Assembly: GCA_000002445.1 (NCBI GenBank) | Contig: CM000207.1 | Location: 1,184,001-1,248,000 of the forward strand | Direction: 5' to 3' | Source of the DNA: Trypanosoma brucei | Taxonomy: Eukaryota | DNA length: 64,000 bases | In this document: positions 1-64,000 of the stretch, one piece after another | Position numbering within the stretch: the stretch's first letter is position 1 | Layout: every line of letters starts with the position of its first letter | Notes under the pieces: model-generated | The model's input: only the letters and a program-made list of their open reading frames with translations | Databases searched by the model: none | Told to the model about the DNA's origin: nothing | Made by a program: the position numbers and the translations under genes

Positions 1-832
1 GTGGATCGAGAAATTCCAGCGCCGCCGCATCACCCAACGTTTCACTCAACAAAAACGCCTTCTCGCGGATCAGTGTCGGGCGCGGGTGGAGCGAAATCGC
101 ACTCTCCAAAAGCGGAAGGAGCTCCTTACGTAACGCCTCAATTCGCATATCATCATTACTCTCAGCGATGTATTCCTTCAAAACCTCTATATGACGCTCT
201 AAAGCAGTGATGCAGTTGCGGTTAGTTTCAAATGCCTCACTATATGCTTTCCGTGCTTCATCAGGGCAACCGGAGGCCTTGAGGGCATCACCCAACACAA
301 CATAACCCATATGAACACGGTCCCATGCGTGGTTGCATGCCAACTTAGCCGTTTCAACCGCTTCAGTAAACAATTCTGGCGTTTCTGGAGTTGCAGTTTT
401 CAGTAACAACTCCGCTTGGTACGCATATGCACGTGTTATTGGTGCAGGCACAGCGGTGGCATTGGTAGAAGCGGTTTCCTTTTTTAAAAACGCTGTTAAT
501 TCCTCCAGAGCCGCCTGAGGACCACGTTCACACTCCAATGCTTTAATTTCCATTATTTTTGCCAGTTGTTGTTGTTGAGTAATAAGATATTTCTCAGCTG
601 CAATGGAGAACTGCTCACGGGCATCCTCCAACTCTTCCAACTGCACCAAAATCTCACCTGTTGCATCCATGCAAGGCCCAACCTGAAACGGAGGTGCCGT
701 TTCTGCTTTAAAGAGGAACAAACGCATTGCACCTAAAAGATAGTCCCGATCCCATAAGTCAAACCCTTCACCAATAGGCGTTTTGGCGAAGCGTTGCACG
801 GTGGATTCGGTACGCACGCGTCCTTGTCTCAT
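1..832 (-). CDS. Partial CDS of a hypothetical alpha-helical (TPR-like) protein. The N-terminal ~277 aa are in the window and the gene runs off the left edge.
   Basis: Hand translation of the minus strand gives an open frame from ATG at 830-832 down to position 1 with no stop (MRQGRVRTESTVQRFAKTPIGEGFDLWDRDYLLGAMRLF...EFLDP). It is absent from the ORF track because it has no stop in the window. It has the same orientation as the rest of the array. Confidence 0.45.
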   Translation of the reverse strand, partial: MRQGRVRTESTVQRFAKTPIGEGFDLWDRDYLLGAMRLFLFKAETAPPFQVGPCMDATGEILVQLEELEDAREQFSIAAEKYLITQQQQLAKIMEIKALECERGPQAALEELTAFLKKETASTNATAVPAPITRAYAYQAELLLKTATPETPELFTEAVETAKLACNHAWDRVHMGYVVLGDALKASGCPDEARKAYSEAFETNRNCITALERHIEVLKEYIAESNDDMRIEALRKELLPLLESAISLHPRPTLIREKAFLLSETLGDAAALEFLDP

Positions 833-1538
833 TTTCCCACCGTTATATTTTTCGATTTTGTGTTGATGTACGTGTTTGCTGCTGGCGAATGCGTAAGTAT
901 ATGTTTTTTGGTACGTCCTCCTTCTTCCTTCTTTTTATTTTTATTTTTTATTTTTTATTTGACGTATTTTCCTCCTTCGCGTTCTCTTCGCCTGACCGAG
1001 TAGCGTCACTGAAGGGAATATTTAATAACTTTAAGCACTAAACCCTGCTTTTTCTATCTGCGCCTCTTTCCTGTGTTCTTGTAAAATTCTATTCCTGCTA
1101 ATGCAGCAAAAAGACAAAACAAGAATTACACGTAAATCGTTACACAAGAACAAATAATAAGTGTATCAGCTTCACTAACTATTGGAGTATTTGTGCGTAT
1201 ATGTGTGCGTATATAAGGCTGCTTTGTTTATTTTTTGCAGTTATGTGCTTTCCTTACCTGTTTGATCTTGCAAAATCTCCCCCTTTCTTGCGTCTGTTTA
1301 TCGTCGTTTCCTTCCTTTAAAAAATAAATAAAAATGAAAACAAAATGTGTAGATAATAAACCAGGCGGGATATATTAAAGAACCGACCAAAATAACGGAT
1401 AGGTGTCAAACAACGGAACGGTACAAATGGGATGTGTTCGCACGTGATATATAAATATAAATATAAATATATATATAAATATATATATAACTACTTTTAG
1501 TGGCAAAACACGAGCACTCAACAAACCTTTAATGCAAT

Positions 1539-1583
1539 ACACATACATACATACATACATACATACACAGACAGACAGACAGG
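1539..1583. repeat. Microsatellite (ACAT)n followed by (ACAG)n
   Basis: Direct reading: acatacatacatacatacatacatacacagacagacagacagg. Confidence 0.9.
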
Positions 1584-3018
1584 TAGGCAAAAACAATACA
1601 CGGTTATTTCTATATGTGTATATGTACATATTATATGATGAAATATAAGTATAATTTCACTCAATCACATAAATATGTACGTGTGTGCGCAAACTTCCTT
1701 CATTTTTTCCCCCCTCTTCCATTTGAATCCGTTTCATGCCTTCAGTCAATGATATAAAACTATAAACACCACATCAGTTGGTGAGTTTCCACCAAATATA
1801 CGTCACATGTTTCATTTCACGCATAATTTCTCCTCATTCCACTCCCCTCCCCCCTCGCCCCCCCCTCCACTTCCTCCTTTCGGGTTTTTATTTCCTTTTG
1901 CAATTCAAAATCATACAAACGTTTTTTTGTGTGTGTGTTTGTTCACTTCAAAGGTTGAAAGATTAAACAAATATGGCGAAGGGACGCCATTTCATTTCAC
2001 CTAAGTTGCGTTAAAAATCAACTACGCATTTGTATTTGTGTTTGTAGGCGCGTGTGTAATTGCGTGATCAATTCATATCATATTTTCCATTATTAATAAT
2101 GGAATGTAAGAAGCTCACAACCCATAAACACAAACACACACACAAAAAAAAGAGTAGAGGTGAACAAACATCATGGCAGCAACAACTAGAAACAACAAAA
2201 AAACAAAAAAGATAAGAATTACAGTTTAAAGAAGGAAAAGTAAAACAAAAATATAACAATGACATCACAATACCAACATCAACAGCAACATCATTATTCC
2301 TCACTCTCATCACCACGACAACAGCGACAAAGTAACTAAAAACAACAAGCAAACAAACACACAAAAAAACAAAAACGGATACACTCCAGTAAAAATAAAA
2401 ACAAAAAAGATTTCCTCCCCCCCTTTTTTTCTTTCATTTCACCACCATCCAGTGATAATGTTAATAATGTTAATCATAATCATAATCATAACACCCGAGT
2501 CAAGTTTACCTCCTCACGTCACACTTTCCATACGAATTAATTTGGAAACAACACTCAACCGAGGGGGAAAGGGGGCTTTTTTTTTTCAAAAAAAAAAAAA
2601 GGAAGAAATTATAAATAAATAAATACATACATAAACGGCACTTAACGAAGTCAGTCAGAAGAAAAAACAAAACAAAACAAACAAACAAACGTAAAACGAA
2701 AACATGTACATTTAAGGTTGAAATATGAAAAAAAAAAGGGTAAGGAGAACAAAAAAAAAAGAATACAAAATCAAAGAGAGGAAAACTTCTTTTTTTTTTT
2801 TTTTGGGAGGGTGCTGGTGTTGTTATTGAGAGGGGGGGGGGGTATATATATATTTTTTTCCTTTTGATAGATGCCTCAGAAACTAAGAAAAGAAAAAGAG
2901 CGGGATAGACAGAGAATAAGCGACAGAGGTAGAAAAAAAAAAAAGAAAAAAAAAAGAACATAAAACATAAAACATAACAGAAAAAAGTATGGAGACCATA
3001 CACACACAAAAAAAAATA

Positions 3019-3041
3019 CATATATATATATATATATATAT
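3019..3041. repeat. (TA)n microsatellite
   Basis: Direct reading of a tatatata... run. Similar (TA)n runs lie at ~3346-3366, 3464-3497, 24645-24667 and 40490-40507. Confidence 0.9.
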
Positions 3042-3206
3042 GCACGTTAAAGCTCGCTGTACGGTAATCACGTACCTGAAACAAGAGCATTAGACGATAC
3101 CCATCACAGGCGCAAAAATTAAAAAAACAAAACAAATAAATATGAAGAATACGTTAAAGACAGCAGCCATACCTCCCGTTACGTTTAAGGATTTTGGTTG
3201 CTTTGT

Positions 3207-3230
3207 GTTGTTGTTGTTGTTGTTGTTGTT
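3207..3230. repeat. (GTT)8 microsatellite
   Basis: Direct reading: gttgttgttgttgttgttgttgtt. Confidence 0.9.
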
Positions 3231-3460
3231 TCTCCCTTCTTTCTTACCCCATTGCCCATTACCTCTTTCCCTCTTTCTCTTTTTTCCACCCCCCCCCCCC
3301 ACTTACCTCCCTTTTATCACTTATGCACTCGCATAAATAAATAAATATATATATATATATATATATGTACTCCTCCGCTTCGGAGTGATGGAACAAAAGG
3401 ATGACGTTTGGTAAAATAATACATATATTTATAAGAATACTACAACTGGATATGTATATA

Positions 3461-3463
<3 letters not shown>

Positions 3464-3497
<34 letters not shown>
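3464..3497. repeat. (TA)n microsatellite
   Basis: Direct reading. Confidence 0.9.
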
Positions 3498-3500
<3 letters not shown>

Positions 3501-4156
3501 CTTTTTTTTAAAAAAAACTAATAAATCAGTATAAATAATGACGTCATCATGACCAAAATACACGTTTTCCTTTTCTCTCCCCTTCATATGCACATAAATA
3601 TGCGTAACTGAAGAGGTGGAGTTCCGGTACTGAGAGTTAATGAAAACTAATTCCTTCTCATTTGTCATGACAGTTCCTCCTCCTCTCAGGGACTACACTC
3701 TTCCTATTGTCATCCTCCTCAAACTCGTAAAAAGGAAAAAAAAAGAAAAAAATGATAACAACGACCCGCCCCCCCCCAAAAAAAAGAAAATGATTGTATC
3801 AACAATATTTACACTACCAATGGGATGATTCCTTACGCGTATAAACAGAGATATTTTCTTTGATTCGCTTACCTACTCCACACACACACACTCACACTCA
3901 CACACACTGTCATATCTGTGCGTCTCAGGCATAACAAACTCCTAACTTTGAACGTATGCAACTTCCCCTTCCTTTCCTTCAATTTGTCGCTATGGCTGAG
4001 GAAATAACCCCTTCCATTCCCTTGTCGTGCTTTAAAATTCTTTTCCTAATCATTTTATTGACATGAAGCACCTTTAGCATTTTGGAGCAGCCACCAGCGC
4101 AGTCGCGTGTGCTGCGTGAGGCTCATTCGTTCATCATATTAACCTTCATAAACCAT

Positions 4157-6727
4157 TTAGGAAAAAGAGGAACCAACTAACTCTTCCACTAGTCCTTGAA
4201 CGGGGACCCATTTCTGGTGAAGTACCTCCTCCACTGGAATGGAGTTGTTGGGAAATCGAGGGAAGTTCTCAAAAACCACATTGTCACCACTAATATATTT
4301 GAAGTCGACACCAGCACCACACCCATCCTCGTAAGCGAGAGGTTCCGAGCAACGAACACCGAGAACCACCGGAATCTCTGCTACGCCTCCTTCACCACCC
4401 GTTTTATTAGCCTTTTTTTTCTTCACAACATTGGCGAAATGTGAGGGGTTAACTTTATCCCTTAGATGCGTAAACCACGCTTTGCTGCCGCTCATGGTGT
4501 CCTCCAACTCCGCCATACGGGGAATGACGAGGTAAGGTGATTGTTCTGGTGTCAAATGACAAAACATTCCAATCTCCCGTGCCCTCACAAAGGTCCACTC
4601 TTCTGCTGATGGCTCTGCAGCGTTCATGGTGGTGTTTAGAATTACTCGATGCCTTCCATCTTCTTGCCCAGCTGCAGAGGATAAAGAAATCATCATTGGT
4701 GGATAATTATACTGATCGGCACCGGTGTTGGCATCATCTGATAAAACTCGATAGTCAACAGTAGAGAGAATAAAACAAACTCGCATGGGTTTAACCACAC
4801 TCACTTCTAGAGCAAGAGAAGGTCTGCAGTCGTTGAACACGAGTGGCACCCGATAATCATAACCGGCCTCGTAGAAATGAACACCACCACCGTTGAAATA
4901 TTTGAGTGCAGTCCGCCAGTCCATCCACACGTCAGTTTCTTCGTGCTGCTGATAGTTACATGCCTCAGCGATATCCGGATATTTGCTCCACTCACTGCTT
5001 CCCACAGACCACGGACCTTTCCAATTTGCACATTTTCCCCACACGTTTCGAACCCTCACAAGTTGTAAATCGAGAGCTTGGGTAAATCCATGCACTGCTC
5101 TGACCGTGTAGGCATAACCAGGGACGAGGCCCGTTTCATCCATTAAACTTTTTGCATCAGTGCGGTTGCTTTGGGGGGTTGTAGCTTCATTTTTATCCGT
5201 TACAACGGCGCGGGAACCTCCGGCTGTGGTTAGTATAATCTGGTATCCACTTTTGTGGCAGCGTTGCAGTAGCTCGAACAGTTTCTTCCCACCATCGCGG
5301 AATGTAGTGGCAAACTCCTCATCGAGCCGCATGGTGGGGCATCCGCTCATGTCTGTGAGTGCATGAACAGGATCCCCAGAGCGTATCTTAGCATAGCAGC
5401 CGTGTAACTTTGCATATGCCTTCTCAAGGATGGCAGGCCACAACTCACAGGGGTCAGTGCTTCTACCGAACCTTGGCACCCCTGCAACAGACGGGAGGTA
5501 ATCGTCCACAATAACGCTGTTCCACAAACCATTTTTATTAACCGTCAGACGGTATCCCCCAACCGCACGCTCATCTCTCGCCCTCGCCGCACTGAAAGGG
5601 TGCCGAAACATGCGCACGAGTTCTTCAGGCATCTCAGCCATTGTCGCTATGGCACACATGAGCCAACAGTCACCAAGTTCACCATGCCGCACATCACCTG
5701 GAATAATGGGGTTGCGAAACAGTCGAATCTGATCCACCATCCATGGGTTGACGTACATGCGCGGGCGTGACCAGGGAAGGGGACGTAAATCCTTGTGGTT
5801 ATTGTTGGAGATGGATGACTGCTGTGGCAAAAATTCTAAATCAACAAATGGTGTGTTATACTTCACGCATGTTGCCAAAACCTTCGCCGCATCACATTGG
5901 TTTCCAACATGCTCCTTCACTCCCATTAGCTCCACCTCGATTACGTTTCGGTAGTTAGTATCACGCCGCTCGCATAAATATGTATCAGAAAGAGGTATGG
6001 CACTGAACTTGCTATTGAAACCATTTATAAGACCCTTAACAAATAACTCCGTCTCTGTGGGATAAACGACGACCTCCGCTACTGTAACGCCATCCTCATC
6101 GGTCCTTAATTTAGTTTTCCCCAATGCCTCCATATTTGAGTACTTGCTGAACGAACACGAAACAAGCACTTCAAAGTCGAGTGTGTCATTATAAAATGCC
6201 CAAATCTTCTCCTGCCGATCAACTATGCGGTAGAGAATCCCGGGTTCCTGAAAACACGATATGATTTCGCCCTTTAGGGTTGGCGTACCATTCACAAATT
6301 CGACTTCAGGCGATTCCTCCGCCACGCTACTGAAAACCGGATCCCGCAACGTTGCAACATCAAATTCATCCTCTTCGTCACCGTAAAGCGGTGGAAGAGC
6401 AAATGGCTCCCACCCCACTGGTTGCTGTTGTGGAATTTTTTTACGCTTCACAACGTAATCGCGATATGACATCGATGTCTGCGCGCCAGCCCCAGTGCCT
6501 AATGATTGATGGAGTAAGTCCTGTTCAACTCCATTAGCACATCCATCATTATGGGAAGTGTCATCTGTAGGTTTTTTTTCCATTGTTGAATCGGCATCTG
6601 AAGAATCAGAGAAGGCGCTTTCTTTGGCTGCGCTCAACAGTTCTGTGGGCGGGTCGGAAATATCAGCTGCACTGCAACGGCCATTTTCAGGGCTTATATC
6701 TTCTCCATCTGCTGATGCCTGCATCAT
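4157..6727 (-). CDS. Calpain-like cysteine peptidase (kinetoplastid calpain-like protein), 856 aa. The catalytic Cys and Asn are present but the catalytic His is replaced by Tyr.
   Basis: ATG ATG at 6722-6727 (minus). The calpain catalytic-domain motif 'GELGDCWLMCAIATMAE' (Cys ~aa354) matches QGxLGDCWLL. 'GLVPGYAYTV' aligns to the canonical 'GLVKGHAYSV' with His->Tyr at ~aa538 (codon 5114-5116). 'LVRVRNVWG...SSEW' aligns to 'LVRLRNPWG...SEW' with Asn retained. Confidence 0.8.
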   Translation of the reverse strand: MMQASADGEDISPENGRCSAADISDPPTELLSAAKESAFSDSSDADSTMEKKPTDDTSHNDGCANGVEQDLLHQSLGTGAGAQTSMSYRDYVVKRKKIPQQQPVGWEPFALPPLYGDEEDEFDVATLRDPVFSSVAEESPEVEFVNGTPTLKGEIISCFQEPGILYRIVDRQEKIWAFYNDTLDFEVLVSCSFSKYSNMEALGKTKLRTDEDGVTVAEVVVYPTETELFVKGLINGFNSKFSAIPLSDTYLCERRDTNYRNVIEVELMGVKEHVGNQCDAAKVLATCVKYNTPFVDLEFLPQQSSISNNNHKDLRPLPWSRPRMYVNPWMVDQIRLFRNPIIPGDVRHGELGDCWLMCAIATMAEMPEELVRMFRHPFSAARARDERAVGGYRLTVNKNGLWNSVIVDDYLPSVAGVPRFGRSTDPCELWPAILEKAYAKLHGCYAKIRSGDPVHALTDMSGCPTMRLDEEFATTFRDGGKKLFELLQRCHKSGYQIILTTAGGSRAVVTDKNEATTPQSNRTDAKSLMDETGLVPGYAYTVRAVHGFTQALDLQLVRVRNVWGKCANWKGPWSVGSSEWSKYPDIAEACNYQQHEETDVWMDWRTALKYFNGGGVHFYEAGYDYRVPLVFNDCRPSLALEVSVVKPMRVCFILSTVDYRVLSDDANTGADQYNYPPMMISLSSAAGQEDGRHRVILNTTMNAAEPSAEEWTFVRAREIGMFCHLTPEQSPYLVIPRMAELEDTMSGSKAWFTHLRDKVNPSHFANVVKKKKANKTGGEGGVAEIPVVLGVRCSEPLAYEDGCGAGVDFKYISGDNVVFENFPRFPNNSIPVEEVLHQKWVPVQGLVEELVGSSFS

Positions 6728-6900
6728 TCTTTTTTTTCTTTTCCTTTCCTTTGCTTTGCTTTGATTTCAATTTAACTTTACTTCGCAAACAGAAACCCTC
6801 TCCTTCACTTCCTCTATGGGTCTTTTTGTTATCTTCTGGTATTGTTTTACCTCTTGTCCTACCTTTCAAACACTCAAAAGAGTGGGACCTTTGCGGGAAG

Positions 6901-6995
6901 GGAAAGAAAGAATATCAGTGAAGGAAAAGAAAAAAAAACACACAAGAGTAAAGCAAAGTACATAAAAATGAAAAAAATAATTGCGAAAAGAAGTG
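6901..6995 (-). promoter_or_regulatory. Polypyrimidine tract on the minus sense strand upstream of the calpain-like gene, a candidate trans-splicing/polyadenylation signal.
   Basis: The plus strand is almost pure purine (ggaaagaaagaa...aaaaaaaaacacacaagag...) ~175-270 nt upstream of the ATG at 6727. In trypanosomatids such tracts guide SL trans-splicing (established knowledge). Confidence 0.5.
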
Positions 6996-7366
6996 TTCCA
7001 TCCTCTCACACACACTCACGGTTTTTCTCTCACATTCCCCTCCAATCCTTTCTCAGTGGATTATTATTATTATTTTTTTTTGGAGGGGATGCAAAAATTC
7101 TAAAAGATTAGCTTAACAGCCATTGGATACAATAACACTCCTCTCATATAATCGAGAGAACGTCTGTGTGATCTTAAATACATTTGGTGAAAAAGGTTTG
7201 AATATTTATTGTTTTTTTTAATAAAAAAAAACGGAAAAAACTAACAAACAAACAAAATGTCTACTGCCTTATTTTCTCATCTCACTCTCAATTACATGGA
7301 GACCCATTTAATTTTTCCCCTTCATTTGTGATGTGACGCTCGAGGGGGGGGGGGGGAATGGCGGTT

Positions 7367-7407
7367 TTTCACAACCTTTTTTTGTTTTGTTTTTGTTTTT
7401 GTTTTTG
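7367..7407. repeat. (TTTTG)n low-complexity repeat
   Basis: Direct reading: tttttgttttgtttttgtttttgtttttgtttttttt. Confidence 0.85.
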
Positions 7408-8063
7408 TTTTTTTTATATTTTTTGAGGGGTGTGGTGGAAAGTGGTGAAAGGAGGTTTGCGGAGGTCCTCTGTTTTACCCGCTGCTTTAACTGGCGGATT
7501 GCTTGAGCTGAGGCACGCCAACACAACGCAACCACGAGAGTCTCCACCTCCTGTGTAAACAAAAAAAAAAGTAAAAAAAAACGTATCCATCGAAGAGTGA
7601 AGCCGAAAAAAAAAAAAGGGAGGGCTCAAAAGAATCGGTGGATACAAATAGGGGGGAAGGCAGGAGGGAAGGGACATCATAAAAGAAAAATACAAATAAA
7701 TACAAGAGAAGTGAAGTAAAGTGAAGGAGTTATATTGGGTTGCTCACAATCGTGACTTCAACCAAAATAAAAAAAAACCAACAAAAATGGCATTGTAGCG
7801 GTGGATGCACCGGTGAAAATAGTGGTAGTAATAATAATAATAATAACGGTGGAACAACGATAACGAAAAAAAACGACAACACAAGAAGCTTTGCTCACAT
7901 TTTCCTACATCAAAACTTCTTCATTTTATACACATCTAAACAAAAACTCTCCACCTCTCCCATTTCTTCCCTAACACCTGCTCACTGACTCACTGAAATT
8001 TTCACCGACATGCCCCTCGCGTCACATCCACAAAAATAACTTCAACAAGGACTACAAGGAACT

Positions 8064-9479
8064 TTATTTAGCACTGAAGCGAGGAACGTACCCTACGTAG
8101 GTGAAGGGAGTTATTGCGAGCAATTCGGCCCGTACATCGTCTGATATATCGGTGAGGCCATTGATGAAATTGCGTACCTGTTCCTCTGTTACGTCAGTGT
8201 TGCCTTGCGTCAACTTTTTAAGGGTTTCGTACGGCTTTGGGTAACACTCCCGACGCAGAACTGTTTGAATGCCCTCGGCTACAACTGCCCAGTTGGATGA
8301 CAACTCTCTACTGATAGTCTCCCGTGAAATCATTAACTTCTCCAGTCCTTGAGAAATTGAAGCAAACGCAACACATGCATGACCAATAGGAACACCGAGG
8401 TTCCGTAAAACTGTGCTGTCCGTAAGATCACGCTGCAGACGCGAAATGGGAAGCTTTGATGCAAAGAAGTTCAGCAGAGCGTTGCTCAACGCGAGGTTTC
8501 CTTCAGCATTTTCAAAGTCGATGGGATTCACTTTATGGGGCATCGTGCTGCTCCCCACTTCTCCTTCCTTCACCTTCTGCTTGAAGAATCCCATAGAGAT
8601 GTACTGCCATACATCACGGCACATATCAATGAGAATAACGTGCAAACGGGCGCATGCATCGCACAGCGCGGCCAAATGGTCATAATTCTCAATTTGCGTG
8701 GTGGCTTGCTGTCGTTTCAGTCCGAGATATTTGGCCAGAAACATATCAGCAAAGGCGCGCCAGTTCACTGATGGATATGCCACTAGGTGAGCGTTGAAGT
8801 TTCCGGTGGCACCTCCAAATTTTCCAGTCGTGGGTACTTCACACAGTTGTCGCCGTTGCTCGCGTAGCCGCTCTATCCAAACCACAAACTCCTTCGCGAG
8901 GTTTGTTGGCGAAGCGGGTTGACCATGCGTCCGAGCGAGCATCGGTACATCCCAATCAACAAGCTTTGAGGTAAGTGAGCCAATGATCCCATCGAGTGCA
9001 GGGAGGTACAAGGTTACAATAGCATCACGAATCATCATTGGAATCGCCGTATTGTTTATGTCCTGTGATGTCAAACCGAAGTGCACAAACTCAGTGACGT
9101 GACTAAGTCCACAAGTATCCATACGTTCCTTGATAAAGTACTCCACGGCTTTGATATCATGGTTGGTTACGCGCTCCAACCTCTTGATTTCCTCTGCACT
9201 ACTAACAGAAAAGCAATCCAGTGTGATTTTGCGCAGCTTCTGCAGCTGCTCATCAGTCACACTTCGTAATGGAACAATGGTGGGCACATCCTTACAGAGC
9301 GCCGTGAAGTATTCAACTTCCACCAACACCCGGTATCTAAAGAACCCATACTCAGAAAAGAAGGCCCGTAGCGCCTTCGTTTGACGTTTGTATCTACCGT
9401 CCAGTGGCGAGAGAGCGAAGAGGGGATTATCCACAGAATAATCCACACCGTTTAAGTCGGATGGTGAACCCTTCTCCAT
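8064..9479 (-). CDS. ADSL: Adenylosuccinate lyase (purine salvage; fumarate-lyase superfamily), 471 aa
   Basis: ATG at 9477-9479 (minus). N-terminal 'LSPLDGRYK' and the fumarate-lyase signature 'SSTMPHKVNPIDFENAEGN' (S-x-x-M-P-x-K-x-N) are present, and the length is typical of eukaryotic ADSL. Confidence 0.9.
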   Translation of the reverse strand: MEKGSPSDLNGVDYSVDNPLFALSPLDGRYKRQTKALRAFFSEYGFFRYRVLVEVEYFTALCKDVPTIVPLRSVTDEQLQKLRKITLDCFSVSSAEEIKRLERVTNHDIKAVEYFIKERMDTCGLSHVTEFVHFGLTSQDINNTAIPMMIRDAIVTLYLPALDGIIGSLTSKLVDWDVPMLARTHGQPASPTNLAKEFVVWIERLREQRRQLCEVPTTGKFGGATGNFNAHLVAYPSVNWRAFADMFLAKYLGLKRQQATTQIENYDHLAALCDACARLHVILIDMCRDVWQYISMGFFKQKVKEGEVGSSTMPHKVNPIDFENAEGNLALSNALLNFFASKLPISRLQRDLTDSTVLRNLGVPIGHACVAFASISQGLEKLMISRETISRELSSNWAVVAEGIQTVLRRECYPKPYETLKKLTQGNTDVTEEQVRNFINGLTDISDDVRAELLAITPFTYVGYVPRFSAK

Positions 9480-9636
9480 CCTTTCTTTTTGTTTTTTGTG
9501 TTACCCTTAACCACAGTAAGAATATATAAAGTAAAAGGAGTTGTACCCTAACTAAAAGTTCCTTTACACGTTTGTTACTATCGTGGCCCAAACGAAGCAC
9601 GAAAGGTTATCAGTGAAAGTGAAAAAGAAAAGATGA

Positions 9637-9654
9637 AAGAGAGAGAGAGAGAGG
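9637..9654 (-). promoter_or_regulatory. (CT)n polypyrimidine tract on the sense strand upstream of ADSL
   Basis: Plus strand (GA)9 'gagagagagagagagagg' ~160-175 nt upstream of the ADSL ATG. Confidence 0.5.
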
Positions 9655-9868
9655 GTCATAGAAAATGTATGTGAGCAGTCGAGGATGGTCGCGTTAGTCA
9701 TGTGTTGCGGCCGCTGCACTTGTGCCACAAAACCACAAGCTGGGCAAAAGAGAAAAAAAAAGAAGTGATTCACTGAATACAGTGAAGCAACAGCTACGCT
9801 AATGCAACTGGCTTTTTTTTGTATTCAATCTCACTTCTTCCCCCCCCTCCACTACATCGTGGAGTCAA

Positions 9869-11596
9869 TTACATAAGTATTCCAGATACATCGCTGGAAA
9901 ATACGTCCTCCGGCCCGAACTTGGCTCTGAAATCGAAAGAAACTCGCATGATAGCGGAGAAGTCGGGGGGTTCGCAGTGTGGCGTTGTGGAAAACTGGAG
10001 CAGGTTGTCATCAGAAAGTAACCGGATAGTAACACTTGGATTTAGTTTTTCCCACCTGCAGCGCCGTACCAATATTGGGCAGTGGCACCGCCCCTGTACA
10101 ACACCACCATCGCTGCCATCCTCAAACCTGCGCCGCATAAATAAGGCAACATATTCCAAAAGCGAAATGGCTTTACAACAACCCTCGTCAGTTGCAGCCT
10201 TCACAGAGAGGTATGCCGCAACTCGATCCGTGAGTGGGCCGCTGGACACCGTCAGTAAACCTTCGCTTCGTAGTGGACATGTCCAACGATATGAAGCTGA
10301 AATCAAACTGTGGCGGAGTGCGGCCAGAGGATAGTCGCGTGTTTGTGGCTTTACCGCGACAGGCCAACAACCGCCTCCACCCACATCTATTAACAGCCCC
10401 CAGCTGATTGTACAGAAATATAACACGCCCTCTTTTCCCAAATGCCAGGGACGCGGTACTGTGTTGAAACTCCAGAAACATAAACCATCCTCACGAAGTC
10501 GATGCGCTACTTGTATCGGTTTTGTCATCAGTTTCCTTCCGGTGCTGTGGGAGGAATTAGCCAGTACATCCCACAAACAGAATGACGGCATTAAGAAACA
10601 ATTCCCCGCCTCCTCTGAGCCAAAAAACGCGCTGAAGAGTGTGTAGAGGATAGATGTCGAATCGTCTGACCCGTAGAGACCACCGACTACAAACCACTCA
10701 ACCAGAAACAATGGAGGAACCGCATTTTCGTCTGAATCCACGTTTTGTAAACCACCAAAACGATACAATGACGAAATGGTCCGCTCTGCTGCGTCCAACA
10801 CTTCATCACTCTCATCACTCGCGGCGGCGTAAAACCATGCGGGTAGTGCCACCTCCCAGAGTGCGTTATAAAGTTGAACCTCCATTCCTCTGCTTTTATC
10901 AAAGTGGCACATTGCCGCAGTAAAAGTTTCGAAACATCGTGTGATACTCCCTACCTCATCTGGTGCAGTATGTTGCATGGCTGACATTACCTTGCACCTA
11001 AATGCGGGGTTGAGCCCAACTCGGCACGCCACAATAACACACGAAGTGGCATCCGGGCTCATAATATACGAACGGCGGTGGTTCCTTACTTTCGGGTTCG
11101 GAGAGAATATCGATAAACCGCACTCGGACTGCAATACAGTCATGACATCCGGTGCTCCACCGTTGATCAAAAACGTATTCTGGAAACATTGCGGTTGTGG
11201 CTGCTCCGTGCAACCAGATGGACCGGGGGTTTCCTTCACTTTCCTCAACTGTGCCTGCCCAAGCGGTTCCGAATCAAGAAGAAATTGCGGAGGTTCAGTA
11301 GGGTATTCAGATAATTTATCCGGAAGTGGGTGAAGGAACAGTGAGGGTCTCGGGAAGATCTCTTCTGTGTTAATATTTATTGCATCCCCATCATGAGTTG
11401 TTGCGCCGTACATGGAAGCGGCACCTTCTGCAGATGAAAAACCAACTACTTCGCACCGCTTTCTCACATAACGTTGCATGGCACTCGCCGATATTGCAAT
11501 CGCATAGTTGATGACCCTGGTCTCATTCACATTCGCGTCACCGAGCCCCTCACGCATCCGCTGAACTTCCGAAGCAGTCACATTATCAAAGGGCAT
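9869..11596 (-). CDS. Conserved hypothetical protein, ~575 aa from the first ATG. The ORF track begins 8 codons earlier at a GTG.
   Basis: Long minus-strand ORF. The first in-frame ATG is codon 9 (MPFDNVTASEVQRMREGLGDANV...). It contains a Gly-rich 'LIDVGGGGCWPVAVKP' segment. I do not confidently recognise the family. Its first ~49 codons and 5' flank are duplicated at 12829-12999. Confidence 0.6.
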   Translation of the reverse strand: MPFDNVTASEVQRMREGLGDANVNETRVINYAIAISASAMQRYVRKRCEVVGFSSAEGAASMYGATTHDGDAININTEEIFPRPSLFLHPLPDKLSEYPTEPPQFLLDSEPLGQAQLRKVKETPGPSGCTEQPQPQCFQNTFLINGGAPDVMTVLQSECGLSIFSPNPKVRNHRRSYIMSPDATSCVIVACRVGLNPAFRCKVMSAMQHTAPDEVGSITRCFETFTAAMCHFDKSRGMEVQLYNALWEVALPAWFYAAASDESDEVLDAAERTISSLYRFGGLQNVDSDENAVPPLFLVEWFVVGGLYGSDDSTSILYTLFSAFFGSEEAGNCFLMPSFCLWDVLANSSHSTGRKLMTKPIQVAHRLREDGLCFWSFNTVPRPWHLGKEGVLYFCTISWGLLIDVGGGGCWPVAVKPQTRDYPLAALRHSLISASYRWTCPLRSEGLLTVSSGPLTDRVAAYLSVKAATDEGCCKAISLLEYVALFMRRRFEDGSDGGVVQGRCHCPILVRRCRWEKLNPSVTIRLLSDDNLLQFSTTPHCEPPDFSAIMRVSFDFRAKFGPEDVFSSDVSGILM

Positions 11597-11931
11597 ACCT
11601 TTTTCCAATATTCCTTTCACCTCCTATTGCACGGATGCTAATGATCCGCTACGTAGTACATACACGCTACTTCATCAACCAAAAAATAAAATAAAAGATA
11701 ACAAGCAAAAGAACGGAAAGGAGGTGAAAGTAACTGAAAAGGTGGTATTTGGGGATGTAAAGGGGAATAAAAACAAAGGCACAGGGCCGTAACCAACAGC
11801 CAACGGAGAAGCTGTCAAGGGGGGCGTGCAACTGAAAAAAAAATGTTACAAAAGAAAATAGAAATGATAAAGGGCACAGTATGACTCAGGGAAAAGGCCC
11901 CTCCAATAGGTGGAGGCAGCCCTTAAAGGTC

Positions 11932-12516
11932 TTAACGGCGGCGACGGCGAACCATCGACTTCTTCTTTTTCTTGGCTTGGAAGATAATACCGTCATGTAC
12001 CTTCTCGAACCACTTCATGGCCTCCTCCTTACGGACACGGTGGTTGAAGCCCACACGGCTAACCCTGCGCTTCCGGTGCGCCACGCGCTCACCGCGGCGG
12101 CCGAGAACGACGTAGAAGTCCATACCATAGATACCGGTAGACGGATCATATTTGATACCAAGATCAATATGCTCTGAGATACCGAAGCCAAAGGAACCTG
12201 TGTCAGAGAAGTTGTAGCTCTTTAGCTCAAATTCCTTAACCTTCAGACCCTTTTCCAGTAGTTCCTCAGCCTTCTTGCCACGCACAGTGCAGTGCACGGC
12301 AATCTTTTCGTTACGCCGGATACCAAATGTACGGACCGTTAATCGCGCGCGGGACAGAACGGGAGTCTGTTCGCAGAGTTGCTCGAGCACCTTCGATGCA
12401 CGGGTGAGACGATCACCAGATTCACCCACGCAAATGTTAATGCAGAGCTTTTTTACGACAATCTCCCGCATCGGGTTTGCCGCCTTCTTCTCAGCGCTCA
12501 CCTTTGCCTCAGCCAT
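11932..12516 (-). CDS. RPL11: 60S ribosomal protein L11 (uL5), copy 1, 194 aa from the ATG. The ORF-track 'M1' is a TTG.
   Basis: '[85 protein letters not shown]' is a near-textbook uL5/L11 sequence. ATG at 12514-12516. Confidence 0.9.
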
Positions 12517-12632
12517 TGTCAAGAACGGAGGCTATCCCTTTCTACAGCCACTACATGCGCAGGACAGTGGAGGGAGTGCATTACGGTAAAGTTCAAACCA
12601 ATAAATAAATAAGGGTGCGGTTGTATGTGTAT

Positions 12633-12662
12633 GGGGGGGAGGGGAGGAGGGAGGAAAGAAAC
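12633..12662 (-). promoter_or_regulatory. Polypyrimidine tract (sense strand) upstream of RPL11 copy 1
   Basis: Plus-strand purine run 'ggggggaggggaggagggaggaaagaaac' ~115-145 nt upstream of the ATG. It is duplicated at 14012-14041 for copy 2. Confidence 0.5.
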
Positions 12663-12746
12663 AACCAATTCAACTATAAAGCAGAAGGGTCTTCCGACAG
12701 CAATCACGTGAAACATACCAATTAAGAGCAACAATAGAAAATAACA

Positions 12747-12779
12747 CATGTATCCACAACTATATCCTGTGGATACATG
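12747..12779. other. Perfect 12-bp inverted repeat with a 9-nt spacer (catgtatccaca-actatatcc-tgtggatacatg) in the unique 120-bp junction between the two duplication copies.
   Basis: Direct reading: the left arm 12747-12758 is the exact reverse complement of the right arm 12768-12779. The motif 'gtatccacaac' recurs at 12813-12823, and the related 'catccacaacc' lies at the distal boundary (14093-14103). Confidence 0.85.
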
Positions 12780-12828
12780 CCAAAACGTTGCGATTATTAG
12801 AAATTTGACAAAACGTAGTATCCACAAC

Positions 12829-12999
12829 ATCGCACCGCTTTCTCACATAACGTTGCATGGCACTCGCCGATATTGCAATCGCATAGTTGATGACCCTGGT
12901 CTCATTCACATTCGCGTCACCGAGCCCCTCACGCATCCGCTGAACTTCCGAAGCAGTCACATTATCAAAGGGCATACCTTTTTCCAATATTCCTTTCAC
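12829..12999 (-). pseudogene. Truncated duplicate of the 5' end (first ~49 codons plus upstream flank) of the 9869-11596 gene. It is a gene fragment created by the tandem duplication.
   Basis: ORF 12760..12999 translates to the same N-terminus (MKGILEKGMPFDNVTASEVQRMREGLGDANVNETRVINYAIAISASAMQRYVRKRC) as the 9869..11620 ORF, then diverges at the breakpoint (…KRC-DVVDTTFC vs …KRC-EVVGFSS). Confidence 0.8.
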
Positions 13000-13310
13000 C
13001 TCCTATTGCACGGATGCTAATGATCCGCTACGTAGTACATACACGCTACTTCATCAACCAAAAAATAAAATAAAAGATAACAAGCAAAAGAACGGAAAGG
13101 AGGTGAAAGTAACTGAAAAGGTGGTATTTGGGGATGTAAAGGGGAATAAAAACAAAGGCACAGGGCCGTAACCAACAGCCAACGGAGAAGCTGTCAAGGG
13201 GGGCGTGCAACTGAAAAAAAAATGTTACAAAAGAAAATAGAAATGATAAAGGGCACAGTATGACTCAGGGAAAAGGCCCCTCCAATAGGTGGAGGCAGCC
13301 CTTAAAGGTC

Positions 13311-13895
13311 TTAACGGCGGCGACGGCGAACCATCGACTTCTTCTTTTTCTTGGCTTGGAAGATAATACCGTCATGTACCTTCTCGAACCACTTCATGGC
13401 CTCCTCCTTACGGACACGGTGGTTGAAGCCCACACGGCTAACCCTGCGCTTCCGGTGCGCCACGCGCTCACCGCGGCGGCCGAGAACGACGTAGAAGTCC
13501 ATACCATAGATACCGGTAGACGGATCATATTTGATACCAAGATCAATATGCTCTGAGATACCGAAGCCAAAGGAACCTGTGTCAGAGAAGTTGTAGCTCT
13601 TTAGCTCAAATTCCTTAACCTTCAGACCCTTTTCCAGTAGTTCCTCAGCCTTCTTGCCACGCACAGTGCAGTGCACGGCAATCTTTTCGTTACGCCGGAT
13701 ACCAAATGTACGGACCGTTAATCGCGCGCGGGACAGAACGGGAGTCTGTTCGCAGAGTTGCTCGAGCACCTTCGATGCACGGGTGAGACGATCACCAGAT
13801 TCACCCACGCAAATGTTAATGCAGAGCTTCTTTACGACAATCTCCCGCATCGGGTTTGCCGCCTTCTTCTCAGCGCTCACCTTTGCCTCAGCCAT
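13311..13895 (-). CDS. RPL11: 60S ribosomal protein L11 (uL5), copy 2. The protein is identical to copy 1.
   Basis: The ORF-track translation is identical to copy 1. ATG at 13893-13895. Confidence 0.9.
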
Positions 13896-14298
13896 TGTCA
13901 AGAACGGAGGCTATCCCTTTCTACAGCCACTACATGCGCAGGACAGTGGAGGGAGTGCATTACGGTAAAGTTCAAACCAATAAATAAATAAGGGTGCGGT
14001 TGTATGTGTATGGGGGGGAGGGGAGGAGGGAGGAAAGAAACAACCAATTCAACTATAAAGCAGAAGGGTCTTCCGACAGCAATCACGGAATAACACATCC
14101 ACAACCTTGTATCTTTCGGCAAAAGCATGCGGTGACTGAAACTGTCAGGTTGGAATCTCCCTTCTTCAGTGTCTCGTCAAGATGAGAAGCAGCACGCAAC
14201 CGCCTGATGAAGGGAAAGTGGGGGAAAAAATACAAATATGTCCTCTACCTTCGTGCACGGAAGAGTCCCCGATAACGTCTTTAACGTCGCCAAGCAGT

Positions 14299-14868
14299 TC
14301 AATGCGTATCGGGTAAGTGACTGCACAACCAGTCTAAGCCCTCAAATAATCCTTCTCCAGTTTGAGCACAACATCCCTGAACATACCATTGGCGCTCGCG
14401 CAGCAATGGCCCGAGTCCCGCTGCACCCTGCTCGCGGAAGCCCAATTTATCAACAAGCTCTCCGGGTGTTAACCTATTGGGAAGATCCTGTTTGTTGCAA
14501 AATACTAGGAGAGTGGCCGAAGACAACAAAGGTTCTCCAAGCAACTTAGTCAACTCACTCCGCACTTCCATCACCCTATCCCGGTCATTACTGTCGACGA
14601 CAAAAATAATGGCATTGGCACCTTCATAGTAATGCTTCCAGAGGGAGCGAAGAAGCTTCTGCCCACCAACATCCCAAAGATGAAACTTCACGTTTCTATA
14701 TTCCACTGTCTGCACGTTGAATCCAAGCGTAGGCACTGTCTGCTGGACTTCGTTCAACTTTAACTTCCATAAAATTGTTGTTTTTCCAGCCGCATCAAGA
14801 CCCACCATGAGGATAGTTGCATCCTTCTTGGAGAAGAGCCCTTCGAACCAACTCAGCACGTTACCCAT
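14299..14868 (-). CDS. ARF-like small GTPase (ADP-ribosylation factor-like, ARL), 189 aa from the ATG. Gly2 is a predicted N-myristoylation site.
   Basis: Track codon 1 is a GTG and the true start is the next codon, ATG (MGNVLSW...). G1 'GLDAAGKTT', the switch/G3 'WDVGGQ' characteristic of the ARF/ARL family, and G4 'NKQD' are all present. Confidence 0.8.
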
Positions 14869-16103
14869 CACTGCTCGGGAAATTGGCCCTTTCCGTCACA
14901 AATCTTGAGTAATCTCTGACACTTCGGTGTTTTTTGTTGTTTTTTTTTTTTGACACCTTCGGCGATATTATGTTTTTGTCTTTTTTTTTTAATTGTTTTC
15001 GTTCCACGTGATGCCTGGCTAGAACAAACACGTACCTATGCTTTTATGGATGTTGCTGTGGTTGTTTTCAAGAATTGACGACGCAACAGCAGCAGCTGCA
15101 AACCGGACAGATAAGTCGTCACCAATCTCTCCTTTCCTCAGCCCGGGGTTCCTCCCGTCCAAAACAAAAACAAAAAATAATAATGATAATAATAATAATA
15201 AAACGGACTATTTTCCACTCCGCGTACCACTTTTGGTCTCCTCTCTTAACACTTTATTTGTGTTTATCTCCTTCCCTTTCTCTTCCTTTTCTTCTTCGGT
15301 TTGACTACACGCCTATGGTGTTCGTACTGCGGCAATTACAGTTTCCTCCCTTCTGCCGTCAGACAAACCCCTTTTGGCCCTGTCCTTTTCCACTTTCCTT
15401 TCGGCGAACCCACGAGAAATGACATCGATAGGGGTGAATGTTCATCCCCACACAAACACATACGCATACAAAGGAAGAAGTGATTTTAAAAAAAAAAGAA
15501 AGAAATTAATTGAGAGAAGTGTGCCACAGCTACGATGGCGATAGCGGTAATTAAAGAGCGCACAGATTTGAGGTCAGACACACCGCGTTAAATTGCAAAT
15601 GCTCGCACATTAGGGTGGGAAATGGACAGTATAATAAAGAGAGTGTGCAAACACAACCGCATTCAATCCTTTACTATAAAGGATAAGTTAGACAGTATTC
15701 TGTTAACCCAAAATAAATAAGAATAAAAGGAATGCGACGCAGTTAACAAATATTGTCTTGGCTTTCAGTTGCTTATATGACTAAAAAAAGAGATTCTCCT
15801 GCGGTGAGTCACCTTTTCCACCGGGTCACTGACACCTCCATTCTCCCTTTAAGGCGAGTTAAACGTTTCAGTTGGTATGACGAAACGGCAAAAGCACGTG
15901 CACAAACACCCGCATATGGTGTGCCCCGCGCTACTGATGCCACTCAAATTTTCACTTAGAAGGGTATGCATTTCTTTTTTTATTTTTTTTATTTTTATTT
16001 TTTTTGGGGGGGTACTCCTTATGTCGCCATTCACCAATAGCGGAAGGGACCTCAACACCGCATGCTAAGAAACCAACAATAAAGAGCACGAGATACTCCC
16101 AAC

Positions 16104-16811
16104 TTACCTCCACTGCACCTTCTTCTTTTCTTTGGAGCTCCTCAACTGTCCATTCCGCTTCAAGGCAGTTGTTACGGACTTTACTGGGGCTTTCCTGCTT
16201 TTCTTCGGTAACGGACTGATTGTCGTTTTACCCGCTAACAAAGCCTTCGTCTTAACTGTCGTTTCTTTCGCTGCGTCATTACACCCCAACACAAACTCTT
16301 CCATATCATTTTCTTCATTTTCCTCAGTCCTCATCCCTTTATCATTGCGGGCCTCTTCAGGTTTCGATTGGTTATGTTCCACTTGCTCTTTGGTCATACG
16401 CGCAACATCCTCAACGGAGAGGGCGTGACCCGCTACGGGAGTTGTGGCGCTGATAACTTCGTATTGGCACGTCACGGGATGTGGAGCGTCCGGGTTGCTC
16501 TTACCGTAGTAATTAGTGGTTGGCGGTTTAAGTTTCAGTGGCTTGTTGAAATCAGGCGACTCCCGTATAAGTTGCTCGTAGTTATTATTGAGGCCCTTGC
16601 ATGTGTGCGGGACGTTATGGTCCATTTGGGGGTTCACAAAATGAAAACGTGTCTCGGGATCCTGCAGCGGAACCTCACTCAAACCGCCCTCCGCCGCGAG
16701 TTTCAATTTCCCATTAAGGCGGCCAATGCGTTTTGAGACTGTTGCCGCTTCCAACTGCGCACGCTGACGGCGGTGCGCCTTCTTCCACTTTGAGCGGGTG
16801 GACTTCGCCAT
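16104..16811 (-). CDS. Basic, Lys-rich 235-aa protein whose N-terminal motif resembles LLP/LAPS18 (learning-associated protein homolog). It is probably nucleolar.
   Basis: ATG at 16809-16811. 'MAKSTRSKWKKAHRRQRAQ' resembles the LLP-family N-terminus 'MAKSxRSKWKRKxRAEKRK' (from memory). The C-terminus is Lys-rich. Confidence 0.4.
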   Translation of the reverse strand: MAKSTRSKWKKAHRRQRAQLEAATVSKRIGRLNGKLKLAAEGGLSEVPLQDPETRFHFVNPQMDHNVPHTCKGLNNNYEQLIRESPDFNKPLKLKPPTTNYYGKSNPDAPHPVTCQYEVISATTPVAGHALSVEDVARMTKEQVEHNQSKPEEARNDKGMRTEENEENDMEEFVLGCNDAAKETTVKTKALLAGKTTISPLPKKSRKAPVKSVTTALKRNGQLRSSKEKKKVQWR

Positions 16812-18212
16812 GATGTTGGTTCAACTCTACCCTCCCTAACCAGCTGGCTGTCAGTGGCGTGTAAAGTTAAAGGAGTTTATGTTTATTTATATATTTATTT
16901 TTTTTTAAAAATAGAAAGAAGAAAGAAGAGAAAGAAGGTGAAAAGGGACGGTAATGCATGGAAACAAGTCCAAGCAAACGGATAAACTGGGGGGGGGGAA
17001 GACATATCAGGTTGATAATTTCGTGGGAAGTCATGCATATGTAGAGTCAGGACGAAAGAAAGTGACGACATGAGCCACTCGTGCAAACACAAAATGAGCG
17101 AGGCTATTCCCTATTTTCCTTTTTCCTCTTTCTGGAAGGTGGAAAGGGGCTCCTGCGCGCGCTCACCATCGTTGCATGGATGCGGGAGCAGATCAGCTTT
17201 TTCACTGCATGTCGGTGTATGAACGTGTGTTTCTGTGTGTGTGTATTTTTTATGTGCGTGCTACCAGTCACACCGGAAGGGTAGCAATAAAGGGGGGAAA
17301 AGGTAGCAGGTAAGTAGTGAAAGAAACACAATAATTATAATGATAATAACAATTATAATAAAGACGGAAATAATAATAACGAGAAAACTTCCGGCCGCTT
17401 GCATGTGCCGCGTGTGCCTTACCGCCCCGGATTGTTAGAAGTTGGTCCAATGGTAGTAAAGACAACCCATCATACCAGTTGGAAGGAAAGAAAGAAAAGG
17501 GCAGATACACGACGGCGGAGAGAATACTGGATGAGCAAACAGCGAAAAATAAACGTAGTGAAAAAAAAAAGGAAGAGCAAAGCCAAATAAGTGTGTATGT
17601 ACGTGTCTGCGCAGCAAAGGAAAGGAGGAGGTGAAGTTATTCCACAAAAAGGACAAGATGGGACTAACGAATGAATACAAAACAAACTCCCCACTCATCT
17701 TCTCTTCGTTTCCTTCTTATGCGTACGCACATACGCACATACACCACATGCTGCCCACATTTTAGCCAGTAAAACCCTTCTTGGCAATGTGCACCTCACA
17801 ACTACCAAAGGGTTTTCACTGAGGAAAAAAAAAACCACTTGTACATCCGTTTAGCGCACATCCTTTTCTTTTTCTCCCCTCTTCCTCTCCCCATGTTTAC
17901 CTGCGCGGCAACTGGGAACGAAAACGAAAAAAAAAAGTTCATAAAAGTCACAACGAAAATGATTAAAAGATGGACCCCATGTGGACCAAACACACACACG
18001 CGCACACAAAAGTGGAATAAAGAGGAGGGGGAAAAAAAAGTAGAAAAAAGAAAAGAAGGAAGAATACGGAGTCATACATGACAGGCATTGCAGGGAGAGG
18101 GGTGAAAGAGGGATAGTTAAGACTAACAGCGCAAAAACAATAACAACAACAACAACAACAGTCACATGACAAGTACAAAAGAGAGGGAAAGGAGGAGTAG
18201 AGGAAAAGGTGC

Positions 18213-18248
18213 ATGTGCGTGTGCGTGTGCGTGTGTGTGTGCGCGCGT
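18213..18248. repeat. (GT)/(GC) dinucleotide repeat, gtgcgtgtgcgtgtgtgtgtgcgcgcg
   Basis: Direct reading. An adjacent (AAC)n run lies at ~18139-18160. Confidence 0.85.
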
Positions 18249-18979
18249 AAGGAAAGAAAAAAATGAAAAATGTAATATAATACGAATGCGCACAAACACG
18301 TACAATTCTCTCCCTCTCAGCCACACTTATATTAACCTATACAAGCACACGCTCACATATACGCACATACCCATACACGAATACACATAAATATATACGT
18401 ATGTGTACGTGCGTCCGCACATTATCTCCTCCACTTTGGCATTCGTGCCTCCTTTTTTACCCTCTTTCTTTCGAAAACAATTTTCGGTCCCCACCCCGCC
18501 CCTTCAAAAACAAAAACAAAACAACTCTTTAAGCAGAAGGTAGCGCGGGGATTGCATCTCCCACCGTTCGTTGTCGTTCATTTCACTATACTTCCCTCCT
18601 GTCTTAACCTCCTTTTTCACTTCCACTCCCTTCTTCACCAAACAAAATTTCTCCTCTCCCTCCCATATCACTTTGACGAACAAACAAACAAACGAGAGGG
18701 GAGGAAACCTTTTATTAGTCATAATTGTGCGTTTCGATGCAATAAAATAGTAAAAAAAAAAAAGAAAACTAGTTGACTACCCACAACGATTCACAACCCT
18801 CACTTTTCCCACCTTCCATCGTACATGCAACTCATTTCTCCTTTCTCTCAACCTCTCGTGTTTCAACTGAGTATGCGAGGCGACACACCTTGTCTTACAC
18901 GGTGTGCTGCTTCTAACCCAGCAATCAAACATCATTCAATAAGCTCATTATCCCCTCTTTTGTCACCCAAGTAAGGTTT

Positions 18980-21900
18980 CTACATGCTGTTCGTATCCCC
19001 AGCCCCTTGTTGATGAATTTTTTCTAGGGAAATTTCCTCCGGCCTTCCATCCAAACTTTGTGTTGCCACGGGACGCGGAGCCCCCCCCGCACCTTTTCCA
19101 CCATTACCGGATCCAACAGAAGTAACAGTAGCAGCGGCGGTATTAGTATTAGTAGTGGTACCTTCAGCTCTCTGCTGCTGCCCCAAAGGCTGCGGCCACC
19201 GCTGCTGGATGTGTACGTTATGGTGAATAAAGTGGTGATGATGATGATGGTATGAATGCTGCTGATGGTTATCGGTAACCACGTTGCCTACTTTGCCACA
19301 GTCAGGCATTCCCAGAGCACTGCTCATTGAAAAACCAGACGGGCTTGTTGCCCCCTGAGACGCAGACGAAAACACTGAACCACCGCCCGCAGCCTGCTTC
19401 TGAAAGGGGGACCCAGCCTGTGCAGGGGAGCATAGGGAAGTGGTTGCGGTTCCTTCCATTCCACTCATTATAGAATACATGGGAGATGGTACCATCATCA
19501 TCGTACACCGTTGATGTCTCCAGTGGCCTTGTGCTTGCTGCTGAGTGTTGCTTCGCATCTTAGGGCTGCTCTGAATATGGTGATGGTAATGCTGAGGCGC
19601 AGAACTTTGTTGATGATGGGGATATGATGCCTGGCGATGTGTTTGATGTGAATAATGATGAAACTCAATCCCTTGAGTGGGTGTCTCCGGCTTCAACCAT
19701 TCCTTTGGGTCACCGACATACGACTGCAAGGGCTGCTGTTGATGCTCTTTCCCCGGAACAGTTCCTACTGCAATGGTGGTCATTGAATCCCTATTAATTC
19801 CGCTGCTTGTAAGGCCACCAAACGTTGCAGTCCCTAGAGGTTCCGCTGTCAGACTAGGTGAAGATACCACAGGTGTAGGCGCCTGTTCCTCCAAAGCATC
19901 GCTATGCCCCGCTTTGTATTGACTCGCTTTCTCCCCGCCATTGTTATTACTACCGCTTCCACGATGAGAGCTTCTCCCACGACCACGGGACAAGAAGTTA
20001 CCAGAGACACCGGAGCGCGCACTTGATTGCGTGTTACTGTGCGTCGATGAACCATAAGCGCTGCTTTGTCGCTTCCCCGTTACCACAGTACTGGTCGCGT
20101 TGACGACGCTATCGTTTGTTGTGTCACCCATTACTCGATGCGGGAACATCTGATTCATGTCATACCCCTGATATACAAACGGCGCCATAGGGTGTTGCTG
20201 ATAGGCGTCAGGACGGAAGTGAAGCTGCGCCTCAGTGGTGTACGGCATGGGGTGATAATACTGTGGCATTCCTGGGTATGGGGAGTTGACGCCACCAGGA
20301 GGAAACATAAACATCGACAATGACGGATCTGCAACAAAGTTCATCGGTTGCTGACCCGGCAGCACGTTCGCATGCGTGGGGTTGGTTGGCACGTAAGTGG
20401 GGTCACAATTTCCCGCATTTACGTCACCCATCGCTGGAGCACCTTTCACCATCTTGGAACCTGAGGCCAACGGCGCATTTGGGAATGGAGAGGGTGACAC
20501 AACACTCACTTCCGCGTCCATAGCAGACGACACTTCGGACGCGGGAGAGGTGGCCGACACGGCGGCAGTTCTCGTCTCCGCCCCCACGTCCTCCGAATCA
20601 CCTTCAGACCGCTTGCCCTGGCGCCATCCCACAGGCTGTCCTGAACGTCCCTTTGTTGCATCACTAACATAAGTGCCGTTCGCTGGCAGACCCTTCCCCC
20701 CCCTCGAACTTCCTGTGCTTCCCGCCGACCCATCATTTACATCACGCAACCCAGAGGAAGCGTTGGCGTTTTTGCCTCCTTTACGCCCGTGTGATTGGTC
20801 ACGTGGTCGAAGGGAGCGCCCACCAGAGGACAACTCATTTCCATCATCAGGGAAATTGAGCTGAGAAGGAGAAGTCGAACGTTCTTCGATCCCAGAAGAC
20901 AAGCGCCCCCGTGATGAAGGAAAGAGTGTGCACCTATCGTTTTCCAGTGCTAGCTGCGGGTTCACCTGTGGCACTTGCTGAACCTCACCATGATGTAGTT
21001 GCTGCATTTGGACAGCATTGTGAACCTCTATCAGCTCCTTGTGGGCCGTGTCGGGCGAAATCCACTCTAACACCTGGCGAAGCGTGCAAACATTACTTCC
21101 ATCACCGGTCAGAAGAGGTAGGGGATTTGTAAGTGGAACAAACATACAGCACAGCTCCTGAAATGCGCGTGTGTGCATCATGTGGGCAGTAATGTCGTAC
21201 TGTACATCAAACGGTGACGTCATGTAAAGGTGTTGGCCGCGCTGCTGACACTGCTGCGGTTTTGGAACAACTAAAGAACTACCGTCTGGCCCGAACCGCA
21301 GTCCCTGAGTATCATAGTTAAAAACGAACCCATAGTAGTAGCAAAAGTCGTTGAACAAGTGTCCAAGCGGTGACGTCGTCAGCAGTCGGTGCACTGTACA
21401 GCGAACTAAATCATCTTCTTCAACTGACTCGGCTTGTGATTCTGTCCCCACTTTCCTTTCAGCATCCTCGTCAGGTGTTTCCGCATTCCTTTCCCCCTCA
21501 CCGACAGATTCACCATCCTCTACCTCTTCCGATGGGTGCTTCGCATTTACATCCCCATCCTCCACTGCACCGGAAGCACTGAAGGAGCCACACTCCACCA
21601 TCGGGTTAGGACAAGTGGGACCGCCTGCAGCACTTTCATCAACCACGTCATCGCAGCAAACAATATCTCTACCATCGAAATCATCTACTGCAGCAGTATC
21701 CACCGCACTTTCATCAAGAGACTGGGAAACAACGCTACCAGGCACCGTGACCACAGGAGCCTCCGTAACATCTGTGTGTTGTTGCTGTTGTTGCTGCCAC
21801 TCATCAAGCGCTTCAGCAACCTGGTTGGGAGGGGAACCACTTTTGGTGGGAAGTTGCGCTTCATCAACACCCCTAGCACCACCGCGTACCTCCTCACTTT

Positions 21901-24553
21901 CCATTGAGAGAATGAATGACTTAAGTATACCCTCAGTACTCAGTCGACTGTTGCCGCCTTGCTGGTTGCTGTGTTGTTGTTGTCGACTGAGAAATTGCCC
22001 TAATAACATACCCGTCACCACAGGAAACCTATCGTCCGGAGAGGATGGTTTTTGGTCGGCTGGAGATGTTGTACCGGATCCGTGGTGGGCACTGGGAGAA
22101 ACCTGAACACGTAGTGATGGGACGCAGGGTGAACTCCTCCCTCCAGTGGGGTTCCTAGGATCCAGCTCACAAGGGTTTTGAACACACGGCTGTGCCCCAT
22201 CCCCCACCTGCTGTTGGCGACGGATCTGCTCTCTCAGCGTCTCCTCAAGATGCTTCGATATCTCGTTAAAGAAATGATGTACTAAGAGATAAATGGCGAA
22301 TGAAGTCATGTCCCCGGGTTGGGAATCACCTATCCCCATCTGTCGTACACAATGCTTAAGAAACAGGATAAGTCCTCGCGATGTCGGGTAGCGTTTCAGC
22401 AAACGGTTAGTTAACTGCATCGATCTCCAGTGCTCGCCACCAGCAAACGATATGTCGCACCGAAGCCCTGTCATTTTCTCTGTAACTTTAATAACCGGTA
22501 CCCGTGTGGAAATGATAGTTTGCACCTGATAAAGAGGACCATCAACTGTGGGAACATACAAGCGACGACGCCCTAGTGGTGGTAACGGAGGCAGCGGTGC
22601 AGATGTAAATGACGGTATACAGCTGTGTAAAGCTACTGCGGCCGCGTTGGGACCCACCCGTGTGCTGAGAGCGTAGTCGCGCTCAATTTGCAGTCGGTAT
22701 TCCGCCTCCTCCTCCTCTACGCGCAAAATACAATCGGATTCCGGCGGCTCCACCGCCATTGCTAACAAGTTTTCCTCGACCCCCGAACCAGTAGTATCCA
22801 CCACGTTGTTGTCAACCGATACTACTCCCGTACTTTCCCTCAAGCTACTGTTATTACCAGGCTGGTGCATGACCTCCGTCTCGAGTGAGCAACCCTCTGC
22901 TGGTTCCAAACTCAACCCCTCCAACTCTTCTCCGCTAATACTCTGAATAGCCTTAGATAACTGTTGAATCGCTTGTAAAGGGGCTAGAGGCTCGTAGTCT
23001 ACAACGAGAATATCAATGTCACTCGAAGCGAGCGCGAGGTCAGTCGTAATCGAACCGTGCATCCGCAGGCGCGCTCGTGGTCCTAGAACTTTGGTAGTGA
23101 TGCGCTGTATGCGAGAAACGAATTCATGTCGCTCCTGACGATCACCCCCACGGAGACCCAAGCATGTGTCTACGTATATTTGCAGAGAGGAAACGAAGTA
23201 GTACGAAGGTAACATCGACCAATGTGGGGTGCCACCCGAAACATCTATCATTTTGGATGCATCACCTTGTAGCGGAACTGGGTATAGTAACTGCTGCTTC
23301 TGGGCCAACATCATAGCAGTATGCTCGGCTACACGCTGCGCGCCATCGGGCATAGAATCAAGCATCATATTTCTTTGGAATGGAAACCCGAAAGGGCCAA
23401 AGGTCTCCTCAACTTGCTGTTGTTGTCGTGCCTTATGACGTCGGGATCGATGCGGAGTAGCGGGCCGCGCCGGGCCTGATTTATCACCCGAAACCCCTCC
23501 GTCAAGACTATTTGAACCTTTACCCAGTTCCGATGCGCTACCGTTGTTGTTGTTATTGGACTTTGGTCCAACCCGTGACGACTGTTTCCGAGAACCGTCA
23601 TTCGACTTCCCCTTATTCGTTCGACAGGAAGTTTCAGAAGTTACAGCGTGATCAATACTGCTAATACCACTTGCCGAGGGCCACCTTCCATGTTGCGGAT
23701 CATCCAGAATACGCTCGTGTGGTAAAGTGGAAGAAGTGGGTGGCGCCGCCGTTCTAGCACGCTGTGGCACCTGCTGAGTTTTTGTTGTTTCTGCCGCCCT
23801 CCCCCTCGCCACCTTACGGGGTGGTCTAATCCCATTAAGAGAGGATTCAGAATCTTTTGCTGGTCCCACACTTCTTTTCGCACTTTTCGCCGTGGGCTCC
23901 TCAATTCCATGGTCAAGGTCACGGCGCTCAACAGTGTTGCTACTTTCAGTATCTTCACTGACGCCGGTACCCACACCTGCTGTTGTATTATCCTCGATAA
24001 AACCCCCTCGCGTGATTGGAACAGAGTTCAACGTGCACGGGGAATCGGCGCTGATTTCGTCGAGTACACACGCTACAGGCAAAACAGTAGCACAAAGCTG
24101 CGGTGGAGAGTTAGCCTGCGCCATCTCTTCATCTTTCAGCTGTGTGCAAACGTCACTACCAGAACTATTTTCGCATGCGTTATCCGTTTGTGCAATATTT
24201 ATGTGTTCAGTGCTTTCTGAAAAATCCTCATGCACTACTGACACGCACGCGGCCGCCGACGCTACCACGTCAGCGCTACTGCTCCCACACTGGGACACAT
24301 GACGTGATGGAACGAGTACCACCTCTGACGACAAATACTCGTCAAGCGGAAAGAACAAATCGCCGTGCGCACGTACGCTTTCGGCACCTTCCAAGTGATC
24401 TGACGGCGAGGAAGGTGTTTCCAACGGTGACCAATGCTGAATTTGACGTTCATGCAGAGAAACACAAGCGCCGCTACTATCCTGTGGGTCTATGGGACTG
24501 TCGTGCAATTCCCCTTCCAACTCGTTACACCCCGGTTTGGAGTCAAAGCTCAT
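18980..24553 (-). CDS. Large (1857 aa from the first ATG) Cid1/GLD2-type nucleotidyltransferase (TUTase or non-canonical poly(A) polymerase-like) with long low-complexity Gln-, Ser- and His-rich extensions
   Basis: Track M1 is a TTG and the first ATG is codon 6 (24551-24553). The NTase signature 'RLRMHGSITTDLALASSDIDILVVD' (hGS + DxD) is present. The third carboxylate lies in 'VIKVTEKMTGLRCDISFAG'. There is a PAP-associated-like 'LILFLKHCVRQMGIG...MTSFAIYLLVHHFF' segment. The C-terminus carries a His run (SYHHHHHHFIHHNVH). Confidence 0.7.
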   Translation of the reverse strand: MSFDSKPGCNELEGELHDSPIDPQDSSGACVSLHERQIQHWSPLETPSSPSDHLEGAESVRAHGDLFFPLDEYLSSEVVLVPSRHVSQCGSSSADVVASAAACVSVVHEDFSESTEHINIAQTDNACENSSGSDVCTQLKDEEMAQANSPPQLCATVLPVACVLDEISADSPCTLNSVPITRGGFIEDNTTAGVGTGVSEDTESSNTVERRDLDHGIEEPTAKSAKRSVGPAKDSESSLNGIRPPRKVARGRAAETTKTQQVPQRARTAAPPTSSTLPHERILDDPQHGRWPSASGISSIDHAVTSETSCRTNKGKSNDGSRKQSSRVGPKSNNNNNGSASELGKGSNSLDGGVSGDKSGPARPATPHRSRRHKARQQQQVEETFGPFGFPFQRNMMLDSMPDGAQRVAEHTAMMLAQKQQLLYPVPLQGDASKMIDVSGGTPHWSMLPSYYFVSSLQIYVDTCLGLRGGDRQERHEFVSRIQRITTKVLGPRARLRMHGSITTDLALASSDIDILVVDYEPLAPLQAIQQLSKAIQSISGEELEGLSLEPAEGCSLETEVMHQPGNNSSLRESTGVVSVDNNVVDTTGSGVEENLLAMAVEPPESDCILRVEEEEAEYRLQIERDYALSTRVGPNAAAVALHSCIPSFTSAPLPPLPPLGRRRLYVPTVDGPLYQVQTIISTRVPVIKVTEKMTGLRCDISFAGGEHWRSMQLTNRLLKRYPTSRGLILFLKHCVRQMGIGDSQPGDMTSFAIYLLVHHFFNEISKHLEETLREQIRRQQQVGDGAQPCVQNPCELDPRNPTGGRSSPCVPSLRVQVSPSAHHGSGTTSPADQKPSSPDDRFPVVTGMLLGQFLSRQQQHSNQQGGNSRLSTEGILKSFILSMESEEVRGGARGVDEAQLPTKSGSPPNQVAEALDEWQQQQQQHTDVTEAPVVTVPGSVVSQSLDESAVDTAAVDDFDGRDIVCCDDVVDESAAGGPTCPNPMVECGSFSASGAVEDGDVNAKHPSEEVEDGESVGEGERNAETPDEDAERKVGTESQAESVEEDDLVRCTVHRLLTTSPLGHLFNDFCYYYGFVFNYDTQGLRFGPDGSSLVVPKPQQCQQRGQHLYMTSPFDVQYDITAHMMHTRAFQELCCMFVPLTNPLPLLTGDGSNVCTLRQVLEWISPDTAHKELIEVHNAVQMQQLHHGEVQQVPQVNPQLALENDRCTLFPSSRGRLSSGIEERSTSPSQLNFPDDGNELSSGGRSLRPRDQSHGRKGGKNANASSGLRDVNDGSAGSTGSSRGGKGLPANGTYVSDATKGRSGQPVGWRQGKRSEGDSEDVGAETRTAAVSATSPASEVSSAMDAEVSVVSPSPFPNAPLASGSKMVKGAPAMGDVNAGNCDPTYVPTNPTHANVLPGQQPMNFVADPSLSMFMFPPGGVNSPYPGMPQYYHPMPYTTEAQLHFRPDAYQQHPMAPFVYQGYDMNQMFPHRVMGDTTNDSVVNATSTVVTGKRQSSAYGSSTHSNTQSSARSGVSGNFLSRGRGRSSHRGSGSNNNGGEKASQYKAGHSDALEEQAPTPVVSSPSLTAEPLGTATFGGLTSSGINRDSMTTIAVGTVPGKEHQQQPLQSYVGDPKEWLKPETPTQGIEFHHYSHQTHRQASYPHHQQSSAPQHYHHHIQSSPKMRSNTQQQAQGHWRHQRCTMMMVPSPMYSIMSGMEGTATTSLCSPAQAGSPFQKQAAGGGSVFSSASQGATSPSGFSMSSALGMPDCGKVGNVVTDNHQQHSYHHHHHHFIHHNVHIQQRWPQPLGQQQRAEGTTTNTNTAAATVTSVGSGNGGKGAGGAPRPVATQSLDGRPEEISLEKIHQQGAGDTNSM

Positions 24554-24644
24554 TGTTCGGCAGTTCAAACACCGAAAACAATGCGGTAAGCGGGATAAAA
24601 ACTAAAAGCAGGCCACCTGCAGCGCACAAAAATAAATAAGTAAA

Positions 24645-24667
24645 TATATATATATATATATATATAT
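24645..24667. repeat. (TA)n microsatellite
   Basis: Direct reading. Confidence 0.9.
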
Positions 24668-25379
24668 GCCTATCTCGCTCAACACGCGTCTTTACGCAAA
24701 TAATGACGCGTGCGTTCGGTCGCTTTTTGTTACCCCTCGCCCAGCGATGCTCCTATGTTCCTTCTAACTAAGTGCGCACCCCGGTCGTAGCTTCGTTTGC
24801 TCTAGTTAGTCTCTGCGGCTTCACACGAAGTCTGCTTACCCTCTTTGAATTTCCTACGCACCTCCTTTCTCCACTCCACCCGTTGATTTGCTTAGTTTCC
24901 TTTTCCGTTCGAAAAAAGAAATATTGTTTTTCCCTTGTTCCTTTTCCTCCGTTTTCTCTTTTTTTTCTTTTAGTTTTAGTCAATCACTCCTATTTTTCTC
25001 CAGTCTTTCCCGTTTCTCTTAGTTTCCTGTGGGGGATCTCTCCTTTACTTGCGTACGCCTGCTTTTCCGTTAGTGAGAACCTCTCTCTTTTCCTCTAGGG
25101 AAAGACAGAAAGAAACAGTACTACGCGATCCACTTTCACGGGGCGAACGAATAAGAAAAATAAAGGGAGAATCAGAACAAAAGAAAGAGATGTTTCGATG
25201 TGCCGGAATACAGTGATAGTTGTTAACAGCAAACGAATACAATGTAAATGATTCATTCCATGTGAAGGGACGCAAAAAATGCTGTGAGTCCCTATGTCTG
25301 GTTTAATAAGAATGGGGATATCTTGCAGTAGTAAGAAACTGACAGGGGAAAAGCAGCCTCATACACGACTGCAGCACTC

Positions 25380-27842
25380 TTAGGCACTAGGCACAGTGGA
25401 GCCTTTCATGGATTCAACAAAAAAGGAAAACATCTCACGCGCCCTCGACTCCACCGTTTGCCACTCTGATGGAGTAATATCAGCCTTTATATCCGTAACA
25501 GTTACATCAGCACTGTTAGACTGCACCATCCTCTGAAAAAGGCGCATCGCCGCATCATCAATCCCGGAGGCTGATACGGATGGGGCGTTTACAACAGAGG
25601 AAGAAGGGAGCGCATCAGCTTCTTGTGCAGCTTTATTCACACTTACGCTCCTTGTGGGCTGTTCAAACTGTAACAGATTAGCGTCAACATAACTAGAAGG
25701 CATAGAAGGTTGATGCTGCGAGTTCGCAGCATCCGTAGGTAAGTGGCCTTCGCAGTGGTCGCCACACGGCAACTGCATCTCCTGATGTTTTTTCACAATA
25801 TCCTTTAGCCTCGAGCTGATGCCAGGTACAAGATATTCACATTTGGCGAAGTCTTCACGAAGCATGAAGAAGCCGCGTAAATTTTCCACGGTACCGGCAT
25901 CAAAGAGAGAGTACGTACGAGTACCTAACTGGAAACACCACAAACACTGCGACGGGTGCTGTACATCGTACATCGTAACACCACGAGAAATGTACCACAA
26001 CTGCCTAAGAAGCATTATTGTTACTCCCATGAGGACTACAGGAAGCACTGGCATCATGTACGCCTCACTCAAGCGTTGTAACGTGGTCTCTCCAGGACTG
26101 ATACGCGATGAACTCCATCCAACAAGAAGCCACATGCTTACCAGGAAAGTGGCATGAACCACGAGAACCGTAACGTACAGCCGGTGGTTCCCGGCACCAA
26201 TGCTATTGGCCAACCAGGGACAGTAATGATCGTAACGTAGCACGATGCGATTTGTGTACTGGCATCTCTGAGCCCGGAGCGGCTTCCTGACCATGCATTG
26301 GGTGTCGAAAGTTGTTTTCGTCTCGTCTGGCAGTACGCCTTTCGCACAAAAAACAGTTTTGTGGATTGCGGCCCGCTGTGCTGGGGTGGAGTTTACAACG
26401 AGTGGATCCCGCCGCGCAACGATAGCCCCACATAAGAGGCTACCGACGCCACATAAGAGGGTGAAAATACAGTACAAACCAGACGGAGTCGGTTGTCTAG
26501 ACACATAATGTAACTGATACACGCAGCATCCAGCCAGCGCTATCGTGTATCCAACAAAACACCCAGCAGGGTACAGCGACTTTGCCTCCGTGGTATGAAA
26601 ATTTCTGCTGCTAAGGCGAAAACTAACGAACAGGCTAAAGAGTGCCGCACCACGAATTAAAATCATTTCATTCGTTAACGTTGCACACAGAACCATCAGA
26701 GCATGCACAACAATCAATCCATCAGCGAATACCAGAGCGCCTTTGAATGATAACAAGTTCTGTGATGGGTTGTTGCCGCAAGCAAAACGCTGCAGCAGCG
26801 CCTCACGCCCACTAAGGGAGGTTTCCTTGCAATACGCCTTTAATAAATTGTAAACCTCCTTTGACCTAACCTTTCTCTCCGCAGCGGTTGGGTACCACAG
26901 AGAGCGTATATTAACAAAACGTTGTAACCACGATCCGCCGACTGCAGACACACCAACATTATTGGCTGCAAGTTGCAATGGTGTAAGTCCGATTACATCC
27001 GTTTGGTTCACGTCGGCTCCACAACTCAGGAGTGCACACACTAACGCTACGTCTCCACCAAGGATTGCGCGATGCAACGGGGTGTAACTGCTGCGCACCG
27101 CTACTGCAGACATAACGGAGGTTTCTTCAGGCTTTAGTTCCTCACCGGTGGAGGCCTTTACGCATTCGCCTTCGCGCGCATTGACGTCCATCCCAAGTTG
27201 CTCAACGAGGAAAAGGATTACAAAATTAGCCCCTTTGCCACCCTTTTGGCAGACGAAGTGAAGCAAGTCTTCACTTACTACCTGATGTAGAAGGGAATCT
27301 ACGAAGCACTGAAGTAACTGCAGTGAAAATGGAGAGCGAGAGGCGTGGTGAAGGACGGTGCACCCTGCATCATCTCGTTGCGTGATAACGGCACCACGTT
27401 CCAATAGCAAACGCATGGCCGTAATGTTCCCTTTAGCAGCTGCAACCATCAGCGGTGTCTCACCGGAGGCGTTGCGAGCATTGATATCGGCTCCATTGTC
27501 AATAAGAAAACGGATTATCATTTCATTAGAGCACTCACCGAGGAACGGTTCCCTGCCCAGGGTGCAGACAGTTGCTATGTCATTCCCCTGCGTCACCGCA
27601 ACGTGAAGAGCAGTTGCGCCGTCTTTGTCCCGTGCATTCACGTCAGCTCCACCCAGCAAGAATGTCACCACAGACGGAAACAACCAGTCCCCACCTAGAG
27701 ATTCATGAAACGTACGACCACACAGCAGTAACATGTGAGGCTCGGGTAGCGGGACATCATTCTGCTCTTCGTGCTGCAGATAATGTGCAAGAGGGAGGGA
27801 CTGACCACCACGCTCCATCATTCGGTCGCTAAAGACCCACAT
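25380..27842 (-). CDS. Ankyrin-repeat DHHC-type palmitoyl acyltransferase (Akr1/HIP14-like), 820 aa, with a DHYC variant of the catalytic motif
   Basis: ATG at 27840-27842. The N-terminal half has ankyrin-like repeats (GATALHVAV..., GETPLMVAAAKGN..., LTPLQLAANN...). The Cys-rich domain reads 'VLRYDHYCPWLANSIGAGNHRLY' (DHHC-CRD with DHYC as in yeast Akr1). Multiple TM helices flank it. Confidence 0.8.
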   Translation of the reverse strand: MWVFSDRMMERGGQSLPLAHYLQHEEQNDVPLPEPHMLLLCGRTFHESLGGDWLFPSVVTFLLGGADVNARDKDGATALHVAVTQGNDIATVCTLGREPFLGECSNEMIIRFLIDNGADINARNASGETPLMVAAAKGNITAMRLLLERGAVITQRDDAGCTVLHHASRSPFSLQLLQCFVDSLLHQVVSEDLLHFVCQKGGKGANFVILFLVEQLGMDVNAREGECVKASTGEELKPEETSVMSAVAVRSSYTPLHRAILGGDVALVCALLSCGADVNQTDVIGLTPLQLAANNVGVSAVGGSWLQRFVNIRSLWYPTAAERKVRSKEVYNLLKAYCKETSLSGREALLQRFACGNNPSQNLLSFKGALVFADGLIVVHALMVLCATLTNEMILIRGAALFSLFVSFRLSSRNFHTTEAKSLYPAGCFVGYTIALAGCCVYQLHYVSRQPTPSGLYCIFTLLCGVGSLLCGAIVARRDPLVVNSTPAQRAAIHKTVFCAKGVLPDETKTTFDTQCMVRKPLRAQRCQYTNRIVLRYDHYCPWLANSIGAGNHRLYVTVLVVHATFLVSMWLLVGWSSSRISPGETTLQRLSEAYMMPVLPVVLMGVTIMLLRQLWYISRGVTMYDVQHPSQCLWCFQLGTRTYSLFDAGTVENLRGFFMLREDFAKCEYLVPGISSRLKDIVKKHQEMQLPCGDHCEGHLPTDAANSQHQPSMPSSYVDANLLQFEQPTRSVSVNKAAQEADALPSSSVVNAPSVSASGIDDAAMRLFQRMVQSNSADVTVTDIKADITPSEWQTVESRAREMFSFFVESMKGSTVPSA

Positions 27843-28247
27843 GGTGAGGCCTAATTTATGAAGCTATTCAGATTCCCAATCTGTCGTTCCCCTCGTGCAC
27901 GCGTTCTGCACTTCAAGGGATAAACAGATGTTATTTTTACGGTAGGCTTTAATACTAGCTGGTTGTACCCTTTAAATCACCCCGGTGCACAGTCTGCACA
28001 GGGGTTCTCGACGCACCTATTCCCGGGGTTTTGGAAGAGCACAGAAAAAAAAACACAAGCACAAGTCACCTAATTAGTTTCACAGAGCGAGGAGATTAAC
28101 AGTAAAGCAGACAACCGCAGCCGCGATGGCAGGCGGCCGATTAATGAAAAGGGAAAGAAAAGCGTAGAGGTAAACAAATATCACAACAAAACTTGATGCC
28201 CCGCCTTCCCATCCCACATTACGCCTAGCCCCCAGTAAACAACTTTA

Positions 28248-28823
28248 CTACACACGAGGGGACACCTCTGGAGGGTGATGCGTCTGAAGAAACTGCTTGA
28301 CAACCACTAGCATAGAACGAACCTTCAGTTGAGCGGCATCGAGGTTTCTCTGCCGCTCGCTCAGCAACGCCCGCGCATCCGCCAAAGCCTTCTTTAAAGT
28401 CTCTAGGTTGTGATTTTGAAGCTCGGTAGAAGCACCGCCGCTCGCAGAGGCATCGGGTGCAGCAGCAGCAGCAGCAGCAGCGACAGGAACTTCTGCATCA
28501 TTATTTGTCGCACTGTTGTGCTCGACCTCTTGCAATGCAACCTTCGCACGCCAAACTTCCCTTGCAGCGCTCATGGATGCAGTGAAGGCGGGAATAAGAA
28601 TGTGATATAGGGCGTGCTCCAGACCTAGCGGTTGCAGTGGACCATCTACTAAGAGTCGCTGTAATATTGCAATATTCTCTTCCTCCTGCTGTTGAGAAAT
28701 CGTCCCTTCAGCCTTTTGTGCCGAGCCCGCACGCTCCTGTTCTGTTGAGGAAGTAACAGCATCACCAACAAGAAAGGGAGCCCGCTTGGCAGCCGCAAGG
28801 AGGAATGACTCAAAGGCACTCAT
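28248..28823 (-). CDS. Hypothetical 191-aa protein with a poly-Ala tract and a C-terminal coiled-coil-like segment
   Basis: ATG at 28821-28823 in the same orientation as the array. The (GCA)n codon repeat 28449-28482 encodes AAAAAAAA. No recognisable domain. Confidence 0.45.
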   Translation of the reverse strand: MSAFESFLLAAAKRAPFLVGDAVTSSTEQERAGSAQKAEGTISQQQEEENIAILQRLLVDGPLQPLGLEHALYHILIPAFTASMSAAREVWRAKVALQEVEHNSATNNDAEVPVAAAAAAAAPDASASGGASTELQNHNLETLKKALADARALLSERQRNLDAAQLKVRSMLVVVKQFLQTHHPPEVSPRV

Positions 28824-29948
28824 GCTAGCAAACAGTAACCGATTGAGGCTTTGCCTGCTGTTACCTTTGTTAACAACCCCAGTCTGGGGTTATTTGTGGA
28901 ACACAAAATTAAGACAAGCGACCAAAGGAAAATACAGATGCGGACGCGCAGGAAAAAACAACAGAAACCAAACAAGCGAATATAAAGAGGTACGTAAGGC
29001 TATTCGTCAACACCACAACATCATTTGTTGACCCTTTAAATATTTCTTGTGTGACCAGCAGGAGACCGGACCACAGAACACCTTCCGGAGGTAACACTCA
29101 ACGAAACAGTCGCCACAACATCCCAATTAAAAGTGGGATATCAACAAGAGGCAGAAAAAAGTAAGGACGTTCATATGCACCAACACCGCTACAATCCCTC
29201 TCTTTTATTTCACAGTGCCTTGCGAGCCGCGGCTCATCAACGCAGCAAAGATATCCTTCAGAAAATCTTCAGCGACGCACCTATGGGTAGCGTCCATGTG
29301 CCGGGAGCATCGATACTACCAATGGCTATGATTAAAGCTATAACACACATCACATCGATGCAAAAAGAAAAATTGAAAGAAAAGAATCGTTTTAATGTCA
29401 GCATGCGGGTGACGACTGAAGAAGATCATGAACAACACACATAAAGCGCAACGGAACAAAGCACAATCACGGGGGCCACCACAGTTTACACCATTAGTCC
29501 AAGACGCAAAAAGAGATTGCAGCAAGATCAGTATATATAAATTATACTGTATAGTTTCCTCCACTAAGAAGAAAGGTGTACCAAAAGCAGATACATATGT
29601 TTACGTCCAAATAACAAATATGTCTCAACTTATAAATGAAGCATTCACAGAACCCCATACAAGGTACGTGTTCTTCACTTCACTAATATAACGGCGTGAA
29701 TTCCTCTACTCCCCACCGTTACGTCAATCTCCTCGTTTTGATCTCTCTAATCATTCTATTTTTTCTCCACTCAATGGAACCCCCGGCACTTGACGCTGTC
29801 GCCACACTTTTTATCCGACAGATGAGCACAGAGCCGGACACCTCGCTGAAACAACACCGCGCCCACTGCGGTGGGACAACATAACGGTGGTAAGGTGGCG
29901 CCAAGAAGCGAGGATAAGTAAGGTAAGCCATAATCTGGAGGAGCTGAT

Positions 29949-32900
29949 TTAGGGTCGCAGCAAACTGTGGCACACATCAACGACATCAGATATCTTTGGA
30001 TAACTTGGGTGCGCCTCTAGTACCTTACGGCATACTTCAATTGCCTGAAGCAGCTTCCCCGACTTCATTAAGTGGAAGGCCAACTTGTAGCCAACGGATG
30101 GGTCACGCTCCTTTGTGAGCAACCACGCATCCTTATAGCAGTTGGCGGCCTCAGAATGGTTTTCCTCTAATTCATGGCAGGCACCCAGAAGTAGGCAGAC
30201 ACGGGGACAGCTCTTGTTTAATTCGAGGGCCTTCTGCAGCATCATTTTAGCCATCTTCACATCTTTCTTCTGCACAGACATGTGTGCACTAAGGAGCCGG
30301 GCGCGATGCACAGAGTCACTGGTGGTGGGATCAAACGGTAGAAGAACTATAGGTTTAAGTTCGGCTGTGGCCTTCTTCTCGAGACCAGATATGAAGTATG
30401 CAATTGCTAGACCAACACGCGCATGAACATTCATGCGTCCAGTATACGCCGGGGGCTCATTGACATCGCTCAATAACTTGCTGTCTTCATCGTCAGCAGC
30501 GTTATCAGCTTCTTTCTGGGGCTCCTTGTTATTTGCCTTTTCACTCTGTCCGGCATTCCTCTCAGCGGCGGTGCAAATGCGTGTGAACTCCTTAATTGCG
30601 CGTTCTACCAACTGACGTTTTTTGCTTGCAACCCAGCAGTAACCCTGAAGTATATCTCGCGTCTCTCCAGGCGCCATCTGCATCAGCAGTCGCTCAGCAA
30701 CTTTCACGTTCTCATTCCTGTCTTCGTCACCCATTTGGGTGTCGACCCAGAGTTCTTCATTTGTGGGAACAAGATACATCTCAATCATGTTCACTAACGC
30801 CTTCTCGCTCCACTGGGTATCATCTGAGCGAAGTCGCGCAGCGTTGAAAGCCCGAAGGGCTTCCGTACTCTCCTGGCAATAGCGATGATAAAGCCCACGC
30901 GCGAAACTCAACGCAGCGTCAGGGCGCTGACCAACATCAAGCATACTTTCCGCACGCTCAAGTACAATCTTCGCGTCACTAAGACGACCTGCATGGCGCA
31001 ACAGTTGAACATACTGAACAAGTGCCTCGTAATTATTCGGAGTTTTCTCGAGGAGTTGACTAAAGTGGTTTGCTGCGTCATCAAAACAATTCCGACGCAC
31101 CATGAGGTCGGCGAGGATCACTACAGCTTCTTCGCAAGCGGGGTTGATGCGCAGAACAGCGTTGCATTGCTCTTCACAGGCATTTTCATCGCCACACTGC
31201 AGGAGCAAACGGGCACTTGCTAATATTGGTGCCTCACTTGATTCGTCGTACATGCGTGATTCCTGATAACACTCCTTCGCACGCTCTACCTCACCCACAG
31301 AAGCATAGTAGCGCCCGAGCTCGAGACTTATTGTTGCCGCCACAACTTTCTGCTGATATATGGTTTCTCGCGTCTCGTTGCGCATCATATTGCGGAGAAC
31401 ATGCTCTTGAAAGCCTCGCGCCTGAAGTAAGGCTTCGGCTGCCAGGTCAGCGTTCTGTGTGTTGCGATTGATTTTGCACATTAGTAGCGCACAGTTCACG
31501 CGCTCGATGGCGCGGTCGACACCCTCCCCTACGTCGGGCTCGCTTTGATACGCTGGTGCCTCTTTCAGCACCGCAATGGCATGATCCACAGCCCCAAGGT
31601 GCCAGAAGAGCGTCGCAAGATCAGCACGCACAGCAAACTTCGACTTGTCTGATGCCACCGCATCGCGGTAGTAGCGAATTGCTCGCTGATAGTCATGTGT
31701 TGACACAAGTGCACGACCAATGAGTACCGCAAGGTCACTGTTATCGGGATCAATCGCTTTGGCCTTCTCATACGCAGAGATGGACTTCTCCGGTTCCTGT
31801 ATGTTCGTGTATGCTTCGCCCAAGGCTATGTAACTCTGTGCCGTCGCCACTTCCTCTACGAGCTGTTCAAAACACTCCGCGTACATTTGGCGGTTTTGCC
31901 GGTGAATAAGATATATGTTCGCCATCCTTGTCTTAGCAGCAATGAAAAAATCACTACGTGGTGGCACTTGTCTCAGTATTTCAAGGGCTCTGTCCACATC
32001 AGTGCGAGCAGCTATCATTGCGCTTGCAATAGCCACCCGCCCTGCCTGTGCCGTGTCCTTGAACAGTGCCGTTGCCTCGGCTACAGTTGCACGGGCCTCT
32101 TCAGCATCATGAAGTTTGAGGTGAGTTTGTGCAATTAACAGATATAAACTCACATGGTCCTGCACGCTAAGAGGTTGTACGAGCCGTCCCTTGGCGGTGA
32201 CGTGCGACTTATCCTTAACGACCTTTAGTGCTTCTTGCAGTGCCTCGAGTGCTTCCTTGTGCTTGTTCATCATCCCAAGTACGGAACCGTACAACAAATT
32301 GTACAGAGGTTGATCCTTCACCTCGAAATCCAACGTCAGTGCTTGCTCCAGGGCTTGTGAAGCAAGGCTCACATTCCCAACGTATTGGCAAATCTGCGCT
32401 GAAAGGAGAAATGCATCGGGAATAGCGTGCTCATGGCGAATATTTGTGGTGATCATTGCCTGTGCCTTGTTCAGGTTCCCAGAGACAAAATATACTTTTG
32501 ACAGAAGAAGTTGTCCCTCCAAACAGCCGGGAACGTGACGAAGTAACAATTCAAGATGACGCTTACACTTCTCAGCGATGGGATCCGCCTTACTAACAGT
32601 TGGATCTGGGGGCTCCGTGCGGCAGTGATGCATGTACTCTTTTGCCACTTCAAGCATCAGTGGTGGGTTGAGTTTAATGTACAACTCCAACCCCGATGAT
32701 CCCGATCCCACTTCTTGCCTTATTGCCTCGGCCGTTTGGTCAAGAAAGTGTAGCGCTTTTGACTCATTTCTGTGCCGCCGCCACTGAAGAATGGCGTTGA
32801 GGGCACTGAGCTCTGGATTTCGTTGGTTCGATGCCTGAATCTCGTTCGGAAACTCTATCTGTTTCGCTGCGTCATCAAGGTTTCCTGTGAAAATGAGGCA

Positions 32901-34037
32901 GCGAATTAAACCGAGCAGTGGAAGGACGCTACTGTCTGCAGAGGCGGAGGCCTTCTTGAAGGTTGCGAGGGCTGTTTTGTACTCACCGCGGAGGAGTTGT
33001 TGGAAGCCAACTTCAGTCAAATACTCACCTCTCTGTGGAGCCATGCGGTGGGCAGCCTCCGCAAACTGCATCGTAACACCCAAAAGAGGCGGATATGACC
33101 CACTAAGGCGCGAGAAGCACTGTGCATACTCAAAAAAGAGGGCCGCATTTTTTGGTTCCTTTTCCTGTAACGCCTCGAATAAGGACGGTAACTGAGCAGC
33201 AGCGGCCTCATATCGGGCATCCTTCACCAGTAAAAACAGGGTGTTCAAAGCAAGTGCCTCCAGATTAGTTTTATCTTTCCCAAGAATGCGCTTCGTCGTT
33301 TCGGTGCACTGCTCCCAGTCCTCTGCCTTCATGAGGTGCCGAGCCTTCACAATAAGGGCAGGAGTGAAACTCGGATGGCTGACAATGAGTTTATTGAGTA
33401 ACTGCTGGGCAGGAAAAAACTGGTACTTGCGCTCAAAGAAAGCGACACGGCCCATGGTAGAGTCAATGTCCATTGGTTCCCCATTTTGACTCTCCATATT
33501 CATCACTTTCTGGAAAAGAGACCCGCATTTCTCGAGGAAGGCCCCACGACCAATGCTGAGGTCCACCCACGCACGTATCGTTGCAAGATTTGTGCATTCA
33601 TCACGATGCGTCTCCTGAACATCCTCATAGCGGAGTAATATGTCCCGGGCACCAGCTGCGTCACCGGACAACCACATCAGCGCTGCTGCCTGCACCCAGC
33701 CATCTATACTGTTTGCTGCTGTATCTCCATCAGCATAAGCTGCCAGAGCCCGCTCCGCCGAAGCGAGTCCCTCTGTATCCTTACTTCTGCGGTAGATAAG
33801 CACAATACCCATCAATGCGGGTATAACCGTTTCGCGGTGTTGCTGCGCTGATTTGTACTCTCTCAACGCCTCGTTAGGCTGACCCTGCTTGTCGTAGCAC
33901 AATGCACGCCACACACGAAACAACCAGCTGTCCGTTGATTTAATTGTGTCGGTGCAAACGAGCTCCGCATGGCGCCACAGCTTCTCCCGCGCGTAAAACA
34001 TCATCAGCGCATAGTTGGTACGTATTAAGGAGGGCAT
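29949..34037 (-). CDS. IFT139: Intraflagellar transport protein 139 (IFT-A complex; TTC21B/THM1 orthologue), 1362 aa, a TPR-repeat protein
   Basis: ATG at 34035-34037. It is TPR-like throughout. The C-terminus '...AANCYKDAWLLTKERDPSVGYKLAFHLMKSGKLLQAIEVCRKVLEAHPSYPKISDVVDVCHSLLRP' aligns closely with the human TTC21B C-terminus '...[67 protein letters not shown]' (from memory). The length also matches. Confidence 0.75.
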   Translation of the reverse strand: MPSLIRTNYALMMFYAREKLWRHAELVCTDTIKSTDSWLFRVWRALCYDKQGQPNEALREYKSAQQHRETVIPALMGIVLIYRRSKDTEGLASAERALAAYADGDTAANSIDGWVQAAALMWLSGDAAGARDILLRYEDVQETHRDECTNLATIRAWVDLSIGRGAFLEKCGSLFQKVMNMESQNGEPMDIDSTMGRVAFFERKYQFFPAQQLLNKLIVSHPSFTPALIVKARHLMKAEDWEQCTETTKRILGKDKTNLEALALNTLFLLVKDARYEAAAAQLPSLFEALQEKEPKNAALFFEYAQCFSRLSGSYPPLLGVTMQFAEAAHRMAPQRGEYLTEVGFQQLLRGEYKTALATFKKASASADSSVLPLLGLIRCLIFTGNLDDAAKQIEFPNEIQASNQRNPELSALNAILQWRRHRNESKALHFLDQTAEAIRQEVGSGSSGLELYIKLNPPLMLEVAKEYMHHCRTEPPDPTVSKADPIAEKCKRHLELLLRHVPGCLEGQLLLSKVYFVSGNLNKAQAMITTNIRHEHAIPDAFLLSAQICQYVGNVSLASQALEQALTLDFEVKDQPLYNLLYGSVLGMMNKHKEALEALQEALKVVKDKSHVTAKGRLVQPLSVQDHVSLYLLIAQTHLKLHDAEEARATVAEATALFKDTAQAGRVAIASAMIAARTDVDRALEILRQVPPRSDFFIAAKTRMANIYLIHRQNRQMYAECFEQLVEEVATAQSYIALGEAYTNIQEPEKSISAYEKAKAIDPDNSDLAVLIGRALVSTHDYQRAIRYYRDAVASDKSKFAVRADLATLFWHLGAVDHAIAVLKEAPAYQSEPDVGEGVDRAIERVNCALLMCKINRNTQNADLAAEALLQARGFQEHVLRNMMRNETRETIYQQKVVAATISLELGRYYASVGEVERAKECYQESRMYDESSEAPILASARLLLQCGDENACEEQCNAVLRINPACEEAVVILADLMVRRNCFDDAANHFSQLLEKTPNNYEALVQYVQLLRHAGRLSDAKIVLERAESMLDVGQRPDAALSFARGLYHRYCQESTEALRAFNAARLRSDDTQWSEKALVNMIEMYLVPTNEELWVDTQMGDEDRNENVKVAERLLMQMAPGETRDILQGYCWVASKKRQLVERAIKEFTRICTAAERNAGQSEKANNKEPQKEADNAADDEDSKLLSDVNEPPAYTGRMNVHARVGLAIAYFISGLEKKATAELKPIVLLPFDPTTSDSVHRARLLSAHMSVQKKDVKMAKMMLQKALELNKSCPRVCLLLGACHELEENHSEAANCYKDAWLLTKERDPSVGYKLAFHLMKSGKLLQAIEVCRKVLEAHPSYPKISDVVDVCHSLLRP

Positions 34038-35344
34038 TGCCTCACAACACCGATCAGCTTCGAACCCTTATCTCACTTGTAGTTGTGCTTATCAATATTT
34101 AACTTCCACTTTTTTTCCAATGAGAACACCCTATAGAAGTTATGATGGCAGTAACAGACCACGGTATGGGGGAAAATAACCAAAAGCGAGAAAATATTAC
34201 ACAAAGTTTTTTGAAAAACATCCCTCTCGCATACAAGCTTAACAAGATGTATGTAAAAGGGAATTGCACACATTGGAAGGGCGATAAAAGATATGAGATG
34301 CAGAAAGCCACGCGGATCACAAGCAAGCCTACACTGGGGATAACGAAATATGGAAAGATTAAGAACAGTTGAGCACTTGGGTCTAAAACATTAGTACAAA
34401 TGCCGAAGCGCAGACACAACACATTACCACCGCAAAGGGGGGAAAACGAAGGATCGCACACCTCACCCATCGCTGCCGCATCACTGTGATAGAGAGACGC
34501 TCCCTACTTCCTCTGAAGCGAACACGTCTTATCCAATCCATAACCAACAGCATTTTCAAAATTGCTCTTGTTCAGCAATATGTGACCTCAAAATCTCACT
34601 GCAAATGCATAGCCATATCTAAGAGGTCATGACGAATTAAATGTTTCTGATCGAAAGCAGGAAACCCCTCCTACCGCCCCCCCCCTCCGCTACCTTCAGT
34701 CAACAAGACCGCGATGCAGCGGAGTTCAACTGGGTCTGGAGGATAGAGGATTCGCGCCCCCCTTTGGCTCGCATCGCTGGTCGACATGAAAGGGCATGGG
34801 ACAGTGAGTCCACGCCTTAGATGGCTGTCAAAAGCAATAGCACCAACGAAGAGGCACAGCATCGCGATGTGAAAATTAAAAAAAAAACATGGTCAATGCC
34901 AGCGGCTACAGGTTGACGTGCTGCGGTTCGGAAGCAGCATCTCCCTACGGACAAAGGAGGCAAACCGAGCTACCACTAACGAAAGCGGACAGCTGGGACA
35001 GTAACACAACAGCGCCTCTGCCCACCCTTTCAGGTAGTACAAGGGATAAAAACTATCAAGTGACAAAAGGGAGGGCACAGAGTAGACCACCCTGTGGCGA
35101 AACGTTATGCCAGTGACATGGCCCTCTGTTACACCGACGGGAGACCACAGAGGCATCTTGCATTCGCGTGTCCGTGATTACTCTACTCCGAAAGTCTCTG
35201 TTATTTGCACATGGGGACTCAACAGCATCGGCACCGAAACCACCGCTCCTTGAAAGAGCAGCACGGCAGTCCACAAATACACACGTATACATGCAGCTGC
35301 ATACTCACACACACCAGGCATTTTGACATACTAGAGAACACGCA

Positions 35345-36310
35345 TCACTTCGCACCTCGCCGGCCCTCCTCCGTTTCCTTCTTTGATGTTCCACCCGTAT
35401 CTCTTGACTTAAAGGTACTACCACTGGGCTCCACATGCCCGCCACCTCGACGGGGTATTGGCAACACCGCCGACGCCCTGGGTCTAACCTTCGGTGTTCC
35501 GGCACTCACATGAACTGCAGCAACCTCCTTTCCATTTGGCCGAGCCGCCTCCTCCGCCGGCAATCCCCCCACGTGACTTACATTTGCCGCTGATCCGTCT
35601 GGTGTCGGTTCTTCTTCCGTAGCCTCTGTTATTGTTAACTTCGATGGTGGTGGTGGTGCTGGCGCGGGTACAGTCGGTGACGATAGCTGTGGCGGCGGTG
35701 CGAGCAGACTCCAACCTAACTGTCTTGCCTCTGCTTCCACCAGTTCCTCCTCGGTGTGCACTACCGTTACAACCGGCGTGATACACACCCAATCGGCCAC
35801 ATACGGGGGCGAAATGCGGACAATGGGGCGATATAACTCTACATATTGCATATCCCCCATCCGTACCTTGTCCCCGGCGAAGCTGCGATATTCCTGAAAT
35901 ATAGAAACTAACGACCATCCCTGTAGTAGCCGTAGACACGCCGCAACAGTGCCCGTCCTGTGTTTCCCCTTGTTGCAATGAATAAGAACGGGGTGAAGTC
36001 TCGTGTCGATGAGGGCAGAGAGAATACGATGCATCAGCGGTTCTGAGATATCCATGAAAGGTTCTTTGTTTCCCTCAGTGGCAAATCGACGAATTGTTAT
36101 TCCGCTTTCTTCGCAGAACTTTACATTACTTTCCGCATAGTCCTCGGGGCAGAGATATATGATGGTGCGCAACCCCAGAGCACGGATGAAGCGGTAGTTT
36201 TTGCGTGTCGGGTAACCGGAACGGTACACACCAGGGCACACCATTGCAAAATTGATAGTTGGAACGAGTTGCTCCCTCACCTCCGGAGGTGGTTGCCCCG
36301 GAAGTGTCAT
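35345..36310 (-). CDS. Protein-tyrosine-phosphatase-like protein of the Siw14/Oca (PFA-DSP, Y_phosphatase2) family, 321 aa, with a Pro/Ala-rich C-terminal extension
   Basis: ATG at 36308-36310. The CX5R P-loop 'LIHCNKGKHRTGTV' matches Siw14-type 'HCNRGKHRVG'. Confidence 0.75.
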   Translation of the reverse strand: MTLPGQPPPEVREQLVPTINFAMVCPGVYRSGYPTRKNYRFIRALGLRTIIYLCPEDYAESNVKFCEESGITIRRFATEGNKEPFMDISEPLMHRILSALIDTRLHPVLIHCNKGKHRTGTVAACLRLLQGWSLVSIFQEYRSFAGDKVRMGDMQYVELYRPIVRISPPYVADWVCITPVVTVVHTEEELVEAEARQLGWSLLAPPPQLSSPTVPAPAPPPPSKLTITEATEEEPTPDGSAANVSHVGGLPAEEAARPNGKEVAAVHVSAGTPKVRPRASAVLPIPRRGGGHVEPSGSTFKSRDTGGTSKKETEEGRRGAK

Positions 36311-37699
36311 GGTGTAACTCCAAATATGTCACTACAGTAATCAATAACGTAAATACGCTGGACTTCCCTTCCCTACAGAACAGAAAAGACGCAACACAAA
36401 TAAAGGGCCGACCGTCAAGAAGAGCGTGCGCGCAACAGCCCACGCAACCGCTGCAGCCTTCCGATGGCAGGGGCCCTTGCTAAAAAAAAAAAATAAAGAA
36501 AAAAGCGAGTAACAATGTGGTGAAACCCTGCAGTAGAGGTAACGGACAGCAATGTCGTGGAAGCAGCAACAATGTGGTGCGTAGCGCCTTCGAACCGCAC
36601 GATCAAATATCTGACGCGTTCTGACTGAAGTCAACACTCTCCCCCGCCCGCAGAAATTGTGCAACTCAATATTCATTGTCACTGCAATCGCATTTCTCAG
36701 CACCCCAAAAAGTTATGTGGCACACTTTGCGCGTATGGACAAAAGAAGAAAAGGAAAAAGACACAGACAACGCGCCTGCGAATGTGAAAAGCGTATCACA
36801 CCGTTACTTCCATTTGTTGATAGTGGCGTACAAATCTTTCAAATGAAGCCCCCAAAACCCCAAGCAGCCGAATAGGTTTGTATTCTGCAGAAACTCTATG
36901 AGGACTTCTTTTTCATTCAATTGGTATTGAAGGATTGGTACACCATTTGTTGGTAAAGTTAGGCCTTCTCTCATACCACGATATTCATGCAATAGAGCAA
37001 AATCCCCTTTCGCCCCATTGAGCGTCGAACGCAGCGCGACTATTCAACGGCAGTTTCCCCTTACTCGCCTTCACCTACCACTAAGGAGCATGCGCCCATT
37101 CCTCCCCCAACAAAAAAAAAAAGAGCGACAGGAATGAAAATGAAAATAATAAATAAATAGGTGCTGTCAGGAGCAGGAAGAATCCCCAAGAAAGGAGAGA
37201 GACCAGCCAATGACAACTGTACCGCTGTGCATATTACTACAGTTATTATCGTTATCATTTTGAAGTGCAATTAATATAACATGAGCAAGGACGCAGCAGA
37301 CGTAGAACCAATATATTTTTATATTTTTTGATGTCGGCAAGGACACCCTTGTTGCACGGGGTGTGCTCTTGGACACACAATGATGCGTTGCTTGGCGCAC
37401 CGAAAAGAATATGAAGGGGGAGAAAAAAACAGTCGATGCTGTATACTTCGCATCAAAAGTACAAACTATTTACAAAGAGGAAAACTGTTTTTTTCTTTTT
37501 CTTTGAAGGAGCACCCAGCATAGTGAGCGACAAGTAACTCCGTAGCAACGAGAAACTGATGCAAAGTGAGGGGAACAAGGATGTGTCAACAACGCCTGCC
37601 TGGCAGAGCACCGATATCATCCGTAACCTCGGACCAACTTGGTGAAGCTGCGGGTTAAACCAAATGAAGCAGGCAAAATATGAAAAAAAAAAAGAAGTA

Positions 37700-40471
37700 T
37701 TACTGAAAAGGAGGCGGTAGCTCGGGTGATCCAGTAATCAAATCCATAGAAAACGGAAGCGGCTGGGCCTCGAATGGTACGGCGCAAGGCCCAACACCAC
37801 TATCCATGATCCAAAGATCGGGAGGCGGCTCCGCCCGTTCCTCCGGAGGTTGCTGCTTTGGTGGGTGCCCCTTGGTCAGGAGTTTGCTCCGTTTTGCCTC
37901 CAAGAACAGCCAAATATTTACGTCAGCCGCGAACAACTGCCCTAGTTCCAAAAATATCTCCAACTGATGTGTACACACCTCTTGCGAGGTGTCGACGCGG
38001 TAGCCCGTTGTGTACGCAGTGTCTTTTGTCGGATCCAATAGTCTGTGATACTGACCAAAGTTATGGATAACATCCAAGGGCAGCAGTCTACAGGGCATGG
38101 GAATTCCCGACCCGTCTGCCCCCGTCGCCTCATTCTGAAGCATGCCGGAAGTTTCCGCACCACACGCCGCCCCCGAAAATGACCTGGTTATATCTTCCTC
38201 CGATTCCCCGGTACCCAAAGGAGTAATTGGGCGGGGAATCGATGTTGACCCCAAATCTTGTTCCGGGGGTGTCTTCTGCGTGGTAGGGGGAACGTCCTTT
38301 ATACCTTTACTCGCCTTCAAAATTTTATCAGGATCGCTGTGCTTCGCATCACTTGATAGACTGCTACGTGCCTGAACGAATACGTGTACAGGAATACGCT
38401 GACGGCTAGTTGTGAGGCTGCTTTTAACCGCTTTGGTTGCCTTTGAGAAGAGGCTACGCATCAGCCCCTTGCCACTCTTACTTTTGCTTGCTCCAGTGCC
38501 GCCTTGGTCACGCCCCGCCTTCGCTAACATTGCAGCGCTCAAGCGCGCCACGTCAGCAGCGGGTAAATCCTGGTAGAGATCTGGGAAGCGCCGCGAAGCC
38601 CGAATATAGAAAGAGGAAAGCATTCCTATCATCCGGGGGTGAGAAATGTAGTAGTTCTTCGAAAGCGGATCCCTCTCTCCTCCTCGTAAACTGTGAGAAT
38701 TCTGCTCATACAGCCTATTACTACATGATTGCCGTACGATCGTTCCGTCCAAAAACGATAGCAAACCTAGCGTCTCAACCGAAAGGGTTGCCACTTCCCA
38801 ATTATGGTATAACCGCGTCTTGGAAATGGCAGTTGCAAATTTAGAATTACCACCGAGGTTGTCTGGAAGAAAACGCTGGTAATCCAAAGAGTAGACGATA
38901 CGGTTAGGTTGCCGCCATGTGGTGCTAGAATCATGACCTTCGAAGTAGCTACCACCTGTGTTTCTCATAGGAGAGAGTCCTTTTCTATAATTCCCCAAAA
39001 GGCGAGATGCACTATACTCAACAAATGCATCATGTGCCTCCCCCATCGGGGCAGCTTCCACATGAAATAAAGAGTTCAACGAGCGATCCGTGGACAGAGC
39101 CCCTGACCCAGCAACCGAGCAAACATGAGCCTGCGCGACCACAGCTCCTAGCACCTGTCGGAATGCTTGCCGCTGTTCCTTGGAGACAAGCGATTTAACG
39201 GCGTCCTCCACCTTGTCACTTGATGGCACCAAGTCAGTCGGTGCGAAAAAGAACCGCCGGCTATGATCTGGCGATACACCCACAAATCCTGTGCGTGCGT
39301 CCGCTATCCAAATGTGAGCACGGTCCACTCCTGCAGTGTCACTTCCATACAACATCAAACGCGGGAGGATCTCCGCTGTCGACCCCAACATAAACGAAGA
39401 GCTTGCCCACATTTCCTCCACAACACCAAAACCTTCCGGCGGAAGGTACGGAACAATAGGAAGCGCCCATATAAAGGGAACGAGCATCGACTGCGCACTA
39501 ATAACACACGCGGAAGCATGCTGCGGAGTTACACCAATAAAAACGACTCGCTCCTCCTGCAGCAGCAAGGAATGTATCACGCGGAGAGCGTCGTAAGAAA
39601 AACTTAAGCACAGAGTCCGCAGTGGAACATCAGTAAAAGGATGGTGAAGGTCATTCGGGCGAATAACAGGAACTGACGCACGCTCAAATTGCAAGTAAAA
39701 GTGATTGTTGACGGGAGTTTTGCAAGCGTTACTGCAACCGTCAACTAGGTCCGAAAGCGGCCACATTGCTTTGGTGTAAGCCGAATTGTCAGCTCTCGCC
39801 AGCCCTTCGACGTTCTGACTACCGAAGTGCCCTCTGCCAATCCCATGGGAAATGCAAAGAACATGAGGGACAGTCTCCAGCACGATAGTGCGCATTGTAT
39901 TAAACAATGGGGATGCGGAAAGTATGGTGATTAGTAATCCCTCCGCGGCACACCCTGTGTAAATAAAGTACGTAAAACCGTACAAGTAACCTTCATCATC
40001 TGTTCTCTTCTCGTCTTCACCATAGCTACCACTGTTGTAGCATACCACATCCATGGCTGTTCCAGATCCAGCGGCACGCAAGCACGCAGAACCAAACTGG
40101 CATGACGGGACTTGGATGAAGAGACCTTCCTCCCCAATGGGTGAGACATCCTTCGCACCATACGCACCACCAGCAGGTTGCAAGCCTCCACCATTCATCG
40201 TTTTAAGCAACAGCCTTCCGCAAAACCTCTTCAAAAGTGAACACAGGACGCTGTTCTTTTCAACAACATCCTCAGATGCACAAGCATCGGCAACGCACTC
40301 CCTACTGCCCCTATCATTATTTCCACTTCCTCCATTGTTGAACACAACAATTGGTTCCAACACTGCTGCAGGAACCGACCCTTCGTCACGAGCACCAACG
40401 TTGTCACAGTAAGAATCCTGTACCCAAACGCGATGCAGCGACACAGTATGTGCTAATGGGCAAACCTGCAT
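37700..40471 (-). CDS. 923-aa hypothetical protein with a probable DENN domain (Rab GEF-like)
   Basis: ATG at 40469-40471. 'EERVVFIGVTPQHASACVISAQSMLVPFIWALPIVPYLPPEGFGVVEEMWASSSFMLGS' resembles the core DENN pattern (ilf.S.s...l....ealisLlyPf.W.hvyIPiLP..l.d.l.aP.PfliG). Confidence 0.4.
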   Translation of the reverse strand: MQVCPLAHTVSLHRVWVQDSYCDNVGARDEGSVPAAVLEPIVVFNNGGSGNNDRGSRECVADACASEDVVEKNSVLCSLLKRFCGRLLLKTMNGGGLQPAGGAYGAKDVSPIGEEGLFIQVPSCQFGSACLRAAGSGTAMDVVCYNSGSYGEDEKRTDDEGYLYGFTYFIYTGCAAEGLLITILSASPLFNTMRTIVLETVPHVLCISHGIGRGHFGSQNVEGLARADNSAYTKAMWPLSDLVDGCSNACKTPVNNHFYLQFERASVPVIRPNDLHHPFTDVPLRTLCLSFSYDALRVIHSLLLQEERVVFIGVTPQHASACVISAQSMLVPFIWALPIVPYLPPEGFGVVEEMWASSSFMLGSTAEILPRLMLYGSDTAGVDRAHIWIADARTGFVGVSPDHSRRFFFAPTDLVPSSDKVEDAVKSLVSKEQRQAFRQVLGAVVAQAHVCSVAGSGALSTDRSLNSLFHVEAAPMGEAHDAFVEYSASRLLGNYRKGLSPMRNTGGSYFEGHDSSTTWRQPNRIVYSLDYQRFLPDNLGGNSKFATAISKTRLYHNWEVATLSVETLGLLSFLDGTIVRQSCSNRLYEQNSHSLRGGERDPLSKNYYISHPRMIGMLSSFYIRASRRFPDLYQDLPAADVARLSAAMLAKAGRDQGGTGASKSKSGKGLMRSLFSKATKAVKSSLTTSRQRIPVHVFVQARSSLSSDAKHSDPDKILKASKGIKDVPPTTQKTPPEQDLGSTSIPRPITPLGTGESEEDITRSFSGAACGAETSGMLQNEATGADGSGIPMPCRLLPLDVIHNFGQYHRLLDPTKDTAYTTGYRVDTSQEVCTHQLEIFLELGQLFAADVNIWLFLEAKRSKLLTKGHPPKQQPPEERAEPPPDLWIMDSGVGPCAVPFEAQPLPFSMDLITGSPELPPPFQ

Positions 40472-40795
40472 ATTTGCTAAACCTCACAAATATATATATA
40501 TATATACTGATGCACGTGAAAGGGAGAAGTTAAATACCCAAACTTCAGCCGTTTTGTGAGGAGGAAGAAGGAGTCTGGCACTAACAAACATCGTGGGATA
40601 GGGACAATCGCCAACAAACCGTGGGAGCAAGGAGACAAAATCACGTACTCAAGGAACATGAAGTAAAAAAAATATGGAAGCAACAGAATGTTCTGACACA
40701 TAATATGTTATCCCCTACAAAATATATATATTTTTAACACTGACAGTTCGTTTACCGCAGAGCTTCCACGAAAAATAAAATGGCAAAAAGAAAAC

Positions 40796-41692
40796 TCAAG
40801 AATAGTTTTGGTTGAGATGGCGGGCAAAGCGTGGTAACACAAATGCCGCCTTATGGACGTCCGAGTCGTAGTACTTCAGTTCACCCGCAAAAGGCATCGA
40901 CTCGACGGGACGCACGGGTTGGGTCACATCCACGCCAGCCACCTTGGAACATATGAGAGAACCAATGCTTCCGCATGGGTACGTAGGGGTGTAAATCATA
41001 GCGTACTTTACGGAGGCAAAACCCACCTTGTTTTTAATAAAGTCGGCCATCCCTTCAATTAGGTTGCGATTCAACCAAACAGACTCTCCTTGATTACAAC
41101 AGATGCCGCGTGGTTTCAGGATGCGCAGCACGTCCCGATAAAACTTCTCCCCAAACAACTCAGCTGCGGGGCCGTCAGGGTCTGTGGTGTCGATAATAAC
41201 CACGTCAAAACTTTCACTTGCCGCCTCCCTCACGAATGCAACGCCGTCCCCTACCCGCACATCAGCCCTTGGGTCAGAGAAACCGCTCGAAATCTGAGGA
41301 AAATATTTCTTGCTTGCCTCAATCACGTCACCATCAATATCAACGAGAACGCACCGCTTGACAGTGCCGTGGCGCAGAACTTCGCGCATGACACCACCAT
41401 CCCCACCCCCAATGATGAGGACATCCACGGGATCGGGATGAGCGCAGAGAGGGGTGTGGCTCAACATTTCGTGGTAAACAAACTCATCGAAGTCTGTAAG
41501 TTGGATGCAACCGTCAAGCGTCATGACGGTGCCCCACGGCCCTTTGGGATCGGTCTCGAAAATCGACAGGTGCTGGAACTTTGTTGGAGTATCGTGTAGA
41601 ACCTCTTCAACCTTAAAGGACATTGCTTGACCGGGCCACTGCCCATTTTCCTCACGAAACCATCCGTCAGCAAGAAGACCGGGTCCAGGCAT
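40796..41692 (-). CDS. SpdS: Spermidine synthase (aminopropyltransferase), 298 aa
   Basis: ATG at 41690-41692. 'VLIIGGGDGGVMREVLRHGTV' (SAM/dcSAM-binding), 'VVIIDTTDPDGPA' and 'QGESVWL' are canonical spermidine synthase motifs. It is clearly homologous to the trypanosomatid SpdS sequence I recall. Confidence 0.9.
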   Translation of the reverse strand: MPGPGLLADGWFREENGQWPGQAMSFKVEEVLHDTPTKFQHLSIFETDPKGPWGTVMTLDGCIQLTDFDEFVYHEMLSHTPLCAHPDPVDVLIIGGGDGGVMREVLRHGTVKRCVLVDIDGDVIEASKKYFPQISSGFSDPRADVRVGDGVAFVREAASESFDVVIIDTTDPDGPAAELFGEKFYRDVLRILKPRGICCNQGESVWLNRNLIEGMADFIKNKVGFASVKYAMIYTPTYPCGSIGSLICSKVAGVDVTQPVRPVESMPFAGELKYYDSDVHKAAFVLPRFARHLNQNYS

Positions 41693-42110
41693 CGACTCTC
41701 CGACAGGGCAAACACAAGTCGTGTAGATGAGTGTTTGTAAGGGCAGTAAGAAGCGCTATAATAATACCTTCAGATATCCTTGAGCATCGCAAGGTTGAGA
41801 GGCGGACAAAAAAGGTATTGCATAACCCAAACTCCTGGAGTACAGTTCCTTTTGTATGCGGATGCATATTCGTGTACATGCTATAACATCTGTAGACCTA
41901 CTTTCAGCCTTGCATCGGTGTAAAGCATCACTGACGACGAAAAACGTTAAACAAGATAACCCACACACGCTGATTATAACTCTCGACCGAAAGAAACCAT
42001 TTAATCGCTTCGTCCATCCATTTTATCACCCCCCCCCCCCACAAGACTCTTTATCTCCCCTACCGCAACAAAACATCTGCCGTATGCACCGCAAACTAGA
42101 CGACCACACA

Positions 42111-42905
42111 TCACGCTTTCGCAAGAAAATTCGCGTCAAGAACTAAACCAACAAGAACTGTAATGATAACACTCTGATAAGCACTGTAGAATCTCTCTAA
42201 GGCACGTGCACCATTAGGGCGGTCCCCATAATATATGGGAACAACAGATGAAAGTAATACCAGAGAAGGGGCGGCTCCTTGCACCTCACTGGGTGGTTGC
42301 AATATAACACAGGTTGTAATTAGCACGCAGAAAACAAGGGTGGCACCTAATGTAACCTTATACATAATTTCACGGCAGTTTATCAACCTGAAAGGAACTC
42401 CTTTGCCCTTGGAAACTTTGTCGTCGGTCCCTGATTTGATATCAAACGTTCCTTCCCTAAACTCCCGTCGTTCGTCTCCTTCTGCAATTAACCTGGAAAC
42501 CGAGCGCGAGAGTGCAAGGAAGAAGCCGTTGAACGTGAGGACAAACAGAAGAGACAAAACAAGATCAGAATTCAGCCGATGCGGAGGAAGCATGGGTTTG
42601 TTCTCAATGGTGGCCTTCGTGGCAAACATCTCGTACACCCCGCCGGCTGAGTATTCACGCCGCTGCGGCTGCTTTGTCAACCCCAGGGCAAACCAGCGCT
42701 TTCTGGAAGTGAACAGCTCGTCACCAGCGCCAAATATCAGAGTAAACAAACAAACGATGTGGCACAGCAAGTACCATATCATCTCCAAAGTGATTACCCG
42801 AGTGAGAGGAGCCAATAATGGAGGCAGCTTTGCGCTGTGCTTTGTGCCGGCAGCGCTGCTGAGGGTTGCATCTTGCCTCCCAGCTACAGCTTTTTGATTA
42901 CCCAT
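42111..42905 (-). CDS. Hypothetical 264-aa polytopic membrane protein with an MGN N-terminus (candidate N-myristoylation)
   Basis: ATG at 42903-42905. It has several hydrophobic helices (IWYLLCHIVCLFTLIFGAG, LVLSLLFVLTFNGFFLALS, LGATLVFCVLITTCVIL, VIITVLVGLVL). The opposite-strand ORF 42235..42897 is judged spurious. Confidence 0.5.
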   Translation of the reverse strand: MGNQKAVAGRQDATLSSAAGTKHSAKLPPLLAPLTRVITLEMIWYLLCHIVCLFTLIFGAGDELFTSRKRWFALGLTKQPQRREYSAGGVYEMFATKATIENKPMLPPHRLNSDLVLSLLFVLTFNGFFLALSRSVSRLIAEGDERREFREGTFDIKSGTDDKVSKGKGVPFRLINCREIMYKVTLGATLVFCVLITTCVILQPPSEVQGAAPSLVLLSSVVPIYYGDRPNGARALERFYSAYQSVIITVLVGLVLDANFLAKA

Positions 42906-43702
42906 GATAATTTGATATATAATATTATGAACTGGTGCCTAACAGTGCAAAAAATAAAAAATAAAAGTGAGGAATAAGGCACTTCGAACACGAAGTGGGA
43001 ACACCACAAATAAGGGGTAACGCGGAGACCAGTCAGATGATACGGACTTGCAACACACACACATATCAAAGTGCTTGTTAAGACAACACCTATACTTAGG
43101 GAAATTATGCCCTCCATAAACGGCGACAACAGCGTAGCCAATCGCGCACAAATAAAAAAAACGTCCGTATGGATCAATACCCAATCACCTGCGGTCACAT
43201 GAGGCCGTCTGACGGTGCTCAAGAAAAGCTGGAGATAAATTTGTCACCCCTGCCTTTCCTCACAAAGATACACAAAAAACAGGCAAAAAAACAGCGGAAA
43301 CGGGGCCCTTCGCGATGGTTTGCAGAGACCCTACAGGATCGAGAGGTGCCGTGAAAACCCACATGGACCATAGTATTCTTTCGCTCTCGATCAGTGCGTT
43401 GAGAAAAGTTACACGTGAGACTGGACGCGAGTTTGGGTCGTAGCGGCATCGTCTAAAAGCAATGAGGGTTCCCCTCATGGAAGTGGTGGCTCACGGGGCC
43501 CACACCCAACGAGAAGGTCCGGTGTCGCCGCCAAGCCCCGATCATCGTCGACGTCGGAGAAGGGAACCTCGCCAGTTCTATACGTCACACCACACGTGTT
43601 AGCAAAAAATCAAATAAAATGTCGGCGGTAAATCCGCGACCGGACCGGTTGGGGGTTCAAAAAAGAGTGTCAGAGTGTCAGAATCCACTACAAGGTGCCC
43701 CA

Positions 43703-44149
43703 CTATGTTTTATTCTCCCCTTCATCCACGCTGTGCTCGCTGCCGCCCAATTCACTCTCTTCATCAGAACCTAGAATGTCTGCGTTCTCAGTTTTGCCTC
43801 CCTCCAACTTGTACCTTGTGCGCCTTGCCTTCCGTTTGCTTGCCTTGGCACGTTTCTTCTGCTGTTTAGAGTTCAACGCCTCAACCTTCGCCCGATGCTC
43901 ACTCTCTCGCTTCGTCTTTTCCATTAGGCGCTCTGCTTCAGCCTGAAGCCGCTGGCGCCTCTCGGCCTCCCGTTCCTCAGCAAGGCGAACATGCTCATTT
44001 GTCTTCCCACCAGCCCCCGCTACAGTGGAACGGAGACGTGGGAGCGAACGCATTGTTTCAATGCTTTTCACATAGCGCTCGTGTTCTGCCTGCAGTCGGC
44101 GCTCCCGAGCGGCTTTCTCCTCTGGAGTTAAGGGTGGGAGATTCGACAT
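43703..44149 (-). CDS. Hypothetical 148-aa highly charged (K/R/E-rich) coiled-coil protein
   Basis: Track M1 is a TTG and the first ATG is codon 6 (44147-44149). It has 'ERRLQAEHERY...EREAERRQRLQAEAERL' heptad-like charged repeats. Confidence 0.4.
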   Translation of the reverse strand: MSNLPPLTPEEKAARERRLQAEHERYVKSIETMRSLPRLRSTVAGAGGKTNEHVRLAEEREAERRQRLQAEAERLMEKTKRESEHRAKVEALNSKQQKKRAKASKRKARRTRYKLEGGKTENADILGSDEESELGGSEHSVDEGENKT

Positions 44150-44336
44150 CCTCCAGCGGACCAATTGTCCCTCACTATATCCCTACCACCTATATAGCAT
44201 CGGTTAGGCCAACAGTGGAGTGTAAAGGTCGCATGACCTTACCGGAAGAATACCAATGCAGAGAGGAGCATGGAAACAATTGTAATAACACGGAAATGCA
44301 CCCCTTCACCTCTTACTCTTCCATACGTCTCTTTAA

Positions 44337-46652
44337 TCACTCGCTCTTCTCCCTATCTCGTTTACGATTCACCTTTGGCTTCGCTGTGGGCGTAACCTCT
44401 CGTGGTAGGGGGAACTGCTGCGGGGACGTGGTCCGCACAGCGACGTACTTTCTGGTTCCCTTTGCAGTTGCCGCTGTATCAGCCCTTGCTTCTCTTTCCT
44501 GCAGCTTTGCCTTTTTATTTTGAAGTGAAGAAAAGCTTCCAGAAGCTGGCGTACCGATTACTCCTCCGGCTGTTAAGGCGTCCGCACTCACCTGACCACC
44601 ATCCGGCCGTCCTTGGGCCCTCCGCACCAACCCTGCTGAGCGACTGGTCATTGAGACACCTGAAGTGTCACCTTCTTGATATGTATACTTCCGTGCAGGA
44701 GTCCGACTTTTCGGGAGTTTGGGGAGACCAAACTCTCCAGCCTGCGTAGGGGGCGGAGACCAGCTGCTAGATAGCGCCCGATCGGAGCGATGCATTCCCT
44801 GGCGTTTCAATGTTTCGCACGACTCGGTGATCCATTCGCCGTCAGTATAGTTCAGAGCTGTGGGAGCAGAATGCACCTCGTCGTCTCCGTGTTTGACAGG
44901 AAGGGCTCTTCCATCCAATGAATGGCTGAAACCTGTGGCCTCCCTTTCCACATGGCAGGTTGAGGCCGCCAGTTGCACGTTGGTGATGTCATCCTGCAAA
45001 AAATTATTGTTCCCACGACCAGCAGAACCTGATTCCGCGGTTCGTGCGACCGGGAGGGGCTGGCGGCCACACCTAGGTATTTCTGGAAGCGGCGACGGAG
45101 ACAAAGAGGGCACGCGATGCTCCTCTTCCATGGTTGATTGAAGTTCATCACCCTCCTGTGGAGGGAATACCACAGTAGTTGGCGGTGACTGCGGTGTCAT
45201 CTCTTTTAACGCCATCTTCGAATGAATGGAATGACCTGAAGAAGCGGAAGATAGCGATTTTCTAGATGAATTATTTGCGATAACTACAGAAACTGAAGCA
45301 TCGCCACCACACACAGCTTCCTTGACGGCGGCTACTTCCTCTACTGCCGCGTTCGCCGCCGCACGAGATCCACAAAACCATGGTGTTCGATAGCGACGTA
45401 TCTTCTTCTGCTCCGGTTTCTGTGCTGGTACCTCTTCCGCCTCTGTGAAGTACGGGAGATAACTCGAAGAAGAGGGGTTGCCCAGGTCCCCTCCGCCACC
45501 AGAACGGAGGCCTTTCTCATCTAAGAAGCACTCCAGGTGGTCACTTGGAAGAACGGGGAGTGTCTCCACGTTGGGGCAGAAGTCCTCCCTATCCCGGTAG
45601 GCTTTAGTGGCCCGCACACTTGGAGCCGCTTCTTCTGGTTCGTATCCATACCCCTGTTCAACACTGTTAGAAGCTCCTTTGCACATAACGTCCTCCCGAG
45701 TCTGATTCGACGGTAAAACGTCCGACAACGCAACAAAATCGGAAACTTGAGGTTGAGGAGGGCAATCACCCCCAGCAAGAGAGCTTGTCACAGAACATCT
45801 GGCAATGTTATCGTTGCACTCATCAGCCTCGTCTTCACTTAAACTTAGGACCTTACTCCGTTGACTCCCACGCAAATCACCAAGTGACTCGAATATATTT
45901 GAAGGCGGAACGCACTTTCTCGGCTTTTCTAACTCGGTATCCCCTCCGCAAGACTGCACAAACACATCTTCAACTTCGGGTCTGTAAAGCGGATCTGGTG
46001 CCAACAAAACGCATTCCGCATCGCCCTCTGGGCTCACTTTCGGAGAATACAACGAAGTTAAATGTAGAGGTGCCTGGACTGTTGCTGTTGCACAAGAAGA
46101 CGAAGGAGACGCCTCGGGAACTGCTGTTCGATTATCGCGGAACACTTGTGTGGAGCGGCCTCGTTTCTTCTGCTGAGTGCCGGTTGAAGAAGAGACATCC
46201 ACATCCACAAGGCGATTTACTGATTCCATGTTGCATTCCTGCCACTCAACCGACGCACTGCCACTCTCGCTAGTTCGCTTGTGTGACGGTGGTAGTATTC
46301 CGCATGTTGCGAAGATTGCTCCGTGTTTCAAAACATTTGGCCCCTCAACACGCTGCTTAGCTGCCGATAGCTGGCCTCCCAAAGAAGATGCGTCACCGGG
46401 AGGGGACGACGGCCGGAGTAAAGTAGAAACACCACCACTTTTGTGTGGCGACATTGAAGTTTCCTCGTGCTGGCCGTTACACTCCTTCCTCTGTAAAATA
46501 TAAAGTCTCATTTTATCTGGTGTCGGAGACGCTGAAGTTACGCCATACAATCGTTCCCACATGTGAAAAGTGGCAGAAGAAAGAATTGCATCTTCAACGG
46601 TAACCTCTGAACCTATGAAATCTGCTATTGGACTAAGTTCACACAACTTCAT
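44337..46652 (-). CDS. Hypothetical 771-aa Ser/Pro-rich protein. The start is set at the first plausible ATG because the ORF-track N-terminal 57 codons look non-coding.
   Basis: The long minus ORF ends with TGA at 44337-44339. The upstream 57 codons (MCFHWCSCFFFLTFSV...) are low-complexity Phe/Cys and look like translated UTR. 'MKLCELSPIADFIGSEVTVEDA...' starts at 46650-46652. Confidence 0.5.
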   Translation of the reverse strand: MKLCELSPIADFIGSEVTVEDAILSSATFHMWERLYGVTSASPTPDKMRLYILQRKECNGQHEETSMSPHKSGGVSTLLRPSSPPGDASSLGGQLSAAKQRVEGPNVLKHGAIFATCGILPPSHKRTSESGSASVEWQECNMESVNRLVDVDVSSSTGTQQKKRGRSTQVFRDNRTAVPEASPSSSCATATVQAPLHLTSLYSPKVSPEGDAECVLLAPDPLYRPEVEDVFVQSCGGDTELEKPRKCVPPSNIFESLGDLRGSQRSKVLSLSEDEADECNDNIARCSVTSSLAGGDCPPQPQVSDFVALSDVLPSNQTREDVMCKGASNSVEQGYGYEPEEAAPSVRATKAYRDREDFCPNVETLPVLPSDHLECFLDEKGLRSGGGGDLGNPSSSSYLPYFTEAEEVPAQKPEQKKIRRYRTPWFCGSRAAANAAVEEVAAVKEAVCGGDASVSVVIANNSSRKSLSSASSGHSIHSKMALKEMTPQSPPTTVVFPPQEGDELQSTMEEEHRVPSLSPSPLPEIPRCGRQPLPVARTAESGSAGRGNNNFLQDDITNVQLAASTCHVEREATGFSHSLDGRALPVKHGDDEVHSAPTALNYTDGEWITESCETLKRQGMHRSDRALSSSWSPPPTQAGEFGLPKLPKSRTPARKYTYQEGDTSGVSMTSRSAGLVRRAQGRPDGGQVSADALTAGGVIGTPASGSFSSLQNKKAKLQEREARADTAATAKGTRKYVAVRTTSPQQFPLPREVTPTAKPKVNRKRDREKSE

Positions 46653-49600
46653 TTTCCACTGCTTCTTCGCACGGCAAAGTGCCGCTCTGTATGAGAAACA
46701 ATTTTTTGTTTTAATCCTCAATGGGATAAACAGTACAGTGCACTTAATATGAGTGAAAGGAAAGGGAGTACTTGCAACAGAGAAGGTAAGAAAAAAGAAA
46801 CAGCTACACCAGTGGAAGCACAACGTTCAGCTTGACACCGTTTACGTTAAATAACATACTTACGAATGCGGGACACATAAGTGGTACATGGGGAGGAGGT
46901 GAACAGTATTATAACATAGCCAACAGCACAAACTAACATTTCTAGTATTTCCCTACTTCTCGTTAAAAGTAAAATAATGCCGTTTCAACATGCTTCCACC
47001 ACGTAGTATGTAAAGGGAAAACAACGAGGAGAACCTACAACCACTACGTTTAGGTCAGTCGTGGCGTCTCAACGCGCATTAACGCGCATTGAAAAGTAAT
47101 ATCGACAAAAAATGGTACGATTAGATGCTGCTATATTGTTTATTTTCTTATAGTGTACACCTGGGTCACTTAACTGCGTATGACGGTGGGGGACACAATT
47201 TTGCGACAAGATGTTGTGTGGAACAAATATATGTAATTAAATAAAGTTCACAAAGCGTACTGAATGACGCCACGATGCCCCTCCAACAAGTGGAAAACAA
47301 TAGTAGCAGCTACTGTCACTAATAAATTGTAATGATAGTTTTTCAAGAAAGTTTTTTTCTTTTACACTCTGACAAAAAACAAGCAAATAAGAAACGTGCG
47401 ATCCCCCCCCCCCCAAGGTAAAAACGTTTCTTTCTGGTGCCTCACATCACATTAAAAAAACAGACTAATACAACCACCTGTCGTAAATGATGCTTAAAAC
47501 TCTTGGTTTTTTTTTTAAAGATAGCAACGTGATTAATCGAACTGAACCAGTCAAAGCAATATCCGGATAAATGGTGTCCCTTAAAATGGGGCAAAAAGAA
47601 GGTATGAGAGGTAAAAGTAAAAAATTATAACAAGGCTTCCCCCTAACGTCAAACAAACACCCGCTCAGATTTTAAAACCAGCCTCAACACCAGTTTTGCA
47701 GGTCCTTTTACTCGAAAAAAAATATTGAAAGTTAGTAAATCATCTACATCTAGCGTACATTGGTGAAAATTCGTACCAGACACGTGTATGTTAAGGCACA
47801 AAACTCTCCGATTCAGCTTCTGCATTTGCACATGCGATATTAAGAAAACAGAATATTTTTGCAGCCCGTTAAACAATGTACCTGAACAACAAAAGACCAA
47901 CCTGCTCCTGCAACCCTCGTTGCGTGATTGTGTTGTCAGTGAGTGCCAAAGAAGTTGGTACACTCAGCAAATCTTACGAGTAAAGCACACTCACCTCCTG
48001 TCCATTGCTCGAAGATGATAATACTGATACAATTTTTTTCCTGTCGTAGTTAACCTCCTTCGTACCCCCTACACGCGCAAAATATATACATATTTTCATA
48101 TTAATTCCAGTACACAACTGATTTCTAACAGTCACTGAAAAGTCATTGCAAAAAAAAAAAAATGTGAAGCACATGAAACACTGGGAAGCGGGGATGGCAT
48201 CCACACAGTTTCTTGTAGTGGCATGAGGAAAGGATAGTAGAAACGAAAATAATTATTCTACACTTCACATCTCCGCCCCTGTCTCCTCATCAATAAGTCG
48301 TTAAGTGACGTCATATGGACCGAAAAAAAATAATTAAAGAGGGCCTGTCGTAGTAACAATGAAAATACTAAAAGAATGTATAATGAAACAAATGGCATTA
48401 AAAGTAAAATGATGTTCTCGTGTACCTCGCAGCGTAACTTTTAGAGAACCGACACCACAAACACGCACAGCAGTTCTCTCTACTGCGCACGAACCTGTAG
48501 CAAAAGGGGGACAGACGGCGACCCACGGTTGTGTATTATTATTGTTACTTCCACTCTCCTTATTGTTCTCCATCGAGTATCGCTGATGCCTTATACTGCA
48601 CTGGTGTATGCGACATTACGTCCACACAGAGAGCGTAGAGCATTCAAGAGTCTTTCCATCCATTCCCGGGAAATAATATGGAAAAAGGGAAGAGACAGTG
48701 TGAAGTCCACTCTTTTTTGATCCAATAATCCCCACAGTGGCGTTAGCCTACAAGTGACACGCTTCCGTGTTATGGGTAAATTTGGGGGTTTCGCATACCG
48801 GCGACACCATCACGAGGAAAAAAGTTTACATATAGCGTGACGTCACGTTTTAAAAAAAAAATCTCAAGCGAAAGCGAGGATGAAAAACGCATTAAATAAT
48901 CGAATGTTACAAGCACATTCAACGAAAAGTATCCATAGAAAATTTGCAAAACTGTACCGCAAAAGTGGAGGAATATACGATTTCTCCTCCATTGCACCAC
49001 CCGCTCGCCCCAAAAATATAACGTGTACCATTTAAAAGAGGGTGTCAAAGGCAACCCGCTGTAACTCCAAGTTTAGGGGGAAGGGAATGACAGTGACCTT
49101 CCAATGCAGACACACATATCCATCCAATATGCATTCATAACTGAATTTCAAGAAGGGGGAAAAACGTTCATCTTTATTCAAAGAAATATCTGACGTGGTA
49201 ACCTGCGGTCATCTACTGCTTCAAAAGTGTAACTGACGGTGAAAGTCGCGATTCGCGTTTCGACAGAATACCAGCACACCCCTTTGACGGTAGCAGGTTC
49301 AAGTGAAATGGAATTTCCTCACCTTTTCTTTCCTTTTTTTTTGCACTAAGAGTAAGCCTTTCCAATATTACCCGAGGTTAGTGATGGACACTTGCCTTCT
49401 TTCCACTCATCACCCAAGCCTCTGTAACTCGAAAACCGAGAAACAAAACCAATTACATTAGTATAAGGTGCTGTATTTCCTGCTCGCATTGTTAAATATA
49501 CCACATGCTCGATTCCCACCGTCACGGGTAGGTCGCGGTAAACCCTTACAAAAACTAAAGGCATGCGTACCTAATTGCACGGTAACGAATACGTCAAAAT

Positions 49601-50133
49601 TCTTTACGTCCCAATCCATACGTGCACACTTCCACCTGGACCTCACTGTCGCATATCATTGATCAAAACCGCGGGTACACCGGGGACACAAACCGTAGCA
49701 ACACACCTCTGAAAGATCTCACCTCCCATTTAACAGAGAGCCGGTTCAACGATGCCAAACATCGCGCTAAACGCAGCACTAATAAAATAAGTGAGTGAAG
49801 ACCCGAAATGCTAGTTGCATCAAAATAAACATTTTCACTTTTCCTAATACAATTTTTAGACTAATCCCCAATATCAATAAGTCTCATCGGGGAAACATAA
49901 ATGTAGTATGAAGACAACAGAATGAGCAAGTCCAAGCAAATGATTATAATTACAAGGTTTGATGTTCACCATTACAAAGACAAACATGTTCATGTAACCG
50001 CAACAAAGGAATAAATAAATAATGGAAATTCCTACCAATCATCTGAAGAAAAAATACCTGAGAAAATTCGCACGAAAATTACATGTACTAATAAACTAAA
50101 AACTACGATATATTCCCTACAGTAGTGACCAAC

Positions 50134-50736
50134 TTACTTCATCTCCGCATATTGAGGAGCTTGGCCATATCTGTACCACCAAACCAGGAGGGTGATGACA
50201 AAGGCAAAAAGTGTGCTGGCGAAAGTGGAATACCAAATAATCGCCATAAACTCCTCATCTGTACCGGGTCGAGAATTTTGGTGTGTAGCATTTTCCGTTA
50301 CACCGACGAGGTTAGTCGATTCACATACGAAAAGAACACGGGTCCATAGCTCTTGCATGTGTTTCTTGTAGTCATTACTCATCTTTTTGCTCGTCATGTA
50401 GCTCGTCAGGCGCCGTACTTCATACTCGTCTTTAGGAATAATGCTTCCCATATGATCCAACTCCACAGTATTCGTGATAGTTGCTGCGTAGCAACCCTTC
50501 TTAAAGGTCATCTTATCTTTCATATACGCCTTGACAACATCATTGAAACGAATTTCTGCGGCTGTACGAACCTTCAATCGGAAAACGTGACGACGAAGTG
50601 GGTAGTATACCTTATTGATCTCCTTGTAAACAAATTTCTTCGCAAGAGAGCTGGTGTAATTACATAAGGGGTTCGACTGACCCCCAAAGGTCGCCGTAGC
50701 ACCCCCGAGGGTCATGTTACCAAAGTTCATAGTCAT
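50134..50736 (-). CDS. Hypothetical 200-aa tail-anchored protein with a single C-terminal TM helix
   Basis: ATG at 50734-50736. The C-terminal 'MAIIWYSTFASTLFAFVITLLVWWY' is hydrophobic and followed by a short tail. No recognisable domain. Confidence 0.5.
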   Translation of the reverse strand: MTMNFGNMTLGGATATFGGQSNPLCNYTSSLAKKFVYKEINKVYYPLRRHVFRLKVRTAAEIRFNDVVKAYMKDKMTFKKGCYAATITNTVELDHMGSIIPKDEYEVRRLTSYMTSKKMSNDYKKHMQELWTRVLFVCESTNLVGVTENATHQNSRPGTDEEFMAIIWYSTFASTLFAFVITLLVWWYRYGQAPQYAEMK

Positions 50737-52770
50737 TATTATTGATTCTAACGAATACTTGGAATATGTTTACAGGTAAATGTGGGATAACTACGATGCA
50801 AAGAAAAGGGAAGTACAAACATGTGCGTCAGCGCCCCTTGTGGGAAAAGGGATTATAAGATTTTCCATCACTTCTATTCAGTTAAAAGAAATATTTATAC
50901 AATCCACAGAACAGGACGAAGGACCTCTCGAAGACAAATTGTAAAAAGGGTGAATAACGGTCCAGTACCCTGTTCAAAGGAAACGACGTAACACTTAAAA
51001 CATTGCAGGTGACGGCTACAAAACTCATAGCATACGTAATGTTGAGTGAAAAAAGAAAAATAAAACTCAGTACTTTTAAACCCCTAGAGGAATATCCAAA
51101 GCCAACGGAAGTTTCGTCTTGTCGTATCGCAACAGGGAAGATTGCACAAAAATTTTAGGAAGAGGCAAGTGTGAAGGGGAAGGAGGCAACCAAATTACAG
51201 GGATACCATCTCCAGCTCTCCACATTCCTTTAAAGAGACCACACACGAAGCGGAGCCATCCAGTACGAAGGGAATTCTATGTGGACAACAAGCCGGAAAC
51301 AGCAGCACCAAGAGACTCCCTCCACAACAAACGCAGAGAGGTTAAAAGCACAAACCTTTCCCGATAGATTTTTAGGGCACATAAATGTCAAGAAGGTACA
51401 AAACCTACATTTTCCTGTTATGCGCCAATGCTGTCACGCAGCTGCCGCTACCTTTTGCTCCCACCGACAAAATAGCAGCATCCAAAATTCTCTGCATACG
51501 CAGCCATCTACAATAAAAAAAAGTTTTGGTATCTTGCAAATACTCATCGTATACACCCTCCGCTCTTGACGTAAAATTGGACGAACCTTCACCACTTGTA
51601 GTGGCGGTAGCTTCGGGCAACTATCACCTCTTCTCCATACATCTACATTCGGCACCCCTTTCCTACAAATAAAAAGTAATCTGCGGAAAGGCGCCAGCAG
51701 TCGTCCCACACTGCCTCGAAGTGCGGCAATCAACTTCTCTGATAGCGCCTCCCAGCAACGCGGCCGCGTGCCAGCAATTGTTTTTCATTACGGTCGATCT
51801 ACTTGAAGGTCAAGGGTATGGTGGTTTTCCTCTTATATCCTGTTTCCAGTCGTTTTTTTTCGCGATCGCACCCCACCAACAAATATATGGGCCATAATAG
51901 CGGGACCCTGCACTATGTGTGGCGCCCCGACGTAGCGAAACTGCAACGGTGCCCCGGCACGGACCAAAACCGCCAAAAGAAAATGGCGTTTTAGGGCATC
52001 ACCGGCACCACCAGTTCCCTGTGACGTCGGAGTAGAAACACAACAGATAACATCTCGCAAGTGCGGGATCGCTCTGGCCCCTGATTTTAGCCGGAGCGGC
52101 GCAGGTTAATGTCAACCGGTGCCTGAAATGGAGAACCTTAATCATCATCAGGCGCTGCGTGGCAAGCCGCGTTCTGCAGCTGGGCTACAAGCCTATATAC
52201 CAAACGTCAGCGTTACAAAGGACCATCTCCCACTGCTCTGGAGAATAAAGTATTTAAAAAAACGAACTGCCGTCCCACTTCGGTTGTCACTAAAACCACT
52301 AAACCGTTAGGGGGGAGCAAGCACGCACCACTCAGCAGATCATCTTCAGTGTGAGAGCGAGGGCTAATTAGCGGTCCCTACAGCGACGCAAACGAAGAGG
52401 CTTTGTGGCTTCCCCAACCCTCTTGTAAAACAAAAAAAATAGCTTGGGTTTCAACACCACCGAACCCGAAACACCGGCAAAACACGGAACAAGAGAGAGC
52501 TGTGCGGTGCCCGACGCCATGCAAGCAAAAGGATGCGTGAGGGAACGGTATGCAGCGGCATACTGGCTTTTTGTGTGGTTGCAGGTGAAGCTCGGATTGT
52601 CCTCTAAAGCAACGAGGCATATGATCCAGAGCGCAAGGGGAAGCCGCAACGTGGATCTCCGAAATTTGGCACTGTTAAAACACAGCAAGCCCATATAGGT
52701 GAAGAACACGAGGCTTGCCGTGGCCTGCGGGAGTGGGCAGCGGAAGGAGTTGAGTAGTTTAAGTTGAAGA

Positions 52771-52850
52771 CCCTGGCGATGCCGGCCACCTCAACGTGGT
52801 GCCAGGGTCCAGTACCCCGTATCATCGGGGGGAGCCAAGAGCCAGCAGCG
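52771..52850 (+). promoter_or_regulatory. Pr77-like 5' hallmark of the ingi/L1Tc clade. It is reported to act as an internal promoter in L1Tc.
   Basis: Sequence 'ccctggcgatgccggccacctcaacgtggtgccagggtccagtaccccgtatcatcggggggagccaagagccagcag' at the element's 5' end. Its function is inferred from the literature on L1Tc/ingi and is not testable from sequence. Confidence 0.5.
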
Positions 52851-53009
52851 TTCCTTTCATGGGGAACACTGCTGTGCTCCGGCTACGGCATCATACAGCA
52901 CAGGGATCAGCAGCGTCTTGCTGGGACACCGTTTTTCATTTGTCGGTCCGTGGGCACGTCCAAGCGTGCCAGCTGCAGTATCATCCGCACTAAGATGCTG
53001 CTGTCCAGT

Positions 53010-53033
53010 GATGTGGAAGAGAATCCCCGCCCG
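53010..53033 (+). other. Degenerate 2A-like 'ribosome-skipping' peptide DVEENPRP. The canonical form is D(V/I)ExNPGP. The surrounding context is SIIRTKMLLSSDVEENPRP.
   Basis: Read directly in frame (gat gtg gaa gag aat ccc cgc ccg). L1Tc and T. brucei ingi are known to carry a functional N-terminal 2A sequence. I recall the ingi version as '...SSIIRTKMLVSGDVEENPGP'. Here the essential Gly is Arg (ggc->cgc). Confidence 0.75.
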
Positions 53034-53588
53034 TCGTTGCGCGGGATGCAGTGGAACTGCGCCGGGCTATCTCAAGGAAAGAGATTAGCACTCCACAAAA
53101 CCCTTGTTGATGAGCGGATCGCCTTTTGTCTGTTGAGCGAGACAAGGATGACGCCTGGAGAGGCGGCTTGCTTTAGTGTTGCTGGCTACCAACATCACTG
53201 AATAGCTCGTAACTGCAAAGGAGGTGGTGTATCAATACTAGTGAGGGAGGACCTACCAGTCGAGACCGGTATGGCCGTTGTTGGTCGCATTGAACAAGTG
53301 CATGCAACAATTCACCTTGCACGTGGAACGGCGCTGACTGTCACGTCGGCATACATCCCACCAAAACACACCTTCACGGCAACTGACCTAGATACGCTTC
53401 TGACAACTGACGGTGCCCAGCTCATCGGTGCAGACGCTAACGCACACGCGTTGGCATGGGATCGCGCGAGCCCACCAAATACCAGGGGTGAAACCCTCAC
53501 ACAGTGATGCATTGACAACCAGTTTCTGGTCTGCAACACTGGTGAGTGCACAAGGTACGCACGCCACCACGGGGAGTCCACCCCTGAT

Positions 53589-55361
53589 GTGACACTGTCA
53601 AGGAATTGCACAGTGTACACGTGGACATCGCTGTATTCTCCCGATAGCGATCACCATCACATATTTTTCGACGTTATCGTTGGAGACGACACAGATGCAC
53701 TGAGTTGCCCGCGGCTTCGAAAGCCCATGTACGCATGGCTAAGAGCTGACTGGAGGAATTTCCGTCTCAAGGTTGACGAGCTCTGCAGGAAAATTGGTAG
53801 AGAGAAGAACCTCAACAGCCTGGAACAGAAATTGAGCTCCGCCATCCGCATTGCGATGAAGGTCTCCGTCCCCCGTGGCTGCAGAGCAACGCCACCACAT
53901 TGGACACCTACACTCCCGAAACTCGATGAAGAGATCGCTGGATGCGGGCCCTCCCACCGAAGGGAAAAGTTGGTAGCCACCCGTAAGCAGATTCTGGACC
54001 GTACCACAAAGAAGAGATGGAGCACGCTATGCTCCAGACTTGCGGTGTCAGACCGCTGTAGTTGGCACATTGTCAAGAAGGTATATGCGCCACGACCACT
54101 AACCACAGCGGCGGTGCTGGTTGATAAGGCGGCCATCACGGACTACCGTCAAGCTGAGAGGTTCAGTAAACTGTACTCGTCCCGCGCAAGAAGGCACCCC
54201 GACTCACACCCACCGGCACCCATAAAGACGATAGCGAGTGAGTTTAGTCCCATCACGATGGCTGAACTACGGAGATCGATCAAACTGCTACCGAGTGGAT
54301 CCGCAGCCGGACCTGATTGCTTATACAACGAGGCACTGCAACATCTCGGCAGAACAGCGCTGAATGTTGTTCTGAGGCTATTCAATGAGAGGCTACGAAC
54401 GGGAGTCGTGCCGCCTGCATGGAAGACTGGTGTTATCATCCCCATCCTGAAGGCCGGAAAAAAGGCGGAGGACCTCGATTCTTACAGGCCTGTGACGCTC
54501 ACGAGCTGTCTCTGCAAAGTCATGGAGCGCATAATTGCCGCGAGGCTTAGAGACACTGTTGAGTCCCAGCTGACACCGCAGCAATCAGGCTTTCGCCCCG
54601 GATGCTCAACGCTCGAACAACTGCTGCACGTCCGCGCTGCCCTCTGCCGCCCCACGCACCAATATCGTACGGGTGCTGTATTCGTCGACTACGAGAAGGC
54701 ATTCGATACAGTAGACCACGACAAAATTGCGAGGGAAATGCACAGAATGAAGGTATCACCCCACATTGTGAAGTGGTGCGTATCATTTCTGAGTAACCGA
54801 ACTGGCAGAGTGAGATTCAAGGAGAAGCTTTTCAGCAGCAGAACATTTGAGCGAGGAATGCCACAAGGAACTGTCCTTGGCCCAATCATGTTCATTATTG
54901 TCATGAACTCATTGAGCCAACGCCTTGCAGAAGTGCCGTTACTGCAGCACGGATTCTTTGCAGACGACCTGACGCTACATGCGAGGCACACAGAGAGGGA
55001 TGTCATCAACCACACACTACAATGCGGCCTCAACGTGGTGTTACAGTGGTCAAAAGAGTACTTCATGTTTATCAATTGTAGCGAAAACGAAGTGCACACT
55101 CTTCGGGTGTATAGAGCGCCACCCCCTTACATTGCAACTGGATGGCGAAAGAATAGGAGCTGGCAGGACACCGAAGCTTCTAGGAGTAACATTCCAGTGT
55201 CTGCAGGGGATGGCAACACATGCGGCCGAAACGAGACGCAAGATGGACTTCAGACTACTGCAGATAGCAGCCATCTCAGCTTCTACATGGGGGCCAAGAC
55301 GACAAGTGCTGAGAGCTTTTTATCTAGCACTCGTACAGGCACACACCATGTATGGCATTGA
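53589..55361 (+). pseudogene. ingi reverse-transcriptase segment. It shares a frame with the endonuclease and ends by frameshift around 55070-55090.
   Basis: RT motifs are present ('PDCLYNEALQHLG', 'RPVTLTSCLCKVMERII', 'QSGFRPGCST', 'VFVDYEKAFDTVDH', 'FADDLTLH'). The protein continues in the +1 frame as ORF 54979..55920. Confidence 0.8.
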
Positions 55362-55920
55362 GGTATGGTACTGGGACGCTTCGGAACGAAGTCGCGACCT
55401 CCTTGCATCAGCACAACACAAAGCCAGTCGCATCATAGCCGGCATACCGCATGGGACGCGCAAAGAGGACTCTCTGCTGGAAGCAAACCTCCTGCCACTC
55501 AGGACGACCACTCTTGTGCGCAGCATGAAATTCATGCTGATGTGTGAGTCACGAGGCGGATGTTTGTGCCGCAGTGCTGAGGAAGTATACCACAGCAAAC
55601 ACCCAGTCAGAGCCCTACATTCCCGCATCATGCGGTCCTATCCCCACCTCCGCATTGAGCCACGCGAGCACCCACTAGAGACATCGACGCTCCGCCACAG
55701 CTGCCGACCGCTATTTCACACGCAGATAAAGCCTGTGTGCGCCGATGACCCTGACGATGTCAAAAGGGAGGCTTCCGAAAAGTGGATTGCACGGCATTTT
55801 GCACGGGGGGGAGGAAGGAGCCACCGCGGCGAGAGCACTACGAATTGTGGACTGATGGATCCGTGTCCCTCGGTGAGAAGTCCGGAGCAGCTGCCCTGCT
55901 CTATAGAAACAACACGCTGA
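54979..55920 (+). pseudogene. ingi RT C-terminal/'thumb' segment in a shifted frame. A second frameshift in a G-run (gcacgggggggaggaagg, ~55800-55816) returns to the original frame.
   Basis: The frame-1 ORF overlaps both neighbours. The continuity of the conserved protein is only recovered by two frameshifts. Confidence 0.7.
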
Positions 55921-57509
55921 TTTGCGCACCCAAAACTGGAGCAGGGGAACTTTCATGCAGTTACAGAGCGGAATGCGTAGTATTAGAGATAGGACTGCAA
56001 CGGCTGCTGAAATGGCTTCCGGCATACAGAAGCACACTGAGCAGGTTGTCCATCTTCTCTGACTCTCTGTCAATGTTAACAGCACTGCAGACAGGCCCCC
56101 TAGCCGTAACGGACCCAATTCTAAGACGACTATGGAGGCTTCTGCTTCAAGTTCAGAGAAGGAAGATGCGTATCCGACTGCAATTTGTGTTCGGCCATTG
56201 TGGTGTGAAACGGAATGAGGTTTGCGATGACATGGCGAAAAAGGCCGCAGATTTACCACAGTTGCGAGACACATGGATCCCCGACATCATTGCTTATGCG
56301 AAGCGAGTGCTTAGGTCGGAAGAAGTCCATGAGAACACTCATAGGTTTGGTATCACGGGCAACCACTTTCCAACAAAACATAAAGAAGAACTGACGAGGG
56401 AAGAAGAAACGGCACTGGCACGCTTTCGGGTTGGGTCTTCAAGACACTATGGATGGATGTTGCGAAAGATCAACCCGAGTGTGCCTCCACAGTGCCGATG
56501 GTGTAACCCGCAACATGCAGCGATAGGGCCAACAATACAAACAACCACACCTGTTGCGACACGCACTCTTCAGAGAACCTCCGAACCGACCAAATGTACG
56601 GAATGTGATGCCACATACCAATGCCGCTCGAGTGCTGTAACGCATATGGTAAACAAACATGGCTTTGTGCGAGCTGATGCCCTCCGGAGGATCAAATACG
56701 GCGATGCAACACCTGCAGTGGACATCCCCCCGGAGCCCCCTCCAGTGGTGGCGATCGTTCCTCTACCATCGAGCACACGAGTCCCGATGAGACCGCAGGT
56801 GCTTTATTGTACCCTCTGTGCCTCCAAATTCGCAGTGCCAGGCCGACTATTACACCACCTTAGAACAATACATGGCATAGGCAGCGGTAGTTGCCGCGTG
56901 AAAAGGGGGCGAGAAAACGAGGACTCAGTGCAAGGAGATGGTAGCGCTCCAGCAGCGCCAGCCCCTCAGGATACAAAGAAGCTGCCGTTTCAATGTGACC
57001 TGTGCGAGGCGAGCTTCGATACACGCTATTCCCTGTCACTACACAAGAAATTCAAACATAAGAGCATAGTGACGGAGGACGGTACCGTGGTGGTAGTGCA
57101 ATTCCCTCGTAACCGTGCCCGTGAGGGAAACGTTGACGTCCCGGGGAAGGGCGAGGTGCAGTGTGGTGTGTGCCAAAAAGTGCTCAGTTGCAGGGACTCC
57201 CTCATCCGACACTGTAAGGCTTTCCACAAAGGTGAGGGAGTCGAGCTTAAATGCAGCAAAAGCACAAAATTGTGTGCCACTGATTCCCCGCATACAAACA
57301 CATCCATGTTGGTGTGCCCGACATGCGGAAGGCAGTGTGCTAGCAAAACTGGCCTCACCCTACATCAAAAGAAGATGCACGGTATGAAGTTAGAGCGCGC
57401 TGTTACCAGCCAACGCGGCGACTGCGAAGAAACGTCGCTGCACTTGATGAGCTGCCCCGGTTTGAAGGAGTTACATGTCAGGTTTGCGGTAGAAGGTGTG
57501 TCTGTGTAG
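55782..57509 (+). pseudogene. ingi RNase H plus C2H2 zinc-finger (nucleic-acid chaperone) C-terminal segment
   Basis: There is an RNase H motif, followed by five C2H2 fingers (CTECDATYQCRSSAVTHMVNKHG; YCTLCASKFAVPGRLLHHLRTIHG; FQCDLCEASFDTRYSLSLHKKFKHKS; CGVCQKVLSCRDSLIRHCKAFHKG; CPTCGRQCASKTGLTLHQKKMHG). Confidence 0.8.
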
Positions 57510-58866
57510 GATTTATGTTTTTCTAAAAGGCTGGCACAGTTTCTCACTGCGGTTGAACGGAGCCGGCCGAAGGTGAAGCCCTCACCTAAGGTAACAGACA
57601 TACAACCCACTCTCCCTTCTGCAACTTCCCCCTTATTGCCGAGTGTGGAGCTAGCAGGAAAAGCACCGGACGCAGGAATAGTCCAGACACCCTCAGAGAC
57701 AGAGGGGGTATGCAGTCAACAAGCAACAAAAACAGAAAGAAAGGAAGAGAATAATAAACGAATAACAAAAATCAAAACAAAAGGATTGCTAATTGACATC
57801 TTTTGGAGAGTCTGGGGTGTGGGGCTTCTCGCCCCATCTGCTGTGTTCCGTTCAACTGCGGAGCTACAACAAAAATTATAGAGCGTGTGTTAGGCTGAAT
57901 AAAAAAGGGAGACTCTGCCACAGTCGCCAGACCGATAGCGTCTCAGGGCTCTACGGTGATGGCTGATGGCCGCGCCAGTGGGAGGAAACTTTCACGAAGG
58001 CACGAAGAAAATTCGAAAAAAAAAATTGGCGTTGCCGCAACGGCTGTGGGAACGCCCTCTCACCCGCGCTGGGCCCGTAGCTTCAAACGAGGGCGAAACC
58101 TGAAAGTGATGGTGGCGTTTTTAAGGTGCAGGGTCGCGGTCAGCAGCGCATGGAAGTACTGGCGCACCTCGGTTGGGCACACAAGTGCTGATAAATGAGC
58201 AGCGCACAGTTTTTACAAGACAGCAGACGTGGCTAGCACGCCACGTATGAGCGGAGGATCAAAGTTACTTCCTAACGAGTGTGGGCACAGATGCGATCCG
58301 TACAGGCGAGGGAGCGTGAGGGACAAACATGAGAAACATGTATTCAGGGACTGTTGGTAATGAAGCGGGAGGGCCCGGAAACAGTGGACAATCACACGGC
58401 TTATCAAAACCAGATGAGCGGGAGTGTGGTAATGATAACCGGAATGTCGGCCACCATCAATGAAGATGCGGGGTCGCCGGTGAATGAGTCATCTGACACC
58501 GTTTCCGCAACAAACAGGCGGTGTCCTGTGAAGGAAAGTTATCGGTGGCAACAAAGGGCGGTGCGCAAGCCGTAGCGGGTGCATGTTGTTGCGGAGTGAA
58601 CACGAAAGGAAGGGTTGCAAAAATGGAAAGTCGCGTTGAACAACACCGCACATCCTTTGGGAACCCGCGTACACGAAAATCATCTTCGATAAGGTAGGGC
58701 CCGTTGCGCATGGTTAGCAATGCCTCGAGGTCGTGAAACCGAACGCTTCTCTTCACCAAACCCAAACAACATTTAAGTAAACACTATCATCTGTATTTTA
58801 AGGAATCCTGTATACCTTGGTCCAGTGGTTAAGTAGAGTACTCGTCGCAGATAATACCGGCATGGA

Positions 58867-59235
58867 TCCCCGCTGGCGTAAAGTATTTAGCTTACACTAA
58901 GGATGGATCTGCCTCAACATGGCGCCAGGATCCAGTAACAGAAGAGAAATCAACTGGGAAACCAAATGTTCCATCCAAACGGCGGCCGCAACACCGGATA
59001 TGGTGCGACCACTCCGTGGGGAGAGAACCATTACTTAGTGTTCCACGGTCCAGTACCCTGCTCAGGTGGGGGAACCAAAATCCCTGATACAACTTCCGTC
59101 CGGGGAGGCGGATGGATATGGTAAACATGGTTCAGACGCAATGTGGGAGGGGTCGAATGGGCGTCAAATGGAGACCACCCTTCTAGATACGCGCACATAT
59201 GCGGTCACCCAGCCGTGGGTATCAATTCTCCAAAA
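58867..59235 (+). mobile_element. Short (~370 bp) A-tailed retroposon fragment with a Pr77-like 5' region (RIME/SIDER-like, truncated or rearranged), in the same orientation as the ingi copy.
   Basis: 'ccccgctggcg...ctcaacatggcgccaggatccagtaac' and again '...cacggtccagtaccctgctcaggtgggggaacc' mimic the first ~70 nt of the ingi 5' end (ctcaacgtggtgccagggtccagtaccccgtatcatcggggggagcc). It ends in a 12-A run at 59223-59234. Its 3' half does not resemble the ingi 3' end seen at 57510-58022. Confidence 0.5.
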
Positions 59236-60397
59236 AAAAAAACAGGGGGTTTTATTGGGTAGCAATGTCTGTATCCACCGTTGAGCCCCACACTACCATG
59301 TCCTCACGGCGTGGTGTGCGTAAATGAATTTCCTTCTTATTCTCTGGTGGACCGACTGCATGGCCCTGACAGTTGCGGGAGGAAAAAAGTCCTGTATAAG
59401 AGTAACCAAAAAACGAATCGACCCTCCAGTCTACGTCAGAGAATCGTCCTTACAAGTCAACTGAGGAACCTTTTTCCGTACCCTTAAAACATGCCTGCGA
59501 TAAACCCCTCACCGTCCACCACGCAGCACGTACACATTTGTTACCTGAGGTTGCGGTTGCTGAGCAGTTGTCTGGTGTGTGTTTTGATGCTGTTGTTGCG
59601 GCAACGTTTCATGTGCCAAAGAAAATTATGAAATATATCCAATAAGTGTTTCTGCAACGAATAAGTAAGGTTATGTGAAACTAAAACACATAAAAGGATC
59701 ACTGCTTTCCATAGTTCCTGCATGAGCAGAGAATTGTTGGCACATAACATCTACTAACACTAGCCATACTGACAGCAACTTATTCCTCCTGCCCTCCGCC
59801 CTTGCACACACACCTCACAGTAACCAGTAACACCTCACAACTATTTTAAACATTCGGCTTATTGTCTCAACAAAAGTCAGAGGGTTAGTGACTTTCCTCT
59901 GTCACAAGCGGGGTTATTGCGACGGTAAGTTATTCCATTTTATCCACACATATATCAAATACAAAAAGTAATAATTAAGTGATGTCGCGTAACTGTTTTA
60001 GTCATAATTCAATGTGGAGTGTTGCGACCTTCAATTTCTTTCGAAGTGCGAGTTGGAGGCCATAAGCTTCTTCTCCTTGTTGGTAGTTATGTGGGACATG
60101 TTAGTTGGACTCGGTCACCATAAGTTCTGTCGTCTAACAGATAACAACAACATTATTTCTAAAAATTGTTATATACATTCAAAGAGTGAAATAGAGTGCA
60201 TTTGGATAGAATAAATTAAGTCTCAAAGCAACAAAAAGATACTGTTGAATTTACTGCAAACACATTACACAAACACTTTCAATGAACAAACACATTATAC
60301 CATTAACACAATTAAATTCCAAATACTATAACACATGTATTCTGTTCCAAAAAGTTACAATAAGTATTATGGTAATCACATCATAAGGTTATCACGA

Positions 60398-61366
60398 TTA
60401 AAGAAAAAAGGAAAAAAATGAAATCACAAGTGCAAATAATTTTTCCACCATATCTACATTTCGGTTATAAGCATAAGCACCATCAAAGGGTTTCCTCCTC
60501 ATGTAAGATAACATTGGTAGCAACATTGTATCATCAAGAAGGCATTGCTCCCTCTGTGCTGCAGTAAGATTGAGCCATGAGTTTTCAAGATACATTTTGT
60601 CAAGTTCCGCCTTTACACTGGGAGTGCTGTAACATGTTTCGGCAGAGCAAACGGTGCAACTGCGTTTCTTCATTCCTTCCTCAAACATTTGCGTCATCGA
60701 ATTAAGATGTCTTTTCAGGTTGTAAAGAGAAGCATTTTTCATCCGCAGGATTTCTGTTGTGGAATTAATAATATGTTGGGTAATGCTGTCGTTGCACTGT
60801 TGCTTTGACTTGTCAATTTTTTTAATTTTCTCTTTGTTTGATGTTTGAAGGGTCGCAACTGTTTCAGTTGAATATGTTGCTTTTTTGCTGTTCTCGCTGC
60901 ATATTACTTCTTCTGCCTTTTTAATTATTATTTTTTTTGCTTGTATTTTTTCTTTCCATCGCTGGAGTTCAGCCTTCAAGTTCTTGACCTGTTGTTCATA
61001 GGGTTTTGTTTTTGTGATTACCGGTTTGTTGCACAAACCTCTCCCTTCCACTTCGTCTTGCAACAATTTGTGTTTTTGAACTAATTCGTCAAGGGTTTTC
61101 TCGTTACTGCACTTCCAAAGCTTAGGAACGTTGGAATAATCAATCAAATCACAGAAGACCCAGTTCTTCTCATGGCTGTACGATCCTCGAACTGTCAAAG
61201 AAAGCCTTATCATATGATCCGTGTAATCCTCCTCCATCCATTTTGTATAATCGCAAGAATCAGCGCTTGCCCATTCACTTAAGCGAGACATCAGTAGCAA
61301 AACTCCAAATAGCATTCGCATTTTCCTAACGTCCCTGCGGAAGATAACATGAAACAGAACATTCAT
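60398..61366 (-). CDS. Secreted or surface coiled-coil protein, paralogue A (322 aa; a likely signal peptide begins at the Met encoded at 61319-61321). It has a hydrophobic C-terminus, possibly a GPI-addition signal.
   Basis: ATG at 61364-61366 and an in-frame ATG at 61319-61321 (MRMLFGVLLLMSRLSEWASA). There are Cys-containing N-terminal motifs (DSCDY...WVFCD...KLWKCSNE), a long heptad-rich K/E/Q region and a C-terminal 'CTVCSAETCYSTPSVKAELDKMYLENSW' motif. The tail 'VEKLFALVISFFSFFL' is hydrophobic. Confidence 0.55.
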   Translation of the reverse strand: MNVLFHVIFRRDVRKMRMLFGVLLLMSRLSEWASADSCDYTKWMEEDYTDHMIRLSLTVRGSYSHEKNWVFCDLIDYSNVPKLWKCSNEKTLDELVQKHKLLQDEVEGRGLCNKPVITKTKPYEQQVKNLKAELQRWKEKIQAKKIIIKKAEEVICSENSKKATYSTETVATLQTSNKEKIKKIDKSKQQCNDSITQHIINSTTEILRMKNASLYNLKRHLNSMTQMFEEGMKKRSCTVCSAETCYSTPSVKAELDKMYLENSWLNLTAAQREQCLLDDTMLLPMLSYMRRKPFDGAYAYNRNVDMVEKLFALVISFFSFFL

Positions 61367-61595
61367 TTATTTTGCCCAAAACACACCTGCATAAGAGGGG
61401 CAATATTTTCATCTAAAGGACAAAACCAACTGTACCGATTCGCAAAATGATAATACCATGATAATTAACTAACATGTATGATATCCATAAAAATTCCATT
61501 ATTATTTCACATGATGGAAAGAAACATCTGCTTAAACTAACAGATTAATAAGTAAGAAAAGATACAAACATAGCATATTTTATTTCCATAGCTGT

Positions 61596-62453
61596 TTACA
61601 TGTTTTCATTATATTTTGAATTATTCCCTTCAGTATCCTCATGTGGCGCCCCGCATTTAACACCTGATTTTGTCCATCCATCTTTTCCATATAATTTATC
61701 CAAATTTTCCTTTATGTGCACATCATCCCAACAAGTCCCAGCGTCACATGCGGGACAATTATTATTTCCAAGTTTTTCCAGCTGTTGTTCCTTCAGTTCT
61801 ATTGCTTTCTTCACACTTTCGATTTCTTTGTCCATTCTTTCTAGTTCAAGGTCGTATTCCACTTGCTTTTGTAGCTTTTTTTTTTTGCACTCTGTTGCCT
61901 CTTTTTCCGAAAGTGTGTCCAGCCGTGCACTTTCGTTCGTGAGGTCCCGTATCTTACCATCCTCTTGTGACATCGTTTTCATTTCCTTTTGGCACTTCTT
62001 CTTTTCTTGAACCTCCCGTGTACTCCCTTCTTGAAGTCTCGCATGCTCCTCCTTCGCCTCCTCAATTTGCTGCTGCAGTTGCGCCACCTGCTCTTTAAGA
62101 AGCCTCACTGAACTATCTACCTTCGCTTTGCAAACAGTTACGTCACCCACTTCACCGCTCCAGTTGAATTTGCTGGTTATGAGGCTTGTCGGATTATTGT
62201 TACTTGAAGTACCACAAAACCACAACAATTCACTTCCACCTTCCCTCCTTCCGCTGTTGTTGCATAACATCCACTTGTAATTTCCGTTCGCAAATTCATC
62301 AGCGTTTACTATCACGGCATGAATATCCTCCTCTCTTCCGTCTACTTCATACCTTCTCAAGGTGCAACCTTCTGCCTTCCCTTCCCCCCTCCCACTAAAA
62401 AGCAATAGCGTCATCCCCGCCCACAAGAACATAGCTTTCCCACGCCCTTTCAT
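61596..62453 (-). CDS. Secreted coiled-coil protein, paralogue B (285 aa from the ATG), with the same architecture as paralogue A but no hydrophobic C-terminus
   Basis: Track M1 is a GTG and the first ATG is codon 6 (62451-62453; MKGRGKAMFLWAGMTLLLFSGRG signal-peptide-like). It has 'EGCTL...WMLCNN...LLWFCGTS', a coiled-coil segment (LLKEQVAQLQQQIEEAKEEHARLQEG...), and 'CPACDAGTCWDDVHIKENLDKLYGKDGW' matching paralogue A's CxxCxxxTC(W/Y)...ELDK(M/L)Y..(N/D)(S/G)W motif. Confidence 0.55.
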   Translation of the reverse strand: MKGRGKAMFLWAGMTLLLFSGRGEGKAEGCTLRRYEVDGREEDIHAVIVNADEFANGNYKWMLCNNSGRREGGSELLWFCGTSSNNNPTSLITSKFNWSGEVGDVTVCKAKVDSSVRLLKEQVAQLQQQIEEAKEEHARLQEGSTREVQEKKKCQKEMKTMSQEDGKIRDLTNESARLDTLSEKEATECKKKKLQKQVEYDLELERMDKEIESVKKAIELKEQQLEKLGNNNCPACDAGTCWDDVHIKENLDKLYGKDGWTKSGVKCGAPHEDTEGNNSKYNENM

Positions 62454-64000
62454 ATTGTAACTTTGCACTATATGCCTTTCAAAAACCTTGTTGTCCTTGT
62501 TAACAAATGCGTATATAAATCAAATGAAATAATGGCAACAGCGAGTGTTAATTATAGTGACGGCAGCTTCTTTTCTTACTCTGAAGTAGCACTGAATTTA
62601 TTTCTCCATTGACACACGGCACAATGGCAGGACACAAATAAAGCTGAAAGTAAAATTTAACAAAAATAATATGTGATCCAAATACCAAACGGGTGTGGCA
62701 CCATGCATATCCAAGTGCAAACCTTTCACAGAAGATATACACGAAATAAATGAACACACATTTTCTGATCATCACACGCATATGCATATCCTACATTAAT
62801 TTCAGTTAACAGTTTTTCTCCTTAGCGATCCCTACTTCATCCCCGCATGTCTCACATTTATGTTCCTCATAACCTACAACACATATCAGATGCGCTGCCA
62901 CTTCCATCCTACCACCACAAACTCACATCAAATCCCCTCCTTTTTCCCCTCCCTCTGCATAAAGTTGCAATTCAACAAATGCAGCAGCATCACAATTCTG
63001 GAGATTCCGGTAATGCGATCACCCTGAAGAACAATTAATATTAACGGGCTGCATCTCTCACTACAATTCCACATAACGACACACCCCATGAAATATGAGA
63101 ACTTTTGGTGACATTATATCGTTTGGCATTTCCTACCAACATTCAAAAGGATTTGCCACACATCACAATTAGTTGCTGTATATCGTAAAACACCGTGAAA
63201 TAGTGTAGCAGTACGAGAAAAGGGGAGTCTAGTCCCTCTCCCGTAACTTCATCATTTCAATAAATGCTAACAGTATTCACGACCCAATACAAAAGACAAG
63301 GAACAACAACATATGGGAGATTTTACAGAATCCCACTTCTCTGCATCACAGCATCACCCTCGATGGCTCCTACACCTCGAGTTGAAGTAGACATGATAAT
63401 TCATACAGGGGTCGAACGGAAAGATAACATATATATATGTATATACATAACATATGATACGTAATACGTAATACATATTCCAGCACTTTTGTTGCTATCC
63501 ACAGAGATTTGACATGTTGGGAAACAAAATATACAGAATCAACATTACTCCAATTGCATCAGCCTCACAACACATTCGAGCGAGGGAATTGTGTAGAACT
63601 CAAGTACTGGAAATGTGAGATGCCATAAACATGTAACGATTAAACTTGAAAACAAATGCAATCTGGAAGTAAGTGTAACTAATGTATGGAATGACTGGAA
63701 TTGTTGGAAATACAGAATTTAATATAACTAAAAATAATACGTGTATTTTCATGCCACACGGAATAAAAAATGTGATAGAATACAACAACAGTAACCACAG
63801 TGGCTGAAATTCAAATAACACAGTTAAGTCACAGTTGCAGCATAAACACTTCTGGAAAGACTCCATAAAGGGTAAGAAAACTAATCATATTTCAAAGACT
63901 CAATTAGGCGTGGAAGAGAAACGGCAACTGGTACAAAATTAATGTAACTGCAGGAACATAGTGACACCAAGTGGCCATAAACTCAAGCGCCTGATGTGAA

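Follow-up and report, generated by a model that had tools for sequence, protein, structure and literature searches.

A tandem duplication of the RPL11 locus of Trypanosoma brucei with a truncated neighbouring gene between near-identical copies

The gene for ribosomal protein L11 (RPL11, uL5) lies on chromosome 9 of T. b. brucei TREU927 as a head-to-tail pair, and the repeat unit runs into the coding sequence of the next gene, leaving a 5′ fragment of that gene, here called the stub, between the two copies. Very probably the duplication is old and has been homogenised by gene conversion; its most likely role is to amplify RPL11 dosage, with the stub as a by-product.

Structure of the duplicated locus

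The window analysed is a continuous stretch of 64 kb covering the RPL11 locus (genes Tb927.9.7590/Tb927.9.7620). The genes called from 8064 to 16811 are all on the minus strand: ADSL, the neighbouring gene, two RPL11 genes, ARL and a 235-aa ORF. In a comparison with the protein collection the 575-aa neighbour matched TREU927 EAN76779/XP_827109 exactly, and the two RPL11 copies, which encode the same 194-aa protein, were identical to EAN76780/EAN76781, titled ‘60S ribosomal protein L11, putative [T. b. brucei TREU927]’. The copies qualify as uL5, with N- and C-terminal Ribosomal_L5 domains above the Pfam gathering threshold (PF00281, 70.6 bits vs a cut-off of 34.9; PF00673, 66.7 bits vs 27.8). 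For the neighbour, the match to NTAN1 (PF14736) was below gathering (20.6 bits vs a cut-off of 24), spanned only profile positions 191-241 of 270 and was similarly weak in all seven of seven orthologues; we take this likeness as a lead and not as membership.

The locus is real but ordinary for T. brucei, and the gene pair is already known from annotation and from the literature. In the passages of PMC6706469 that concern these gene IDs, Tb927.9.7590 and Tb927.9.7620 are called ‘identically coded proteins’ and TbL11 is described as essential for 5S RNP and ribosome biogenesis; those passages make no mention of where the repeat begins and ends, of the junction or the stub, or of how identity is kept up.

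Self-comparison at a shift of 1379 matched 11451-12708 to 12830-14087 without interruption, over 1258 bp with one mismatch. BLAST widens the repeat to 11445-12712 vs 12824-14090. The blocks are direct repeats, head to tail with a period of 1379, and form the sole repeat of at least 100 bp in the window. The original prediction, an RPL11 tandem duplication in 1259-bp blocks with this period, was therefore correct to within 1 bp. In several assemblies the copies are likewise contiguous tandem units; the head-to-tail arrangement holds, but the units do not strictly abut, as a unique 121-bp junction (J) lies between them. The features are listed in Table 1.

Table 1. Features of the duplicated RPL11 locus, in coordinates of the window
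Feature	Position	Strand	Comment
Parental neighbour, conserved hypothetical protein, 575 aa	9869-11596	-	XP_827109/EAN76779; first 146 nt inside repeat
Repeat block, copy 1	11451-12708	-	transcribed second; runs on into intact neighbouring gene
99-nt tract twin, intact neighbour	11681-11779	-	AGs 11670, 11667; putative function
RPL11/uL5 CDS, copy 1	12516-11932	-	194 aa + stop; exact accession match
29-nt polypyrimidine tract, RPL11 copy 1 (twin)	12633-12661	-	first AG 12551
Unique 121-bp junction J	12709-12829	-	between blocks; common to all T. brucei-group assemblies
Orphan 5′ fragment (stub) ORF	12975-12760	-	71 codons: 48 neighbour + 23 junction-encoded, then stop
Repeat block, copy 2	12830-14087	-	transcribed first; identical to 11451-12708 bar one base
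99-nt pyrimidine-rich tract upstream of stub ORF	13060-13158	-	AGs 13049, 13046; putative function
RPL11/uL5 CDS, copy 2	13895-13311	-	194 aa + stop; exact accession match
29-nt pure polypyrimidine tract, RPL11 copy 2	14012-14040	-	first AG 13930
Sole paralogue difference in TREU927	12451 vs 13830	-	AAA copy 1 vs AAG copy 2, both Lys (synonymous)
Diverged extension of duplicated segment, upstream of copy 2	14089-14113	-	homologous to J 12766-12740

Both blocks carry a complete RPL11 CDS, the 29-nt tract followed by its AG and, further downstream, the 99-nt tract, elements that would be used in processing; by the published rules on which acceptor is chosen and on poly(A) ‘measuring’ (PMC6597758), the 29-nt tract is a putative trans-splice signal. 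The block of copy 2 comprises the RPL11 splice signals, CDS, 3′ UTR and intergenic sequence, followed by the 5′ UTR and first 146 nt of the neighbour.

J contains an 11-nt direct repeat, GTTGTGGATAC, at 12828-12818 and 12760-12750, and a 12-bp palindrome (12779-12768 / 12758-12747). Its positions 12766-12740 (27 nt) are homologous to sequence directly upstream of copy 2, and 12739-12711 is a 29-nt insertion. The local alignment of J with the sequence upstream of copy 2 scored 27, which was reached in 3 of 2000 shuffles, and J folded as DNA gave a z of -3.6. The diverged extension upstream of copy 2 likely marks the original proximal breakpoint. The distal breakpoint is at nt 146-149 of the neighbour CDS, the repeat ending 146 nt (48.7 codons) in. 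No source for the 41-nt filler of J was detected within the window, and no similarity of J to the neighbour gene past the breakpoint was found. Taken together, the filler DNA, the direct repeat and the palindrome make a complex join, which suggests a replication or template-switch type of event and not a clean unequal exchange. The duplication itself very probably took place in the ancestry of the T. brucei group: a segment of ~1.29 kb, which began shortly upstream of the polypyrimidine tract of RPL11 and reached nt ~149 of the neighbour gene, was copied head to tail.

Concerted evolution and a proposed dosage role in the T. brucei group

Four further assemblies, produced independently, show the same structure. 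In T. b. gambiense DAL972 there are two copies, with junction and breakpoints as in TREU927. A long-read assembly of T. equiperdum (GCA_003543875.1) has three RPL11 copies and two stubs in an array that is mosaic at columns 909-927; it carries indel errors, seen as frameshifts in the neighbour gene, so some of its single-base differences may be errors. In T. equiperdum OVI the locus is collapsed to one copy, and a gap of 10 Ns sits precisely on the edge of the repeat. Copy number thus compares as 2 or 3 in the T. brucei group and 4 in T. vivax, a comparison the original prediction had proposed.

TREU927 and DAL972 differ by nine fixed substitutions and three fixed indels, each common to both paralogues of a genome, and each of the two genomes has one paralogue difference. 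One TREU927/DAL972 change, Gly19/Asp19 in the neighbour N-terminus, is found in both the stub and the gene. Within each genome the paralogues resemble each other more closely than they do their orthologues in the other genome. From the near-identity of the copies, ‘recent duplication or concerted evolution’ had been proposed; the strain differences present in both paralogues decide this in favour of concerted evolution.

A recent duplication would explain the single mismatch in 1258 bp by lack of divergence time, with no need for homogenisation. We consider this very improbable. TREU927, DAL972 and both T. equiperdum assemblies share their breakpoints and the complex 121-bp junction, and the duplication must therefore predate their divergence; the fixed differences between TREU927 and DAL972 recur in both copies of each genome; and 14089-14113 and 12740-12766, which lie outside the block, are homologous yet broken by indels. 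Barring an independent origin of an identical junction in each lineage, a recent event is already refuted. That a single RPL11 locus was mis-assembled as two is less credible still. Short-read assemblies do mishandle the locus, as the one copy and N-gap of T. equiperdum OVI illustrate, but two or three copies are present in independent assemblies, one of them long-read, the copies bear distinguishing variants, and J links the stub to the sequence upstream of RPL11 in all assemblies, the collapsed OVI included. Two genes are also named in the relevant passages of PMC6706469.

We therefore favour an old duplication whose 1258-bp core has been repeatedly homogenised since, by gene conversion and/or unequal crossing-over, because between-strain differences are present in all paralogues within a genome. 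The same process also yields the variation in copy number (2 or 3), and homogenisation ends at the 29-nt indel that breaks homology. The duplication may raise the dosage of a very abundant ribosomal protein mRNA. The genome is transcribed polycistronically, without gene-specific promoters, and the copies keep identical putative trans-splicing and polyadenylation-determining signals. In a nanopore study RPL11, with 6076 reads, was reported as the most abundant of the full-length transcripts (PMC10048164 / bioRxiv 2023.01.27.525864). From this one abundance figure and the general paradigm we infer a dosage benefit of the extra copies.

Trypanosomatid dosage arrays such as those of tubulin, histone and S-adenosylmethionine synthetase are known to evolve in concert (Jackson, 2007, BMC Evol Biol 7:54, PMC1855330). 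Like these, the RPL11 copies lie head to tail on a single strand within a polycistronic unit and are near-identical in both coding and non-coding sequence; gene conversion homogenises them, strains differ in copy number, gene dosage is the presumed rationale, and divergence begins where structural heterogeneity breaks the repeat. With only two copies (three in one strain), the locus is too small to belong to the 47 larger arrays covered by that study. Unlike them, its repeat ends in the CDS of the next gene and not in a 3′ UTR or intergenic spacer. As the repeat crosses the whole spacer into that CDS, every internal spacer carries a stub. The locus offers a base-resolution worked example of how the dosage of a highly expressed trypanosome gene may be increased and of gene conversion holding copies identical across subspecies divergence.

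The syntenic locus in other trypanosomatids

T. vivax, T. melophagium and T. cruzi, and probably T. theileri and T. conorhini, carry tandem duplications of RPL11 within the same gene order, ARL - RPL11 - neighbour - adenylosuccinate lyase, and the copies there are 99.6-99.9% identical. Unit sizes and breakpoints differ from those of T. brucei. T. vivax has four tandem units of 1473 bp with a 42-codon stub, and T. melophagium two units of 2477 bp (about 2.48 kb). A T. theileri contig equals the T. melophagium-type block, and T. theileri thus probably shares the 2.48-kb duplication. In T. cruzi a three-gene unit of 3.8 kb (about 3810 bp x2) includes ARL and the entire neighbour gene, and T. conorhini probably has a tandem duplication at the syntenic locus as well. 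The single-copy status of T. grayi and T. cruzi Dm28c (2013) comes from short-read assemblies, which are able to collapse repeats. Duplication at the RPL11 locus is recurrent in trypanosomes, with differently bounded units. Independent duplications in several lineages suggest recurrent selection for RPL11 dosage, a modest evolutionary point.

The T. brucei and T. vivax arrays might nevertheless descend from one duplication in a salivarian ancestor, their edges moved later by shifts of the conversion tract. We hold this to be possible but somewhat doubtful. The blocks start at similar distances upstream of the RPL11 ATG (192 nt in T. brucei and 187 nt in T. vivax) and end 146-149 nt vs about 117-125 nt into a neighbour CDS that can be aligned without gaps; T. 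congolense has two consecutive RPL11 accessions; and long concerted evolution is plausible, since T. theileri and T. melophagium, 14% diverged, apparently have one distal boundary. Yet the distal breakpoints of T. brucei and T. vivax are about 21-30 nt apart, their junctions (121 vs 263 bp) are not alignable, and neither junction contains decayed homology to the gene past the breakpoint. Moreover, independent duplication has clearly happened often here, as four distinct types of unit were found.

The stub between the copies

The original prediction had placed the breakpoint ~49 codons into the gene at 9869-11596, and the repeat indeed ends 146 nt past the conserved ATG at 11596 (MPFDNV / MPFCNV in T. 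cruzi, T. rangeli and T. conorhini). It had drawn the fragment itself as 12829-12999: an orphan 5′ piece joined to unrelated junction sequence is present, but 12999 is an upstream in-frame GTG and not the start. As foreseen, the fragment keeps the polypyrimidine tract and AG acceptors of its parent, all of them within the repeat. Homology between stub and parent covers codons 1-48/49 only and stops at the duplication breakpoint. Nor does the fragment behave as an independent gene, as the single-copy loci of T. grayi and L. mexicana have no such gene between RPL11 and the neighbour; a stub was found only alongside duplication, with none in these two species. The stubs of T. vivax and T. melophagium match the neighbour gene of their own species. 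The exact 71-aa peptide was not found in a collection of 15 billion proteins. The GenBank accessions of the neighbour and the two RPL11 genes run consecutively, and therefore apparently no gene is annotated between the RPL11 copies.

Most likely the stub is a by-product of the duplication, without a function of its own. It is predicted to keep a usable splice acceptor, and under the ~100-nt ‘measuring’ rule it would be polyadenylated near its own stop, giving an RNA of ~0.3 kb with the 71-codon ORF. The alternative is that it was selected as a functional element, as a small trans-spliced mRNA for a 71-aa peptide or as a decoy or regulatory RNA with the 5′ UTR and N-terminal codons of the neighbour, which we consider unlikely. 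The stub RNA would then be constitutive, because the splice acceptor is inherited in a promoter-less genome, and would be trans-spliced and polyadenylated; it would either be translated or titrate factors that bind the parental 5′ UTR and N-terminal codons. Selection of this kind would explain why roughly the first 40-49 codons are retained between RPL11 copies in both T. brucei and T. vivax. Consistent with it, the 71-codon ORF is intact in all T. brucei-group genomes, the whole parental splice-acceptor context is present, and T. vivax, independently or ancestrally, keeps its similar 42-codon stub in three of three inter-copy spacers. However, over so little divergence an intact ORF is no sign of constraint. 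J also varies more than any other part of the unit: it has four differences in 121 bp, two of which alter the tail. The junction-encoded tails are unrelated (23 aa in T. brucei vs about 3 aa in T. vivax), the T. melophagium stub is far longer and frameshifted, and T. cruzi has the whole gene instead. The lack of a stub where RPL11 is single-copy, the absence of the peptide from the protein collection and the apparent lack of annotation between the copies also argue against a function.

Truncated gene duplicates that arise when a tandem segmental duplication breaks within a neighbouring gene are a general eukaryotic phenomenon. The stub resembles them in being a 5′ fragment fused to a junction, with a premature stop, present only where the duplication exists. 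Unlike the usual cases it would need no promoter of its own, given its inherited acceptor and the default RNA processing expected, and it lies within an active conversion tract shared with its parent. For that reason the stub co-evolves with the real N-terminus of the neighbour and can donate sequence to it. The conversion tract thus spills into the neighbour N-terminus, and a functional gene can receive sequence from a pseudogenic stub.

The arrangement also matters in practice. Any read that falls in RPL11, or in the 5′ UTR or first 146 nt of the neighbour, will multi-map, and short-read assemblies collapse or break at the locus. The unannotated 71-codon ORF could turn up in spliced-leader or ribosome-profiling data.

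Structure of the tandem RPL11 repeat and its breakpoints

Self-comparison of the window at an offset of 1379 nt showed that positions 11451-12708 match 12830-14087, unbroken over 1258 bp with 1 mismatch (12451/13830). The match reported by BLAST, which admits gaps, is slightly longer (11445-12712 vs 12824-14090). Both methods thus bear out the tandem RPL11 duplication with a period of 1379 bp that had been proposed, and BLAST found no other repeats of at least 100 bp in the 64-kb window. The sole paralogue difference in TREU927 is AAA vs AAG, encoding Lys in both copies. All genes called between 8064 and 16811 lie on the minus strand, so that copy 2 precedes copy 1 in the direction of transcription. 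An Rfam scan of 9500-15500 (E <= 1) gave zero matches, indicating that no snoRNA or other known RNA is concealed in the spacers. The G+C content of the window dips at 2001-4000 (0.335) and 60001-64000 (0.36-0.40) vs ~0.47-0.54 elsewhere, and strong skews are seen.

Features of the RPL11 locus in window coordinates, listed in the direction of transcription
Feature	Position	Strand	Remarks
Arf-like GTPase	14871-14299	-	gene call; Pfam Arf
RPL11 copy 2	13895-13311	-	gene call; Pfam uL5
Short (stub) ORF	12975-12760	-	between the RPL11 copies
J, unique junction between the blocks	12709-12829		121 bp
11-nt direct repeat GTTGTGGATAC in J	12828-12818 and 12760-12750
29-nt insertion in J	12739-12711		between the stretch homologous to upstream sequence and the block
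RPL11 copy 1	12516-11932	-	gene call; Pfam uL5
Neighbour, 575-aa gene	11596-9869	-
Adenylosuccinate lyase (ASL)	9479-8064	-	gene call; Pfam ASL

The TREU927 repeat ends 146 nt into the coding sequence of the neighbour, a conserved hypothetical gene. Its originally proposed start codon at 11596 is confirmed by the orthologues of T. rangeli, T. cruzi, T. cruzi marinkellei and T. conorhini, which begin with MPFCNV and align to MPFDNV at this position. The original prediction let the copied fragment start at 12999, but the GTG at 11620/12999 is simply an upstream in-frame codon. Annotated starts of the neighbour (L002 6921-8705; P0001, P0017) are inconsistent: the protein has 575 aa in both TREU927 and DAL972, but 590 aa in T. 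equiperdum OVI and 598 aa in Logan gene calls. The conserved start is MPF(D/C)NV. The stub of T. b. gambiense DAL972, like that of a long-read T. equiperdum assembly, has the sequence GCGAAGT|TGTGG where the gene has GCGAAGT|AGTTGG; judged from these sequences, the original breakpoint is at about nt 149 of the neighbour coding sequence.

The stub ORF consists of 48 parental residues followed by 23 residues, encoded by the junction at 12831-12763, and a stop codon, as expected for the proposed orphan 5′ fragment fused to junction sequence. We rejected the alternative that it is an independent small gene between the RPL11 copies. It is best seen as a by-product of the duplication, since the tail encoded by the junction lacks conservation among species, the stub varies in length from 42 codons up to a whole gene, and it is missing where RPL11 is single-copy. 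The neighbour itself and six of six full-length orthologues have a weak, sub-threshold match in the C-terminal region to PF14736 (protein N-terminal asparagine amidohydrolase, NTAN1), with a lowest E-value of 1.3e-4 and 20.6 bits vs a cut-off of 24. Precomputed PF14736 matches are also found on some Leishmania and metagenome (Logan) homologues. The neighbour may, from these matches, be a kinetoplastid N-degron amidase-like protein.

The 3′ part of J (12766-12740) shows homology to the 25 nt (14113-14089) that directly precede copy 2. Their local alignment has a score of 27, which was reached by only 3 of 2000 shuffles, and stops exactly at the block edge. J also holds a 12-bp perfect palindrome, CATGTATCCACA / TGTGGATACATG (DNA fold z = -3.6). 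A search of the rest of the window for the source of the ~41 nt of J filler gave nothing longer than 13 nt. The originally duplicated segment would have extended from ~14113 to ~11448, and the join may have been formed by a microhomology or template-switch type of event.

Concerted evolution in the T. brucei group

J and the block edges recur in three other T. brucei-group assemblies (DAL972, OVI and GCA_003543875.1). DAL972 has two RPL11 copies with a period of 1378, and the long-read assembly GCA_003543875.1, which its RHW accessions assign to T. equiperdum, has three copies and two stubs. The short-read OVI scaffold of T. equiperdum has one copy; a gap of 10 Ns sits precisely at the proximal edge, and the stub end, J and the block come after it, which is the signature of a collapsed repeat. 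An assembly artefact can be rejected because J and the copies recur in this way. As J and the block edges are common to these assemblies, their sequences indicate that the duplication is older than the split of the lineages.

An alignment of all 8 units separates the two TREU927 copies from the two DAL972 copies by 9 substitution sites and 3 indel events, whereas the paralogues within each of these genomes differ only once. Of the nine shared changes, four fall in the RPL11 coding sequence and three in the pyrimidine-rich spacer; the neighbour has one in its 5′ UTR and one in its coding sequence, the last of which (11541/12920, Gly19 vs Asp19) is found in both stub and gene. Across T. brucei-group genomes the unit is most polymorphic in J, where 4 differences fall within 121 bp vs 9 in 1258 bp. 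The array of three copies is mosaic: at columns 909-927, copy A is of the DAL972 type and has a Lys codon deleted, and copies B and C are of the TREU927 type. In DAL972, RPL11 is 193 aa in both copies (L007 4623-5204 and 6001-6582), its C-terminal lysine run being one Lys codon shorter, and both length alleles occur in the three-copy T. equiperdum array (L001 copies A-C).

The original prediction had left the choice between recent duplication and concerted evolution. The former must be discarded, as the same junction occurs in other assemblies and the between-strain differences are common to both paralogues. The latter holds: the pattern of substitutions indicates that the copies evolve in concert via gene conversion and/or unequal crossing-over. 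The conversion tract takes in the functional N-terminus of the neighbour and stops at the 29-nt indel. Taken as a whole, the original interpretation of the locus is supported.

Recurrent duplication at the locus in other trypanosomatids

The gene order Arf-like GTPase, RPL11, neighbour, ASL and calpain is kept across the trypanosomatids compared. T. grayi and L. mexicana have a single RPL11 and lack a stub. The long-read T. vivax locus (L008) has four RPL11 copies with a period of 1473, and every spacer contains the initial 117-125 nt of the species' own downstream gene, as a 42-codon ORF. In T. melophagium (L013) a 2460-bp block consisting of RPL11 and the first 1352 nt of the neighbour is repeated with a period of 2477, and the partial neighbour copy is frameshifted. 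For T. theileri, a 2406-bp contig (L014) shares 86% identity with the T. melophagium block and ends at most 4 nt from its distal edge; from this likeness the contig probably represents a collapsed copy of the T. melophagium duplication. In long-read T. cruzi assemblies (L009 6897-14464; L011; L012) a ~3.81-kb unit comprising the Arf-like GTPase, RPL11 and all of the neighbour occurs as a tandem pair. In T. conorhini, N-gaps bordered by repeats ~3.82 kb apart suggest that a T. cruzi-type unit has been collapsed. T. congolense has two RPL11 accessions, which are consecutive.

These differing structures point to a minimum of three independent tandem duplications at the locus, and probably to four. 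The blocks of T. brucei and T. vivax start at similar distances upstream of the RPL11 ATG (187 nt in T. vivax vs 192 nt in T. brucei). The T. vivax junction is 263 bp and cannot be aligned to J, homology searches between the two gave only noise-level scores, and so did comparisons of each junction with the gene past its breakpoint. We consider a single ancestral event behind the T. brucei and T. vivax duplications possible but somewhat less probable than separate origins.

Short-read assemblies break or acquire N-gaps exactly at the edges of RPL11 repeat units (T. conorhini L005 2278-2302 and 6646-6670; the whole 2406-bp T. theileri contig; OVI L002 5646-5655), and such assemblies under-report the copy number here. 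Between the neighbour and adenylosuccinate lyase, T. cruzi carries a spermidine-synthase gene that has 470-bp direct repeats on either side (L009 14565-15033 = 16028-16497) and no counterpart at the T. brucei locus. The uL5 of Leishmania enriettii (P0023) is annotated with 347 aa vs 188-194 aa for the others in its cluster, and is probably a gene-model fusion or extension.

Annotation and predicted transcript processing

The neighbour protein exactly matches EAN76779/XP_827109, 'hypothetical protein, conserved [Trypanosoma brucei brucei TREU927]', and the RPL11 protein of the window matches EAN76780 and EAN76781. As these three accession numbers run consecutively and the 71-aa stub peptide is absent from a collection of 15 billion proteins, the stub apparently has no GenBank annotation. 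A functional study of TbL11 names Tb927.9.7590 and Tb927.9.7620 as the two RPL11 genes, with 'identically coded proteins' (PMC6706469). Since the pair is annotated and part of that study, the duplication as such was already known. The locus is an annotated member of a well-described class, the trypanosomatid tandem arrays evolving in concert. The searchable literature did not yield the exact repeat boundaries and complex junction, the unannotated stub co-evolving with its parent, or the recurrent, differently bounded duplications across Trypanosoma. These are of use for annotation, read mapping and a small case study, and are unlikely to surprise a specialist. The intervening IDs Tb927.9.7600 and Tb927.9.7610, as well as expression evidence, were sought in full texts and supplements, where neither ID occurred; the only ID returned was Tb927.9.7580, 'hypothetical protein, conserved', which is probably the neighbouring gene.

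Both blocks contain a pure polypyrimidine tract of 29 nt, whose first AG lies 35 nt before the RPL11 ATG, and a pyrimidine-rich tract of 99 nt, whose AGs lie 71-74 nt before the ATG of the neighbour or stub. By established rules, the preferred spliced-leader acceptor is the first AG after the polypyrimidine tract, and the poly(A) site of the upstream mRNA is 'measured' ~100 nt upstream of the active tract (PMC6597758). Because the unit includes the splice signal of the downstream gene, both RPL11 copies would be processed alike at their 5′ and 3′ ends. The stub is predicted to be trans-spliced at 13049/13046 and polyadenylated ~100 nt upstream of the copy-1 tract (12661), i.e., at ~12760, at its stop codon, giving an RNA of ~0.3 kb. 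The duplication may serve gene dosage, following the rationale of Jackson 2007 (PMC1855330) and the very high abundance of RPL11 mRNA: in published nanopore data, Tb927.9.7620 is the most abundant full-length transcript, with 6076 reads.

What the first reader, a model, noticed from the sequence alone, without database searches (positions are those of the whole stretch)
52771..58022. Near-complete ingi-type retrotransposon whose N-terminal 2A skipping peptide has lost the essential glycine (DVEENPRP)
The element is intact in length and domain order (Pr77 – 2A – APE – RT – RNase H – C2H2). Its 2A-like motif at 53010-53033, however, reads NPRP instead of NPGP. In every characterised 2A, including the L1Tc 2A, the penultimate Gly is required for co-translational 'cleavage'. 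This would therefore be a natural loss-of-function variant of a retrotransposon 2A, seen together with other inactivating lesions. The flanking context 'SIIRTKML' matches what I remember of the T. brucei ingi 2A, which is also the basis for the species call.
Basis: partly seen in the sequence, partly recalled or inferred. Interest (0 to 1): 0.6.

Follow-up and report, generated by a model that had tools for sequence, protein, structure and literature searches.

The report
Dead ingi retrotransposon, decayed 2A peptide
This is an ordinary, full-length but mutationally dead copy of the well-known Trypanosoma brucei ingi retrotransposon, and the NPGP-to-NPRP change in its 2A "ribosome-skipping" peptide is one of about 126 base changes in a copy that also carries three stop codons and three frameshifts.

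Summary
Window 52771-58025 (+) is a complete-length T. brucei ingi (5.25 kb). It has the 79-bp 5' signature, an ATG at 52779, APE, RT, RNase H and C2H2 domains, and an A-run at the 3' end. It is 95-96% identical to eight ingi copies fetched from other T. brucei genomes. Its 2A reads CSIIRTKMLLSSDVEENPRP; the family form, including an intact 1656-aa ingi protein, is SSIIRTKMLLSGDVEENPGP.

It missed a second disabling change, Gly77Ser (GGT>AGT, 53007), at the position equivalent to FMDV Gly11.

The copy is a pseudogene. It has stops at codons 141, 243 and 1576, and frameshifts at 55077 (+1), 55813-4 (+2) and about 57635 (-1). The first stop lies only 56 codons after the 2A. The 2A lesions therefore have no functional consequence and look like neutral decay: divergence from consensus is 2.4%, typical for the family, and substitutions do not cluster significantly at the 2A.

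Among 18 readable T. brucei-group copies, 15 are NPGP, one is NTGP and two are NPRP. The second NPRP is a non-orthologous T. b. equiperdum copy with the same CGC codon, so the allele is probably shared rather than private.

Known element, known phenomenon, low interest.

The parts
52771..58025 (+). Full-length degenerate ingi (Tbingi) non-LTR retrotransposon, 5255 bp including the A-run
   Evidence: It aligns end to end with four full ingi copies (L001, L004, L005, L008) at 95.5-95.8% identity. It is 97.6% identical to their consensus and is the only copy in the window.
52771..52849 (+). 79-bp 5' signature (Pr77 hallmark) of trypanosomatid retroposons
   Evidence: One substitution (52832) against the consensus of 8 copies. 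The identity of the first 77-79 nt of ingi with Pr77 comes from the literature (PMC1874656, PMC2323293). No Rfam ribozyme family reached E<=1.
52779..52781 (+). Start codon of the ingi ORF (MPATSTWCQG...)
   Evidence: It aligns with Met1 of the intact 1656-aa ingi protein P0156.
52974..53033 (+). 2A-like peptide, codons 66-85: CSIIRTKMLLSSDVEENPRP (consensus SSIIRTKMLLSGDVEENPGP)
53007..53009 (+). Codon 77, GGT>AGT, Gly>Ser. Equivalent to FMDV 2A Gly11. Private to this copy.
   Evidence: All tested substitutions of Gly11 inactivate FMDV 2A (PMC3326317).
53028..53030 (+). Codon 84, GGC>CGC, Gly>Arg (NPGP>NPRP). Equivalent to FMDV 2A Gly18. Shared with copy L008.
   Evidence: PMC12338488 and PMC5733566 for the requirement of this Gly.
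53046..53663 (+). AP-endonuclease domain (Exo_endo_phos / Exo_endo_phos_2, aa 90-295), interrupted by two stops
   Evidence: E 8.6e-12 and 7.9e-6.
53199..53201 (+). In-frame stop, codon 141 (GGA>TGA), private
53505..53507 (+). In-frame stop, codon 243 (TGG>TGA), private
54465..55191 (+). Reverse transcriptase domain (RVT_1, aa 563-804), split by the +1 frameshift
   Evidence: E 2.3e-44.
55077..55077 (+). +1 frameshift inside RT. Intact copies read MSVNVAKTKCTLFG. Shared with L002, L004 and L005; absent from L001, L008, P0156 and P0159.
55813..55814 (+). +2 (GA) insertion that returns to the original frame; private
55836..56249 (+). RNase H domain
   Evidence: E 2.2e-8.
56988..57380 (+). C2H2 zinc-finger region (fingers at 56988-57059 and 57312-57380, among others)
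57507..57509 (+). In-frame stop, codon 1576 (CAG>TAG)
   Evidence: compared with P0156.
57635..57635 (+). -1 frameshift near the C-terminus (SATSPL | IAECG junction)
58016..58025 (+). 3' A-run (10 A)

Best explanation
The feature is a full-length but non-functional (pseudogene) copy of the T. brucei ingi LINE-like retrotransposon. It lies antisense in an intergenic stretch of a housekeeping gene array. In functional ingi, the ORF opens with an 85-codon leader ending in the 2A peptide SSIIRTKMLLSGDVEENPG|P. During translation this peptide makes the ribosome skip the Gly-Pro bond, releasing the leader from the APE-RT-RNase H-zinc-finger polyprotein. In this copy the 2A carries two changes at positions where other 2As tolerate no substitution (Gly77Ser = FMDV G11; Gly84Arg = FMDV G18), so skipping is predicted to be abolished. 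The loss has no consequence for the element, because the ORF is closed by a stop 56 codons later and is further broken by two more stops and three frameshifts. The 2A changes are best read as part of ordinary, essentially neutral decay of a dead copy. Gly77Ser is private to this copy. The Gly84Arg allele (CGC) is also present in one other, non-orthologous ingi copy. It was therefore more likely inherited from a source element or spread by gene conversion than created here. Shown: identity, anatomy, lesions, consensus, allele counts. Inferred: loss of skipping, neutrality, origin of the allele.
For: Identity and anatomy: 95.5-95.8% nucleotide identity over 5.26 kb to four full ingi copies, and 97.6% to their consensus. 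The frame-repaired translation is 1657 aa, 94.6% identical to the intact 1656-aa ingi protein P0156, with the same Pfam architecture. The literature gives 5.25 kb and a 1,657-aa ORF (PMC3447711).

Lesions: stops at codons 141, 243 and 1576; frameshifts at 55077, 55813-4 and about 57635.

The 2A: 15 of 18 T. brucei-group copies read NPGP, 1 reads NTGP and 2 read NPRP. All four homologues from other trypanosomes read NPGP.

Functional requirement: PG|P is described as absolutely required (PMC12338488). No variant at P17, G18 or P19 was recovered from fully degenerate FMDV libraries (PMC5733566). All Gly11 substitutions inactivate FMDV 2A (PMC3326317). The ingi 2A was reported active (PMC3708506).

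Decay: divergence of 2.4% is within the range of the other copies, 1.9-2.7% for the five that cover 4.3 kb or more. The private changes comprise 39 missense, 2 nonsense and 25 synonymous, close to the random expectation of 18 synonymous. The seven substitutions in codons 58-85 are not an unusual cluster: the densest 84-nt stretch elsewhere holds 8, and the random expected maximum is about 7.

Shared allele: L008 has the identical CGC codon at a non-orthologous locus. Every pair of copies shares 3-13 exclusive variants against about 0.4 expected by chance, and shared variants are enriched for synonymous changes (31 of 47 against 14.5 expected). This points to shared ancestry or conversion rather than recurrence.
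Against: Loss of skipping has not been measured for this peptide or in trypanosome ribosomes. All mutagenesis cited is on viral 2As in yeast, reticulocyte lysate or mammalian systems. The allele census is small (18 copies). It comes from other T. brucei subspecies and partly from annotated ORFs, not from the window's own genome. Private substitutions show a slight excess of synonymous changes (25 against 18.2 +/- 3.5, P about 0.04), so some of them predate insertion. No target-site duplication was found, so the insertion history is unclear. Whether this copy is transcribed or translated is unknown.
Confidence: 0.92

Rival explanations
1. Gly84Arg arose independently in this copy after insertion, and its presence in L008 is a coincidental recurrent mutation.
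For: The window and L008 are not especially close: 95.8% identity, the same as any other pair. They share no other variant within 800 nt of 53028. They differ at the 55077 frameshift haplotype and at the upstream TA insertion. Only 2 of 18 copies carry the allele.
Against: The chance that another of about 16 copies has the same G>C transversion at the same base is roughly 5% (about 2.4% divergence, one of three bases; inference). Exclusive pairwise sharing is about ten times the chance expectation for all pairs, and it is enriched for synonymous sites, which recurrent mutation in dead copies does not predict.
Confidence: 0.25
2. The NPRP/SDVE peptide still has a function, such as residual skipping, ribosome stalling or a deliberately fused leader, and this copy or its lineage is active.
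For: Nothing direct. A 2026 preprint reports 2A-like peptides that reduce protein output instead of skipping (PMC13405545). The allele occurs in two copies.
Against: This copy has 3 stops and 3 frameshifts. L008 has a frameshifting TA insertion just upstream of the 2A and other indels. Both long ingi proteins in the sample, the intact P0156 (1656 aa) and the 1481-aa P0159, read NPGP. G18 and G11 substitutions inactivate every 2A tested (PMC5733566, PMC3326317, PMC12338488).
Confidence: 0.02
3. The G>C at 53028, and/or the other lesions, are sequencing or assembly errors in the window.
For: Repeats are error-prone in assemblies. The source assembly could not be identified.
Against: The same substitution is present in an independent assembly (L008, GCA_003543875.1). 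The copy differs from consensus at 126 sites with a normal transition/transversion spectrum. Other copies show comparable lesion loads.
Confidence: 0.03
4. The element is not ingi proper but a DIRE (an ancient degenerate ingi-related element) or an element of another ingi subclade.
For: It is degenerate, in the sense that its ORF is broken.
Against: It is only 2.4% diverged from the ingi consensus and is full length. It is 94.6% identical at the protein level to an intact ingi. Homologues from T. grayi, T. theileri and T. conorhini are only 48-66% identical.
Confidence: 0.01

Closest known systems
Tbingi (ingi) non-LTR retrotransposon of Trypanosoma brucei (Kimmel et al. 1987; Bringaud et al.; described in PMC3447711, PMC2323293)
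   Same: Length of 5.25 kb, the 79-bp 5' signature, the 1657-codon APE-RT-RNase H-C2H2 reading frame, the A-rich tail, GC of about 53% against about 40% in the flanks, and 95-96% nucleotide identity to other copies.
   Different: The ORF is broken by 3 stops and 3 frameshifts, the 2A carries two disabling substitutions, and no 12-bp target-site duplication is detectable.
2A 'ribosome-skipping' peptides of ingi and L1Tc (Heras et al. 2006, cited in PMC3708506)
   Same: Same position (codons 66-85, immediately before the APE domain) and 17 of 20 residues identical to the ingi 2A, including DVEENP and the final Pro.
   Different: Gly at -8 is Ser and the Gly of NPG|P is Arg. Both positions are intolerant to change in tested 2As, so skipping is predicted to be lost.
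Naturally inactive 2A-like sequences in non-LTR retrotransposons of animals (Odon et al. 2013, PMC3708506)
   Same: Natural motif substitutions or poor upstream context in retrotransposon 2As that abolish or reduce recoding.
   Different: Those were tested in vitro and mostly affect the Glu or Asp positions or the upstream context. Here the Gly of PG|P itself is replaced, nothing has been tested, and the host copy is a pseudogene.
RIME (0.5-kb internally deleted ingi, mobilised in trans)
   Same: Shares the first ~250 nt and the 3' end of ingi. The RIME-type ORFs P0007 and P0008 break off inside the 2A after GDVE/GDVD. RIME shows that ingi-family RNAs without a functional ORF are still propagated.
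   Different: The window element retains the whole 4.7-kb coding core.

Membership tests
ingi (Tbingi) retrotransposon | About 5.25 kb in length, with high nucleotide identity to bona fide ingi copies along the whole length | tested here: met
   52771-58025 aligns end to end at 95.5-95.8% identity with L001, L004, L005 and L008.
ingi (Tbingi) retrotransposon | 79-bp signature / Pr77 hallmark at the exact 5' end | tested here: met
   78 of 79 bases identical to the consensus of 8 copies, all starting CCCTGGCG.
ingi (Tbingi) retrotransposon | Coding capacity for an APE - RT - RNase H - C2H2 polyprotein of about 1657 aa | tested here: met
   The frame-repaired translation is 1657 aa, with the same Pfam domains as the intact P0156.
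ingi (Tbingi) retrotransposon | Single uninterrupted ORF (potentially autonomous copy) | tested here: not met
   3 in-frame stops and 3 frameshifts. It is a member of the family but a dead copy.
ingi (Tbingi) retrotransposon | A-rich 3' tail | tested here: met
   A10 at 58016-58025.
ingi (Tbingi) retrotransposon | 12-bp target-site duplication flanking the element | tested here: not met
   No shared k-mer of 6 nt or more in register between 30 nt upstream and 60 nt downstream. The same holds for the four comparison copies. Only a T-rich motif about 9-13 nt upstream is common to them.
2A / StopGo recoding peptide (GD(V/I)ExNPG|P class) | C-terminal NPG|P | tested here: not met
   It reads NPRP (CGC at 53028-53030).
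2A / StopGo recoding peptide (GD(V/I)ExNPG|P class) | Gly at position -8 (GDxE) | tested here: not met
   It reads SDVE (AGT at 53007-53009).
2A / StopGo recoding peptide (GD(V/I)ExNPG|P class) | D(V/I)ExNP core and a suitable upstream tract | tested here: met
   DVEENP is intact. The upstream tract SIIRTKMLLS is identical to the ingi 2A apart from Ser66Cys.
2A / StopGo recoding peptide (GD(V/I)ExNPG|P class) | Location near the N-terminus of the long ORF, just before the APE domain | tested here: met
   Codons 66-85 of the ORF; the APE domain starts at aa 90. PMC3708506 gives the position as about 40-80 aa from the N-terminus.
2A / StopGo recoding peptide (GD(V/I)ExNPG|P class) | Co-translational skipping activity | not testable with these tools
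   This needs in vitro translation or a cellular reporter. Loss is predicted from PMC5733566, PMC3326317 and PMC12338488.
[quoted passage not shown] | High divergence, a vestigial and heavily mutated coding region | tested here: not met
   Only 2.4% diverged from the ingi consensus and 94.6% protein identity to an intact ingi.

The most novel reading that the evidence does not exclude
The NPRP (CGC) allele is identical by descent in at least two dispersed ingi copies. An ingi RNA with a dead 2A was therefore copied and inserted more than once. This would parallel the +1 RT frameshift at 55077, which is carried by 4 of 6 full copies. It would be natural evidence that ingi retrotransposition does not need 2A skipping, or any intact ORF, in cis: defective full-length ingi would be mobilised in trans like RIME.
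Probability: 0.3. Interest if true: 0.25.

Novelty: already known. Interest (0 to 1): 0.1.

Why it matters
It matters little. Ingi, its 2A peptide, and the fact that most genomic ingi copies are mutated are all established. The useful outcome is negative: the NPRP variant is not a distinctive natural experiment on 2A function, because the copy is a pseudogene and its 2A carries a second disabling change. Two minor points could be pursued with complete T. brucei genomes. First, the same CGC allele occurs in a second dispersed copy. Second, an RT frameshift is shared by most sampled copies. Both hint at trans-mobilisation of defective full-length ingi or gene conversion among copies, and a full census would settle it cheaply.

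Tried and rejected
1. Source assembly and orthologous loci. I tried to find them through exact-protein look-ups of four window ORFs: the 575-aa ingi ORF, the 200-aa ORF at 50134-50736, the 771-aa ORF at 44337-46652 and the 322-aa ORF at 60398-61366. None is on record, so the age of the insertion and of the allele could not be dated by orthology.

2. Exact-pattern scan of JGI metagenome contigs for the 2A coding motif: no hits, so it could not enlarge the census.

3. Rfam scan of the element for the HDV-like ribozyme reported in Pr77: nothing at E<=1 except a chance CrcZ match.

4. Target-site duplication search: none found for the window or for four other copies.

5. Other ingi, RIME or DIRE copies in the window. 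By blastn and tblastn only this one ingi is present; a SIDER2-like relic turned up instead.

6. Excess of substitutions at the 2A. Codons 58-85 hold seven substitutions, but a scan statistic shows this is not unusual, so I rejected targeted or positive selection.

7. Special kinship of the window copy and L008. Rejected: they share 6 exclusive variants, which is average for any pair.

8. Heras et al. 2006 and Bringaud et al. 2009 are not held in the library, so published per-copy 2A variants and counts of intact ingi could not be checked.

9. A literature search for DVEENPRP or NPRP in this context found nothing relevant.
Full report
**Observation.** The sequence at 53010-53033 reads GAT GTG GAA GAG AAT CCC CGC CCG, i.e. 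DVEENPRP. A degenerate search for this motif finds it once in the window, against 0.01 expected by chance. It lies in the frame that opens with the ATG at 52779, eight bases into the element, so the final Pro is codon 85 of the ORF. The 5' boundary at 52771 is exact: all eight related copies fetched from other genomes begin with the same CCCTGGCG. The element ends in a 10-A run at 58016-58025, so the reported end of 58022 falls inside the tail.

**What it is.** The N-terminal ORF fragment hits only trypanosome proteins. T. brucei subspecies match at 88-97% identity; T. grayi, T. theileri and T. conorhini 'ingi' proteins match at 48-66%. I fetched the DNA around eight T. brucei gambiense and T. 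b. equiperdum hits. Four of them (L001, L004, L005, L008) carry full-length elements that align with 52771-58027 at 95.5-95.8% identity, and four carry partial ones. The flanks do not match, so none of these loci is orthologous to the window. The window holds only this one copy.

All copies are about equally distant from each other (95.1-96.0%). The five that cover 4.3 kb or more are 97.3-98.1% identical to their consensus, and the window copy is 97.6%. Published median divergence for the related TbRIME is 4% (PMC3820030). The copy is therefore a typical family member, not an ancient relic.

The P0016 protein cluster contains an intact 1656-aa ingi protein, P0156 (RHW74236.1). tblastn of P0156 against the element gives three collinear blocks in alternating frames. 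Stitching the blocks gives a 1657-aa conceptual protein that is 94.6% identical to P0156. Its Pfam architecture is the same as P0156's: Exo_endo_phos at aa 90-292, RVT_1 at 563-804, RNase_H at 1019-1156, plus C2H2 fingers. This agrees with the published description: 5.25 kb, one ORF of 4,971 bp, 1,657 aa (PMC3447711). GC is 51-54% inside the element and about 40% in the wider flanks, matching the published 52.3% for ingi (PMC2323293).

**Lesions.** Relative to the intact protein and the DNA consensus, the copy has:
- Stop at codon 141 (GGA>TGA, 53199).
- Stop at codon 243 (TGG>TGA, 53505-7).
- Stop at codon 1576 (CAG>TAG, 57507).
- A +1 frameshift at 55077 inside RT; intact copies read MSVNVAKTKCTLFG.
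- A +2 insertion at 55813-4.
- A -1 frameshift at about 57635.

The 55077 frameshift is not private. L002, L004 and L005 have it; L001, L008, P0156 and P0159 do not.

**The 2A.** The consensus of the other copies and of the intact protein is SSIIRTKMLLSGDVEENPGP. The window reads CSIIRTKMLLSSDVEENPRP. There is also Gly77Ser (GGT>AGT at 53007), at the Gly of GDVE, which is equivalent to FMDV Gly11. Five further missense changes lie in codons 58-66.

- The PG|P residues are described as absolutely required (PMC12338488).
- Fully degenerate libraries yielded no viable FMDV with any alternative at P17, G18 or P19 (PMC5733566).
- All substitutions tested at Gly11 inactivated FMDV 2A (PMC3326317).
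- The ingi 2A was reported active in the GFP-2A-GUS assay (PMC3708506).

The peptide is therefore predicted to be doubly dead. This is an inference; no assay exists for this variant.

**How often NPRP occurs.** I could read the motif in 18 distinct T. brucei-group copies: 9 at DNA level including the window, and 9 more as proteins. Fifteen are NPGP, including the intact P0156 and the 1481-aa P0159. One is KNTGP (L005/P0012). Two are NPRP: the window and L008, a T. b. equiperdum copy on CM010675.1, which has the identical CGC codon. P0143 carries a different motif change (GDAEENPGP). Homologues in T. grayi, T. theileri and T. conorhini all keep NPGP. The consensus is therefore clearly NPGP. Motif-damaging variants occur in a minority of copies, and NPRP is not unique to this locus.

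**Private decay or inherited allele?** Of the window's 126 substitutions against consensus, 77 are private and 49 are shared with at least one other copy.
- Private changes in coding sequence comprise 39 missense, 2 nonsense and 25 synonymous. A matched random model expects 18.2 +/- 3.5 synonymous, so this is near-neutral with a slight synonymous excess.
- Shared changes are strongly enriched for synonymous sites (31 of 47 against 14.5 expected, P<0.0005), as expected if they arose in source lineages under selection.

Among six long copies, every one of the 15 pairs shares 3-13 exclusive variants; the window and L008 share 6, including 53028. I estimate about 0.4 per pair from independent hits. 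The pattern is not tree-like. This points to several source lineages plus recombination or gene conversion. It makes shared origin of the CGC allele more likely than coincidence; I put it at roughly 70-75%. The window and L008 show no special overall kinship, though, and share no other variant within 800 nt of 53028, so recurrence is not excluded. Gly77Ser is private. The seven substitutions in codons 58-85 are not a significant cluster: the densest 84-nt stretch elsewhere holds 8, and the random expected maximum is about 7.

**Mechanistic reading.** In an intact ingi, translation from the ATG inside the 5' signature produces an 84-residue leader. The 2A releases this leader co-translationally from the APE-RT-RNase H-zinc-finger protein (established for ingi and L1Tc; PMC3708506). 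If this copy were translated at all, it would yield a 140-residue product with no skipping, ending at the TGA at 53199. The 2A changes have no selective meaning in this copy.

**Context.** The element lies on the + strand, between minus-strand genes. Spermidine synthase is at 40796-41692, a DENN-domain protein at 37700-40471, other ORFs extend up to 46823, and two signal-peptide ORFs lie at 60398-62468. It is therefore antisense to the surrounding transcription unit in a chromosome-core region. No target-site duplication is detectable, here or at the four comparison copies.

**Comparison and verdict.** This is a member of the known ingi family. Every family feature tested is met except the intact ORF and the target-site duplication. 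Its 2A fails two defining motif positions of the 2A class. Natural inactive 2A-like variants in non-LTR elements are already documented (PMC3708506). I rate it as already known and of low interest. The only reading with some novelty is that 2A-dead, and also frameshifted, full-length ingi RNAs were propagated in trans.

Noticed in passing
window 58893-59243 (+): Two tandem, degenerate copies of the trypanosomatid retroposon 79-bp signature / Pr77 lie at about 58893-58975 and 59012-59095. Their cores are CCTCAACATGGCGCCAGGATCCAGTA and GGTCCAGTACCC...GGGGGAACCAAA. An A-run follows at 59233-59243. Two tandem signatures are the described hallmark of TbSIDER2 (PMC2323293, PMC4035085), so a short SIDER2-like relic appears to lie 0.87 kb downstream of the ingi on the same strand. 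The flank at 58000-58999 is also GC-rich.
   Followed up: partly
window 55077; L002, L004, L005 against L001, L008, P0156, P0159: A +1 frameshift inside the RT domain is shared by 4 of 6 long ingi copies from different loci and genomes. Intact proteins read MSVNVAKTKCTLFG. This suggests that a frameshifted ingi lineage has been propagated or homogenised.
   Followed up: partly
protein P0141 (XP_018644078.1, 'Schistosoma mansoni Smp_186480'): A protein annotated in Schistosoma mansoni, on a 13-kb contig, clusters at >=90% identity with T. brucei ingi APE fragments. It even begins with the out-of-frame translation of the ingi 2A region (MWKRIPARRCAG...). This is probably T. brucei contamination of that assembly.
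   Followed up: no
window 60398-61366 (-) and 61596-62468 (-): Two adjacent ORFs (322 and 290 aa) have N-terminal signal-peptide-like segments and Lys/Glu-rich central regions. They are distant paralogues (22% identity, E 3e-7) and have no Pfam match.
   Followed up: partly
window 11445-11744 and 12824-13123: A 300-nt direct repeat at 99% identity, spaced 1379 nt apart, near the ORF at 9869-11620.
   Followed up: no
L001 9317-9992 (-) abutting 9993 (+): In the T. b. equiperdum chromosome 8 locus, an inverted 3' ingi fragment (92.8% identity to window 57342-58011) directly abuts the 5' end of the full-length ingi, head to head.
   Followed up: no
L003 and L008, alignment position equivalent to window 52978: A 2-nt TA insertion just upstream of the 2A (SSIIRT > QYIIRT, shifting the frame) is shared by two copies from different subspecies. 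One of them has NPGP and the other NPRP. This is another example of the mosaic sharing of variants among ingi copies.
   Followed up: partly

What the first reader, a model, noticed from the sequence alone, without database searches (positions are those of the whole stretch)
60398..62453. Tandem pair of divergent paralogues encoding signal-peptide, Cys-motif, coiled-coil proteins. They form a candidate lineage-specific secreted or surface family next to a retroelement cluster.
The two adjacent minus-strand genes share architecture. Each has a signal peptide, an N-terminal module with conserved Cys/Trp positions (…C…W…C…LW(K/F)C…), a long K/E/Q heptad-rich helix, and a C-terminal CxxCxxxTC(W/Y)x6-8(E)LDK(M/L)YxxN/DxW motif. 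Paralogue A ends in a hydrophobic stretch compatible with a GPI signal and B does not. Helical, Cys-framed, GPI-anchored proteins are the theme of trypanosome surface families (VSG-related, receptor-like). I cannot assign them to a named family from sequence alone. They sit immediately downstream of two retroposon copies in a region of long ORF-free DNA. That context is typical of fast-evolving surface-protein gene families.
Basis: inference. Interest (0 to 1): 0.6.

Follow-up and report, generated by a model that had tools for sequence, protein, structure and literature searches.

The report
Known Trypanosoma brucei paired surface-protein genes
The two genes are real, distantly related copies of a secreted or surface-anchored protein found only in Trypanosoma brucei and its closest relatives; the family is already catalogued (Tb927.9.7850/7860, 'Fam7') but its function is untested, and one copy has a lipid-anchor signal while its neighbour does not.

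Summary
The window is T. brucei TREU927 chromosome 9. ORF A is Tb927.9.7850 and ORF B is Tb927.9.7860. They form the first unit of a published 5x alternating A/B array (Tb927.9.7850-7960).

A and B are true paralogues (profile-profile probability 99%, E 4e-18). Both have an N-terminal signal-like segment, ten collinear cysteines, invariant tryptophans, a helical K/E/Q-rich rod of about 125 residues, and the CxxCxxxxC...LDKxY...W module. Only A ends in a GPI-signal-like tail.

An exhaustive profile search of 1.84 billion representatives found nothing outside the family. There is no Pfam, PDB or fold match to VSG-type proteins.

The family is not new. It is cell-surface-phylome Fam7, a predicted GPI family, and a copy-number-variable repeat with one pair in T. 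b. gambiense and T. evansi.

What this analysis adds:
- A strictly conserved cysteine spacing (44-46 / 35 / 44-46).
- Ancient, divergent coding cores embedded in homogenised flanks.
- A mostly basic A rod and a mostly acidic B rod.

My best reading, which is inferred, is a single-anchor A-B heterodimer with ESAG6/7-like logic.

Only one degenerate ingi lies nearby, not two retroposons.

The parts
60398..61321 (-). Gene A = Tb927.9.7850 (XP_827130/EAN76800). GPI-signal-bearing paralogue, 307 aa when counted from M16. The database start is M18 at 61315. The longest ORF starts at 61366.
   Evidence: 100% identity to P0001. Member of orthogroup OG0001171. Paralogue alignment favours the MR(I/M/T)LFG start.
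61262..61321 (-). A signal-peptide-like segment (residues 1-20, MRMLFGVLLLMSRLSEWASA|DS).
   Evidence: Kyte-Doolittle peak at residues 6-9 and A-x-A before the putative cleavage site. SignalP-positive in Savage 2012.
61031..61255 (-). A N-terminal Cys/Trp module (C23...W54..C57...W69.C71...C97).
   Evidence: Invariant columns in the 13-sequence alignment. Beta strands are predicted at low confidence.
60656..61033 (-). A helical rod (C97-C222) with internal C141 and C176. It is net basic (+14).
   Evidence: AF2 helices 98-144 and 152-219. Cys spacing is 44/35/46. Net charge.
60536..60658 (-). A C-terminal Cys module: C222xxC225xxxxC230 ... K237..LD..Y244....W249 ... C260.
   Evidence: Invariant columns.
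60401..60535 (-). A conserved tail, including the GPI-signal-like end. Candidate omega region is A282-N288 (60458-60478), followed by a polar spacer and the hydrophobic LFALVISFFSFFL (60401-60439).
   Evidence: Hydrophobic peak at residues 296-302 with no residues after it. 80-97% identical among A paralogues with low dS. BigPI and FragAnchor positive.
61322..61595 (-). B-A intergenic spacer of 274 nt. It contains pyrimidine-rich tracts followed by AG dinucleotides, and an in-frame upstream ATG for A at 61366.
   Evidence: Read directly from the sequence.
61596..62453 (-). Gene B = Tb927.9.7860 (XP_827131/EAN76801). Paralogue of 285 aa with no C-terminal hydrophobic tail.
   Evidence: 100% identity to P0011. 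Coordinates match the published annotation exactly. Member of orthogroup OG0000865.
62379..62453 (-). B signal-peptide-like segment (MKGRGKAMFLWAGMTLLLFSGRGEG|KA).
   Evidence: Kyte-Doolittle peak at residues 12-15 and small residues at -1 and -3.
62130..62366 (-). B N-terminal Cys/Trp module (C30...W61..C64...W78.C80...C108).
   Evidence: Four beta strands are predicted at pLDDT 45-64.
61755..62132 (-). B helical rod (C108-C233) with internal C154 and C189. Net charge is -1.
   Evidence: AF2 predicts a single helix over mature residues 80-202 at pLDDT ~90. Cys spacing is 46/35/44. The heptad score exceeds shuffles.
61599..61757 (-). B C-terminal Cys module (C233xxC236xxxxC241...LDKLY...W260...C267) followed by a hydrophilic tail ending ...SKYNENM.
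52771..58027 (+). Context only: one degenerate ingi retroposon. It has the conserved 5' CCCTGGCG... end, RT, RNase H, C2H2 fingers and an A-rich 3' end.
   Evidence: Pfam RVT_1, RNase_H and zf-C2H2. Ends read. ORF in three frame-shifted pieces. Absent at this position in T. b. gambiense.

Best explanation
The two ORFs are Tb927.9.7850 (A) and Tb927.9.7860 (B). They are the first unit of a five-unit alternating A/B tandem array on T. brucei TREU927 chromosome 9. The array belongs to a Trypanozoon-restricted family already catalogued as cell-surface-phylome Fam7.

Shown here: both proteins carry an N-terminal signal-like segment. Both have a framework of ten conserved cysteines, enough for five disulfides, and N-glycosylation sequons. 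Both have a small N-terminal Cys/Trp module, a helical rod of about 125 residues bounded by cysteines, and a compact C-terminal CxxCxxxxC...C module. A ends in a GPI-attachment-type signal and B does not.

Inferred: both enter the secretory pathway. A becomes GPI-anchored. B has no anchor of its own and is held on the membrane by pairing with A through the long helical rods, possibly with interchain disulfides. This would give a single-anchor (GPI1) heterodimer, the same logic as the ESAG6/ESAG7 transferrin receptor. It would be expressed mainly in bloodstream forms and would probably sit in the flagellar pocket or endosomal system. The variable N-terminal and rod portion would be the exposed, ligand- or antibody-facing part, and the conserved C-terminal module would be membrane-proximal.

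My probabilities: about 0.95 for identity and family; about 0.8 for a secretory or surface glycoprotein with a GPI anchor on A; about 0.35 for an A-B heterodimer.
For: Identity:
- 100% matches to XP_827130 and XP_827131.
- Exact coordinate match to Tb927.9.7860.
- Orthogroups of five A and five B genes.
- Accession order EAN76800-76811 shows strict A-B alternation, with units 3 and 4 identical.

Secretory features:
- Hydrophobic N-termini and the A-only hydrophobic C-terminus.
- Ten invariant or near-invariant Cys.
- Published SignalP, BigPI and FragAnchor predictions for the A genes.
- Fam7 is listed as signal-peptide positive. [quoted passage not shown]
- RT-PCR detected Tb09.v1.0450 at a low level in bloodstream and proventricular forms.

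Functional constraint:
- All copies are intact, the Cys spacing is invariant, and dN/dS is below 1.

Pairing:
- The A/B pair is the unit of duplication. It is kept as a pair where only one unit exists, in T. b. gambiense and in T. evansi.
- B is modelled as one uninterrupted helix of about 123 residues at pLDDT ~90, which cannot be stable alone.
- Rod length between the flanking Cys is 125-127 residues in both A and B. The internal Cys pair is exactly 35 residues (5 heptads) apart in all 12 members that retain both cysteines.
- A rods are net basic (0 to +14). B rods are mostly acidic (-10 to +4). Four of five cognate pairs are complementary.
- GPI valence is known to set TfR location in T. 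brucei (abstract of PMC5426795).
Against: - There is no experimental localisation, GPI labelling or interaction data in the searchable literature.
- The genes were not found in the surface-proteome supplements that were searched.
- Heterodimer modelling could not be run.
- The A model folds the rod as an intramolecular hairpin (helices 98-144 and 152-219). It is low confidence (pLDDT 50.9).
- The cysteines sit symmetrically. The midpoints of C4/C7 and C5/C6 coincide within 1 residue in 12 of 12 complete members. This fits a self-contained, disulfide-stapled hairpin at least as well, and such a hairpin needs no partner.
- Unit 2 breaks the charge complementarity (A +2, B +4).
- Co-duplication of A and B is expected for any two-gene repeat unit and does not prove physical interaction.
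- Reported expression is low.
Confidence: 0.45

Rival explanations
1. A and B work independently. Each folds on its own as a disulfide-stapled antiparallel helical hairpin, with nested C4-C7 and C5-C6 bonds, carrying the small N- and C-terminal modules. A is a GPI-anchored surface or flagellar-pocket protein, a monomer or a GPI2 homodimer. B is released as a soluble secreted factor, as some ESAG9 proteins are.
For: - The midpoints of the C4/C7 and C5/C6 pairs coincide within 1 residue in all 12 complete members.
- The A model shows a hairpin.
- B has no anchor or membrane segment.
- Mature A and B each carry an even number of Cys (10), so all can be intrachain.
- Unit 2 lacks charge complementarity.
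Against: - The better-supported B model is a continuous helix at pLDDT ~90 with no turn.
- The C5-C6 interval never varies from 35 residues, although a hairpin loop would be expected to tolerate indels.
- One member (P0006) has lost C5 but keeps C6.
- The strict retention of A with B in single-unit strains is left unexplained.
Confidence: 0.3
2. The family is a highly diverged derivative of the VSG / ESAG6-7 / three-helix-bundle surface-protein superfamily.
For: - The general theme fits: signal peptide, long helices, Cys-rich membrane-proximal module, GPI anchor, a variable N-terminal part and a conserved C-terminal part.
- One UniRef record names an A-type homologue 'Trypanosomal VSG domain containing protein'.
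Against: - No member hits any VSG, ESAG or ISG Pfam model, even at E up to 10.
- The profile search of PDB sequences returns only coiled-coil noise.
- The exhaustive profile search of 1.84 billion representatives finds only the family itself.
- The proteins are about 260 mature residues with at most two long helices predicted, which is short of a VSG-type N-terminal domain.
Confidence: 0.1
3. The array is an evolutionarily labile, functionally dispensable repeat. Its products are barely made and have no important role.
For: - Copy number ranges from five units in TREU927 to one in T. b. gambiense and T. evansi.
- Published read-mapping tables report frameshift-type indel calls for Tb927.9.7950 in T. 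evansi.
- The RT-PCR signal is low.
- The genes did not appear in the surface-proteome supplements searched.
Against: - All ten TREU927 ORFs and the T. b. gambiense pair are intact.
- The ten-Cys framework and its spacing are invariant despite only 31-46% core identity.
- dN/dS is 0.1-0.4.
- At least one pair is retained in every genome examined.
Confidence: 0.1

Closest known systems
Cell-surface-phylome Fam7, also called the 'Tb927.9.7950/Tb927.9.7960-related' 5x repeat and tandem array Tb85 (Jackson 2007, 2013; Savage 2012; Carnes 2015)
   Same: It is this family. The window genes are the first unit, Tb927.9.7850/7860. The published description matches what I see:
- restricted to T. brucei;
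- signal peptide present;
- GPI predicted for the A genes;
- ten members arrayed in tandem;
- bloodstream-biased transcripts;
- one unit in T. b. gambiense and T. evansi.
   Different: Nothing differs in identity. The literature treats it as hypothetical proteins only. The points below come from this analysis, and I did not find them in the papers searched:
- the A/B (GPI+/GPI-) alternation;
- the conserved ten-Cys spacing;
- the helical rod;
- the basic/acidic rod contrast;
- the pattern of divergent cores in homogenised flanks.
ESAG6/ESAG7 transferrin receptor of T. brucei (Fam15)
   Same: Both are tandem paralogous genes, one with and one without a GPI signal, kept together as a pair. Both have several divergent versions of the pair in one genome. 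In TfR the outcome is a single-anchor heterodimer whose GPI valence dictates flagellar-pocket residence.
   Different: There is no detectable sequence or fold relationship. The locus is chromosome-internal, not a telomeric expression site. A and B are only about 20% identical, whereas ESAG6 and ESAG7 are close paralogues. Heterodimer formation is untested here.
ESAG9 (Fam2)
   Same: Both are T. brucei-specific, highly divergent, Cys-containing proteins of about 300 aa with a signal peptide. Both include chromosome-internal copies on chromosome 9. In both, some members carry a GPI signal and some do not. (The ESAG9 description rests on my own knowledge of Barnwell et al. 2010.)
   Different: No ESAG9 protein was recovered by the word-indexed searches or the exhaustive profile search. 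Published expression for the example genes also differs: ESAG9 is stumpy-enriched, while Fam7 is roughly flat across bloodstream stages.
Disulfide-bounded multi-chain coiled coils (fibrinogen chains; the LRIM1/APL1C heterodimer)

Membership tests
Fam7 / Tb927.9.7850-7960 A/B array (orthogroups OG0001171 and OG0000865) | Sequence identity to annotated members, and position in the chromosome 9 array. | tested here: met
   A and B are each 100% identical to the TREU927 proteins. B's coordinates equal the published Tb927.9.7860 coordinates. Both IDs are listed in the orthogroup table. Accession order shows A-B x5.
Fam7 / Tb927.9.7850-7960 A/B array | Restriction to T. brucei sensu lato. | tested here: met
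   The profile HMM against 1.84 billion representatives returns only the two family clusters. All hits are T. b. brucei, T. b. gambiense or T. equiperdum. Published orthogroups are 5-0-0-0.
GPI-anchored surface protein (gene A) | Cleavable N-terminal signal peptide. | tested here: met
   Heuristic evidence only: a hydrophobic core at residues 4-11 and A-x-A before D20. SignalP was not available here. Published SignalP results are positive.
GPI-anchored surface protein (gene A) | C-terminal GPI signal: small omega and omega+2 residues, a polar spacer, then a terminal hydrophobic stretch with no cytoplasmic tail. | tested here: met
   A282-Y-A284 (or N286-R-N288), then a spacer, then 13 hydrophobic residues at the very C-terminus. 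BigPI and FragAnchor are positive in Savage 2012. B lacks any such tail.
GPI-anchored surface protein (gene A) | Biochemical proof of a GPI anchor and of surface or flagellar-pocket location. | not testable with these tools
   No such data were found in the searchable papers.
VSG superfamily / trypanosome three-helix-bundle surface proteins | Match to VSG, ESAG6-7 or ISG sequence models. | tested here: not met
   Pfam scan of all 13 members at E up to 10 gives no trypanosome surface model. The PDB profile search gives only coiled-coil noise with E of 0.009 or worse.
VSG superfamily / trypanosome three-helix-bundle surface proteins | Three-helix-bundle fold. | tested here: inconclusive
ESAG6/7-type single-anchor heterodimeric receptor (works-like comparison) | Adjacent GPI+ and GPI- paralogues retained as a pair. 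| tested here: met
   for T. evansi.
ESAG6/7-type single-anchor heterodimeric receptor (works-like comparison) | Physical heterodimer of the two products. | not testable with these tools
Only indirect hints exist, from rod length, Cys register and charge.
ESAG6/7-type single-anchor heterodimeric receptor (membership) | Homology to ESAG6/7, PAG or a-type VSG, and location in an expression site. | tested here: not met
   No sequence relationship was found. The locus lies among chromosome-internal housekeeping genes.
ingi non-LTR retroposon (neighbouring element) | RT, RNase H and C2H2 fingers in one ~5.2 kb unit with the conserved 5' end and an A-rich 3' end. | tested here: met
   There is one copy only, with no second copy in the window.

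The most novel reading that the evidence does not exclude
A and B form a disulfide-linked, single-GPI heterodimeric receptor built on a long coiled-coil rod. It would be structurally unrelated to the VSG-fold transferrin and haptoglobin-haemoglobin receptors. The four to six anciently diverged core types would be maintained as alternative ligand- or host-specific (or antigenically distinct) versions. Their gene ends and flanks are homogenised, and copy number varies between strains. This would be a second, independent invention of the ESAG6/7 strategy in T. brucei.
Probability: 0.25. Interest if true: 0.65.

Novelty: already known. Interest (0 to 1): 0.3.

Why it matters
As an object, this is an annotated and catalogued T. 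brucei-specific family whose function is unknown, so finding it is not news.

It matters modestly for two reasons. First, invariant (non-VSG) surface and flagellar-pocket proteins of bloodstream trypanosomes are the parasite's nutrient receptors and immune-modulators, and they are the only realistic vaccine or drug-delivery handles. Most of the T. brucei-specific families (Fam4-7) remain untouched experimentally. Second, three features make a specific, cheaply testable hypothesis out of what the literature lists only as 'hypothetical protein, conserved'. These are the GPI+/GPI- pairing, the rigid Cys framework on a long helical rod, and the deep divergence of the coding cores inside homogenised repeat units.

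Tried and rejected
- **Pfam:** scans of A and B, and of all 13 family members at E up to 10, gave only spurious coiled-coil matches.
- **PDB sequences:** the profile search gave only coiled-coil noise.
- **Exhaustive search:** the profile HMM against 1.84 billion representatives found no relatives beyond the family. I therefore did not spend the third word-indexed search.
- **AF2 on A:** pLDDT 50.9, too poor to use. Foldseek against PDB gave nothing.
- **AFDB search:** afdb50 was not available.
- **DNA of the other TREU927 units:** could not be fetched. Only the T. b. gambiense locus (L002) and a short Logan contig (L001) were obtained. Codon-level analysis is therefore limited to window unit 1 against the gambiense unit.
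- **Positive selection:** considered and not supported. NG86 dN/dS is 0.1-0.4, but dS is saturated in the cores, so the test has little power.
- **ESAG9 relationship:** considered and rejected for lack of any sequence signal.
- **Second retroposon copy or retroelement cluster:** rejected.
- **Rfam scan of the window:** nothing found.
- **Literature:** searches by protein accession found nothing. No paper in the library discusses Tb927.9.7850/7860 functionally.
Full report
**1. What is at the coordinates**

The minus strand carries two adjacent ORFs. A is 60398..61366 (322 aa as the longest ORF) and B is 61596..62468 (290 aa).

Database searches place the window in Trypanosoma brucei brucei TREU927 chromosome 9. 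A is 100% identical to XP_827130/EAN76800, and B is 100% identical to XP_827131/EAN76801.

A supplementary table of the T. evansi genome paper gives Tb927.9.7860 as Tb927_09_v4:1245596-1246453(-). This is exactly B from its annotated ATG (window 61596-62453), so the window corresponds to chromosome 9 positions 1,184,001-1,248,000.

The orthogroup table of a 2023 spatial-proteomics paper lists two groups. The A group is Tb927.9.7850/7870/7900/7930/7950 and the B group is Tb927.9.7860/7880/7910/7940/7960. Both groups have five genes in T. brucei and none in T. congolense, T. vivax or T. cruzi. A is therefore Tb927.9.7850 and B is Tb927.9.7860.

The rest of the window holds ordinary chromosome-internal genes on the same strand: calpain, adenylosuccinate lyase, a DHHC-ankyrin protein, a TTC21/IFT139-type protein, a phosphatase, a DENN protein and spermidine synthase.

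Yes. Pairwise BLASTP of A against B gives E 3e-7 with 22% identity over 262 collinear residues. A profile of eight A-type proteins against a profile of five B-type proteins gives hhalign probability 99.0% and E 3.9e-18 over 244 columns.

C141 is present in 12 of 13. A and B each have exactly ten cysteines at collinear positions.

Each protein has an N-terminal hydrophobic segment followed by small residues at -3 and -1. Only A has a terminal 13-residue hydrophobic stretch (LFALVISFFSFFL). It is preceded by small residues (A282-Y-A284 or N286-R-N288) and a polar spacer, which is the layout of a GPI signal. B ends in a hydrophilic tail.

The central 125 residues are helical in both AF2 models and rich in K/E/Q. 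A simple heptad score is clearly above shuffled controls for B (0.72 against a 95th percentile of 0.58). For A it is only at the 95th percentile, so 'heptad-rich' is fair for B and marginal for A.

**3. The context claim is only partly right**

There is one ingi retroposon at 52771-~58027 on the plus strand. It has the conserved CCCTGGCG... 5' end, RT, RNase H, C2H2 fingers and an A-rich 3' end. Its ORF is split into three frame-shifted pieces.

No second ingi, RIME or related copy is detectable anywhere in the window by blastn or tblastx.

In T. b. gambiense DAL972 the orthologous flanks are 95-97% identical. However, the ingi-containing 6.9 kb (52767-59671) is replaced there by about 2 kb. 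The retroposon is therefore a strain-specific neighbour and not a feature of the gene family.

**4. The family and what is already known**

Accession order shows five strictly alternating A-B units: EAN76800/01, 02/03, 05/06, 08/09 and 10/11. Units 3 and 4 are identical. Units are spaced about 5.75 kb apart.

The literature already records this locus:
- Jackson 2007 lists it as tandem array 85 (Tb09.v1.0470), present only in T. brucei and T. b. gambiense, with Ds 0.56 and Dn 0.27.
- Savage 2012 lists Tb09.v1.0450.0470.0500.0530 and Tb09.211.0010 as a gene family predicted GPI-anchored by both BigPI and FragAnchor and positive for SignalP. Tb09.v1.0450 was detected at a low level in proventricular and bloodstream forms. 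By its position in the array, Tb09.v1.0450 is almost certainly gene A.
- Jackson 2013 lists Fam7 (example Tb09.v1.0540, ten members, signal peptide, T. brucei-specific). It is grouped with Fam4-7 as tandemly arrayed hypothetical proteins expressed preferentially in bloodstream forms.
- Carnes 2015 describes the 'Tb927.9.7950/7960 repeat' as a 5x repeat of a two-gene tandem, reduced to one copy in T. evansi STIB805 and T. b. gambiense.

The assignment to Fam7 rests on the example ID lying inside the array and on the member count of ten. I regard it as very likely but did not see a member list.

I found no functional, localisation or interaction study.

**5. No relatives and no known fold**

The evidence is uniformly negative:
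- Pfam scans of all 13 members, even at E up to 10, give only coiled-coil noise and no VSG, ESAG or ISG model.
- A profile search of all PDB sequences gives nothing better than E 0.009, to a ciliary coiled-coil protein.
- An exhaustive hmmsearch of the family profile against 1.84 billion cluster representatives returns only the two family clusters.

The AF2 model of A is poor (pLDDT 50.9) and has no Foldseek match.

The hinted VSG-like three-helix bundle therefore has no support. The models are too weak to exclude it.

**6. New structural observation**

The spacing of the four rod cysteines is almost frozen across all members, even though only 31-46% of core residues are identical within the A or B type. 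C4-C5 is 44-46 residues. C5-C6 is exactly 35 residues (five heptads) in all 12 members that retain both cysteines. C6-C7 is 44-46 residues. The midpoints of the C4/C7 and C5/C6 pairs coincide within one residue in all 12 complete members.

Two topologies fit this pattern. The first is an intramolecular antiparallel hairpin stapled by nested C4-C7 and C5-C6 disulfides, as in the low-confidence A model. The second is an extended rod that pairs in parallel with a second chain. In this case the cysteines sit at equivalent heptad positions, and C154 of B falls on a 'd' position of the V116/L119/V123/L126/I130/A133 register by my reading of the sequence. The B model and the absence of any indel in the C5-C6 interval fit this second option.

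Rod length between the bounding cysteines is 125-127 residues in both A and B. A rods are net basic (+14, +12, +2, +4, 0, +4, +3, +6). B rods are mostly acidic (-1, -10, +4, -5, -6). Four of five cognate pairs are complementary.

**7. Evolutionary pattern**

Among A paralogues the mature N-terminal and rod part is only 31-44% identical between array positions, while the last ~90 residues are 80-97% identical. B shows a milder version of the same pattern.

I compared window unit 1 with the T. b. gambiense unit, which is the orthologue of unit 5. Synonymous sites in the A cores are saturated (pS 0.68-0.75), but dS is only 0.2-0.3 in the 3' third of A. dN/dS is 0.1-0.4 throughout most regions.

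[quoted passage not shown] The coding cores of both genes fall to 51-62%.

The simplest reading is that the core types are old and that the flanks and gene ends have been homogenised by gene conversion. Jackson 2007 described this behaviour for other T. brucei arrays. Positive selection is neither needed nor demonstrable here.

T. equiperdum sequences add at least one further core type, P0006.

**8. How it most likely works**

Shown:
- signal-like N-termini;
- a ten-Cys framework;
- glycosylation sequons;
- a GPI-type end on A only;
- A/B always adjacent, and retained as a pair where only one unit survives.

Inferred:
- Both proteins are secretory-pathway glycoproteins.
- A is GPI-anchored.
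- B, lacking any anchor, is either secreted or held by A.

I favour an A-B heterodimer through the rods, at about 0.35. This gives a single-anchor complex analogous in logic to ESAG6/ESAG7. In that system GPI valence determines flagellar-pocket residence, and GPI+/GPI- tandem pairing is the hallmark.

The main rival, at about 0.3, is that each protein is a self-contained disulfide-stapled hairpin, with A anchored and B secreted.

**9. Verdict**

The object, however, is an already annotated and catalogued T. brucei-specific family of unknown function. Its novelty class is 'already known'.

The added value here is a sharper, testable hypothesis and a few structural and evolutionary regularities. 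Interest is modest.

Noticed in passing
window 52771-58027 (+); compare L002 11755-13736: A single degenerate ingi retroposon, with its ORF in three frame-shifted pieces, lies 2.4 kb from the 3' end of gene A. The same inter-gene interval in T. b. gambiense DAL972 lacks it (6.9 kb against about 2 kb), although the flanks are 95-97% identical.
   Followed up: yes
window 58028-59671: About 1.6 kb lies between the ingi 3' end and the conserved 3' flank of gene A. It has no counterpart in the T. b. gambiense locus, apart from a 162-bp stretch at 67% identity. It shows no similarity to the ingi and has no long ORF. Its origin is unexplained.
   Followed up: partly
window 61322-61366 (-): Gene A has an in-frame upstream ATG that would add MNVLFHVIFRRDVRK before the MRMLFG start. 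A similar peptide (..LFHIICCRGIKK.., ..VFHAICYKVVRR..) precedes the start in the T. b. equiperdum and T. b. gambiense homologues P0008 and P0009. The database start (M18) is probably not the true one. Paralogue alignment favours M16, and the upstream ATG cannot be excluded.
   Followed up: partly
window 61322-61595 (-): Only 274 nt separate the stop codon of B from the start of A. B's 3' UTR, the polypyrimidine tract with its splice acceptor, and A's 5' UTR must all fit in this space, which is unusually tight for T. brucei. The spacer between units is about 3.7 kb.
   Followed up: no
proteins P0005 and P0006 (T. equiperdum), P0014 and P0015 (B type 5): UniRef names P0005 'Trypanosomal VSG domain containing protein', but no member hits a VSG Pfam model. 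P0006 lacks framework Cys C5 while keeping C6. B proteins of unit 5 and T. b. gambiense have a different C-terminal tail with two extra cysteines.
   Followed up: partly
beyond the window (Tb927.9.7900/7910 and 7930/7940): Units 3 and 4 of the array encode identical A and identical B proteins (EAN76805=76808, EAN76806=76809), so they are a very recent duplication. The other units have cores that are only 31-46% identical to each other.
   Followed up: partly
window 2001-4000: A markedly AT-rich stretch (GC 0.335 against about 0.47-0.53 nearby) with strong AT skew lies next to the calpain-like gene. It was not examined.
   Followed up: no
window 1-64000: The Rfam gathering-threshold scan found no RNA family anywhere in the window. 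Apart from the ingi ORFs, the long plus-strand ORFs overlap minus-strand ORFs and were not examined, so the window looks like one minus-strand gene cluster; the strand switch that Jackson 2013 associates with Fam4-7 is not within the window.
   Followed up: partly
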